This document shows, in pieces, positions 1 to 64,000 of a DNA stretch of 64,000 nucleotides; within the stretch, counting starts at the first letter, position 1, and every line of letters starts with the position of its first letter. The DNA lies in assembly GCF_000150275.1 (NCBI RefSeq), contig NW_002060948.1:1982918-2046917 (forward strand), written 5' to 3'. The notes under the pieces were generated by a model. It worked only from the letters and a program-made list of their open reading frames with translations, searched no databases and was not told where the DNA came from. Position numbers and translations under genes: made by a program. The stretch comes from Trichoplax adhaerens (lineage: Eukaryota > Animalia > Placozoa).

Positions 1-1977
1 AACTTACGTCATTATTGTAAGATTCACTTTGCTAACGAGCTTAGCTAATAGTCATGATTTACAAAACTCAATCTTAGGTAGTGATAAAATTAAAGAAATC
101 CACCATTGATCGGGCATTGTACTAGATCGGCTATCGCTTCCAGAGCTAATTTACTCTACGTCCAATGCAGTTCACTAATAATTATATCCTATTCAGTGGA
201 ACTGCTATATCATGCTATCATTTCTTTATAAAGGCTGAGAAAGATACAAATACAGCCTTTTTTCCAAACGAATTTGAAAAGTTTGTACGTTAGAAACCAA
301 TCAGTAGACAGTACCAAAAATTACTCTTGTGCTTTATTTCAGATTTTTTCTACTGTAGGTAGCTAAATTGCCGACATGTCCAGTACAGTATGCAGCGCGT
401 TATGAATAACTGGTCTCGATACTGTACAGTAGTTGTTTCTCTTTAGGCCATCATTTACTGCAAACAATTAGTTCCTTTATGATTCAAGTTACTTTACAAT
501 TCCTAAATTTAGTCATAGATATTGCAATTAAAGTCTTCCATGAGTACGTTTTAGTCATTGCTGTGATGAATACGATATAAAATACTGTATTCATCTCTAA
601 TTATACAGTACAATACTCATATCATACGGATAATAACTTTGTAACTTAGTGATCAGCAACTATGCATCCAGTAATAGTGTTGTACACTGCAGTGTTGGTT
701 GCAGTCTTGAATCAAAGAGGAACTTCCCTGAAAATTTTATTCAAACTTTGGTCATTCCTGTAATAGCAAAGGCAACTTTTTGAGGAACTTGTGCTTCTAC
801 TGACTACTATATTTACTTTTGATCGATTCCAGCGTTACGCGTATAAAAAAAAAATAAACACTTTCATCGCAGGTCGGTAGCACATCACTTATTACACAGT
901 ACTCGTTTTATACGTTCAAATCTCAACTAGCAGTTAATAAGGGAATTGCTACATCATTTTCACCTGGTTGCGCTTATTGCAAAAGTCGTCTCAATTACAT
1001 TTGATGTCATAGACAGTGATTGACGAAAGCTTGCCGGAGAAAAAGCTATTTCGCTCCAGCTTTCATCAACCAAATAAAGTTGAGTACCGAATCTGCTTTC
1101 TTTTCTTCTCCAACTCATATGTATTTGTTACAGTGTACAGTACTGTACTTTGTAGTGCATTTTATTGACGCAGTTTCTGCTTTCTGCAGCAGAACTGCAT
1201 TGTTTATAAAGTTGTTGATGAAGCTTAGTTGGATGATAGTTTTAGTGAGCGTTATTGAGCGTCCTAATCGACCAGTATGACTATTGGCTCTAGATGTATT
1301 GGGTATAAAAATCTTGCTAGATTACATTGAATTGAATTGTACTAAGGGGGAAGCGCATTCAACTATTGCTCTAGTGTTACCGATCGATTTTATTTATATT
1401 TACTCTATTGAATATTGAATACCGCTATTCTTTTCCATTTTGGCAATGCTATTACATCGCTATGAATTCAAATTTGACTTTTTCCTTGACCAAATTCGTC
1501 ACCCTTTATTGTTTTTTTTGTCACATCCTGGCGCTTCATTAGTTTCGGTTACTAGGTATTACTTAATCGCAATATCGGTTGCATACTTTTGGAAATACGT
1601 AATGGCCCATGCACTTGTTAGACGTGTGATTCATCATTTGTATGATATGCTCACCCACTCAGAGCTCATCTTTACATTACTGTAGGATAGCAGTTTTATA
1701 TATTGTATAGTCGTTGGCTTAGGATTACACTTGATCAATTTGGTTGCAATTTGGAAATGATGAGAGAATACTTTATACATGAAATTATCAACCATGATCG
1801 TCAATGAGTGGATATCTCGGAAGCAAGCGATTACGATTGTTTCTGCAAGTGGTTGTATGTAACTGTAATTTAAAATTTGATTGCTACGCCAAGAATTCAA
1901 TGCCACGGTTGTACATGTTTTTTTCTTTTCTCAATGATGTTTATTTTGCGTTGGTTGCATTAGAAAAGAAATTGAAC

Positions 1978-4900
1978 ATGGCCTTAGCCAGTGCCAATGC
2001 AAGCACCAGCGCAAATGCCAGCGACAGCAATTTGCCTCGATTTGAGGCTTGCAATCCCAATTTAGAAAGAACAGAAAAAGACGTTATAGCTGCTAAGCAG
2101 CTAACTTCTCTTCGCCAAGGTATTGATCTCGTTCCAAGCCCAACTGATCATTCTATTCTTGATTCATTTGGATCCATTTTTGTCATCCTGTCTTCAAAGT
2201 TGCACAAGTATTATACTTATAGCATAACAGCCCGCTACTGAGCATGAATGGATTTGTTTATTGAGATGCATTTGACAGTTATTGACTGATGGGCAACCAA
2301 TCATCCATGATGGACGTATATAAACAGTACCGGACAGTTTATACTGTACACTGTACACTGTGCAGTCCAGTAGCGCAGGCTAGCGTCGACTACAGTGCGA
2401 AGTACTGTAGTGGGACTGGACTGAAGGACTGTGGACTTCAAGGATTGATTTGCAACAACAACTGTACCGGTCAGTCAGTACCTAGTCGAAGAAAGTGGAC
2501 TCAGTGTAGACTAATAGCGTAGTTGCTGCCTCGGCCATTTTCGAACCTCGAATACTGGATGATGGGGAAAAAAATAATAACAGCTGGCCTAGTCTGTAGT
2601 TGGCTGGGCATCAGCAGGACCTACCGGTAGTAACAATAGCATTACAGTATTGGCAATGACGACGCCGTAGAGGTATTGATCAAGGTGCCGAGAGATACTA
2701 CTGTACTCTACTGTGTAGTGTATGAAGATAGAAGATGACAGACATAACAAACATTTTACCATACGGTTTTCACTTTGCAGCCCTTGATAACATCAACAAG
2801 GGCTGTCTGGCTTTTCCTTCTATGTCCTCTGTACTGTAGGTGTTTGACAGTAGCGTTGCATCTTGCCTACCATCGAGTTAATCAATGGCATAGTATGCAT
2901 TTTAGTGCACAATGGGCGCTTACAAGCGTAGGCAATCCATGTTGATTGATTTGCAACACTGTCACATGACTGGAAGATACATAGCATTAGCAATCATGGT
3001 ACTCTTGGTAGAAAATGAAAGATTGATTTAGGCTGAAGAATACAGTATGTACAGTATATTGTTGATGCTAGTGCTGTAGTTTGATCAGTATTTCCATCTT
3101 GACTCCATACCAATTTGAAGAGTGTCGCATGACTGTACGGATAGCAACGACTATGGTCATAGGCCATATCATGGACTGCAGAAAATTGAAGATTGCCATT
3201 ACATGCGCTGAATAGTGTTATTATATTATTATTTATGCAAGTAGTTCCATCACTTCTTCCATCTTATACTGAATATGTCATACACTCTTTACATTGGTGC
3301 TCATTGGACAATCCATCATGCAAATTCATTTCATGTCTTACTCAGCTATTCTCCAGCAACCTGGATTGATGAAAAATTATCTTACTGCCAATAGAATTTT
3401 AATGACAGTATACGCCTACAGTATGTATGCATCCAATTATTGTTAATAGCTAGTCAGTCAAGAAATCGTCACCGGAACTGACACAGGCCTACTAAACCCA
3501 TTTCTACAATAAATACTTAATGAGATTTTTTTGACATATCCCTATGAATGAAATCCTGGTAATCTAAAACGAAAATTATTCTATCGTATCATGGATGAAA
3601 CGGTACTTAACTTTGATCATGTTCTAAATTATAGGAATAGAAGATAAGGACCATGCAATTTTAAACGATGATTTACAAATCATCACCCAAAATTCAACAA
3701 TGTGGTCAGATTATCCACAATCTCATCATCCGGATGAGATAGAAACGATTACTAAAGAAATCCAGGGTCCTCGCGAGACTGCAAATTACAATCCACAGTT
3801 ACTTCGAAGAGGTAATTTATCAATTATGATTAGTACCCGTTTTACAGAATACATTGGCATCGTACAATTTCAATTAGTAATACTCAACATTTCTAAGTGA
3901 TAATATTTAAATTGATGTTTCCTTTTTTAGCTGACAGCAAAAAAAGCAGAAGAGAGAGAGCACCTAAATTTATACAGTCTGCAGTAGATAATTTTGCACC
4001 AGGTGAACAATTCGCCAGCTATTCTGCTAGAGGCCCTAAACCTCCATTCAATTTTAAGCATATCGATCCCACTGAATTACATCAATCAACTACGTCAGCG
4101 TCGGTTGGAAAGGACGACCTGCCACAAAACAACTCAAAGCGTGAAAATAGTAATAGGACATTAACGGAGAATTCTGCTGACGTATCGGCTAAAAAGAGCA
4201 CTGCTATGTATCCCGGTGACAATAAGCAGATTCTTCAAAATGCTAATCAAAGTGTTACAGGCCAGGATCATGTGTAAGTTACAGTACTCAACGTAACACC
4301 TTTAATAGCAATTGGCTCTCTCTTACTGGGGTATATAGAGATGGTAGTCTCGTTGAGTTGCATTACGATCCCTTTTACACACATAGTATCATTGAAGCAG
4401 TTGGGTAACTTAAATATCCTGAGATCATTTATTGATTAATTTCAATTGAATAGGAATGGTCATAGCACGCGCCACCGGATCAAAAGACCGCACGACAATC
4501 AAAGTGACAAGACTTATGATGGTAAGCGTGCTATTCGAAAATCAATGGAGAGCTATCGTCGAGATATGAAAGAAGCCGTTGATGTAAAATCATCTGAGCT
4601 TGGCGGTATCACTACTGATATTAAAAATAGATCAACCAATAGATCAACGGATAAATCATCCAGGAGTTATTCTTCTACAGGTAAAATTGACAAACAGTTC
4701 GATCCAGTTTCTGAACAAGCAACAATGTCACCATCACGTGTTGAAAATTTGACTTCAACTGGATTATCATCATCAATGGCTGCTCCTACATCCTTTGGAG
4801 CTAGTACTTACTCATCTAGTCATGTTAATATATTCACTAGCGTTGGCGGGTCTGCAGTTACGCCATCAATACCAATAATGGAGCATCCAAGCAGTTGCTT

Positions 4901-7900
4901 CAGAGACGAAACCATGAGAAATGTTGGTATTCCTCATGGTGCTAGTGAACGAGCCGTTGTTGAAGTAGCAGCCGGTTATCATGCAATTCCTGGTCCTATA
5001 TATATAACCGGTCCATCAATCAGTAGCTACTCTACTGGTTCTGCTTTTCCAAGTACTCTTACTACTAGTGGAGTACAAGCTTGGCCGCATGCTGTCGACG
5101 CATCTATGTATTACCCTATACAATTTCAGCGTCAACACCCAGTCGCAAATATGCCTCAATCAAGTGCAGAATCCCTTAGCGGGTCAGCTATACTTAGACG
5201 TTCAGTCAATAGTAACACCAGTACATCTGTCAGTAAAATATCTACTTGTACCGTATTATCAAGTGATACAAATTCTACTTCATCATCTCAAGTTGCGATT
5301 GTTACTACATCTGCGGGTGCTAGTCTCCCAGATCCTACTGCTATCGCATTAAGTGTTGTACAATCAGCTGTGGCACCATCTCAGATTGAAAATACCGGAG
5401 CCATTCCAAATCCCTCTTCTTGGGCTCCTGTAAGTTGACCATTATGATGAATTGTTTAGAAAATTTTATCAATTATTTGTATTATTAATTGAATATACTA
5501 TCTTAATTTACAATTTAGATCTTACCGGCTCCAGGTCGTTATAGGTAATGAAATTATCTTGTTGTGTGTCACTAAGATAGATCTAAGGAGATAATGAATC
5601 AAAAATTTTCACATTGGATTAATGTATAATCGTTTCATTTTTCCAATGTAGTCCATCAGTTCTTGTCAATACCCAGGTAGTTTGCCCTGTTTGTAAAAGA
5701 TCTTTCAAGTCATCACGCTCGCTAAATGGTCACATGAGGCTTCACGGTGGTTTTGACAAGAATCGGGTATGATTATACAGCATTGTCAGGCACTAATTTT
5801 CTTGGTACATTAGTAGTTAGTATTTTATTGACATTTCATTCAAAATAGGTACAAAATGATGATGATTCGCGTAAAAGAAAGGCTGAAAATTCTGTAAGGG
5901 AAAGAGATAACTCTGGCACAAACTATAATACGGATAAATCAAATAACGAAATGAAAGAACTAGATTCTGTGGATGTTCTAGCTGTACGGCAATTGAATAC
6001 TCGCCCTAAGAGTGCGGCTACCGATACCATGGCAATATCCAGCAATATATCTGACGCTGATGCAGATCACAAACGTCATAAACCCAAACCGAGACCAGCT
6101 CCTTTGGATTTTCATAGCAATATTAATCAAATCGATAATTCTGGCAGATCATCTAGGCTACGACTGCGATTGGATACAAGTTTAAGCAATAGCGCAAACA
6201 GTGGAAGTAGTACTCCACCACCTTATACTCCTCCTCCTATGTTAACACCGAACCGAAAAAGCAACTACATATTTTCACCAACACTGCTGCATCCTAATTC
6301 TTCTGGTGGCGCTTCACAACTTAGACGGCGTAAGTAAGGTGTTGTATTTTTTTTCCAAATTTTGAACTAAATCTTATGATTACTATTGAATTTTCAGGTA
6401 CTAGTTCTAGTGCAGATAGTTATGACAGTGAGAGCTCCGATGATGATGCCGAAAGACTTGTTCCGTAAGTGATATCAAAAGAAATCCATATGATTTTTAA
6501 TTATATGATTTTTTTAACACTGTGCTATAATGTTTTGCAGTAAAATTAATGTAGGTGAAAGCTTTCAAGCAGAAATTCCTAGCTATGTTGGAGGTACATT
6601 TATTACCACACATATACCACGTTATTCTACAGAAGTATTCGATACAGTATCGTTTATTTAATGTTGTTATTTCATTTATAGATACAATAGATGTAACTGC
6701 TGAGGAAGACCATGCAGATCGCATTTTTATCTGTTCAGATGATCTTAATAGAGAGGAAGAAGGTGAAAGTACGTTTTATAGAAATTTTCTTCTTTTGTTA
6801 TCTATTAATAAAGTTTTATTAATAAATAAAAAGTTACTTGATACGTGTCAAAATCACAAAAAATGATATACTTGTAATAATGTACACATATAGTTGAAAA
6901 TTACCTTGAGTTTGCCTGCTCAGATGGTGTGCCTTTTGGGGGCAGAAATAAAGAATTTGCTTTGCATTGCCTGTATAAAGCTCAAGGAAACGTAAAGGTA
7001 AATCTTTAATGCTATCATATTATAATGCAAACTAATTGGCTCTAAGTACATTAATTGTCATTTCGTCAGCGAGCTCTACGTATGCTTTTACAAATGGAAT
7101 CCTGGTACAAAGAAACTGATGCCTTTTTAACCTATCATTATACAGGTACTCTACTTGCATTTGTAATTCAAGAATTATACTTGGATAAAAAGAGTAACTA
7201 AAATGATACTATCTATTATATTTACAGGCAGCTGCTGTTGGAGCGAAAAAGAAAAGAAAGCGTTTTATGAAGCGTACAGAGAACATCAGAAAGACTTTGT
7301 AGCAATTAATAAAGCGGTATCTGTTTTCCCCATTTTTAAAATAGAATTTCTTGTTGTATTTATACTAACCTTCAAAATGCAATACTTAGGTTCGAACTAA
7401 GACAGTCGAAGAATGTGTTGAATATTATTATTTATGGAAAAAGCTCTTCCCTGTGCAGTATCGTCGAAGAACACCTTATGTAATTATTAAAATGCACATG
7501 CATAGAAGAAGACATATGGGCTTATAGTGGTCCATACTTTAGTGACATTATTTTCAAAAGAGATTGATAATCCATTTTTTCACTAGGAATCGGAGCCTAG
7601 TGTTCCCAGGAGAGTGCGTAGAACATATCAACGTCGCTCTGTGTCCGTGTCTCCTGATACACGAAAAACTGCTGGTGCTGCAAGCAGTGAGAAAAGTAAA
7701 AGTGATAACAGTAGTGGCTTGTTCGTGTGTAACATTGGTGGATGTACAGCTGTAAGTGTGTTATGGCACAATAGTAAGATAATAATTTCTATTTTTGAAT
7801 GTAAGTTCATTGCAATGAAGGAATCTGCTTCTCTTGTACAGTCTTTTTCGTCGAAGCAGGCTTTAAATGGTCACATCCGTGTCCATGGTGGAAGACTAGT

Positions 7901-8372
7901 AGCAAAGTTGGTGTAAGTTATTCTTAACGTATGATTATAATAATATTAAAGATGCCTACAATTTAATAATGCGTAAAATAATTATATGTTTTATTACATA
8001 GTCAGGCAAAGTCTTCAGATTCTCAACCTAACAAGGTTAGAAGGCCAAAATTTGCACATCGGCGTGAGGATAATGCACAAGGTAACAAAAAGCATAAAAC
8101 CGGTCCCAAGAGCCAAAAAGTAAACAAAACGCAAACCAATGGCAATGAGCCAATGTCTTTTATATGTAAAGTTTGTGGAAGGTAAAAAAAATTTATGAAC
8201 ATCGTTTATTAAATGCTTATTTTATGATAGAATTTAAATTGTAACTGTGATAATAATAGTCAATATTGTAATTACAATCAGGGAATTTTCCAAACTGAAA
8301 AGCCGCAGTGCTCATATGAAAACTCATAAAAGAGCTGATGATGATTCTAAATCGAAAAAATCTAAAGATTAA
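1978..8372 (+). CDS. ELM2-SANT and C2H2 zinc-finger transcriptional corepressor, TRERF1/MIDEAS(ELMSAN1)/ZNF541 family (multi-exon; first exon tentative)
   Basis: Phase-consistent exons: 1978-2119 (tentative first), 3635-3811, 3931-4273, 4454-5429, 5519-5544, 5652-5766 (ZnF CPVCKRSFKSSRSLNGHMRLHGG), 5849-6329 (PPPYTPPPMLTP motif), 6398-6464, 6541-6593 (ELM2 start PKINVGESFQAEIP), 6682-~6765, 6894-6998 (NYLEFACSDGVPFGGRNKEFALHCL), 7070-7145, 7229-7316 and ~7391-7479 (SANT: WSEKEKKAFYEAYREHQKDF...KTVEECVEYYYLWKK), ~7587-7751 and ~7842-7911 (ZnF ...SKQALNGHIRVHGG), 8002-8181 and 8282-8372 (ZnF CKVCGREFSKLKSRSAHMKTH), TAA at 8370-8372. Confidence 0.88.
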
Positions 8373-10278
8373 TGACATAACCAATGGAAAGCGTTTTATT
8401 CATAGTTTACGATGCATTATTTCAATAAGAAGTATCAATTGATTACACATTTTGCTCTTTAAATTTTATCGAATCTACGACATGATATTTAACGCAACAT
8501 ATACGTAAATGTATGTCCGTTACTTTGATAGATTACAGAAAAATGCCTATCACAATATTTTTAGATCTTGTAGCAGTATGGTAATTTGGTGTAGTATAGA
8601 CATAAGCAGTATAATTCTTTATCGTTTATATTAAGGCATCTTATACGAATGAACTCGTACAAAACTAATATTGATTTTATCTTGATTTAATTTTTGTCGA
8701 TCATATTCTACTACTGTATGTAAAAATATTTATACTACTTACCGGTAGAATCTCATTATCTTATCGAATATTGTCGTAAATAGATTCGAAATTATTCATT
8801 ATTAAGTTAAAAACTTCGTCGACCACTTTATGAAAAGAAGATTGTATACCTTGAATTACTTACGGTATTGCAGATACGGATGCAAAATTGCTTGAAATGA
8901 AAATGTTTAGACGCTTGGTTTACTGATGTTGTAGGCCGAAGAAGAGAAGAGAATTTGTAAAAATTGGACATTTATTAATACATTCATTATCCTTTTGAGT
9001 ACTAAAAATATGGGATACTGAAGCTGCTTCAAAAGTATCCAAAATGTTGTGTTTCCTTTGCAATGATTGTAATATTTGACTGTATATTCCACTTCTTAAG
9101 TTGCCTGATAACATTGTGTGGATTAATTTTCTGAATGTAAAATATTATCTAGAATACTTACTTGTCATGGCATCATAATTCATATATTCGTATGCTAGTT
9201 ATCTATACCCTTTACCTGTTTTTCGTTCTTCGTATGGTATATATTATATATAGTATGGTATTGGTGATGTATATTGTCATAAATGATAAGTTGATATGAA
9301 ATACTCTTATAAAATATGTTTGTACACGATGTACAGCGATTACTTATGCTTAAAATTTATTCATTATACTCTACTATAGCTTATTATTCGGAATGATTTT
9401 AATTTAAAACTGTTTATTTAGGTGCACTTAAGTGTCATCTAAATTAATAATAGCACTGCCTACCGAGTGCTTATGTTTTCAGGATGTATTTGCATATCTT
9501 AAGGTATGGTAATTGTATGACTATCGATATAGTCGATTTTCTTTTCAATGACATGAATAAAATTTCATATTTTAATAAAAGTAAATGTACGTTTTGAGCT
9601 CCAACTGTCTCAATGTATCCCGTTCATTAAAGTATGGTACGAAAATCAAATCAAACAGATATTACTTGACCCATTGCCAAATTGATGTACGTGTATTATT
9701 TATGTTGCTTTAAGCACTGTGCAGTGGATGTAATTAACTATTGATTGACACAAGAATTGGAAGTTTTATTACTATATTGATATTCTTTATTTTTATATTG
9801 TTATGATCACAGTATTACATTAACGGGAACTTCGAAAATCTCATCATGTCGCACACATGGTAGTAAGATCTTTGACTTTCATGCAGAGTTGTTGAATGTA
9901 TTACAATGAATTTCAAGTTTGTTCACTGCCAGAAAATAGTACGCAACATCTGCATGCTATAAAGTGATTTATACCGCTAGTGTTGTCACGAGCTATAGTA
10001 AAGTTTTTAAAAAATATTACCGAATAAATACTATAGCAATAATAACTCCAATATTGTGTGATAGGGTAAGACATGCTGTTATGACCGATTCTATGTTGTG
10101 ATGTTCATTGAATATTGCCATTAGTACGGTACTATTACCTATTTGATCATGTTTCGAAATCCTGAATATGATACAATAGCAAAATCATAGTAAATCGAGC
10201 TAAATATATACCACATGAGTTAGAGTGGATTTAATAAGCATATAATAATAAAAGACAACAACGTCGGAGCAAAGGCCT

Positions 10279-12754
10279 TTAATCAATTCCTTCAGTTTCC
10301 GATCCAGGGGATTGAGGATATCCTTCCTGTAGAATAGTAAAAGGCCGAATAATAATAATTACTCTGACTTAATAAAATCACGTTGAAAAAATAGATGGAC
10401 GAGAAATATTGCATTTGAAGTGTGTCACCGAAATTAAAGTCAATAAAAAATGTGAAGTAAACGGGTTACAAGGTGTTTCGATTAGTGTAACAAACCTTTG
10501 CCAATTTAGGTAATTCCTCAATTATCATTTGAATAACTTCTGGTGGTAGAGCCTGTTGAAACATGCGAAGCATCTGCTGAGGTTGGCCACATACGGAAAG
10601 GGCATTAATGAAATGTTTTACAGCAGATTGATTATCGCCTAGCAAATAACCATCAAAAATGGAGTTAGACGCAAAATTTAAGCTACTCATCATTAGTCAT
10701 ACAGTATATATTATATATGCAGGTAGGCATGACAGCATCAAGTTTCTTTCTTATGTTGTACTGTACTGGTAGCATTGCAAATAGTACAGTAAGTGATAAC
10801 TATTACCGTACTATGTGTACTGATTATGGCAATAAATCCTTAAAAGTATTACGGCAAAGGTGATACTGAATAGAAAAGGTTTCCATGAACATTGAAACAT
10901 TGCAATTATGATATCTACAAGCAAAGTATCGATTCCGCCAAACCTGATCTAACCAATTCTTCTCCAAGGCTAATTTCTCTAATTAAAAATTGTTGCATTG
11001 CCTCAGGATCTCTAAAATCGGGGAACTTGGACTGTAATTATTCAATGAGAAAAAGTATCTTTTGTCAAATGGCTGATTTGAGATAGACCACAACCTTTAA
11101 TGATTACTTGATACAACTATTTTTATATTTTAATCAAAGGATGAAGGTGTCAATTGTAATCTTTTTGAGAGTGTACATTACTGAGTAGTTATTAAAATAT
11201 TCAGGATAAGAGCATTGAGCAAAGTTAACCATGAGGTTACAATTACTACTACTGGATATATTTCATACCGCTTCTTTATCTTCAGCCGCCTTCAACTTCT
11301 TTTGTTTCTCTCTGTCTGTGAGTAATTTCATAAAGCAATGGTATCAATTAGATATGTGAAATAGAACTAATAACCCGATTTAATAATATGAAACGTCCTC
11401 GTATTACCCTAGCGGTAATTCTATTGATGTCGTAACATATTGCATTTATTGTGTACTGCATAATCTAGCCCTTGGCAAGATATCAATAATATTATAATCG
11501 TTAAAAGATCAGCACTTTTCGCCTTGATATTTATCGTCGTAGTATATGCTGTACTATGCAAAAAACACTGTTGCAGCACATGAATGACAGTTAATATGTA
11601 CTATTGAAGTATTCCAACTGGAAATGCATGTTTCTCTGCACGTTTGCAATCATAAGCGTTCCAACTTTAGCATCGATCGATTGATTGTACAGTACGTCAA
11701 GGACATGTTGGTCTTATATTACAATAGTCAGGCAATTACGTACAAGTTTAGCGCATATGGGCTACTAAACAGGATATCAAGTGACGATCATTCATCTACA
11801 GTTTTGAGTTTTATTCTGCAAACTGGCAGCCGCTCTTAACTGATCTACACCATACAGTAAGAACTGTAGTATTTACTCCTACTGTAACAACACATTCCTT
11901 GTCAGTCAGCAGTGCTTGAATGGAAATAGCATTTGCAGAATTCAAGCGACGAAAGTAGCTCGAATGGCAGTTATGAAGACAAAAAGAGTAATCGATGACT
12001 GGAATCAGGTAATTTAATTGATGTACGTGTAATCATCCGCAATCAGTGAATGCGGCGATCAGTCAGTCCCTAGAGTCGTATTCGCAGCTAGCGAGTCTAA
12101 CTTGCAGCTTGTAGAATCATTTGAAGACTAAAAGTTGATCTTATGCTGTACAATCCATGATTGCTAAGGATGGACTTTGACGTTAGTCGATCCGTTGGGT
12201 AGTATTACAGCTTGACTAAATTGAACGTATGGCTACTAGTCTAAAGACTTTTAATTCATCTAAATTAATTACATTACTCCATCCATGTCTACGACTGTAA
12301 AGCTGGTTACAGCGATGACTTTTGTATCCATCGTAGGGAAGAAGTGTCTACTATATGCACGCATTTTGCATGGACAATTGCACATATCATCGTTTGCAAC
12401 CTATACTATGTACAGTAAGTCGATTATCTTGTAGTCAAAGAGATGGACAGCATTGCATTTACTATCTAACATTGAATAATATGTGTTGTGCTGCTATGGC
12501 AGCCTTGGAGAATGATCGATTGACTCATGACTGTATTCTTATCCAGGGCAGTAAAATCAATCGCCATTGAAAGGTTGGTAGTCGCCTGTGCGCAATGGTA
12601 TAACACGAGTTTGCAGTGGATCAAACTTACTTTGCTTGACTTTTTGCCTATACAGCGGATCATTTCGTCTTTTTCTATCGAAATAAATACAGTAGCCAAC
12701 AAAACATGCCACACCGACACCTGCAGCTACCATAAGAGTTTTACTGGAAGGCAT
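10279..12754 (-). CDS. TOMM20: Mitochondrial import receptor TOM20
   Basis: Exons 12754-12631 (signal anchor VAAGVGVACFVGYCIYFDRKRRNDPLYRQKVK), 11315-11269, 11031-10944 (FPDFRDPEAMQQFLIREISLGEEL), 10638-10496 (VKHFINALSVCGQPQQMLRMFQQALPPEV), 10326-10279. All junctions are GT-AG with compatible phases. Confidence 0.95.
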
Positions 12755-13654
12755 TTTTTTAAAGTTTTGGCAAGGCTATCCTGGACAATTTGCGATACTT
12801 TTAGACCTAACTAAACTTCTAGGCGAGCTCGTGGCCTCTTCTTGAGTAAGATGGCGCCGAAGTCCCCTTTAACCGTGGCCTCGTCGTTCCTCTAGCCCGG
12901 TATAGTATCATCGATGACGGTAGCAAATTGGACGTCCGTCAACTATAGTACAGTATAGGAAATTTCGTCCCGTCCAGACCAGTCCACTAGCATACCCGGA
13001 ACTACAGTACTGCAAGAGATCCTTGTACTGTACTGAAGTACTGTAATACTGTAATGATGGCTAGAAATGTACTGTAGACTGTCGTGTCACACATATCACG
13101 TCAGTCAGTAGTCAGTCGTTACGGTCGAAGGACTAGGATCGCTAACAGCAGTGCCAGCCTCTATCAAAACATATTGTACTAGGAAAATTGCAGCAGTCCG
13201 CGGTCGGTCACGTGGAGTAGGTCAAGGACTTTTGCTGTTGCGCAGTGACGACTGCGCAGGGGTGACTAGAACTGTCATTCACGATCCTTGGCCAAGCGCT
13301 ACGGGACAGCGGACGGTGGACAAGCGATTGCAGGACCTCTAAGGATCCTGGGAAGGCTGAAAAAAGCAAACAATAACAATGCCTCGGGTACAATGGAGGG
13401 GGTCCACTAGTGGACAAATACTGTGCCTATGACGGTACTAGTCGAAACTTCAAGGGAATAGACTAGCGTAGAAGCTGTAGCGGTGTACTACATCATGATG
13501 TTGATGGACAGCACAATACGTACTGAACTGAACCGTACCGAACTGAACCGCACCGAACTGAACCGCACTAGCTAAGGCATATTAAACAATCAAAAGGCGA
13601 TCCATGTAATCTTGGTTAATTAAATATTAAGTTAACTTAAAATTAAAAAGAAAA
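12755..13654. promoter_or_regulatory. Putative bidirectional promoter between TOMM20 and the PP2A B56 gene
   Basis: Head-to-head ATGs about 900 bp apart (12754 on -, 13655 on +). Visibly GC/CpG-richer than the flanks, with clustered TACAG/CTGTA pentamers. Confidence 0.65.
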
Positions 13655-16600
13655 ATGCCAAATATGATGAAGAAGAAGGTATGAAATAAGCGTTAGAAAG
13701 CAGTCAATTTATTTGTTATCATCAAAATTTGGTCAAAAAAACATGCTTCCAATCCATCAATAGCATTGATTGGTTGGTAGATATCAATAACATTGGTACT
13801 GTCGACTTGATTGCTTGCGGTAATGTACATTTGTTATGATGTAGTTATTAAAAAAATTGGACACCGATCAAGAATGCGGAGTTGATGAAATGAGGCACAC
13901 ATAGGATGCGCGTAGCTTCTGTCTTGAAAGATATTTCATCAGCCTATTTTTACATTACATCGTTTGTTGCCTAAGAGAGAAAATGATCACCAAGTTGAAA
14001 ATGAGGTTCCATTTTATACTACCTTTCTAGCTAGCTCTACATTCAAATGGGTTGTATAGTACTTGAGTACTGTTCAATGGAGTATGCACAAATGGTGTAC
14101 TCATGGCACAGCACAGTCTACTCCCGACGTAGTTTGTAGAAACGTAGAAATGCTCTGTAAACATGCAACTACTGTAACTGTCAAGTGTAGAAGAAAAACT
14201 CAACGTACAGTACTCGGTTATCTTCATCAATCAGTCCGATTAACCTTCCAAAAAATGATCATGCTCAACGATGTAAAGTAGATTGATTTCTTTTCTCTCC
14301 TCTGATATTGATCTTTGATTATTATTATTATTATTTTTATTATCGTAAACGTTATAGGCAGCGGCTAGTAAGTCGAATAATAGCAGTAAAAGTAACTCTG
14401 TTGGTAAAAGCAACTCTGATGTCGATGTAAGTTTTCGCGCTGTGGTAACTACTTGCTGAGAGCATGCTATTTCTTGATAAGGTCTTTGAGATCATCAATT
14501 GCTCTCTCCTTGTTCGACCCTAATCGTCAATGTAATCCAGATAATTCACATTATCATACTAATAACGTGAAGAGAGTCTCTAGAGGATAGAAAGCCTACT
14601 GCAATTGTAACATCTTAGCCAAGAATGCCTATGCGACTGGATACGTCTACCATAAACAATTGCTTGATCGCTATTCTCTTCGCTATGCACATCTTCAATT
14701 CTCTTTTGCAAGTATCCGGCCTGTTCACTCAACAAACGATGCTTTAAAGTTTGTACTGTACTGCTCTATACTATTATAGGTTACAAAGCAAATGATCATT
14801 ACGCAACTAAGAGTCTTCATCATTATAATGGATAGATTTTCTATTACACCAATCTCAACGCTGACTAAGTCATCCATTCTAAAATGACGTATAGCCAATC
14901 TTGGAGTAAAAATAAATATACTATACGCGTAGAATATACCTATAGTACAGTATATCCCCTATTCTAGGATATATCGCTACGTATTGATACTGTATCCTGT
15001 GTTATTTTAGCCACAGGATGTAGTAGGCAGTCCTATCATCTGCGAATGTTGGTATTGAAGAAACAATGATAACTCAGATGTGCATATGCTGTAAAATTAT
15101 GGTATAAGTTGATAGTTTTTATCCATTTTGATTCAATGGTAGCATGAGCTGGCATAGCGATCTTCGGTTGCCCAGCTGATTGTGCAATTATTTTTTTTGA
15201 ACGTGAATTGTATTGAGTCGCTTGTTCCATGCCAAACTTGAGAGATGCATCAACTTGATAGGAATTTAGTCCACGCAACTGTGTTAGACTGTAGACTATT
15301 TTGTAGAAAATCCACTTGATCTATTGCTGTAAGGTTAGCTTGATAATTCCACGCATATCACTTATAGCAAATATGACATCGATTGCTGCCATACTATTCA
15401 TTCTAGTCTTGTAGTCCTAGGCTGAGTTCTAGTTATTGTATGCAGTCAACAACATACTGCAGAAATACAAACTCAATTCTCATCATCACCCGAATACCCA
15501 TTTTCAGCTATAAATGTTTAATGGGCGAATAGTAACTGTAAACTCAGCTTACCCTTCATATTAGTTATATATAAGGGCTTGAAGACTCTATTGATAACTT
15601 CAATGCTGTCTCTGTTTTTATTCATTCTATACCGTTCAATAATTTGTTGTAAAGTCTACAAAAATGCGTTACAATACATATTTTACATAGTAGCGACTTT
15701 ATGTTTAAAAGTGTTCAGATAATTATTAACGTTGATGAACTGGTTACATCAGGATAACGTAAGATTCAGGTAGACTAAGTTGTTGTTAATCGACCAGATT
15801 GCTTTATTTGCATAAGCAGTAAATTAACGATAATGTACAACGCCTGCTTCCAATACCTACTTTACAATTCTAGAATATACTTGTAAGCACTACTATTATG
15901 TACGTGTTGTTGGATTATCTGCGATTAGTAACTTGCATAGAGCTTTTAAGGAACTCCAAGACTGTAGTAAGAAAATGACTAGCTCGACAAAGTCAAGTTT
16001 GGAACGTTCGTAGTTGAGCTAGGAATCAGGAAGTCCCAAGAATCGAGTCCATATCAGTTTAGTTTTTAATAGAAGGGCCAGTATGATGAGAGGCATGAAT
16101 TGATCGTGCTGCACGCACTATTTGCTTTTGATCGTACAAGCGATGTGAATCCTATGATGGACGTTATTGGCTTTAAGCAACAACGTCTTTACCAAATGTG
16201 AATGTCCACATTTAGCTTTTCCTTACTACAGTCAAATGAGACACCAATGAGATGATTGCTATAAATGGCGACATTGTATGCTGTAAATAACTGGCATGTA
16301 GAATATACTCGTGTTTCTATTTTGTAAGCTGTTTGCTGAAAATACAGTAGCCCGTGCTGCTTGGCTAAATTGAACCGACGATCGTTTGCAATAGTACCGT
16401 AGGCTAAAATAAGAATCACTGTGGAGTGTTTGCATGCATTTTCACAGTAGCATGGACTGGGATCAATTCTGTATTCGGGAGGTAGAAAAGAGTGCTCAAC
16501 CTACTGTAGCCGTAGTAGCTGATGAAGTTTTGTTAGAATCCTCTTTCTACATGATGTTTTTTTACTGCAACTTAGGAGGTCTCCAGTTTTGTTGAGTCGA

Positions 16601-19600
16601 GTTATCGTTATCGAAAGTAGAGCCTTGCATTTTTATGCATCATGGAAGAGTGTCATTGCTACCCTAGTAGTCATGGTTATAAAGTTTTGTTGTAATGGCA
16701 TTTTTTGATCTTATGGCCGTATGGCATGGAATCTTGGAAGCAAAGCGTTGAAGATGGGCTGAGGCCATTTTGGCCATATTTTCCTTTCCCCATACATCAC
16801 CTTAAGACATTACCCTACCTGCTTGGATAGTGCTACCGATAGAGTTTATGTTTCTACTGACTTAGCCTATACTGTATCGTAAGCTCATTGTGTACTGTTT
16901 CAGTAAGGGTACTCCTTCATAGTCAATCAGCAGCTGCAAGCGGTTTCGACTGGGACCGTACTGGACTGTAGTGTCAGCTCGAGGCCCTGACGACCGTACA
17001 AGCGTATCGACCAGCTGGCAGACTGAGACGCTGGTGTGCGTCAGTTGGTCAGAGTTGACGCTAAAGAGTGTGAGACGGCAACAAGTCCACTTTTTCTCCG
17101 GGACCAGTACGGTACCGTACGATACAGATACCAGTACGGTACCAGTACAGTACCACAGTGGACCTCATGAACTTGGCTTAATTTAGCAAGTTTTGCTTGC
17201 CTTCAATCCTACGCCAAATTTTTGCTTGGTTTGCTGCTGCTGCTGCTGCTTTCCATCATTCAAATTTTCTATTGCTTTTATGATCAATCATGATCAGTTT
17301 GTAGCTGATCTTGTTTTGTATTTGGAATTATTTCTCGTTCGATCAACCGTTGGTAGTCGTTCATCACCAACCAAGGTCATTATTGATTTGATTTCATCGC
17401 CTTTCGATAGAGTCCCAAAAATCATAAAAGTTTGGATGCCGTGATGCCGCCTCCAAATAGCTTAAATAAAGCCAAGCATTCTGGACCTGCTGGACCCAAG
17501 AGAAGCCATCGCCAACATTCTTCCAGATTCAATATTAGCAAAAATCGAGAATTACAAAATCTACCATCGTTTAAAGGTAGGATAGTCATCATAATAACTT
17601 GCAATAATGACATACAGTAAGAATTGAAAATCTGCGGTTGTGACCAGTTGCGTTGCCGCTTACAATGCCATTCATCATCATCGGCGAGATAATTAATTAA
17701 TTTGAATGCTTAATATTTACAGCCGGGTAAGCACTCAACTCGGCTTATGTACTATATGGATAGGATAGCATAGTGTTGGAAATACCAAATTCGACATTAT
17801 CATCACCCAATGGATGCAAAGTCATAATTCATTTTGCATTTCTGTTGCCGCGATAGACTGCATACTTGGTGACAGTAAGAGAAGGAAATGCGCTCCATCA
17901 TACACAAATTAATTTTCATTTTGTTTTTCATCGTCTTACTACAGTGGCCAATTAAAGGTTGCTCTTCGTTACAATCGTTCAGTAATTTAGAAATAATTCC
18001 ATTTTTGGTGCATTTATGCAAAAGACTTACTGACTACTGTGTACAACCACAACGACCAACTCACAAGGCACAGTAATTGGCCAAAAGTGCTAACGATCAC
18101 ACTCAGTTTTGATATTCCCATGCACAGCATTACTTTATTCAAGTCACGCTCCGCATCTTTCGGTGCATGTATTGCCTGCAAATATTTGATTATCATGAAT
18201 AGTTTAGTCAATTTCAAAGCCTTGCACCAATTCAATCGACAGTACTACTAGAATAAAACATCGACCCTAGCTTGAGGGTGTATTTCGTTCGCCATTGCTG
18301 TACAGTGTGCAGTATCAACATGGTGATTTGCGATCATCAGGACGCGTTAGGAAACATTTTTAAGACGATCAATGTGCTTTAATGAATTCATTTTATTTTC
18401 CTATTTTCCAGCCTTGTTTCTCAATGTTTTCTTTAGCTATGCAGCATGTGTACACACTTACGCTGTATGCAATACAATTTGACTAGACAGTGTTTCTTAG
18501 CTCGGAAGATGAAATCGACAGTATTTATGTGCTAGATATTAGGATAAGTGGACGGACTTGTCGCTCGTTTCTACGCCACGTAAACTAGATTTCGTAAAAT
18601 ACCATCCTAAAGCGTATGTAGTATGGACGATAGAAGCAACGTTGAGTTAATCTGCTGAAGGGTTTTGCTCGCCTTCCTTGTTTTATTTACCTACCAATCA
18701 AAAGTTTAATTAACATCCTGGAAAATCGTTCAATTTAGCTTAGCATGTTCACTCTACGTAAACGTTGGCTGGCTCCAGTATTGGTAGTATCGCCTAGACT
18801 AATGAAGTCTACGCGTATTATGTTGATACTGTACGCCAGGTGTGTTGGCGTACTCTGCTACATTATTTTGGCCTAATTCCACTACATTGTAGAATGGGTT
18901 GCAACGTCTGTCTGTTTACTTTTACATCAAAATTAGATTTTCAATTATTAAACATGATGTAAAGTAGTGCTGGACAGTTGATGTGCTTCCACTGTTATAC
19001 AACATATTAGCACTTTTTGGACATTTTGCTTAAATAAACTGTGGCGCAAAAAAAGAATTTGCAATTAAAATTGCACAATGCTTTTTTTGCTATTTTGCAT
19101 AAAGTGCAAACTTAGTCTATCCTATTATTGGCTAGTATTGATAGCATTGGATCATCAATGAAATGCACCACAAGCCTAAAACCGACCGTAAGATTGGTTT
19201 TTTTTTTTTTCCAATCGAAAGTTTCAAACAAACAGTAAAATAAATAATAAATTAATTGAAAGATTCAACCATCAACAACTGCTAGCAGTACTTTGTATGG
19301 TCGCGTTGTATTCTTGTCGTTACTACGGCAATGTACAAACGGCCTGATAATCGATCATTTTACTGTACTAGAGACTTTTTATAGTATGAAAATTTGGCAT
19401 TGGTAATCATTCACAGTGGGATAGTCATCAAAAATAAGCATACTGATTATCATTTTAATTAATGATCGGTAAATCCTCTATTTCTTCTCTGTTGCAAAAA
19501 GAAATTATACAATACAGTACAACAACGCTCTTTTCATTTGCAAATTCCTCGTTTATACAATCTAAGCCCGTATGTTGTACACGGACGCGATAGGCGAGTA

Positions 19601-22600
19601 TTGTTTGCGCCTTGTAGTTTTTATACTCGATAATCTTCACAAATGCAGACAGTTATCACTGTCTTTGAATGAGAATTAGTTGACAGTGGACATCAATGTT
19701 ATCCTCCATATGTAGAAGTGGAAGATGTTCATCAAAAAAAATGAATTGACACGTTCAATTACAGCATTTCCTGCATTGTAACAGGAGAACTTTTTACCGC
19801 TATTTGACACCGGTACTCGCTGATTTTTTTACAATACTTTTCATGGATTTACCAGACATAAAGAACGGAAACGGATGGCTTCTTTCTACACTTTCATATC
19901 ACGTATTAAAGTAGTTCAAAAAAAATGATTGTACGATTCTTTCATTTGGGGGATAGCCATTCTTTTGTACCTTTTTAACAAGGCAATCTATAAATTTATT
20001 TTCATTCAATAGTGATATTACAATACGGTCTCTTCAATTATTTTTCCACTTGATAATCAACGCTTACTAAAAAGCCAGACTAGTACAAGAAAAAAGACAG
20101 ACGTTAGTTTTAGCCAGACTACTACAAGAAAAGACAGACGTTAGTTTTAGCCAGACTACTACAAGAAAAAGACAGACGTCAGTTTTAGCCAGACTACTAC
20201 AAGAAAAAGACAGACGTTAGTTTTAGTAGTCCCTGTCAAAAAAACCATGCGATGCAAGTCAGTGGTTTAGCGGGGCCGCAGTAAAATCAACTTTGCCGTA
20301 GAATAGACTGCTAATTAGCAGTACAAAATTGGTGATAGTATGCGCTGTTTTAGTACTAGCGAAATTCAACTTGCAACAAAATGTATATATATAGAGCTAC
20401 GTAGTTTGTATCGATTTGGAGTCGCTGGCTCAAAATATACACTAGTAACATTCTTAATGGCCAAAGCTTTAAAATATTGTTGATATTAGAAGGCTGATTG
20501 GAATAAGAAACTTTTTGAATTGAATTTCAGATGCTCCAACTGAAGAACGTGAGGATTTGTTCGTGCAAAAAATTAGGCAGTGTTTGGTCATATTCGATTT
20601 TGTAAAAGATGCAACAAGCGATGTCAAGTGGAAAGAAATAAAGAGAGCCGCTCTGAATGAAATGATTGACTACATTTCGCATAATCGTGGAGTAATTACG
20701 GAAACAATTTACCCCGAAATTATTAATATGGTAAGTTGCTCTTAAATCGGTTACACCAAACGATCAGGAACAATTTAGCTTAGACTACTAAATTAACATA
20801 CCAGCGCAAATCATGCTATTGAATGCTGTCCTTAATCTTTATCCACTGGGCTATAGTTTGCTGTAAACACGTTTCGGACGTTACCACCGTCGTCTAATCC
20901 TGTCGGAGCTGAATATGATCCCGAAGAAGATGAACCTAATTTAGAAGCAGCCTGGCCCCATCTACAGGTATAGTTATCAAATCAAATGTAATAATCCATA
21001 GCTATAGTAGTAGTATTGTGTTAACCAAGCGTACGTAAATGAAAATATTTTACTGTTCTCAACTTAACTAATGATTTATGATTATTTGATTTTCAGTTTG
21101 TATACGAGCTCATCCTAAAGTTTCTAGAGTCCCCAGATTTCCAACCAGCTATTGCCAAGCGATATATTGATCAAAAATTTGTTTTGCAAGTGCGTATAGA
21201 AGTAGTTGTGTAATAATAAACGGATAACTGTAAGTTAATAATCTAGTTATTAATGATGAGTGAAAAGTACTAAGGTATTTCAATCACATCAATGTATACC
21301 CGTAGGTCTTAGAGCTATTTGACAGTGAGGATCCGCGCGAAAGAGATTTCTTAAAAACTATACTTCACAGAATATATGGAAAATTTTTGAATTTAAGGGC
21401 GTACATCAGAAGACAAATTAATAATATATTTTATCGGTACTGATAATAATAACCATGTGGATAATTGGTATTCATTAACAATTTCTTCGTCAAGATTATT
21501 TTCCTAACATTGGAATTCAATCTATTTTATTAGATTTATTTACGAAGCGGAACAGTTTAACGGTATAGCTGAATTGCTTGAAATCTTGGGCAGGTTAGAT
21601 ATTCACAAGAGTTATGAGAATCTTTACAATTTAATGTAGAGTATTACCAAAGGAATTTAATATGCAGCATTATTCATATCAGCATAATAAATGGATTCGC
21701 GCTGCCACTTAAAGAGGAACACAAAACTTTCTTGTTGAAAACATTGCTTCCTCTTCACACGGTCAAATCACTTAGCTGTCATCATCCACAGGTAGTAGAT
21801 TTTGTGTATGGACTGAAGAGGGATATTTCTCTCAATCTAATCATATTCACAAATTGGACTATTTTTAGCTGGCGTATTGTGTTGTACAATTCCTGGAGAA
21901 AGATCCAGCTTTATCGGAACCGGTTTGTAAATATGACATAAAGACTTTACTTTATATCCATGATAATTTTTTCTTGACTATTGTATTTAAAATTAGGTAA
22001 CACGCGTATTTCTAAAGTATTGGCCTAAATCTCATAGCCCAAAAGAAGTAATCAGTTTAGCAATGCCATAAATATATTCGTCTGACTTCAATTGAAATTA
22101 ATGATGGTGCTTTTTTCCACGAATTGATAAAGGTTATGTTCCTCAATGAATTGGAAGAGATATTGGACGTAATTGAACCTACTGAGTTCGTTAAAATTCA
22201 AGAGCCTTTATTTCAGCAACTTGCGAAATGTATTGCTAGTCCGCATTTTCAGGTTTGTTTTAATTGTTGTACCTTTTCTGCTCAGATAGGATATCTAACG
22301 TAACCCTTATATTAGGTTGCTGAACGCGCATTATTCTTTTGGAATAACGAATATATTATGAACTTAGTTGGTGAAAATATTTCCGTAATTTTACCAATTG
22401 TGTTTTCAACATTGTATCAGAACTCTAAATCGCACTGGAATAAGTAAGTATTACCATTTTGACCCCCCTTCAGGTTAAAATCATAATTCAAATATTCAAA
22501 TAATTTTATTACTTTCTATTATAGGACAATTCATGGCTTAATCTATAATGCTTTAAAACTTTTTATGGAATTAAATCAAAAGCTCTTTGATGAATGCACC

Positions 22601-23273
22601 AAAAAATATCAAGAGGAAAAAAAATTGTATGGCACTCAATTTAAAGTTATATTATATCACACACTAGTTGGATAATATCATGGAGAATTTTTATGTATAA
22701 TACCCAATTTGTATTGTATCCATAATCTCTGCTGAATGACTATCATTGCATAATTATAGAGAAAAGGAAAAACGACAAAAACGTTTAGATGCTTGGTTAA
22801 AAATTGAACAGCGGGCTCTGCAAAATCCACTTGTAAGGATACTTTGTAATTTTTATATTAAAATGCTTCTGCATAATCTTTACTAAGTTAACTATTCTAA
22901 TTTTAATTTTTTGGATAGTCGAAAAGCTTAGTGGAAAAAGGAATCATGGTCAGTGTATCATCAATTGATGGAGAAATTGGTAGAGACGCTTCGGGCGACA
23001 GTAGGCCATCTGTGAATAATTCATCGAATACGGTAAAAAAATTAAATCTTAACGATGTTGATGTGTCGAATAGTATAGCAGAAATAATGAAATTATTTTA
23101 TATTACAGCATAGCGGCCGGGTTACTGCTGGAGTTAGTAACAAAACTAGTAAAGATAGTAAAGAAAAGGTTATTCGACGCAAATCCGACCTTCCTATAGA
23201 TACTACTGCTCAGAAGGCGATAAACGATCATAAACAACCTACTGAATATTTATCGTCTTCGAAAGAGCGTTAA
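13655..23273 (+). CDS. PPP2R5D: PP2A regulatory subunit B56 (B'), gamma/delta type (PPP2R5C/PPP2R5D-like)
   Basis: Exons 13655-13678 (MPNMMKKK, compare B56delta MPYKLKKEK), 14358-14426, 17411-17576 ([13 protein letters not shown]...[22 protein letters not shown]), 20531-20730, 20857-20967 ([32 protein letters not shown]), 21097-21189, 21306-21436 ([24 protein letters not shown]), further short exons ~21534-23032 ([22 protein letters not shown]), last exon ~23111-23273 (RRKSDLP), TAA at 23271-23273. The two first exons are less certain than the core. Confidence 0.93.
20073..20226. repeat. Intronic minisatellite, about 38-bp unit x4
   Basis: Unit agccagactactacaagaaaaagacagacgttagtttt; copies differ mainly in A-run length. 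Lies in the long B56 intron. Confidence 0.95.
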
Positions 23274-25076
23274 CTTGCTATATCTTTTGTGTGTGGTATG
23301 TAACTGTTCAATTTAAGTTCATAATTTTAAAGATATAAAATATATAAGATGACCGTAAAAATTAAAGGCTATACTCATACTTCAATGATTGATTTTACAC
23401 TTTGATGAAGATCTTACCGCAATCTTATCACTTCTTCACTAATCCTATTTTTTAACTTTTTTCTAGGGTTGACGCTGTACTGTAGATATGCCATTATGAT
23501 CTATACTCAGTAGCGACAACGGCATCGTTTTCAGTTTATTTTGTTAATCTTTATACTCGGACGTAAGTCATTTACGACACTTATGTCTTAGTGATTCGTT
23601 TAGTAAACTTTGAATGCATTTATTCAACGCAATCTCAAAATTTAGTAAGGTTGTTGTTTAGTTGTTGAAGATTAGTTTTTATAATATTTCCACCGTTGGC
23701 TATGAATTAGTTCGTTACTATATGGTATTGTAATGTATAAAAATGATGTAAAAATGTAGTTGAGTGAGACGGTGATGTTTTTACTTAATCATAAAAAATT
23801 TTCCTTTTATGATGTAATAGTGCGCATTTGTAATATATATGATGATCAATTCATTGTATGCGGTAGTTTAGAGGGAGAGCAGAACTGCTGTCGTAGTAAC
23901 ATAACTTGTATTCCTCAGTTTTGAATATCATAATTTCAGTTATTTCACAATTGTCACTTTAAGTTGCATTGTAAAATACATCTTACATAGTTTTACTTAA
24001 TTGTAGGAGTATTTGGCTGACTCAGTATTTAGTAGTTTAAATATGGCGATACATCCAATCTTGTTCTAGCACCGATTCGCCATTAGATATCATCTATATA
24101 TCACGGCATCATTATTTGTTTGTCTGTACTATCACAGTGGAGTTACGTTTGTAAACGTGAACGTCAAATATTTTATTTATAAATGTCTCTTTCAATAAAC
24201 AAAATTACGTTTCGGGTTCTACATTGTACTTCTCTGTTTTAGTCCAACACCTCTATCTATGCAAACTCATTTATATCCAGCACATACATTATCACAGTAT
24301 TGTATAATCTTATGGCCATTATCGCGATAATAAGATGATCGCTTTATAATAATACAAAATTGTTTACCGATAATAGTGAATGATTGCACTACACTACCCA
24401 TTTTACTAGCTATCAGCTACATGATAATTTAATGTCGCAATAACATACGTTGACCTACTTGAGTAGACGTATAGGTAAATAATTGATAAGTCAAAATTAT
24501 CGATGCGTTATTATTTATTTATTGTATGCCGCTTTGACGCCAATTTACATGACAGTAGGATAAAATTAATTTATGGGCTAGTCGCTTCATTGGTGAGCGT
24601 GGATGAAACAATATGGAGAACATTCTACATTGTCGATAAAGCTTGCAATCGAGTTTATAGTACTGTATATAAAAATACAATTTCTTGCGCAATAACTGTA
24701 CTCGTTAAAATAGCAGTGACGAAAAGTCATACACTATTCATAGATCAAATGTAGAATAAATTGTCATCAAAAACTCATTATTAGCGTGTGCATTGTGACA
24801 CTTGATGACTTTACCCGAATTTAGCAATAAAGTATTTGCAATACGGTACAGGATGTAGATAAAATTTTTAAGCAAAACCTATCAGGTGTAGCATTCAAGA
24901 AAAAAAATTGATTAATTAAACCACTATTCACAACTATCCAGGCATGAAATTCATCAATATTCTATCTTTGAAGCTATATATTTGTAAACAATATTAACAA
25001 ATAAAATTTTTCATCAATTGTATTGTATATGAGAGTTTTTACTGTACAAATAAAGCATTAACTTATGCCGTGGAAT

Positions 25077-25919
25077 TCACATATCGTCCTGATTATGCCT
25101 TTCAGCTATGGTAGTGAGTAATGACTCTTTCCACATTTCTTCTGGTACAAGCTTAGCCCAATCTGGGGTGGCGGATAAGGGTAAGCTTATATTGGACATT
25201 GATTGAACGATTAGAGCAGCGTGGGCTATTAAATATATTAGCGAATAGCACAAAAAAGAATTCGTCCATTAATTAGTTTAAAACCACTGCTATTACCGAT
25301 ATAGATTACTTTTCGAGTTTATACTTTTACTTAGGACAAATTTTACTTTTATTAGCATATTTTATGGCTATCTTTATACACTCGTATTAATGCACAAGAA
25401 AATTATGCTGTCAACTACCTGGATTCATCGGCTCATGTAGGTGAGAATGATCATTTGATTGTCCATTTGCATTCATGCACGTTGTCATACCGCCTTCGCC
25501 GTTTTCGGACTGTACGTAGAAATGAAAATAAAAAAATGATTTTAGGCTGGTGGCCTTTCACTCTCCTTAAGTAACTACTGGTAGTCTTGTCACTAAAAAA
25601 ATAACACTGTACTGTATTAGATATATGTTTACGGTAGTATTGATATCTCTACATCAATTATTCTGTGTGTGAGTTTCCATAACTATCGAGAGATACTGAC
25701 TGACCTATTGGTTTTATTAGCATTTAACGTATAATATACTGTCATGCATTTATAACACATAGAGTAATACTCTTGATAAAACCTGAGGAGTTTCAGTTAA
25801 CAATTCGTCTTGGTCGTCATCATCTTGGCCAAGTGGAACATATCCTTGATTGTCGTCATCGAACTCTTCGTCCATATCGCTATCCTCTTCATCGTGTAGT
25901 ACTGGATTTTCATTGGAAT
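25077..25919 (-). CDS. MEA1: Male-enhanced antigen 1 (MEA1) homolog; 5' end unresolved
   Basis: Exons 25919-25783 (acidic, QGYVPLGQDDDD, compare human GYSYQPLNQD), 25509-25419 (...EPMNP), 25225-25077 (HAALIVQSMSNISLPLSATPDWAKLVPEEMWKESL, compare [33 protein letters not shown]), TGA at 25079-25077. Missed by the ORF track because of the small exons. Confidence 0.85.
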
Positions 25920-26942
25920 CTACAATATAATATTTATCAATTGTATAAGGTTGATATCCCTAGTGCTAATTCAATGCCTTATGAATAAATAAGTAATATC
26001 GGACAATAACAGTTTTCTCTACCATTATGGTAAGTATTCTAGCCTAGAAACTTTGTAGAAAGCCACTACGTTGATATTGTAGGAGTTTGTTAGTTTGTTA
26101 CACTATTATAGAGCGTACATCGACGTCAACATTGGTGGCTGTAGAATGGTTCGAATCAATTAGTAACAACTTTATTTATCGCGATAGGTTTCCACCAATA
26201 ACGGATGCAATTATTCACTTTAATCTCGAAAACAAGATATAGGTATAAAAAGCTCTCAGAACTATGACTTGACTAGTATAAAATGTTGGATTGAAATGTA
26301 CACTTTCACAGGATGGATTGATTGTATGAGTCAATATCTAGAATTTAGGGTTCGATTTTAAGTATTCCTAATTGAAAAGATGATGGATGCAATGTTGCAA
26401 TGGTAATTACAGCATCATTATGATCGAATTGAATGCTATACTATAAAATCCATATTAAAATGTTGTACAGGATAGTATCATTCTTTGTTTACAAATTGAA
26501 ATAAAAGGTCCTTTTTCATTAATATGTAATTTCGAGCGTTCTGTTGTATCATGACGACTGGAAGTAGACTGGTAGAATTCGAATTTGTTGCCTTTTCGAC
26601 CTTTGAACGAGTGAGTAGATGACGTTAGCAATATTTGGGTAGCTGCTGTATCAATGGCAACGCACAATCGAGAAGGCAAACAATCATGGTTATACTCGTC
26701 ATATCCACCTATGCAGGAAAATCAATTACCAAAGTCTTCAAATCGATTGACATGCATAGAATAGAAATTGAGTTATGACTTCAGTGGAATGGAGTAATTG
26801 ACTTGGAGTACAGTAGAGAGATTGTAGTATGAGTATTGCATAGTACTACCAGTGAATAGATTGTATCGACTGACCACAGAAATAGAATCTGCAGTACCTT
26901 TGGTGAACCACATTAACATCCTAATCCGTAGTATACAGTAAG

Positions 26943-27657
26943 AAGTAGACGCAATATGAATGGCAATAAAACCGCATCTGACTATAGTACAGTGCTGTGC
27001 ACATCATCATTTTGACAATCCACCTGACTTGCGACTGCAGTAGACCCAATATGAAGGGCAATAAAATCACACCTGATTATAGTATAGTATACATCATCAT
27101 TTTGACATACGACTTCAGTAGAACCAATATGAAGGGCAATAAAATCACATCTGATTATAGTACAGTATACATCATCATTTTGACAATCCACCTGACTTGC
27201 GACTGCAGTAGATCCAATATGAAGGGCAATAAAATTGCATCTGATTATAGTACAGTATACATCATCATTTTGACAATCCACCTGACTTGCGGCTGCAGTA
27301 GATCCAATATGAAGGGCAATAAAATCGCATCTGATTATAGTACAGTATACATCATCATTTTGACAATCCACTTGACATGCGACTGCAGTAGATTCAATAT
27401 GAAGGGCAATAAAATCACATCTGATTATTGTACAGTATACATCATCATTTTGACAATCCACTTGACATGCGACTGCAGTAGATTCAATATGAAGGGCAAT
27501 AAAATCACATCTGATTATTGTACAGTATACATCATCATTTTGACAATCCACTTGACTTGCGATTGCAGTAGATCCAATATGAAGGGCAATAAAATCACAT
27601 CTGATTATAGTATAGTGCACACCATCATTTTGACAATCCACTTGATTTGCGACTTGA
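26943..27657. repeat. Tandem array, 90-bp unit, about 8 copies
   Basis: tacagtatacatcatcattttgacaatcca... recurs at 27161, 27251, 27341, 27431, 27521 and 27611. One copy carries a 12-bp deletion. Confidence 0.97.
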
Positions 27658-29694
27658 GTCATGGATTATTTCTACAGCCTGCTTACCGATATTATTTTCG
27701 TGATTACTGGTTACGGGTAAATCGTTTGGTACCATGTTTGTTTTGGAAATATTCGATCGCTATAATCTATTAAATTAAGACAAACACCCTTACGGACTAT
27801 GACTATACTGTACAATACTGGAAGTTCAAACGATGAGGCAAAACAATCACGTAGTGCCCTGCAATCGCAAGTCTGATCCACTCGTTTTATGGAAGTTATA
27901 ATGTAACGGATGCCGGACCGTTCCAGGTCTTGTCCTCCTCTCTATGGACGGACAGCGGTACAGTACAGGATTCTTCCTTGTACTGAGCGTGGTATACGGT
28001 GTACAGTATCGTTTGCGCAGAATCAGTGCTGCACAGTGAATGCACAGCTCGGGCACTGTCGTTTTACTGTAGTCTAGTAAATATGTGCCATAAAAAAAAA
28101 AAAAGCCCTAATAAAACAAGTAGTGCAGAAGACTTTGTCCATGCTTTCCATCACAACAGTACTGTCATAATATTAGGATCAATCTACAGGATGCTGGTGT
28201 TTGACTATCCAATATACAGGTTGTCCCAGTCCATTTTCCCGATCAACTTTGAAAATAAGACAATGAAATTTCTGTCGATTTTCAATAAAATACAAGTCAA
28301 TAATCGATAGAGGAAGAGTTAAATTACAAGAATCCGTTGACAGAATTTATGTACAAAGTGTGCATGCAATCCCATACATTCGATATTCCAATTTTGGCAT
28401 CCATTGGTACAACATCGATTGCAAATGCATGGTCTTAATATACAGTACAGTAGGTAACTTTCTATAATAAGGGACTTATATGTATAGGAAGGGTCGTAAC
28501 CATTGGTCTTTTTGAAGCGTTTTACTTCTAGTTCTTACCATTCAAACATATCCAAGGGATTACAGTGTAACTGGAACACGTGTGTGTACCCAGCGATGTT
28601 CACAATTCAATGTTAAATGTGCTACAATAACTGAACTAGAATAGACACCATCCGTCCTTCTAGTGACCCATGACTGGATATTGTCCTTATTAATGTACAG
28701 TATTTTCATACACTGGCGACTAGGCGATAATGTTGTACCATCAGCAGTGGACTACGACGGTATTTAGTAATCCGATATCAACGGACTATTAGTTGAAGCA
28801 TATAGTGCCGTTCAAGAGTAAAACTCGAGATTCAACTTTTGGCATGTATACTTAAATACTTCATAAATGAATAAAATACAGTGGCCACAAGTTCTCGTAC
28901 TACGGTTGTTGAAAATTTTTCGACCGGTACCAGAATTTGGACTTTAGAGTAGTGTACATATACTATAGCTGACCTTGAGAAGTCCTTTGAACAATAAACA
29001 TACAAGACGAGTATTACAGTATTTCCATTTCTTCCTTTACAAGCCATGCCAATGAGTCGATACGCGCATTTCGTCGATCGATTTACGCTTATGACTCAGT
29101 AAAAATAGCTTTCAACGAAGTGTAGCAGTTTATGCAAAATTGAGGGTATAGTTGCAGCTGTGTACTAAGCATCAGTATTATAGTAAAGGAGTATGCCACA
29201 ATATTCCACTTCCGAACGAAAATATACATATTATACATGTACGAGTACGTAGTGTAAATAGACAGATTATATGGAACACTGCTAAGTATGCTAGTATTAT
29301 TATCAATATCACTATCCCTATTCGTGTTATGACCTACTATTTCCTATAAGTAAACTCAACTCTGCCACTGTTTTAAAAGTAATGATATTATCATGTTTTG
29401 TTGACTATGAATTGTCATATATAATTGTATTACTACAGCTGCTACCACAAAATGGTGAAATAAATTGTATGTGCTGTGTCATATTGTTTTGGTGTTCCTT
29501 TCATTGTTCAGAAATGGTGACCAAAAAATGCCCAGTAGAGAATTGTTCATACTACTGTACTGTACAGTATATACAGCAGTTGATATCCTTCTCCTTTTCA
29601 CTCATACACAGTGAATAAAATGGAATCGTTACCGCACAGTAAAGGAAATAAATTCATAGAATAGTTGTGTAACAACGGTTGCTAAAAAATCCAA

Positions 29695-30810
29695 TTTCTG
29701 TACAAGTGATTCCTAATATTAGAATGAATATTTAAATGATCGATGTAATAGTGTTATCACTTGGCCGCACTATGGATTATTTGATGTTTTTATTTGCTGT
29801 ATACTGTATATGTACACGAGTGATTGTTAATATTAGAATGAATTAATGATCAATGTAATAGTGTTATCACTTGGCCGAACTATGGATTATTTGCTGTTTT
29901 CGTCTACTGTATACTGTATATCTGTACAAGTAATTGCTAATATTAGAATGAATATTTAAATGATCGATGTAATAGTGTTATCACTTGGCCGCACTATGGA
30001 TTATTTGATGTTTTTATTTGCTGTATACTGTATATGTACACGAGTGATTGTTAATATTAGAATGAATTAATGATCAATGTAATAGTGCTATCACTTGGCC
30101 GAACTATGGATTACTTGATGTTTTTATTTGCTGTATACTGTATATGTGCACGAGTGATTGTTAATATTAGAATGAATTAATGATCAATGTGATAGTGTTA
30201 TTATTACTTGGCCGAATTATGGATTACTTGATGTTTTTGTCTACAGTATACAGTATTAGTCAGTATATCTGTCCAAGTGATTGCTAATATTAGAATGAAT
30301 TAATGATCAATGTAATAGTGTTATCACTTGGCCGAACTATGGATTATTTGCTGTTTTTGTCTACTGTATACTGTATATGTGCACGAGTGATTGTTAATAT
30401 TAGAATGAATTAATGATCAATGTAATAGTGTTATCACTTGGCCGAACTATGGATTATTTGCTGTTTTCGTCTACTGTATACTGTATATCTGTACAAGTAA
30501 TTGCTAATATTAGAATGAATATTTAAATGATCGATGTAATAGTGTTATCACTTGGCCGCACTATAGATTACTTGATGTTTTTATTTGCTGTATACTGTAT
30601 ATCTACACGAGTGATTGTTAATATTAGAATGAATTAATGATCAATGTAATAGTGTTATTATTACTTGGCCGAATTATGGATTACTTGATGTTTTTGTCTA
30701 CAGTATACAGTATATCTGTCCAAGTGATTGCTAATATTAGAATGAATTAATGATCGATGTAATAGTGTTATTATTACTTGGCCGCAGTATGGATGTTTTT
30801 GTCTACTATC
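29695..30810. repeat. Tandem array, about 110-120-bp unit, 10 copies
   Basis: Core ttggccg(c/a)actatggatta recurs at about 29761, 29872, 29985, 30095, 30208, 30328, 30438, 30552, 30665 and 30778. Confidence 0.97.
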
Positions 30811-31502
30811 TACTGTACGTATTCCGTATTTGAATGTAAAGTAACTGTAATCAAAATCACCCTTGTCTTTCATGTTCACTAGAACAGTACTGTATAGTGT
30901 ACAGTGACTCACTACGATCGAATAATGGGGCATTTCACTACTGTACTTTGACACCACAAAGTTGACCCTATACAGCAAGATGACTCCTGTAGTAGGTGAC
31001 TCCAGCAAAATCGATCATCCAGTTCGACTGCTGCTTGAGTACGTTGCAACTGACGTCTCGCCAACTTTTCTACAGTACAGTACAGTAACACGACAGCATA
31101 CTGTGTCGTACGTACAACGACTGAAAGCAAATGGATAAATCGACCACTCACTCTTTGACAACAATACTACTGATAGGGTGATCACCGACCGACACGACTA
31201 CAGTAAGGTGAGTGAAGCGAAATCAAGTCGACCACTGTTTCACTATACTGTACTGTCATTAAGCAAGAGAAGAATAACAGGAACAATAATAACAATCCTC
31301 ATTGAGATAAAACACAATACTACGCAGGCTGACACTTTATTGTTCTCATTGATAACATCTCTGTTCGTGTCTCGTCGATCGGCAAGTCTATTTTGTCCTT
31401 TTTTGCCCAACTACTTTCGTTCTTCAATGTGGCGCGCAATCGATCTTTGACTGAGCTCAATCTCATCGGATTCACAATCTCGACAATAATCATCCATCCA
31501 AG

Positions 31503-34500
31503 ATGGCTGTAGAAGAATGTGAGTATCATTTCCAAGGATCAGCATGATTACAATGGTCAAAATGTCGCCAAGCGACCCATTTTGACGCCTTACTGCAGTA
31601 GACAGCGAGAGAGATAATGTTCATTTTGGACAAAATAAGTCTTATCTATCCTTTCCAATCGCCTTTCTTTTGGCCCATATCAACTGATAGTAGGAGTTTT
31701 CAATAGGGTCCAGTTTCACCAAACTAGACATCGATCTTGTTACTATGGATAGCAGGATTGCAATGACGATCTGTTTACTGTATTGACTTGAATGCATGTG
31801 TCCGGCGTCAAGACGACTCCTTGGCTTGAATCCAAGCAGTCACTGGGTAGACTGTCTATTCCCGTGATGGTTCTACTTTACAGTACAATCATTTTTTCCC
31901 TCCATCATCTGCTACAACATCCAGTCACAATTCTATCGATCATCATACCTTCGAAACTTTGAGACTATCAATTTATCCTTTGAGCTACAAAATCGCCATC
32001 ACAATGTTGATCCGCAAGACTATGGAATATCTAGTGTTTTCAAGTCCACCCCCCAAAAATACTGCCAAAATACTGGACCCACGTTCAGTGGAGTCTGCCA
32101 GACCTACATTAACCATGATCGAAAACTGCAATATACTCGTATTGGACTGTATTCTACTGTATTTCATGCCAACAGTCCCGGTATTGCTGTCTTTCTTGTT
32201 GAAATCTTCTTAACCCACAGTACTCAATCGCCCATTTAGTCTAGCATTTCCTTCCATCCATAAATCATTATTGAAGAATAGTCATAGTATACCGACGTTG
32301 CATTCTAAACATGGTTACAACCAGAAGTTCTACCTCTATCATGATACGCGTATAGTGATCCAACGGGATCATTCTCTTGAGAAGAGAGTAGATATAAACT
32401 AAAAGGGGCCTACGTGATAATAGTGTGATTAGTTCAAAAACTAATAACATACTCGTTATTGCCAAATCAGACCGGAAAAAAAATATCCTCTAGAATTCAT
32501 CATACAATCTTATTTTACTCTTTTTTATTATTTTTCATACTGTATTTTAACTTGAACTCCTGAGATTTCAATAGTTGCAGTACTGTTGTTGAGAAGATAC
32601 GCATACTATTAATTAGTCAGTGATAAAATGTCTGCCTTATAAGTTAAAAGAGAAAGACGACCAGTAATGAAAAATTGGACTCATGGAAAACTTCATTTTT
32701 CACTTCGAAAATAGCTTTCTTTAAATAAAGTCCCGTTAGTTACAGTCTAATATATAGCAGTTGATTTGAAACTTTCAGTATTGAAGCCTTGCAATTTCAT
32801 TAAGCAAAGCACATGCCGGCGACGCCAACATCATTCCACTTGACTGTACAGTAGATAGTAGATAGATATTATAGTAGGACAGGAAGTAACACCTAATTCC
32901 TAATTCTGTATAGACTATAATCCTATAACACTTTTACGGACGTGCTTAATCAATTTTTTTCAGAGCTTTACAAATCAAAATAATGATTCACTACACCTGA
33001 AAGTGATTGTTATCATCGTTCTTTTACGCTCTTCCACAGCATAGAATGATAAGTGCGTGGTAACTTAGATATACTTACGCAAATACGCGTTAGACAGTAG
33101 GAGAGATACCCAACTTTACAATTGATAATAAATCTACTCTACCGTAAGTTGATTGCCAGCAGCTTGACAGATGCGGAATCGGCTTGTGATTAGAATGACA
33201 ACGATTAGATCAGATTTGAAAAAGATATCTACATATGCATTATATCACAATTAATCATTCAATCCATTTTTAAATTAATAAATACCATCATATGAGGCCT
33301 GGAACAAAACTATTGGCATACGAGTAAATAAATCTACTCGACAATAAGTTGATTACCTGCATCTTGACGAAGGCAGATTTGGCTTGTGACCAAGTTAGAT
33401 CAGGTTTAATAAAAGACATCGACATACATCGTATGCATTATATTACAATTAACCATTCATCACCTTGGAAAATTAACAAATACCCAACATATGCCGCCTG
33501 TAACAAAACTGTTAACATAAAAGTAAATATACTCTACCGTAAGTTAATTACCTGCAGCTTGACAGATGCAGATTCGGCTTGTGACTAGAATGACAACGGT
33601 TTGATCAGATTTGATAACAGATATCGACATGTGCATTACATCATAATTAACCATTCGTCTACTTTGAAAATTAAAAAATACCCAGCATACGTATATTGCC
33701 TGTAATAAAATAACCGCTTTCATTTAGTAACTTCGTATCCAATCATTGAGCTATCTCCACCGCCTCATATATCAAAATTACTCGCGTACATCGATATTTT
33801 ATACAGACTCTATCGAGTAAGCTATAAGACTGCCATGGACATACCGTAAAGCATGCTGGCTTAGGATATCAAATAGTGTATAGGAACTTCTTGATATACG
33901 GGTAGATGAAATTTACAAATTCTTGACCATCTATTTCATGGAATTTTGCAAATACATTGTATTAAGTGATTGTTGTATTATGATAGCCAACCATCACTTA
34001 AGTACGCGATTGTAGATCCCGTAAAAGATCTAATGTAGTTACTGCCAACTATTTTCGACTCTAATCATTCAATGATGACGTTAATATAAAATTAAAGTAA
34101 ATATGGTATAGTATTTACACTAAATACCTTTTTAAAATAACTGCAGCATGCTTAGGCTAAAACGATCCATCGCTATCGATACTAGGCGAACCTTCTACTC
34201 GTCATTTTCATGTGCTTGTTTAATAAGCAGACTATTCCAGGTTAATACTGTACCACTTTATTATGGTGCTATACTGTAGTACAATAGTTTAGTAGTTTAC
34301 ATAACCCTCATACAAGAGATTTTCTTCTTATATATAAAAATAATTCAACACTACTATATCGGCAATCCAGCAAGCATATTCGATAGTAGAAACTGGAGCA
34401 AGACCGTAATATACACAAGTAGAATCGAATTTATAAGCTTACTCTCTTAGTAATCTTTATTTTAACATCTGTTTACTAGTAATAAATTTGCTTTTTATTT

Positions 34501-37500
34501 TATAGTTACGGCCAAGGTCCATATTCTGAAGGAAGATGTAACTTATTTACAGCGTTTACAGTTAAGCGGTTTACGATTTCCATCTATCAATCCAGCCATC
34601 GAACTAGCTTCGTCAATTGAATCCATTAGTAACAGATTGCTCAGGTGATACTAATTTCTATCTATATATATTATATCCTAAATTACGGTTACACTCAAAG
34701 TTAAAAGTAGCTCATCGCCCTTGACTATGTGTGTCTTGTCAATTTTAAAGCGACTAATGTTATACTAGTGAACATGCAGTAGTTTTAACCGAAGTACATT
34801 GATACAGCAACATATTTCGCTGTCTAGCCTACGTATATATTTTTTATGCAACACGGCACGTGTCCCCAGAAAATGTCTACTGTCCAAAGCTGTAAGCTGA
34901 TAGTATAATAGCTTCGAATAATTTAGCACGGCTTGAATATATTCTTTCGAATTGATAATATACCGTAGCTGATTTAATATTAGTTCAAAATCTGATTAAA
35001 TAGTTCACTATCAGAAACATAACCTACAAATATTACCTGTGAGGTAAAGGTGTTCTCATTTTTTTCCCCTACTTATTCTATTTAGTCATTTTACGCTGTT
35101 AGTAATGTTGTAAAGACAACTTTACCACTTTATTGGATAGCTCCCGTTGGTGAAAAGTATTCATTTTTATCTGTCCATTACCTAGATATAGTGTTATTAT
35201 ATAGTGTTATTTCCCAATTAATCCAAACTGCAATATGCGTATGTGCACTATTATCAGCGTTCTTCAATGTTGTATTGCGATTAATTCTCTGTACTACTAC
35301 ACTTTTGCAACAGTTACATGAAAGAGGGTTATGCTGGAGAGATTCAGGTACAAAGGAGCACTGGCCACGAAGCAAATGAAATGCACTTGCCAGATATCGG
35401 CGCCGTTATATCCAATTCAGATGCCTTGTATCATATCATTAGCCCTCTCACAGATTTACTACCGGCATTTTTGCAACAGTTTCAACAGCAGCAGCAAAGC
35501 ATTAAAAGTGAGCAATCTCCTTTTTACTTTATTTAGCGTCGTTCCTGTGATTCACTTATCTTTTACCAATATACTATAGTTTGCTAATACCATAATGTTT
35601 TCGTAGCTTTTGCTCGTGAAATATTACTGCTGGTGAAATCTCTTTCTCCTTTCCTGGACTTGCAACAATTACAAACATTGCCTAGTATCATTACCTCCAC
35701 ATTGTCCTTGTGGCCAAAGATTATAATTCCTGATGTAATCGATTCATTATGCAATGATATTCTTCCATATGTATTTGGTAAGAGTACTACAGTTTTTATT
35801 TTCCTGTTCTTTAGATTTAGGCGTCAAGATATTAATTTGATTAATATGATAATTTACGAATAACGGTTAATTGCGATTTCGCTAATATTACTCAAAATCA
35901 CTGCGCATGATGATATCTTTAAAAGTCATTTCAATTTATAGACGTAAAGTCATTTTAGTTACACTAATTGATGTAAACAACTTTCAACGATGTAATCAAA
36001 TCCTAACCATGTTAATTGTATAACTTATTTATGAATAACTAATTAGGTACTATGGCATTGGATGACCACTCTCATTCATCTTATTCTTACCTTTCTGTAC
36101 CTATGCTCATCATGTCAGTATTACAACATACTGCAGATAACTTATCGCACTCTCAACGCATTACTTATACGTTGATGTCGATTAAACATAATCTGTCTGA
36201 GGTATGGAATACAACAATACTATTATAGATTGTTTTAACATGTTACATGAACTTTATAATTAATTTAATTTCTCTAGCAAGCGCCAAAACATTATTTTGA
36301 TTACGTTAATTTGAGCTCCATGAATACTTTAACATTTAATCATCCAGGATTTGCTTGCCGTTATTGCGTATGGACCAATTGAAGTATGTTTAAATGCTGC
36401 ATCAATGCTACTGCAATTTTGGCCCATATCTATAGATGATCTAAATATTGAAGTTAAAAGTGATGGTAAGTAATGTTATGGACAGTATAAAAGATAAAAA
36501 AATGCCTACAGTGTTACATAAGTCATACAAATACCTTATAAAATATTCGAATACAGATTGAAAATTATATTATTTTGCATTCAGCTTGGAAATCGGTTAT
36601 TTGTCAAACTACCTCATGTTTCTTTTCTGGCAATCTTCCTGCTGTCAAGGTATAGCATAAGTATCAAAAACGCATCATGATCCAACGCTATATCTATGAG
36701 ATACGCCAAACAAAATGTATTGGTTATATTTGTGCTTCATTCTAAAATATCTTTTCGATAGATAAGTCTAGATCCTGTTTTGTCTGCTTCCCTCGGTTCC
36801 AAGCCTCCTCCCTTGTACATGTGTAGCAAATGCAGGTAAATTTAACATTTCTTGAGAAGAAATCGTGACTCATTGGTCACATTTTGAAGATTAAATTGCA
36901 AAAGGACTTAAGTGTACTAATACTTCATAGTGGGAAACATCATGATCTTATGCCCGTATATCCAAAACAAGGTGAATAGTTGTGTATACTTAACAGTAAA
37001 GGACTTTTTTCAGATTGAGTACTGACAATAATGTTCAACGTTCAATTCTAAAACAGAAACTACCTCAAAAGTTTGCGAATATAAGGTATGTGTTACTAAT
37101 AATTCAAGATACCCGTTATAAGGAATTATAATTATTTTTAATCTATAGTGAAGCAAAAAGTTTATTTGCACCACTGGTTGCGTGCTTTACGTAAATGTTT
37201 TATTTTTGATATAGCAATGCGAAAGTAATGATAAAAGGGCAGTGGTTACATGTTTCTCTTTATCCTGCACTAAAAGCTGTGGCAGTCGCCCTATGCGCCT
37301 GTGCTCTACATGTGACGGGTTAATACACGGTAATCTGTCAAATTCCGAAAGGCACATCGTTCAAGGTAATAATAAATCAAAAATTTAGCTTATTCTATTC
37401 AAGATGAACGTGAAACAAGGACATAATTTTGATTTCTTAATATAGTATAGCAAATATAAAAAGCTACTTAGGCATAAAAAATAATAACATACAGCTTAAG

Positions 37501-40500
37501 CTGTAACGTATTCGTTACGCTTATGTTAGGATTTCGGTCAACTAATAATACAGAAGAGACATATCCAAAGTACCTGATTCCTGCGATAATAAGGTAGAGC
37601 AGACAGTATAACGTGTCTTGCTAACAATTCTTAGTTTATATCACGGAAATACAATAATCATAGGAAAATTAATGTAAAAGCCATAATATTTACCAAGGTT
37701 GTTATTGGAGGATGATCACAGCAACGGAATCGAGCGGTTGGCTAGAGAAATTGTTGAAATTTCGACTTATTCAATAGTTAGCCTGGATAAAAATATTATC
37801 GATAGCAATTTAACAGCTGAGGCTAAGAAAAGAAGCATGTATGGACTATTGCTTTTAAATAACATGAGTATTGGTCGCGTCGTATACTCTGAGGTAGATA
37901 AAATTAATATGATATCGTTCGTTGGGAGTAATTTTCTAACTGTCATCAGATTGATGAATCTTAATACTTATTATAGTATCGCTGAATTAATCGTAGCCAT
38001 TCTTTGTTTATAGGATGAAATTAGTAATTTATTAGATGCTGTTTTACGGTGGTATTATCTTATTTCCGTGCTACCAAAAGGTTCAATTTTAATACCTTAT
38101 TTATTCACTTAAGTTGTTATAAACTACTTCTTTGCTATAATTTTGGGTTTTATTTTTGTACAGAAATGTCCGAGCCAAGCTTAAAACAATTAAAAAAGCA
38201 GGTTGCACTTACGACATGATATCTTTATTGCAACATAGATTTATTAAATCCTATAATATACCATACCTTTCGTTGTATGTCGGATGCAACTAGTTTCATT
38301 AGCTTACTGAAGAAGTGGTTAAAATAGTTTCTGAGACAGATGTGTTACTTATATTTTAGTTTGTTGTTCGATGGCTGAGCAATATAAGAGATGCTTACTT
38401 AGAAACGTTCATAAATTCCCTGAAGCCACGTCATAACTATTCTCTCATTAGTAAAGGAAGGTAAATGTGGAAATAGAAAAATCATGGTAAATTATGCAAT
38501 GTTAATGATAAATTAATTGACTAGCGTTACGTTGGTCTATAGGAATAACAAGGACACTGCAGAGAAATATAAGCATGCTCTAAATTGTATGGCATACATG
38601 CTGTCGGATAAACTTATTAATTCCGAGGTAAGATATGCATATAGTTCCAGCTTACCTGTATATCCTATTTAACTTCAACAATTAAACATTTAATATCAAT
38701 AAATTTCATGACCTTGGTAATCGACAAATCTTCATTAATTTATAAATGTGAGAATTTCGAATGCTTTTAGATCACAGCGCGTGATAAGCAATATCATGCT
38801 ATATGTTATTAGTGTTCTCCCATATAAATTTTAGACTAGTAGCTATAAGTGATGATTTCATTACCTAGTCAGCAATTTATTATTATTGATTTCTTCTGTT
38901 ATCTATCAAGATGATATAGCTTTGCAAGTATTACTTCTTAGATAAAAATAGCCACAAGATCGAATATTGAATCATGCTAACTTAATAGATTTTAAATCTA
39001 TAGTCTGCAGTAGCCGAGTTATATTGACTATATCATTCATAGTCATGTTATTACAAAGCGATTTATATTGTCTGTAGTGACTGTAGTAGCAGCGCATTTT
39101 CTACAGAACATCACAAAGTATTTAATAATCAGATTACAACATGCGTTAAATATCTTACTCTTATAAACAGAAAACACTGTTAACTGGCGTAAATAGTTTG
39201 TAACGATATCGGCGCAGTCTCTATTTTGTTAACAAGTTACTGCACATACATATTTAGACCGCATTATATCATGTAAGATAGTACATTATAGTTATCGATT
39301 TATATGAATTAGTTTATATGTGATGAGTTTTCTATCTTTTTATATAATTAAATAAATATCTAAGACCGTTTATATCGTGTAACATAGTATACCTATCGAT
39401 TTATATGAATAAAGCGTTTGTTATGTACTGTATATCGTCTTAAATAACTAATTAGGATTACTACTCCCTTTAACAGGTTTGGGATCTACTCATGCCTACA
39501 TGGATGGAGAATATTAGACTCAATATCGATATAGAAAGTTTGCATCCAGTGGAGTCACCTTTACGGTAATTGCAGTATTTATACTACAATGTAGTTTAGA
39601 AAAATTAAAGTTTCGTTAACGTAGGCGACGAAAAATTTAATTTATTATACAGGAAGCTATTCAATCCGGATGTTGCTCATTTATTTTTTGGCAATTCTCC
39701 ATACGAATTCATCGGTAAAAAATTTAAAGATATGACAGCAAATATACAGTATCAAGCGCTGGTTTGGTTACGGGTACGATTTATTGATTTAAGAAATGCA
39801 GGAAATAATTTACATTTTTGATTTACGACGGAATAGAATGACTAACTATGGCTATAAATGTGTCTTGGGAGTTGTAAAAGTAGTGTTACAAAGAATACTC
39901 GTATACATATATCAAGTCTTACAGTCATTATTTGCCAGCAAATCATTGAAAACCATTAATTACATGGAGGGATTAACGAACTATAGACAATGTTGCATTT
40001 ATAGTAAACTAATTACTGTGATGTTTAGTATCTTTATCTCAATATTTATATTTCAATTTTATAGCTGCTATCTCATTTGAATATTTTCTTATCTCCTTCC
40101 TGGATTATCAAAATGTTTGCCGTCGGTATTGCATCCGAGAGCTTTAAGCAGCAGTCTGTATCATCTACAAATCATCTTTCCCAGAGTGAAGCTTTTAATC
40201 AAGAACTTCCTGCTAGTATTGTGGATGATGCAAATGGTCTACTTGTACTTTGGGAAGCAATTCAAACTCCAGATATTTATATATTAGCTTACGAAAAGCC
40301 GATCGGCAATTATAAGGCTTTAAATTTGGATCTGAAAGATACAAGGCTGTCTTGTTTTATTTTAATGCTGGATATCATCGTAAAACAGGTATTTTTTTAG
40401 CGTTTAATTAAGTTAAATTAGCTATATGCTTTGGGTCAATGATTGCAATGTAATTATAATAACTTATTACGATTACTTAGTAAATATTATTATTTCTGTA

Positions 40501-43500
40501 TTTTATTTTAAGGTATCGGAGTAATGTTTGGGTTTCGATTTAATGTTGTACTAGCACTCTAGATTTATAACAAAGACCTCCATTTAACATATGTCTATAT
40601 TTCAGATCCATTTACATGCAAATCATCTGGAGGAAACGTTACAATCAACTATCACAAATGGTCTGGTTCGACTAGTAAAAAATCTTATGGTCCATGTTAG
40701 ATCATCATTAAGTGATCATTCATGTGGCAACTGTTCAACCGTATTTCGTAATTGTTCGCATTGCAAATTCTCATTAATGTTCTATATGTTGATACATGAA
40801 ATATTCAATAAAGTAACTGGGATAAATGAGCGATTCTCGCAAGATTTACACGATGACGAGGCAGCCATCAAAGTGGAAAGTCAGAGTAACACCGATATCC
40901 TTCCTGATAAGCGGCCTAGACGAAAAAGCGATTCACAACCCAAGAGTAGTACGTCGAATGAGTCAATTGGACTTACTAGAACTTCACTCATCGAAAGATG
41001 CAGTAAAAATAGAGAATATCCTTCGAAACGGAGGCCATTCGCGTCATCTTTAAAGGAGAAATCTAGTAGTAATGCAGCACTGCAAGTTTCTCGTATTAGA
41101 TCGATTTCTAGACATCGTCGTATTGACGAATTATTGCAGGTTCTGAAGTCAATCGTTCAGGAATTACAAATATGTAAAAATTCCGCAATTATATATTATC
41201 AATTACAGTGTATTAAATTATTATTACCTCCAAGCGAATTTATTTCTCAGTTTAAAAGTAGTGCTCCAGTTCGTGACCTAATTATTAAATTCCTGCTGCC
41301 AAATTTATGGTCATTGCTTCGATTTGATTCCTGTCAAGTTGCACAAGCATGCGGCACTTTGTTTATCCACTGTTTGTCATGTCGACAGATTAGCAACGCT
41401 TTTAAAACTATTATTACTGACTCACTCGATAGTCATAACTGGTCCGATCGTTATAATGCTATCACTAAACTATTTACTATGATTAATTTTATTGAAGTTA
41501 AAGAAATACTTGGATATCCTCCGTTACAATCAACATTGGCACACACGTTTTCGGTGCTAATATCAGGCTTATCTGATCAATCACCGCAAGTTCGTATTCT
41601 TGCATCCATTGGTTTTAAAAATATCAAATTATCTTGTATCGAAGTTGCAAAGTTATGTTTCCATCATCAGTATATAAACTATCCTGATGATCGTCCAAAA
41701 TTACTTTTTCGACTTGAACAATTACAAAAATGCTTACCTCGAATACAGGTTTTACGTTATGATTTGTTCCTATTATGGTTTGATGTCTTACCTGTGGGAT
41801 TAGACATCAACGATCGTCAACGATTTCCTTATTTATCGTTGGATCCTACCACATATCAGCATCAGAATGTTAGTAGTAAACTCAGCTTAACTACAACATC
41901 TAAGAATAGATTCAAGAAATCATCCGATCTATCCAGTTATAATCCTTTTAAAGTTTCATCTAGTTTACGTCGGTCAAGTAGTGGTCGCCGTTCATCAACT
42001 AGGCGTTGTAGTTCAATTATTTCGTCTAATTCATTCGATGTTACAGTTGCTGCTGATAATTTTTCGATCACTGATAGTTCAAGTTCCATTGATGGAGTTG
42101 TTATTGATTCAACGAGTCATAAGAGCACGACAGCAATACCATCTCAATTGTCGGTTGTAAATGATATTGATCCTGATGATATGAGAAATGAAACCATGTA
42201 TCGTCTAATTGAGTTATTTATGCAGTATTTACGTCGATCATCATCGACTAATTCTAAAATAGGCAATAATAACGACAACAGTCAATATCACATGAAAATA
42301 TTTCTTTGCATTCAACGTCTAATGGGTTATAACCATGTTACACAAATATTTAACTTATCATCTTCCAAGTTGAGATCGTCGCTAATTTATAAAGCGTTTT
42401 TAGTAGAAGCTCCATTAATGTTGGATACCTGTCTTACTCAAGGCAAGAAATTAATTACTTTCATCGTATCTGTGCTACACTATTGTACATACGTTCAAGA
42501 TACGGAGCAATATACCCTGTTAGCTTTATCACAATTTGATCGTCAAAATTGGTTTATGACTTTGCTAATTTTGCTATACAAGTATAACTTAAAAGATGTA
42601 TCGGCAGTAATATGCAAATTGATGGAATTAACAACCCAAATGATTGAAACTGCACATCATTTATGCCATCATGGAGCTAAAAATAACGGTAGTTTTATAA
42701 GGCATCGCATTTCAAGTAAGAACGATTTCAGTTATTGTCAGTCGATATCATTATGTGAACAACGTAATAGTATTAAAAGGAAAATGTTAACCAAGTTAAA
42801 TGTAATTGATACGGGAGATAATCAATTAGGTGTGCAAACCACTGTAGTGAATACATCGACTGAAATCGATGAGCGTAGTGTTCATTCGACATTGGCCGAA
42901 AAATTGGAAATGAATACCGAAATAGAAGTACAACAACAATCTGATAGTCAATCAAATCGCGATATTGCTAGGACTAGTGGTAGAGCTCGTGGAACTCTTC
43001 GACGAGAGCGCTCATTCGAAGAAGAGCCATTACCTGAAATAATTGATGATGTCAATGATAACGATGATTTTGATAATGATAATGATAGCAATCCACTCCA
43101 CGTTAACGAGCACCAAAACAACAATGATTACGATATCATTGATGATGCCATTACACAATCCAATCGCAAAATAAAGAAAAGGAATATATCAGCAAGCGTA
43201 CCGCAATCTAATCTGACCTATAATCCATCTCATAATAGTCGTTTAGATGATATCGAAAATAGAATATTTGATATAACCAAATGCATCAAATGTGGTGAAT
43301 TAATTAGCGCTTATGATCAAGAAAATATTTGTCTTGGTATATTAGTACTATCCACCTTTGTCTATCGTTATCCGGAAATGGCAGCACCTCAATTATTACG
43401 TATATTAAGATGTATCGCCAGGATTACGTCCAGAAAAGGCACGCTATTGCATCATAATGATACTTTCGTATGCGACAATCCAGATCATTTGTCGAAAGTT

Positions 43501-45114
43501 TCAACTCAGGTCTTCAAATGTATCTTATTACAATATTTACCGCATGGTATATTTCCACAATTATTTAAAAGTCATATTAGCGATGATCAATTTTTGCCAG
43601 CTATGGCTAAATTACTGAGCGACTTTAGTGAATTCGATCAAATGGAGCCATTATATAAGTTATTCGAGTATATTAACAATAACAAAATAACCAATCGTGA
43701 AATGAAAATTATACTGGATAATCTCGCCAATTACATGGATAATCTATCAAATGAAGCACACTTTGCATGGCAGAATGTAATATCGCATTTAGATACATTC
43801 TTTAAAAAATTACCTATATTTATTAAGGGCTTACAAGATGGGGCTCCATTAGCGCGCATTATGGTAGCCATATTTAAATTACCAACTAATAGTAAAAATC
43901 TATTACAAAGTATGGGCCATTGCTTTGCAGTAGCTCTGCGCAATGTACCGTTTTCTACTGCATCATTTACTGAACTGTGTATTCAGTGCTATTGGTCATT
44001 TGCAAAGGAAAGAGAGAAACTTTATTTTACACGTTGTGCAGTGACAGAACTTGTTCATGCATTAAAGTCCAGAATTATATTACCTGCCGATAACTTTGTT
44101 AAACTAGCTCAGTTAGTATTTTTAGATACTGTTGAAGGCAATACAGATTTAAATTTTATTGATACATCATCAACAACATATCAAGGATCACAATCGAATG
44201 CGCTAGAATTATTCCGACAGTACCTACCTGAAGCAGTTGAATTTCTTGGCAGTGGAGATGTTAGTGTAAGATTTGAAGATTTAGTAACGAGTAAGAGCTC
44301 CGTTATTGGTAACCTAAAAATTATGATCGCTAAAATTATTGCATTTGAAATAACTAATAATAATAACAATAACAATAATAACCGTGATTTAAAATATATA
44401 ACAAGATTAATGCCTTGGTTTCATCAAAGGCAATCACAACCAACACGTTTTCAGTTACAGGAATGTGTCTCCCAAGTTAGGATAGTATGTTGGTTGCTCG
44501 TTGGCAGTCTGCATCATTACGTTGAGTCGTCAACTACATCATCGATTTATACACCGTTTTTACCTTCAGATATTGTTGTTATTGAGCGTGTACTAAATGT
44601 GTTCAATTCTATTGCATCGAAAGGACGTGAGTCATCGGAATATTTATCAGCAATACCACCTATTCTTATATTATGCCAATTATGGACGGTCTACTGCGAA
44701 CAGTATATGAATAGTCGGTGGCAATTTAGTGAATTTTCAAGTACTAGTGTTATACCAATTTTAATTGACTTTTGGCAAGAAGTCACTTCGGCACTGTTGC
44801 AGGTAGTATCGGAAATACACGATTTACATGTGCACGTTATTGGTCAATTTTTTACTACTGTGGAAAGCTTGAAAGAATGTAACTCATTTATATTTCATGA
44901 ATATTTCCCATCTTGGATATCATTTTTAAGCGAAAATTGTAATCAGGCAAATAGAATTGATCGCCTACGTCATTTACAAGAATGTACTAGTAAGGACAAT
45001 ATTACCGATAATCAAACAGTACTAAAAAGATGGCTACATCGAGTACAATTGCAAATGGCACAAAACGAATTACAAGCAACTGTACATAATAATAAATCAC
45101 AATATATTGTTTAA
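31503..45114 (+). CDS. UNC79: UNC-79 homolog (NALCN sodium leak channel complex subunit)
   Basis: Exon 1 31503-31518 (MAVEE) splices to ~34506 giving MAVEEFTAKVHILKE (compare human MSTKAEQFASKIRYLQE). Further motifs: LSPFLDLQQLQTLPSIITSTL; Cys-rich AVVTCFSLSCTKSCGSRPMRLCSTCD; VWDLLMPTWMENIR; RLSCFILMLDIIVKQ. Final exon 40606-45114 has IIYYQLQCIK, ENICLGILVLSTFVYRYPEMAAPQLLRILRCIARI, ECVSQVRIVCWLLVGSL and LCQLWTVYCEQ. Confidence 0.93.
33125..33710. repeat. Degenerate tandem triplication, about 195-200-bp unit, in UNC79 intron 1
   Basis: aat(c/a)tactctaccgtaagtt(g/a)att...gcagcttgacagatgc...ggcttgtga recurs at about 33131, 33331 and 33526. Confidence 0.9.
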
Positions 45115-45697
45115 ATAGATTTTTCTGTTTTATTATTCCATATATTAATAAGACATTATGGAATAGAATATTCGATTTTCAAAGTACTGTAATTGCTTAA
45201 GATTATCATAAAAATGAATAATTAGTACACCAATGATAAAACTACCTTGAACAAAGTACAGTACAGCAGTGAAGGTATTTGCGTAAAAACGAAACAAAAA
45301 GCAACAGTATATTAAGATACTTATGAAGTCATCATTCGAAAAATTTATCAATTTTCATTGTCGGATTGAAATAGATTGATATAGTTCAGTAATAATTAGA
45401 AAGAATAAAGTAAAATAAAAGGTATTTATGTTATTTTAAAGGAAACACAATCTACTAATGTAACTTAGAAATTATTAAATTTTTAAAGGAAATAAATATA
45501 GGAAAACACTAATTTGATAGGTGTTCATTCGAAATTATAGATACAGTGAGTCAGTGCTTGATGAGCAACTTATAAAGTAAATGATATCGCTAATTTATCA
45601 AGGTTTGAGCTGATGATCACTTTACATAACTCTAGATATGGACATAAATAGTTACCATTTAACTGAATTATAAATTTGGTTATGGTGGATTAGTAGA

Positions 45698-48600
45698 TTA
45701 ATAAGCCTTAGTTTCATGTAGCATAATTCCCAGTAGTCCTCGTCTGCCTTCTTTAGCAGTTTGTATAATTCGTATTTGTTCATATGTTTCTTCAATTAAT
45801 AGACACTGATAAAAATAGAAAGTAAAAATTTTGATAATTGCACAATAAAAATATTTACACCATTCGTGCTATTGGGCATTGTTAACTAGGCAAAATTTTA
45901 TTAAGGATATAACAGTTTGGGTACCTGCTGAATCCGTTCTCTATCAATGTTAGCTCTTTGCAGTCTCTCCCAACGATAATGTTTTATGCAAGAGCGCTTT
46001 CTTACTCTACAAAAATCATCAGTTTCTTCAAACACATTTCGGGTTAATGGACATCCACACACTTCATTCGCAGGTATCTAAGTATAAGTTATGCATAAAA
46101 GGATATTAGCTTAATTCATTGTTATTAGATTGCTTTAAAGTCCAAAGAACTGTATCCACTACTACGATATACTGTAGCTATCAAATCAGTTTGAAAAATT
46201 TTCCAATACAGGTAATCTTCAACCTTTGGCTCTTTAGTATGTTCTGCACACAATACGCGTAAACGCTTGCAGTATGTTCCTTGTTGTGCGTTATATTCAT
46301 CGCAGAATAATGACACCCTTGTAAACAATTTATAGTAGATTTAATTCTTCTTTTAATTCACCGAAAAAAGTAGTGACGTTCTCAATATTATGTATCAAGA
46401 TATGTCATATTAAAACCAATAATAAAGTATTAGTCCTACTTACTCATTTGGTCCTACATTAGTAGCATACTTTGATCCATACGATGTCAAACTTTCTTCC
46501 TGTATATAGGCACACAAAATTAAGATTATTTCGGACGTCAATTTAAAATTTATAATATATTAAAGAAATTCGATTTTACCTTGATATAGCACTTTTCCAT
46601 ATGTTTGATAGCATTACGTGGAGGAATAGAATGTCCACATGTAACGCAATAAATTTGTAAATCAGTATCTTCATTGCCATCTTCATTGGCCTAAATGCAA
46701 ATTGTAAATCATAATTACGCGTATGTAACAAATATATAATAACAAAGTTTTAGCAACAATAACCTACATCGGGTTCTAATGAAGCAGATGACATTTTAGT
46801 CCAATTAACGAAATGGTCTAATTTCGCAGACATTTCATCTAACTCTGCTAACCTTTTTTCAGCAATCTGCAAGATTTATATTGAAGTATGAATAATACAT
46901 TAAAAGTATTTGGTCAGCTACATTTTGTATTCACTCTAACGTACAGTTGGCATGTTTAACTTACTTTTCGTTTTCTTTCTAACTCCTTTATTTTTAATTC
47001 ACCCTGAATATCAGCGGTAAGGCCTTGAGTTCTCAAAGTCTTAATTTTATTCGGTAAGACTCGAAGAATACGCCTAGTTGCAAATAAATCAATACGTAAT
47101 TCAATGGATTACTAAAGTAATTATGAATTAATTTAAAACTAACTCTTTAGCCAGTTTTAAACCGCATTCATTGCTACAATATTTTGAAGACAGCCTTGCA
47201 GCATTGACGCAACCGATGCCAATACATTGTATCAATTCTCTCTTCTCAATAATTTCAACTTGCGTATCCTCATCTTTGATTTGTTTGCCCTCATCTCGTT
47301 TTCTTTTCCGACTCTTTGATTGATGTTCCTTTCCTTTACGTGTTTTCTTCTACAAAAAGAATTATACAAAACTTAAAAGTAGAGTACAAAATGAACAATA
47401 TTATTATCAATATCAACTAACTTCACTCTGTTCCTCTCTTTTGCTCTTTTTTAACTGTTTAACTTTAAGGCTACGCTGTTTACTTGATTTTTTGGATGCT
47501 TTAGGGGTTTGCGCTGTTGCAGCTGAAGTTTCATCTTTTTCAGAAACTTTATTAGCAATAGTCGTTTCGTCTTGTGCTGGAACCGTTAAATCCTATTTTA
47601 TAAGATTAATATCGAAAATAAACTTATTCTTGTAAAAGTAGTTGATAATCCTGTAATGCTGATAATGCCAGAGTGCTTACCATGTTTGATATCTTTCCTT
47701 TATCTTCATCAGTAGGTGTTGTTAAAGTAGGAGAAGTAGGCGCAGGCTGTGAAGTAGCGCTAACATTGATAGATCCGTTCGACTAAAATATAATAAAAAA
47801 GTAGAATGAGCTAATGACAAGCAATTTGTAACAAAATTCGTATTTCTATTGCGCAAGGCAAATGTTCAAAATTATGCACCAGCCTGTGTACATTAAGAAA
47901 ACAAATGACGTAAGGGACTTACCAATCGTGAATAAAATTTGCACTGGCGTAACATACATTTCTGCCGAAGTCTTTTAGGACCTCCAAATTTTGGCATATC
48001 CTACAGTATTTAAGAATTACAGTATTAACAATGCTAATTGAAGCATAGATACTTTATTGTGATATTTTAGCGTAAGTTAAACGTTTTACAATATCTTTAT
48101 GACAAGCTATAGAATTAACATGCTATACCAAGCAAAATTTGCATTTGCCACAATCTTCCGTTCTTGTACAAGCATCGCATTTTCCACAAGCTCGAATGGA
48201 ACGCTATTTTTAGTTAAAAATAATTTATCATTGTGGTGGTTGCTATTCCATAGTTAAAATCGAAATATATAAATTCTTAAAAGGAACTCATTTGCTGTAT
48301 AACTTGAACTTTCTATAGCTATATATATTATCTTTATTATTACTTTTTGTCTCTTTTCTTCTTGATGACGATCTTCTCTCTTTTTTTTCGATTTATAAGT
48401 TGTACGTAATTCATTATTTTTCTCTTCAGTTATGAAAATATGAAAAATAATTTCATTTTACTTTAGTGGATATGGTACAGATATCAAGAGGGTTTAATAT
48501 CACTGAAACTTTGCTGTTAGAAGTGAAATTTGTTAAGATTAACTTTCACTTAGCAATAATACGAGTATAGTATTATTATTTAATAGTATTGTTGATGTAT

Positions 48601-50014
48601 CAAGCTAGTGATGTACTTTTAGGAATGGTATTAGTTGATAGAAAAATTGTGGACTAGAACAGTATAAGAGCTTTAGTTTTTAGATTAAAATTTAGTCAGC
48701 ACTATGTCAGCTTATAGCACTATGTAACAATATAGTACATTACAATGATATCTCAAGAGGTGACTTAAAGCTAGGCATATTGATTGTAAATTAGAATCAC
48801 ATTGGTATTAGTAAGTTAATGCAGAAGATTGATATTGATTCAGGGCGAATACAGCTTATCAATACTACAATATATATAGTAATGACATCATTAGTGCATC
48901 AAGCAAGTGATGTATCATCGGAGATGATACGATGTAATACAGGTTGACTACAAAATAGATGATTACTAAAATTGAAAGGTAGTTTTACCATTTTACATTA
49001 ATCATGAACTTACCTATACAATTAGGACAGTAAAATTTTTTAATCATGTTAGCATCTTCATTTTTAATACCAACGCAATCACCATGGAACCATTCGTCAC
49101 AACCATCGCAGCATCTGTTTAAAAAAGGTGAGTTTGAGATGATAGTGATAACTGTATAGTATAGTTACTTGATACACTCTTGTACCGATGCTATATCATA
49201 ACTCTATCTTGATCACTGGAATTCTAATGATTATAATTGTCAAGTACTTGTATAGTAAACGTAAGCCATGGTATTTCATTCTATGCCGATTGCTACTGGT
49301 AATTTTGTTGTTACTCTGTTGCACAGGATGCCATCTCCTCATGTACAGTATGTGTTCAAGCTACAATTGCTAGTCATGTCAAATCACAATTCTTTTCCTA
49401 GTAGGCTAACATCGTTAACGATGACAGACATCAATGATTGGCATCAACACACTGTAGTGTGATTACATGATAACCGTTTGATTTTAACACTATCTCCAAG
49501 ATCACCATCGCAGTCAATCTATTAATACCATCTATAGTACTCTCGTCATTTACGATTATCTTGATAACTGTATCATTCATTATAACATTACCCCCAACGA
49601 ATTGATACCACCTATAGTACCCTCGTCATTTACGATTATCTAGATTACCGTATTATTTTAACGTTGATAATACTTTGAAGGTTATTAGTCAATATATTGA
49701 TAATATGTATGGTACTTACATCATCAATCTTTTACCATCATCCGGTTGTTTGCAAATGCAGTATAAGACTGGCTCATCGATTCCTTCAACTGGAGCTGAT
49801 TCATTTTCAGGCTAGATTGTATATTTACAAATTTAAAAATAAAGTGATTCTTGACGTTATTGTTCTAAGTAGGCAATTATGAGAAGGATTGATCGATTTG
49901 AGGTCCTTTTACTCATTTTTCATATAGTATTTTCACATATTATTCTATCTATTGGTATGTAGTAGATGAAATTACCTCCTGAGGCTGAGGTGGATGAGCA
50001 GGTTGATCCTCCAT
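45698..50014 (-). CDS. CXXC1: CXXC-type zinc finger protein 1 (CFP1), SET1/COMPASS subunit
   Basis: ATG at 50014 (exon 50014-49976). PHD finger YCICKQPDDGKRLMI-CCDGCDEWFHGDCVGI...FYCPNC; CXXC domain [40 protein letters not shown] (~48205-47942); QCIGIGCVNAARLSSKYCSNECGLKLA; YCKRLRVLCAEHTKEPK; C-terminus RRGLLGIMLHET, TAA at 45700-45698. Confidence 0.95.
49526..49658. repeat. Short direct duplication (about 53 bp, period 80) in a CXXC1 intron
   Basis: tacca(t/c)ctatagtac(t/c)ctcgtcatttacgattatct at 49526 and 49606. Confidence 0.85.
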
Positions 50015-50409
50015 TGAATCAAGCTGATGGTTGATAGCACGCAGGAAGAGTTGGTCTATCCGCTGATGAAAGTAATAACTACAGTAGAATGTTGACCAAT
50101 GTAGGAGAAGTAGGCAAGATAGCTTGGCTAATGGATCAATGTAAGATTAGCTATCATTAGATCGCTTAGACTAGACCAGGCATCCAATGGGATGAAATTT
50201 GCACTACTGTTATTAACTCTAACTATTATTACGACCATAAAAGTGATGTAGATAATCCAGTTGCCTATAGTGTCCACTACCATTGACAAGGTTGTGATTG
50301 CGCTTGATTTGATCACCTTCCAGCAGTCTTTTCTTGACGTCGAATCATGTCCAGGATTGACGCAGGCGCAGAACACTGTCCTGACTGCTGGACACTGTGG
50401 ACAGTCCCA

Positions 50410-51170
50410 GCTCCCAGTCTACTGACAGACTGACGGATGATCAGTCAAGCCTACTCTTCCAGTAGTTCGCTGGCGTACTGTACAGTAGTGTCGCGTACTG
50501 TACCGTACAGTACTGTAGTTCTGGATAGTGCTACTTTGCTACATTGCTTCCAATCTACTGACAGACTGACGGATCATCCGTCATGCCTAGTCTTCTCCAG
50601 TAGTTCGCTGGCGTACAGACGGTACAGTACAGTAGTGTCGCGTTTTGTACTGCACACTGTAAAGTACAGTATACTGTAGACTGTACACTGTGGTGTAGTT
50701 GTACTCTTTTGCTACATTGGTTCCAGTCTACTGACCGACTGACGGATGATCCGTCAAGCCTACTCTTCCAGTACAGTAGTTCGTTGGCCCACAGGCCACA
50801 GTAGTGTCGCGTACTGTACAGTACAGTACACTAGAAAGTACTGTATAGTACAGTATACTGCAGACTGAACTACGGTGGCTCACAAGGCTCAGCGCAATAC
50901 GCCGTAACAACTGGTGATACAGTACACTACAGAAATGATGTCACACAATCTTCAAGTGATGTCGCGCAAACTTGAACTGAACACTGTGGTGTAGTTGTGT
51001 AGTCTTTTGCTACTGTACATATTGTACTGTACAGTACAGGGTACTGTACATTGTACAATAGTGTACACTGTACATTTGGTTCCAGTCTACTGACAGACTG
51101 ACGGATCATCCGTCATGCCTACTCTTTTACAGTACTGTAGTTGTGTACTCTTTTGCTACATTGGTTCCAA
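50410..51170. repeat. Four copies of a palindrome-containing unit in the CXXC1/tetraspanin divergent intergenic region
   Basis: cca(g/a)tctactgac(a/c)gactgacggat(c/g)atc(c/a)gtca(t/a)gcct at about 50413, 50549, 50722 and 51080. Confidence 0.9.
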
Positions 51171-51339
51171 CGTATCCCTTGGTGAATGTTAACTAATAAC
51201 ATTCATTTGAATTCACTTCAAGCTCTTTCTTATTTTTCTTCTTTGCGGTATAAGTATAAAGGACCGTTCATAAAAAGGTTCACACTAGGCTCTCTATTGA
51301 CTCCGTATTGGATTCAAAGGAAAACACAGCAAGCAAGCG

Positions 51340-51620
51340 CAGACTGTGCCGTACTGTACAGTACATACAGTATCGCGGCAGTACGTACAGTACAGTACAG
51401 TACAGTACAGTACTGTAATCTGTAACCTGTACTGTACAGTACAGTACATACTGTACAGTACTGTATGTTAGTGTACTGTACAGTACAGTACTGTACAATG
51501 TACCCTGTACTGTACTGTATGTTAGTGTTTTTGTTGTACGGTACAGTACATACTGTACTGTGTAGTACTATCTCTACCGTCTACAGTACAGTCTGTACAT
51601 TACAGTACTGTAGACTGTGG
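51340..51620. repeat. (TACAG)n / (CTGTA)n pentamer-rich low-complexity tract
   Basis: tacagtacagtacagtacagtacag at 51386-51410 plus many inverted ctgta units, just upstream of the tetraspanin ATG. Confidence 0.95.
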
Positions 51621-51823
51621 ACAGTTTTGTGTTGTCGCCTTTTCCGGCATTCCACTACTGGAGGCCTTCATTGACTTTCTTGCTCAGAAAAAAAACTTCC
51701 AACGCCCTAAACTGAATCCGTGAACGCTTGTTCGATTCATTGACTGACTTGAAGAAAAGTTGCTGCTTGATTGCAGCCGTTATCAAGGCCAAAGGCCGAC
51801 GACTTAAGAAGGACTGAGCAATA

Positions 51824-54504
51824 ATGCCTTCCATCGAGACTACAAATAAACGCCGACAGCGCCATAAGAAAAAATGGTACAAATTCGAACCGACCGAGAT
51901 TAGCGCTTGGATTCGAGTTCCTTTCTTTATTGTCTGCTTGTTAACATGGGTAAATGATATGATAGACTATTCTATACAGCGTTCAATGCATAATAAACAC
52001 GATCATTTTTACGCAACTTTATTAGTGTAGTAAGTCTGAAGTACAACCTATGGACAACATTGTCCTGATGGTTTACCTGACGATGTGGTCAATATAAACA
52101 GTTGGTATCAAGATACGTAAACAGTACTTTCGTGAAAGCAAGGCACCAATGGAATCATAGTAAAATGTACAATGCAGATTAAATCGATCGTATTAAAGCG
52201 TATACTGTATTACAGAATAGTAGTAAATCTTATTTAGAGATGACCAACACTATATGCGCTAAACATTCAACATGTAAGAATGGATGCTCATGTAGAGCTG
52301 CTACACTACATGTAGACTGTAATGGAATGACGACAGCGACACAAGCCAATTATTATCACTGTGCTACTTGTTGATCGTTTATTACCTTTAAAATACCTCC
52401 ATCCTAATGAACAATGTTCAATTCTGTGCTGTACTCATTCGATAGATTTATTATTGAACTATAAATTCTCCATCAGTTGATAGGATGCATTTCGTTAGGC
52501 ATTGGCATTTGGGCCGAAGTGCAATCTGCCAATCTACGCCCTACTACTGCCAATGGTAAAGTAAATTCACAAATCGCAAACTGGACATCTGGACCTGCCA
52601 TCATCTTGATTGTAATGGGCTTGATGGGCTTTATTATGGGTTTCTTAGGCTGTGTTGGTGCTTTAAGAGAAAATCTTTGCATGCTGTATACGGTATAAAT
52701 AACATCGCAATCAATACAATAACAATTCATAGGAAGGCTAGATTGCTATTCAATCATTTAGCAAACCCCACATTGATTTAGTTTAATCTCATTAATCTTA
52801 TCCTGTCAAGCTACTTATAGGAGTAATTGTGCCATCAATAATCAATTCATAATAGCTTAAAATTGATGATGTATTCTCCTTTTCCTCTCTTATCGTTAGT
52901 TTCTAGTATCGGCTACTATTATTCTCATACTGCAAATTGTAGCTCCAATTCTGGCTTATGTCTTATCACAGGAGGTAAGATTGCAAACACTGTACCAGAT
53001 CCTATACTAAAAACTTCGGTAGCTATTACCGCACATAGTTTATTTCGCTATCAACATGATAGAATATAAGTACTAAACGACTATACTTTGCTGTTGCAAA
53101 TGATTACATGATTTTCTACAGACTAAACTGTATGTTGTTTTCTATCTTTACAACTAGTATGTTACTGCTTGACCGATATGATGATCAAATTTATCGGAAG
53201 TAATCTTCGCGGTCATTACTATACTTTACCAATGACTCAGTGTAATTTTATTCACTGCTGTCAACTAGTAAATCGGTTTATGAAGTTTTACAATCTTTAA
53301 GTTATTAGTATTCGCTACTACTATCAGTAAAATTGTAAAAGAAAAGACGACTCGAGTCAAGCTTTCAATTTGTCGGTGAAATATTTGCGTCTACGCTTCT
53401 ATTATAATTCAGGCCACGAATTTAGCCAATACTGCCGTTAGAAGTTCAATCACAGACTACAGAGCCAATGCTGACTTGGAACGATTAATTAACTATATCC
53501 AAACAAGTGTAAGTTGCTCATCGTTTGAATCCTGAAAATTTTAGGAATGCTCTCCTTGGGTATACAGCATATACTGGATATTAAGATAAACGTAGCAAAG
53601 GATAATTTATTTACCGACAGCTAATACTACACTGTACAAACAAAATTAGTTCTTGCGATATCGATTGGCCTCTTCTTTATCTCACCTATATCATTGTAAA
53701 ATATAGCTAAAATGTTGTGGTGGCGCTAATTACAATGATTGGGAGTTTAACATCTACTTCAACTGTACTAGCCCTGGACCAGAGAGTTGTGGCGTACCCT
53801 ACTCATGCTGTATTAATTATACTATATCGGTTAGTATGATAATTATAGAAATTTATCTTTCATTTGTAGAACATTCTTTATATACGACATATTACATCGG
53901 TTCAGTTCAAAACTTACCTTTGGTGGATTTTTATAATAGGGTTCTATTAATTCGCAGTGCGGCTATGGAAGTAGAAGACTAACAGTAAGCTTACAACTGA
54001 CATCGTCTAAGACATTTCACACTTTAAGATATTGGTTATATACTTTGTAACTCTTACGCCTAATACTTTAATCTTATATAACCTATTTTTAATATGTTCA
54101 ATTCCCTCTCAAGTCTAAATCGTTTTATCTATTTTCCGTACAGCAACTTCAAGCCAGAACTAGGATTTATACTAACGGCTGTACTGATTCCGTCAAGGCA
54201 TTAATTAGGAATAACCTATATTGGTTCATTGGAATTGGGTTTGGATTATGCTTAATTCAGGTAGAGAAATACAAAATGTCGATTTATTATTTTGAAATCA
54301 CTTGATCGATATAGTTTATAGTTAATTACTACAATAATAAATGCTTATTTGAATTTGGGATATTTTTTGCCTTAGTTGGCAGTTTTAGTCTTATGTGGTA
54401 AGCTAATTCAAGAGATTAAGGCAGTTAAAACGGATTATGAACAGTACTACAATGACGTCGGAACGTGGCCTGGTGGAAATACCGGTGAAAATGCTGGTGT
54501 TTGA
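51824..54504 (+). CDS. Tetraspanin, TspanC8 subgroup (TSPAN5/14/15/17/33-like)
   Basis: Exons 51824-51949, 52477-52692 (GFLGCVGALRENLCML), 52900-52974, 53413-53508 (YRANADLERLINYIQ), 53707-53829 (CCGGANYNDWEFNIYFNCTSPGPESCGVPYSCC), 53940-53984 (INSQCGY), 54144-54260 (IYTNGC), 54376-54504 (TGA). Eight Cys in the large extracellular loop. Confidence 0.93.
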
Positions 54505-56606
54505 CGCATAGAAACTGCAAAGTGCAATCTATGGCTTGGCTTTATAAAGCGTATTTGTACTAGAATATTGATAAGATGGGGAAACACAAGCTGTTTATTA
54601 ATTAGCCATTAGAGCGTGGTATTGCTGCCTTGACTAATTATGCAGACGATGACTTTACCCCATCTTCTACGTATTTATCTTACTATTAATATGCACTTAT
54701 CTTACATACTGTTCTTTATCGTACTACGCGTATTACTAAATATAAGCAAATTGTTGTGAGGCTATCATTATATTATATGCTATACAGTAGTTTTGTTGAC
54801 AATACGGTTGACATACTGTAACTGTGTTAACGTATAATGGTTAAAATTGTAGATCTAGTAGCATTGTTCTTACACAACATACAGCATGAATAAGGTAACC
54901 AATTTGATGATATGACTACTCTATTGATAAGTATATGCGTGGTTAATGAATGAAAACAAATGTTGAACAAGAGAATAGCTTCCTTTCTGTATTTAATCTT
55001 GTCATTTGAGTACCTTATTTGTACACGTTTGTTTTGTACTGCGGTTCTTGTAAAGTTGTACTACAGCGTAGAGGTTACTTATTCTACTTTTATAGAAGGC
55101 AATTGTTATATTTTATGTTTTGATTGACTGATTTAATTTTATTGCATTGGTTTGCACTTCTTGTGTGGCGTAGTAGCGAATAGTTATAACTTGATTATAT
55201 GTGATAACGAGTAATTACGCTCGCCATCCGTTGTATGATAACGATTAGACAGTTTATTTGTGAGGGTCAAGTATTTTTTAACGTTATAATAATAAAAGAT
55301 ACCATCTTTTCTGGAAGCAAATCTCTATATCATCTTAATTACTCCAGTTTATACAACAAATCGATAATAAGACGATAATTTATCAATGTGTTGTGTCAAA
55401 ATGCAGTGATAGTAAAACTTTACGCCTACTACTACTTTTGAAGGAAGGAATTCGTCGTATTTTAGATATAATTAGGGATCCCCAACGGTCGGTTCAACTC
55501 AGTCTGGCACGCAATTTTTAAAACAGTTTACATTTTTAAAGTCAATTATAGGTATTATAACTTTATTTTTAGAATTTTAAAATGAATTAACATGAAGGAT
55601 TGAAATTGAAATTACAGTAATTTAGGATTGTTGAGTTTGATAGTTTAAGGTTAAAAATTATTATTTATGCTTTATGATAGTACGGTACTGTATAAGGGCT
55701 AGTTCTGCTGGCAGGCCAACTAATCTATTACTCATAACTTAAAAATACAAGTTTATCACATTGCTATATTGTTATAGCGCTGTACTGTAAGCCACAGCCT
55801 TTTTAACTTTCAATGAATAAAAGATACGATGATTGAAAAGTAACTGCCATTACAATTACAATGTACTCATCTTCATAGTCAACATTACCATGAAAATAAA
55901 ATCAAGCAACATATCTTGTAACCTTTCCATAATAAATAATATAATATCAATCCCACGTCATATAGCACAGAAGAATTACAAGCACTTGCGCTGCACGTGA
56001 ATATCTAATAACCTTTCCTACCGTACATATAGACGGGTAGACACGATGTCAATATTACTGTATGACTTTCTCTTACAACGTGACCGTAGCTTTTCTTAAT
56101 TAGTCCTACTATCATAGTAATGCTATGAGTACACAATCAGCAGACTAAATCAAGAGACAGACGAACATCGTAAAATTATGAGCAAACATGACAGCATTCT
56201 AATAATAACGTTTAAAAAAGATAAGTTTAACTCGGTAAGTATTCAGAATCATTACAGTATTTAAGCTATTCTCTACACTTCAATTCAAGATGGATCTCGC
56301 CAGTAGTGAAGGGTAGCAGTCCGTCAATAAATACTACTATTACTATTATCATTATTATTTATTTCATAAAATCATCTACTATAGAGTCGTTGCAATGAAA
56401 TCAAGCTGAGAATTATACTATAACTAACAAAAGTATTTTTTTTTCGAAGCTGAAATCATCGTAATAATACTGAACGCACCAGTCTAAGGCGGTATAGACC
56501 CTATATCGTAGGGCTATCCAAAATTTGCCAGCTAGATTGAAATTGATTCATTCTTGACAACGACAGATAAATAGTAAGAGCGTCCAATCATAATTCTATC
56601 TGTGCT

Positions 56607-57542
56607 TTAAGGCAATGTAAAGGGTGAAGGACTTGATCCAAATTGATTCCTCGTGGATAGGCTATTAGTACTTGCACTGGTTATCATAGTCATTGTTGTC
56701 GTGGTAGATGTATTATCCAGTTTATTGGATGAGAAGTCGGTCAGGTTACCAGCAGAGACGACACCAGAATTGACAAATAAGCTTTTCAAGACGGATAATT
56801 CTTTTGTTAATAGTGATAACTTTGTCTTTAATTCTTCATTCTCCATGCTTAATTGCATGACCCTTTCTTGGGTTTCCATCGATTTTAGCTTCGTCTTCTT
56901 GCGGCTCTTTCGTACCGCTTCATTATTGCGTTCACGCTTACGACGGTATTCATCACTGTATTTATTCAATGATTTCCTACTGTTACTACCGCTGCCAGCG
57001 TCTAAAGATTCTGTTAGTAGATCTATATCTTCATCAGGTGTAATTGCTGCTGATTGCCTTGTGTTGTGATCGCTGGCCACTATGTTTGTCATAGTCGACA
57101 TGGCACCAGCTGTAGTCGATGTTGTGGTACTAGTTGTAACAACATTGGTATCGTCGTAACTTTTTAAGGATAAATTCTTATAATTATTGACCATACTTGC
57201 AGTTGCAGGATTAGCACAGGTAGTAGAAGAAAATGAGTTAACAACCGTAGTGATTGTAGGATCAGCAGGTGATTCTGATACCAATCGAAATAGTAAATCT
57301 TCGTCAGCAAGATTGGATTTGGGTTGATGAATATTAGTTACGTTGGCAGTGACGAAATACGAGGCTAAATCGATCGATGATTCGTTGGCAAGTATTTCTA
57401 ATTGAGTAGAGCCACTGATTTCTCCACGAAGATCACTTCTATCCAGTAATTTCTCTTCTTGCGGATTACAATTACGAGTACTACCTTGATAATAACTGAA
57501 AGGAAGGCAAGAACGTGAGTATCGATCTACTTTACGATCCAT
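56607..57542 (-). CDS. C/EBP family bZIP transcription factor (alpha/beta/delta/epsilon-like, with activation-domain motifs); intronless CDS, 311 aa from the first in-frame ATG
   Basis: Basic region and zipper KYSDEYRRKRERNNEAVRKSRKKTK...VMQLSMENEELKTKLSLLTKELSVLKSLF. N-terminal NESSIDLASYF and DEDLLFRL resemble C/EBP activation boxes (ETSIDISAYI, DEFLADLF). The ORF-track start at 57632 is TTG; the first ATG is 57542. Confidence 0.93.
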   Translation of the reverse strand: MDRKVDRYSRSCLPFSYYQGSTRNCNPQEEKLLDRSDLRGEISGSTQLEILANESSIDLASYFVTANVTNIHQPKSNLADEDLLFRLVSESPADPTITTVVNSFSSTTCANPATASMVNNYKNLSLKSYDDTNVVTTSTTTSTTAGAMSTMTNIVASDHNTRQSAAITPDEDIDLLTESLDAGSGSNSRKSLNKYSDEYRRKRERNNEAVRKSRKKTKLKSMETQERVMQLSMENEELKTKLSLLTKELSVLKSLFVNSGVVSAGNLTDFSSNKLDNTSTTTTMTMITSASTNSLSTRNQFGSSPSPFTLP

Positions 57543-57574
57543 CAAGCCGTCGTCGTAGACGATCGGTGTGTCAT
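57542..57574 (-). other. Upstream ORF (10 codons, MTHRSSTTTA) whose TGA overlaps the C/EBP ATG
   Basis: Minus strand reads ATG ACA CAC CGA TCG TCT ACG ACG ACG GCT TGA TG. It is out of frame with the CDS, and the A of TGA is the A of the main ATG. Confidence 0.8.
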
Positions 57575-58045
57575 TCAATCCTGCACTAGGCAGGCGATAG
57601 GAATAATAAGCTGAAAGGTCCAGCCTTTCCAATTGTAGCGAGCGACAACTGAAATAGTTGACGACCGATTCTCGATGTCAGTAGATTACTGTACCGTAGA
57701 AAAATACAGTACCGATCACACAATACTGTGCAGTATAGTGTACAGTACAACGTCAACAGAATAGAAATATTCAATGAAAGGATAAATAAATAAATTGTTG
57801 CAATCCTACAGATATACAGGAAAGTATAGACGTACAGTAGAGAGAGGGGAAAAAAAGTACCCTGCTGAACAAAATAAGACGGAAAGAATTAATTAAAAAA
57901 GAAGGTAGCAATCGGTTGAAGAATCCAATCTGTAAGTGGACTATTCAACTCGACTATTTAGTTAAGGTAAGCTGTCAAGGAAACTCGGGTAAGTTTCCCT
58001 CAGTCTACGCCAAAGGATATGATAGAATGTGGGTGTAGTGTTGAT

Positions 58046-58095
58046 CTTTTTAAGACGTTGACTAATCTGTAGCAACTGTCTACGCGCGTCCAATC
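58046..58095 (-). promoter_or_regulatory. Candidate C/EBP core promoter (TATA-like CTTAAAAAG plus a CCAAT box)
   Basis: CTTAAAAAG on the minus strand at 58054-58046 and CCAAT at 58090-58094, near the upstream end of the AUG-free leader. An alternative TATATAAATA lies at 58830-58821. Confidence 0.3.
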
Positions 58096-59247
58096 CCCCA
58101 AAAACCAAAAAAATAGGAGGGGTATATCAACTTGTTAATACTGCATCTATCAACTTGTGCGTACAATATAACTTGAAGGCATTAGCAAATTGAAAAACTT
58201 GTATGAATCATAAAGTAAGAATATTGAGTAAGTTTGTAATTAAAAAGAATTGAAAAGAAAAAACAACAACAGCTTACTCTACTCCAATACAATCTTAATA
58301 TCTGTAGTTATAATAGTGACAAATAGAAGGAAACAACACAGAAGTAGACACATAAAAAAGAAAAAACACACAAGAAAAATGGACTACTATAATTGAGGCA
58401 GTATACCAAAAAGGTTGTTATGATGAAAAGATGTTCAACTATCGGACATGTGTAGGCGTCGAATCGCCGGTGTACTATACTAGACGATGCGTTATCGTGA
58501 TTGGAATCAATGATCAAAATTAGTCGTGTAGCAATGTTGGCAATGTGAGCGTATTACAAAGGTGAGGCAGACTTGCTTGGGCCAACAAGTTTACAAGAGA
58601 CGAGAAAGAAGGCAAAAAAAAAAAAAAGTAAAATAAGAGGGCAGAGAGGCAAGTCAAGGGTCGATGATAGGCAATAAGAGGGAAAAGAATAAGTGGAAAG
58701 CAAGTGCAAGCAAGAAAAAGTCTACAGTGCGTTGAAAAAGTGGCAAAGTGATGCTAGTCCAAATGTGCAAGCAAACATCGATTTGGATTTACCTTGATAT
58801 TTCAACACGCCACTACAGCTTATTTATATAGCCTTGGACAATTTGTTCCAGGAATAGTATTTTTAAATGTTCACTTAACCACTTGGCTGCAAAGTTCTAT
58901 TCCGGGCGTTCCCACCGCCACAAGATGCTCATTAACCAACTAACTTAATTGCCCCCGAGTAATTGGATTTGATGAAAAGAAAATTCTTCCTTTCCAATTA
59001 TCTTCAATCACTTGTTTTGGAATTTTGTCGCTACTAATATGGAGACGACGAGCGGACAATGCCCCTAATATATATGGTAGGGCAAGGAGGGTTGATCTAA
59101 AAATAGATTGCTGCCGGGGTGGGATGATGCAATCATCGGTCACAACCAGTCGACGAGTCGTGGTCAGCATGCCACGATCGGCAGGCAGGTCGGGTGAATG
59201 CGCAGGGGTACTGAATCGACATGGTGGATTGACGGTACTGAAGGCTC

Positions 59248-59725
59248 AAGTGCTGTGACGTGTCCAAGCACTGTACAGTGTACAGTCGAAGAGAGTCTCC
59301 AGCGTACCGTACCGTACCGTACTGGGTGGTTCCGTTTCGTTCCGTTTGCGAAGTAGAACATCATATAACGTCATGTTGTCGTACTGTACCCACTCAGAGT
59401 ACAGGATCTGACCAGACCATGAAAACCTGTCAGGACAGTACTGTACACTGTACTGACTGAAGTGCTGTGACCTGTTCAAGCACTCTACAGTGTAGAGGAG
59501 AGACCCTCTATGAAAAGAGAGTCTCCAGCGTACCGTACCGTACTGGACCGTTTCGTTCCGTTTGCGGAGTAGAACATCATATAACGTCATGTTGTCGTAC
59601 TGTACTGTACTGTACTGTACCCACTCAGAGTACAGGATCTGACCAGACCATGAAAACCTGTCAGTACAGTGTACACTGTACAGTACTGTACTGTACTGAC
59701 TGAAGTGCGGTGACCTGTCCAAGTG
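59248..59725. repeat. Tandem duplication (about 210-240-bp unit, two copies plus a partial one) built on TACCG/TACAG pentamers
   Basis: gagagtctccagcgtaccgtaccgtac...ccgtttcgttccgtttgcg...cccactcagagtacaggatctgaccagaccatgaaaacctgtcag starts at about 59290 and again at about 59516. Confidence 0.93.
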
Positions 59726-62700
59726 TCCATGGTCAGTAACTAGACAGTACTGTACAGTCTACAGTCTACAGTACTGTAGACTGCAGTTGGAATCGTACTG
59801 TACGGTACTGCACTTCAGTCCGAATGAAACCAATTGGCACTTGCTAAGGTCAGAAGTGAGAGGGACCCTCCCATCGATGGTATTTCACACCAGTGTTGAG
59901 AAGACCGCACCCGCGGCTCTGCTCATCCTTCATGAGCAGCAAATCCAAGACTGCAGTTCATGTTGTCAACATGAACTGCAGTAGTCCAGCTAGTCGACAA
60001 GCTTTTCAAACTGGTCTTAATTCACCTTCACCCTGATAAATGCAAAATAGTACAATTTCCCATACCTCCGGCAGTGATCAAGTGGCTATTAAGGGTAAAC
60101 TAAGGGACAACCATCTATTACTTCCGTCCGTAGCTGACAAGAAATCATGACTCCAGTTTTTTCTAGCATTTCGTCAGTTTCATCTTAATTCATTCATTCA
60201 TTGAAAGCTGCACCAGCGCAAATGAGTGCAAAATACGGTAGTCAACAATGTTTACTACAACGGGGAACGGGCGCCGCGTATTCGACAATTAAAAATATCG
60301 CTCGCCATATGTACGCGTATATTCTATTTTAAATCAAGTGAATGAATGATTACAAGAAATCATCATTGTCCCATCTCGTCGATAATACCAGCAACAACAA
60401 TATTAACAATAACAACGCATACACCAATACCCATAAAACCGAAATAGCAAAAGTGTCAATTCGATAATGATAGTAAATTATATTAAAATGCCATTTCCAA
60501 ATAAAGACTGTACCATAGAAATTTTCAACCATCAAAAATCAAATTCAAATTTTCAGATATTCTTTCTTGCTTTTACATTTAGAGAAGCAACAAAACTCAT
60601 CGACTTGCCAACAGAGTTGGCATACGCGTATAGCCTATCGAAGTTACAATAAAGTGAACTAGACAAGTCAATATATGCACATTATATGTTAGACTGCGCT
60701 GGTAAACAAAGCATTATATTTATTGACGAATAGTATTCGATGCAGTCCTACTAGGAAAGACAATTTCAACGCTATGTTATCCATTGCGCTAAAGCCGATA
60801 ACGCTAATGAGTGACTACTGTTTATAGAATAGAAAAGAGATGCGTGTTTTCCTAATCTTACAATTTTCCATAGTTTATTCAACAATTATCGAACAAGACG
60901 TATCGTAATGTGATTAATCAATTCTAATATCATATAGTCTGTAGCATCGCTATGTTAGGCGTAACTGCGGTCTATTCACTAGCTGATCGATGGCCTATCA
61001 TCTCCAATCTCAACTTACAATCCATACGTGGTTAATATTCGACTTGAATAATACTTAATCTATAATCACATTATAATTGATCAAGTTATCGTAAAGCAAT
61101 TACATTTGCTCGGTAAGTGGTCGTCTTAAATGCCTACAGTAGTACGCTAAATAATGGAGATGATAAATAGTAGTCAAGTACAAAAATGGTAGTATTTGTA
61201 TTGAACATTTGATATTTTATGATCAACATCAATTGGAACATAAAAATCATTTTACTAAGCCACCTAAAGTAGTTGTAAGTATCCTGTTTATCAGGGAACT
61301 ATGATTCAATGCTTGGTATTATACAATCTGGCTATAGTATCGATCGAGAATGATAGCAATAACGATCAACTTAAGTAGTAGTAGTAGTAATGTCAATAAG
61401 GATTTCTTATAATTTCAAATAATCGTTTTTTTAATTTAATTACCATCCGATGAGCTAAATCAATCCTTTTTGTACTAATGCCATTTATAGATATGAGCTG
61501 TCAGTACAATCTATTGTATAAGGATAATGCCATTAATAATTTAGCTTAGGTAGTATCACCCCAAAGACTACTATGCTCCATTCGTGACGCCTTTTCCAAC
61601 TGTTTATAGTATATCAATCAAATGATACATAAAACAAAAATGTTCTACGCCACAATCTATCAAACATATGCTACTACGATAAAAGAGAATAATTTTTTTA
61701 TTATTTTCTTTTAGGAGTTATTACCGCTGATGCTTCAATTGAAAAACTCTCCGTCCACCCTATTTTCTGTTCTAAAAAAAAATCAAAAATAAATATTCTA
61801 GAGATAATTTCATTAAAATAATTATAAATGATTGATTACTATATAAAAATAATCAATAAATTTTATGATGGCGTAATGACTCTATATCCAGACAGATAGT
61901 CATTAATTATATTGTAAGCATTACATAATTAAAATGAAATAGAAAGACACTGTGTTGTTAAAAAAAAATTCAATGCCTTCCTATCACTACTACTTGAATT
62001 CTATTTCATTGACAACTCTGATGCATACATATTGAACAACTATTACAACAATCAACGATTTTCGCATGATAAAATTAGTAAAATACCGAAATTATCATTC
62101 GCATAAATCTACGTAACGATAGACGGTACACATAATTTAACTAATATTATCAAGTACTCATCCACTCCATCTTGACCTTCCTAGTATACATCAAGATTGA
62201 TACCTTAAAATATTTGACTGAATATTTAAGTATATTATTCTATGACATGCAGCTGCCACTAATAGATGAATCTAAACTAAAAATTGTTAAAGTGTTGGTT
62301 TAATTTTAGCCATAAGCTTATATTCCATAAAAAGTCATCCACTCTTCCATTTTACTTAAGCTTATTGATGAATAAAATAATCTCTATTCAATTGCATCTC
62401 AAAATAGTTATTTTTATTTTCAATTGTATCTATTCTTAACTTTTTCTATCTTGTCAATCAATAATAGTATCTATTATTTCATTATATTAAAAAGGTATCA
62501 ATGATAACTATAAATTGACATAGACTTGATAGATGTTGATTGTTAAGCAGATTGAGTGTCATTCTAAGCAACCCCGAGGAATTAATCAATTAAAATACCC
62601 AAATCATTTTGAAAGTTTTCATTATAAAGCGGTATGTGCTTTTAAAATATAAATAACATTCTAAGTAATTGTTTCTGTATCTACTACTAAATCTAATTTA

Positions 62701-64000
62701 GTTGAAATTGCTACGAAATTATTTTTGAAATTGAAGTAAATCTCGTCTAAGAAATAATGATATAGTATTAACCTGCAATTTGTCAGTTACAGTAAATCCA
62801 TTGGAAGTGCAAGGTTTCTATTAAAATTAGCAACTTTAAAATTTCCCAAAAATGTTTTGTTATCAATACCAGAGGAAGTAAATAGTATCAGCAAATTATA
62901 AATTTATACTTTTATCAACTATCATGATCAATTTATTCAATGTTCAATCAAAATGTACTTACTTACTTACTTACTTACTCAATAAATTAATAACCGAAAT
63001 GAAATACTGTAAGAAAAGAATGAATCTCTATCACTACTATATTTCTACACAATATTTAAGACCATGCTATGTTTACGAGTTCAGTCATACAAAGCTGTCA
63101 AAATAACATGATCAATACTTAGTAACTAACATTTATTAACCATATACGGCAGTAGGATAAAATATCAACATAAGGTAGATGAGGCGTAAATTCACTATAA
63201 AGAATGATAAATAATGTCGTACAAAATACCCCGAGTGATTTGCTGAATATAGCCTAGAATGTCCAATCACTCTATCTATAATAGTAATAATATATACTGA
63301 CTCTATTGTACTCATTGCTATAATTTTAACTACTGCACCGTACTTTGATGGAAGGTTATATCAAATATAAAAGATTTTATCGTAGTTAAGTTATACAATT
63401 TATGCCGGAGGTGTAATTAATACTAGGCTCGGTCAATGTACTGCAGTAGCTGAAATGATTGCTTTGTTTATTTCATCCTTTTTATTCTAGTATTCAATAG
63501 TGTCGCATTTTTACTAGCAAAAATAGCAAACAATAAAGGTATGATAGATTGCCTAAAATTTATAGATCCATTTTTAATGCAATTAATTGCAGTAATTAAG
63601 TTTCTGATTGAAATAATGTCCATATTAGTCGCGATATTAAGTACTTTGTTGAATCACGTGCTATAAATTGAAAACAACATCATGTCTAAAGTTAAATTTA
63701 TTCGCAATTATATTTCTTTCAAGCTCAACAATACTGATCTTACGCTATAAATAACTTATTGTTGAGCTAATGTTTTGCTGTTGTAAATTCAACTTTAAAT
63801 ATATCTCATGAATCGCACTATTTTTACCCCATTTATATACAATAATAATCTTATCATAACATAAAACAACTTTTTTCTTAACTATCAGTAAGCTAAGAAT
63901 GGAAAGCTTTCTATATTATAAAATGAAATAATAACATAGCTTTACTGTAATATCCTGTATTACTATAGTGTTACAGAGCAATTAAGATTGAGTCGATTGC

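Follow-up and report, generated by a model that had tools for sequence, protein, structure and literature searches.

The C/EBP locus of Trichoplax adhaerens raises the question of whether the C/EBP gene of a placozoan gives rise to both a long and a short protein and, if so, whether a vertebrate-style upstream open reading frame (uORF) sets their ratio. In vertebrates, the ratio of long to short C/EBP isoforms governs proliferation versus differentiation as well as metabolism, and its uORF-mediated control is a textbook case. Alternative initiation under uORF control yields the extended, p42 and p30 forms of C/EBP-alpha and the LAP*, LAP and LIP forms of C/EBP-beta (Calkhoven/Leutz; PMC3045505). 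The initial annotation of a 64,000-nt stretch of T. adhaerens DNA (hereafter the window) had proposed the same switch for a gene on its minus strand. The best explanation of the whole, to which we assign a probability of roughly 0.5, is that long and short isoforms are both made and that their balance is set mainly by splicing that removes start codons, together with leaky scanning.

The locus is the sole C/EBP gene of T. adhaerens (Triad1 9287). Its product has a C/EBP-type basic region (R-x-R-N-N-x-A-V-R-K-S-R) followed by a leucine zipper, as well as the N-terminal activation boxes of the family (E-x-S-I/V-D-L/I-S/A-x-Y/L ... D-E-x-L).

56772..56963, minus strand: C/EBP-type basic region and leucine zipper (Pfam bZIP_2, 2.7e-14)

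The bZIP segment matched PDB structures of C/EBP-beta (9e-17) and C/EBP-alpha (7e-11), NFIL3 scoring merely 2e-4, and the top solved-structure matches were all C/EBP-beta or C/EBP-alpha (9e-17 to 8e-11). It is identical to the Trichoplax Triad1 9287 'CEBP' entry (PMC4736632, supplementary file 2). The E-x-S-[VI]-D-[LF] box is common to Trichoplax and the C/EBP homologues of Lingula, Glandiceps and Tachypleus, and E54, S56 and D58 were invariant or nearly so in an alignment with these and six other animals. We take the Trichoplax boxes to be equivalent to the 'ETSIDISAYI...NDEFLADLF' boxes of vertebrate C/EBP-alpha.

The start codons at issue, those at 57542 (AUG1) and 57194 (AUG2) among them, open the following frames.

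56607..57542, minus strand: long ORF of 311 aa opened by AUG1 (ttgATGg, T at position -3); codons 1-16 (57542..57496) fall within the intron of the major mRNA
56607..57194, minus strand: short ORF from AUG2, 195 aa, strong context agtATGg; bZIP retained, activation boxes missing
57542..57574, minus strand: uORF of the initial annotation, ATG at 57574, 10 codons, TGA on AUG1; spliced out of the major mRNA and lacking in both relatives examined

Minus-strand ATGs around the locus were located at 58146, 57574, 57542, 57194, 57145, 57101 and further positions. As had been claimed, the 949 nt from 58143 to 57195 contain only the two at 57574 and 57542. The former lies in weak context (tgaATGa) and opens the out-of-frame uORF (MTHRSSTTTA*), the TGA of which (57544-57542) shares its A with AUG1 (TGATG). 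The next ATG is the in-frame AUG2, with 57101 likewise in frame, and the SIDLASYF (57377-57354) and DEDLLFRL (57305-57282) boxes sit upstream of it. The description of the sequence from which the proposal started was thus accurate.

RNA evidence consisted of assembled contigs, not reads, from two studies (runs X10 and X12, RNA by record, and run X1), and reading frames across the junction were derived by coordinate arithmetic and exon-wise translation. By these contigs, the Trichoplax C/EBP gene has two exons and is not intronless.

58793..59040, minus strand: exon 1, a non-coding 5' exon; 5' end approximate, 3' end set by the splice joint
57496..58792, minus strand: GT..AG intron of 1,297 nt, joining 57495 to 58793 (CT..AC on the plus strand)
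57496..57497, minus strand: AG of the used 3' splice site, ccttcctttcAG/T, placed by the RNA joint
56365..57495, minus strand: exon 2, extending at least to 56365 (X10 and X12 contigs cover 56365..57497)
57195..57495, minus strand: ATG-free segment of exon 2, open in the bZIP frame and encoding SIDLASYF and DEDLLFRL; precedes the first usable AUG of the spliced mRNA

Because exon 1 joins an acceptor inside the ORF, the uAUG at 57574, the supposed main AUG with the first 16 codons of the 311-aa ORF, and the supposed AUG-free leader are all intronic in most RNA. Two elements of the vertebrate-like proposal were lost at this point. The acceptor used by the dominant transcript lies downstream of 57574, so the main mRNA lacks the uORF, and the gene, which had been likened to the intronless vertebrate CEBPA and CEBPB, carries a GT-AG intron that takes with it the uORF, AUG1 and a CUG codon described below. 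In the spliced mRNA, AUG2 is the first AUG after the exon-1 uORF (uORF1, below), 405 nt past its stop, and AUG initiation on this mRNA would therefore give the 195-aa bZIP-only protein alone.

The depth of the junction contig was 180.7, 237.7 and 840.5 in X10, X12 and X1, respectively, versus 74.8, 77.5 and 19.6 for the intron contig; the joint of 57495 to 58793 was not found in the DNA-like run X2. RNA depth was zero across a silent flank (59846-62200), which indicates that the intron signal is RNA and not contaminating DNA. This signal amounted to ~35% of exon depth in random-primed total-RNA libraries versus 2-6% in X1, and could be plain pre-mRNA. An intronic non-coding RNA does not explain it, since Rfam gave no match over 56300-59300 and Tandem Repeats Finder returned nothing over 57400-60000. 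A hairpin was flagged by a bacterial-type promoter/terminator scan, which was disregarded as irrelevant to an animal gene.

Upstream of the intron, exon 1 was covered from 58793 to 59022/59040 in the contigs of X1, X10 and X12. Contig ends fell at 59022-59040, and RNA depth was zero over 59058-59254.

59066..59076, minus strand: TATA-like element CATATATATTA of the upstream promoter P1, ~30 nt upstream of the RNA contig starts
58897..58932, minus strand: uORF1 (MSILWRWERPE*), from the sole ATG of exon 1; 11 codons, weak context ttaATGa

Exon 1 is single copy in the genome, and stop codons close each of its frames. Its core (58977..58820) was 79% identical to a placozoan relative (L001), rising to ~95% around the uAUG, and the TATA-like element (aligned with TATATATA), the uORF1 uAUG with the first 11 codons (33 of 34 nt identical) and the splice donor were all conserved there; L001 is the one relative contig that reaches exon 1, and the conservation of uORF1 rests on it. 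The L001 uORF has 32 codons. Within Trichoplax, the uORF1 stop is polymorphic (58897 C>G in X1, TAG to TAC, giving 39 codons), and an R6Q change was present in X10 and X12. Although uORF1 is in the bZIP frame across the junction, it is stopped by its TAG and again at 58815-58813. The ATG at 58932 was accordingly rejected as the real start of a spliced coding sequence, in view of stops at codons 12 and 40 and of 4- and 5-nt indels relative to L001.

The comparison set comprised the Trichoplax window and two placozoan relatives (L001 and L003), 74-75% identical; a scan of metagenome contigs yielded no further placozoan copies. These three species represent two deep lineages only (P0002 and P0003 are 89% identical), so the uAUG, and likewise the acceptor, may have been either gained on one side or lost on the other. 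Where Trichoplax reads ttgaATGac at 57574, the relatives read ttgacaacc and ttgaccacc, and no ATG occurs in either of them across the sequence available before AUG1 (418 or 232 nt). The expectation that close relatives would share the uORF was thus not borne out, and the uORF does not belong to the conserved elements of this gene; it may have arisen within the Trichoplax lineage. The used acceptor AG is also missing in both relatives, which read cctcttAA/T, so that a switch based on splicing may be limited to Trichoplax. The features shared by all three species could have served a purely translational mechanism in the ancestor.

These results bear directly on the model of the initial annotation, in which an unspliced mRNA is translated and the uORF at 57574 diverts ribosomes past AUG1 to AUG2, with a nutrient- and stress-tuned ratio of 311-aa to 195-aa protein. 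The DNA has precisely the layout described, no ATG occurs in the 569 nt upstream, some RNA (the intron contig) does span the region and, once a conserved CUG is included, the vertebrate order of extended start, out-of-frame uORF, weak main AUG and strong AUG for the truncated isoform is reproduced (PMC3045505). However, splicing takes the uAUG and AUG1 out of most RNA, the gene is not intronless, and a leader starting from P1 would include seven other intronic or exon-1 uAUGs. We regard this model as quite unlikely. The uORF at 57574 could be an accessory at most, acting on the lesser part of the RNA, in which the intron's 3' end is retained. In sum, the idea of a C/EBP long/short switch was supported as far as the two isoforms are concerned, but a vertebrate-style uORF as its main control was not, being intronic and unconserved. 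What points to a long and a 195-aa form is the combination of AUG contexts, ATG avoidance, selection upstream of AUG1, the exon-1 uORF and the start of the spliced mRNA.

Selection upstream of AUG1 centres on a conserved CTG codon.

57621..57623, minus strand: CTG shared by all three species, in optimal context (aAGGCTGg); putative non-AUG start of an extended isoform of 338 aa

This codon lies within an invariant block, AAAGGCTGGACCTTTCAGC, where homology with the relatives starts. The main frame is open before AUG1 for 45 codons in Trichoplax and for 29 and 34 codons in the relatives, and L001 has a TGA two codons upstream of the CTG. Between the CTG and AUG1, dN/dS was 0.19, 0.23 and 0.07 for the three pairs (~0.2 for the window against the relatives), and that of the 16 intronic codons was 0-0.23. 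Differences between L001 and L003 were distributed 0/2/8 over the three codon positions (P 0.003), and all indels in the extension region were multiples of 3. These comparisons suggest that the ORF upstream of AUG1 is under purifying selection from the conserved CUG onwards, the case for a CUG start spanning 27 codons with few substitutions, and they indicate that the long form is real coding sequence. The N-terminal peptide from AUG1 (MDRK.DRYSRSCLP) was identical at 13 of 14 positions across the three species. In all three, AUG1 is weak (ttgATGg or ttaATGg) and AUG2 strong (agtATGg or agcATGg); the AUG2 methionine is kept with its context in the relatives (agcATGg in L001, agtATGg in L003) within an invariant SMVNNYKNLS. 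In an alignment with animal C/EBP homologues, the position of this residue (Met117) was not conserved beyond placozoans. From the CTG to AUG2, dS was about one third of its downstream value (likewise about three times lower over 57195..57495), compared to 1.3-1.9 elsewhere in the gene. A conserved intronic block (58477-58383) was considered as a conserved start and rejected, since L001 has no ATG there.

The scarcity of ATGs was assessed against 2,000 dinucleotide-preserving shuffles, as the initial annotation had suggested. The 949 nt that hold two ATGs were expected to hold 13.1 (P<0.0005), the 569 nt of supposed leader none against 6.8 (P<0.0005), and 347 nt of coding sequence none against 5.6 (P=0.001). 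Shuffle expectations this far above the observed counts show that the depletion is not due to chance.

57575..58143, minus strand: ATG-free zone, 569 nt without any ATG on the sense strand, within the 3' half of the intron

This zone may be the leader of an mRNA that starts at an internal promoter or retains the intron. Elsewhere in the 64-kb window, both strands considered, only one ATG-free gap exceeds 572 nt, and the C/EBP locus holds three of the six longest such gaps of its strand in the window. The 3' parts of the intron are unalignable between the window and L001, yet ATG-free in both: the 506 nt of the zone without homology to the relatives have no ATG where 5.7 were expected (P 0.0005), and the 322 non-homologous nt of L001 have none where 3.4 were expected (P 0.015). 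Between AUG1 and AUG2 (codons 2-116), all three species are free of ATGs in any frame, compared with 2.9, 3.9 and 4.9 expected from synonymous resampling in the window, L001 and L003 (P 0.009, 0.0008 and 0.0002).

It could be argued that the depletion and the start-codon layout are a by-product of base composition or chance with no role in translation. The 3' part of the intron is T-rich and G-poor with a low antisense CAT count as well, and an ATG-free stretch of 1,216 nt occurs elsewhere in the window; five other single-exon C/EBP homologues (L009 and L011-L014) showed trends only, with an out-of-frame ATG before the basic region absent in three of the five (1.6-2.2 expected). None of these five was significant individually, so the survey was not used as support. 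This account is highly improbable: the dinucleotide shuffles and synonymous-codon resampling control for composition and protein sequence, P ranged from 0.009 to <0.0005 across the three species and the unalignable stretches, conservation extends to the AUG contexts, and half of the six longest gaps of the strand cluster at this one locus.

In the explanation that we favour, the TATA-type promoter P1 drives the non-coding exon 1 with its weak-context uORF1, and in most RNA exon 1 is spliced to exon 2 at 57496/57495, with loss of the uAUG at 57574, AUG1 and the first 16 codons. The predicted product of this major mRNA is the 195-aa bZIP protein, which lacks the activation boxes, from the strong AUG2. 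Long forms would come from a smaller share of the RNA, in which the 3' end of the intron persists, either through intron retention or because transcription starts from an internal promoter that precedes the ATG-free zone; the weak AUG1 is predicted to give a 311-aa form and the CUG at 57623, probably, a 338-aa one. On this RNA, a weak AUG1 followed by a strong AUG2 with no ATG between them would let part of the ribosomes leak to AUG2, and the uORF at 57574 would at most move ribosomes from AUG1 to AUG2. The balance of long and short C/EBP would thus depend in the first place on how the RNA is spliced or which promoter is used, and only then on leaky scanning. Unspliced RNA started at P1 has seven further weak uAUGs before AUG1, and translation from AUG1 on such RNA would be poor. 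On the spliced mRNA, six codons are open upstream of the junction, and a near-cognate start could give an almost full-length protein.

The main rival holds that the intron RNA is pre-mRNA and that the gene makes one product, either the 195-aa protein or a near-full-length one from a near-cognate codon by the junction. The coding signature upstream of the acceptor would then be the legacy of an ancestral structure still used by the relatives, in which exon 1 was joined at the conserved AG directly before the CTG or at TTTCAG/C. We consider this possible but doubtful. The junction stands 40-fold above the intron contig in X1, the acceptor is lineage-specific, conserved acceptor-like AGs (57626-25 and 57612-11) sit exactly where homology with the relatives begins, and dN/dS of the window against the relatives is somewhat above that of the relatives inter se (0.07), all of which fits a relic. 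However, the 45 codons before AUG1 are still an intact ORF with indels in multiples of 3 and a dN/dS of ~0.2 despite a dS of 1.3-1.9, the conserved activation boxes of exon 2 would be untranslated leader unless initiation is non-AUG, and the lack of ATGs over 506 nt of unalignable intron (P 0.0005) would be unexplained were this stretch never scanned as a leader. An upstream coding exon joined through TTTCAG/C (AG at 57612-11) was also tried for the window itself and gained no support, although the site may be used at a low level: exon 1 offers no second ATG, the reading frame is incompatible, and, among the joints listed, the intron contig is continuous at 57610 in three RNA runs.

A splicing-plus-scanning arrangement of the kind that we favour resembles the vertebrate C/EBP-alpha and C/EBP-beta systems in several respects. 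The family is the same, a strong-context AUG sits in frame between the N-terminal activation boxes and the bZIP domain, the main AUG is suboptimal, and an in-frame upstream start is available for an extended form, as in vertebrate C/EBP-alpha, the extended start of which is a CUG. Trichoplax DNA also has a short out-of-frame uORF that lies between extended start and main AUG and ends at the latter. Compared to the vertebrate switch, a weak main AUG, a strong AUG after the boxes and no AUG between them were found in all three species, whereas a uORF ending at the main AUG was found in the window DNA only and is missing in the sister placozoan lineage. Vertebrate C/EBP-alpha and C/EBP-beta are intronless and make all isoforms from one mRNA; in Trichoplax, most RNA loses the uORF, the CUG and AUG1 along with a 1.3-kb intron, and the uORF shared with L001 belongs to a 5' exon of its own, 405 nt ahead of AUG2 (distance in the spliced mRNA of the window).

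The isoform logic, in which a non-AUG start for an extended form and a weak main AUG precede an activation domain devoid of AUGs and a strong internal AUG yields a bZIP-only competitor, might already have been present in the placozoan ancestor and might be homologous to the vertebrate system, with the in-CDS acceptor and the uORF on AUG1 added in Trichoplax; we put this forward tentatively, as a rather unlikely reading. If it were true, the acceptor would hard-wire an mRNA for the short isoform, and the gene would be a natural case in which control of one activator/repressor decision shifts between translation and splicing. Should a placozoan make both kinds of protein, the activator/competitor design of C/EBP would be far older than the vertebrate uORF and, if so, could be run by different machinery, namely start-codon-deleting splicing, leaky scanning and non-AUG starts. 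Gene models would also differ, since an ORF-based model gives 311 aa and a transcript-based one 195 aa, and both may be right. Trichoplax is a culturable animal with one C/EBP gene, in which the system is directly testable.

Truncated repressor isoforms of CREM (ICER), deltaFosB, deltaN-p63/p73 and dnTCF/LEF arise by alternative promoters or splicing. The Trichoplax gene would resemble this class in that one gene gives an activator and a form restricted to DNA binding and dimerisation, chosen at the RNA level, but it differs in that the acceptor of a 5'-UTR intron lies inside the CDS, so that the remaining N-terminal CDS becomes an AUG-free leader. To our knowledge, truncation by a 5'-UTR intron with an in-CDS acceptor is undescribed for any C/EBP, and a literature search returned no paper on placozoan C/EBP isoforms, uORFs or splicing. 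The spliced mRNA also recalls delayed reinitiation on GCN4 and ATF4, with a short, weak-to-moderate 5' uORF followed by a long AUG-free stretch. Unlike GCN4 and ATF4, it has a single uORF, with no inhibitory second uORF over the main ORF, and the length of the uORF peptide is unconserved between Trichoplax and L001 (11, 39 or 32 codons).

The C/EBP gene, single-copy in an assembly of 105,631,681 bases (1,414 contigs), encodes on the minus strand a 311-aa ORF that contained a bZIP_2 domain (2.7e-14) and had C/EBP-beta (9e-17) and C/EBP-alpha (7e-11) as its closest solved structures, NFIL3 being much weaker (2e-4). An N-terminal box, E-x-S-[VI]-D-[LF], was shared with C/EBP homologues from Lingula, Glandiceps and Tachypleus. 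The initial annotation had proposed a vertebrate-style uORF switch here, and its description of the DNA was accurate. Between 58143 and 57195 (949 nt) only two ATGs occurred: ATG 57574 (tgaATGa), opening a uORF (MTHRSSTTTA*) whose TGA has one A in common with the second, ATG 57542 (AUG1), the start of the 311-aa ORF ending at 56607. ATG 57194 (AUG2; agtATGg) lies in frame and leaves 195 aa. Relative to dinucleotide-preserving shuffles, ATGs were depleted in the 949 nt (2 observed, 13.1 expected, P<0.0005), in the 569-nt leader (0 vs 6.8, P<0.0005) and in the opening 347 nt of coding sequence (0 vs 5.6, P=0.001), and only one ATG-free gap on either strand of the whole window was longer; the pattern is not due to chance. 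That longest gap (29657-30873, minus strand, 1,216 nt; A 0.40, T 0.30, G 0.12) had no notable ORF near it and could be a second long scanned leader or compositional.

Contigs from four public sequencing runs were mapped onto window 56300-62200. Runs X10 and X12 are RNA according to their records and X1 by its behaviour, giving three RNA runs from two studies, each with zero depth at 59058-59254 and 59846-62200; the fourth, X2, was DNA-like, with even coverage in every bin. A joint, 57495|58793, skipping 1,297 nt with ends CT..AC on the plus strand (GT..AG on the gene strand), was found in all three RNA runs and not in X2. The junction contig had a depth of 180.7, 237.7 and 840.5 in X10, X12 and X1, respectively, and the contig crossing the skipped interval (57468..58822) a depth of 74.8, 77.5 and 19.6. 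RNA contigs extended 5' to 59022-59040, a limit of assembled contigs that do not resolve true 5' ends. Joint and contig extent together indicate that the gene has a 5' exon and an intron:

59076-59066, minus strand: TATA-like CATATATATTA, ~30 nt upstream of the RNA contig ends
~59040..58793, minus strand: 5' exon (exon 1), from RNA contigs and the joint
58792..57496, minus strand: intron, from the GT-AG joint in three RNA runs
Within the 311-aa ORF, minus strand: acceptor ccttcctttcAG|T, from the RNA joint
58146, 57574, 57542, 57194, 57145 and 57101, minus strand: ATGs around the locus, from a sequence scan

The uAUG, AUG1, the 16 first codons and the entire ATG-free leader are therefore intronic in most RNA.

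Reading frames of the spliced mRNA were followed by coordinates and by exon-wise translation of exons 1 and 2. Exon 1 had a single ATG (58932, ttaATGa; uORF1), in the bZIP frame over the junction (140 nt, 46 codons plus 2 nt, 57495 being a third codon position); this frame was closed twice, at codon 12 by a TAG (MSILWRWERPE*) and at 58815-58813, and only six open codons lay directly 5' of the junction. No ATG was created at the junction (AAG|TTA), and the first ATG past uORF1 was 57194, 405 nt beyond the end of uORF1. If translation starts at an AUG, the 195-aa protein is the only one that the major mRNA can yield; it retains the bZIP but has neither SIDLASYF nor DEDLLFRL. The uORF1 stop varied among Trichoplax strains (in X1, 58897 C>G, TAG>TAC; 11 to 39 codons), and X10 and X12 carried 58916 C>T (R6Q, Arg6 to Gln); the kept element of uORF1 is its uAUG, not its peptide.

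Two placozoan relatives (contigs L001/L002 and L003/L004) encoded proteins 74-75% identical to the Trichoplax query (75% in the alignment) and 89% identical to one another, so the sample holds just two deep lineages. Both lacked the uAUG of the proposed switch (ttgacaacc and ttgaccacc vs ttgaATGac in the window), with no ATG upstream of AUG1 in 418 nt of L001 or in the 232 nt obtainable of L003, and both lacked the acceptor used in the window (cctcttAA|T). L001 retained the exon 1 promoter TATA, the GT donor and 33/34 nt of the uORF1 uAUG and first 11 codons; its uORF1 is 32 codons long and is followed by indels of 4 and 5 nt, which indicate that exon 1 is non-coding. All three species shared the weak AUG1 context, the strong AUG2 context and an invariant SMVNNYKNLS. 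Codons 2-116 contained no ATG in any frame in the window, L001 or L003, against 2.9, 3.9 and 4.9 expected by synonymous-codon resampling with each protein held fixed (P 0.009, 0.0008 and 0.0002).

Homology to the relatives began sharply at 57628-57637, with an invariant block, AAAGGCTGGACCTTTCAGC, containing CTG 57623 (positions -3 and +4 being A and G). From this CTG to AUG1 the main frame was open in three species (in L001, a TGA lies two codons 5' of it), indels were without exception multiples of 3, dN/dS (Nei-Gojobori) was 0.19, 0.23 and 0.07, and L001 and L003 differed at codon positions 1/2/3 by 0/2/8 (P 0.003). Between AUG1 and the acceptor lie 16 codons, for which dN/dS was 0.23, 0.23 and 0, and 13/14 residues of MDRK.DRYSRSCLP were identical. 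The dN/dS values, third-position bias and in-frame indels argue that the intronic segment from CTG to acceptor is translated somewhere, and CUG 57623, the sole shared candidate start of the extension, would yield 338 aa. The stretch between CTG and AUG2 had a synonymous divergence of 0.4-0.6, ~1/3 of that downstream (1.3-1.9), which points to added nucleotide-level constraint where the coding part would double as leader. Conserved acceptor-like AGs at 57626-25 and 57612-11 may be where the relatives splice exon 1; the Trichoplax intron contig was continuous over both. The surrounding block (57608-57626, minus) can fold an 8-bp hairpin, AGGCTGGA-CCT-TTCAGCTT, flagged by a bacterial terminator scan.

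Unspliced RNA from the exon 1 promoter (P1) would carry seven additional weak-context uAUGs before AUG1, with ORFs of 3-24 codons. The 506 nt of intron directly 5' of the conserved block were unalignable with L001 yet ATG-free (0 vs 5.7 expected, P 0.0005), as were the matching 322 nt of L001 (0 vs 3.4, P 0.015); a leader scanned on RNA that starts at an internal promoter would look like this. Intron signal reached ~35% of the exon depth in random-primed total-RNA libraries but only 2-6% in X1, and is possibly plain pre-mRNA; the X1 intron contig ended at 58771, 21 nt before the donor, a weak hint that intron RNA is not merely unspliced P1 transcript. Within the otherwise unalignable intron, an island at 58383-58477 matched L001:693-781 (99 nt, 73% identity), and the word AATGCCTTCAAG was conserved (58172-58184 vs L001 ~1022-1034), immediately 5' of the ATG-free zone onset in both species; both islands may be regulatory or promoter elements.

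Vertebrate C/EBP-alpha/beta mRNAs have a short out-of-frame uORF that follows the start of the extended isoform and precedes a main AUG in suboptimal context; in C/EBP-alpha it ends 7 nt 5' of the p42 AUG. This uORF diverts ribosomes to a strong p30 or LIP AUG (PMC3045505). Trichoplax DNA has the same order (CUG, uORF, weak AUG1, strong AUG2), but departs from the vertebrate system in two defining features: its gene has an intron, with the module missing from most RNA, and the uORF is not common to the sister lineage. A choice between activator and bZIP-only isoforms is supported by independent evidence, whereas the uORF switch, spliced out of most RNA and so far confined to the Trichoplax lineage, does not stand as the main route. 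Beyond RNA structure and sequence statistics, we infer that the choice would be made mainly by a splice deleting the start codon, acting together with a conserved leaky-scanning layout; the output (a long and a bZIP-only form) would resemble that of vertebrates by a different route. A literature search returned no paper on such C/EBP organisation in placozoans.

A survey of five further single-exon C/EBP homologues (L009, L011-L014) gave weak evidence on which the conclusions do not draw. The ATG following AUG1 was in frame and 3' of the activation box in 4/5, and 3/5 had no out-of-frame ATG 5' of the basic region (1.6-2.2 expected, none significant). In L009, L011, L013 and L014, taken from Logan/ENA contigs and with MDGSF/MADSF-type N-termini, ATGs up to about the basic region were in frame with one exception (L014), and the first internal Met lay past the activation box, a trend non-significant in each gene.

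Elsewhere in the window, 59255-59845 is a dispersed high-copy repeat rich in TACAGTA/ACTGTAC-like words (X2 depth 1,400-11,000, dozens of joints and loose ends), with a weaker copy in the C/EBP intron (57679-57875, X2 depth 285). Plus-strand ORFs of 1,507 aa (40591-45114, single-exon, Asn runs) and 330 aa (4446-5438) had no match in Pfam, and a tandem repeat at 26982-27773 (QVDCQNDDVYCTIIRCDFIALHI, ~8 times) gave long repeat-derived ORFs on both strands.
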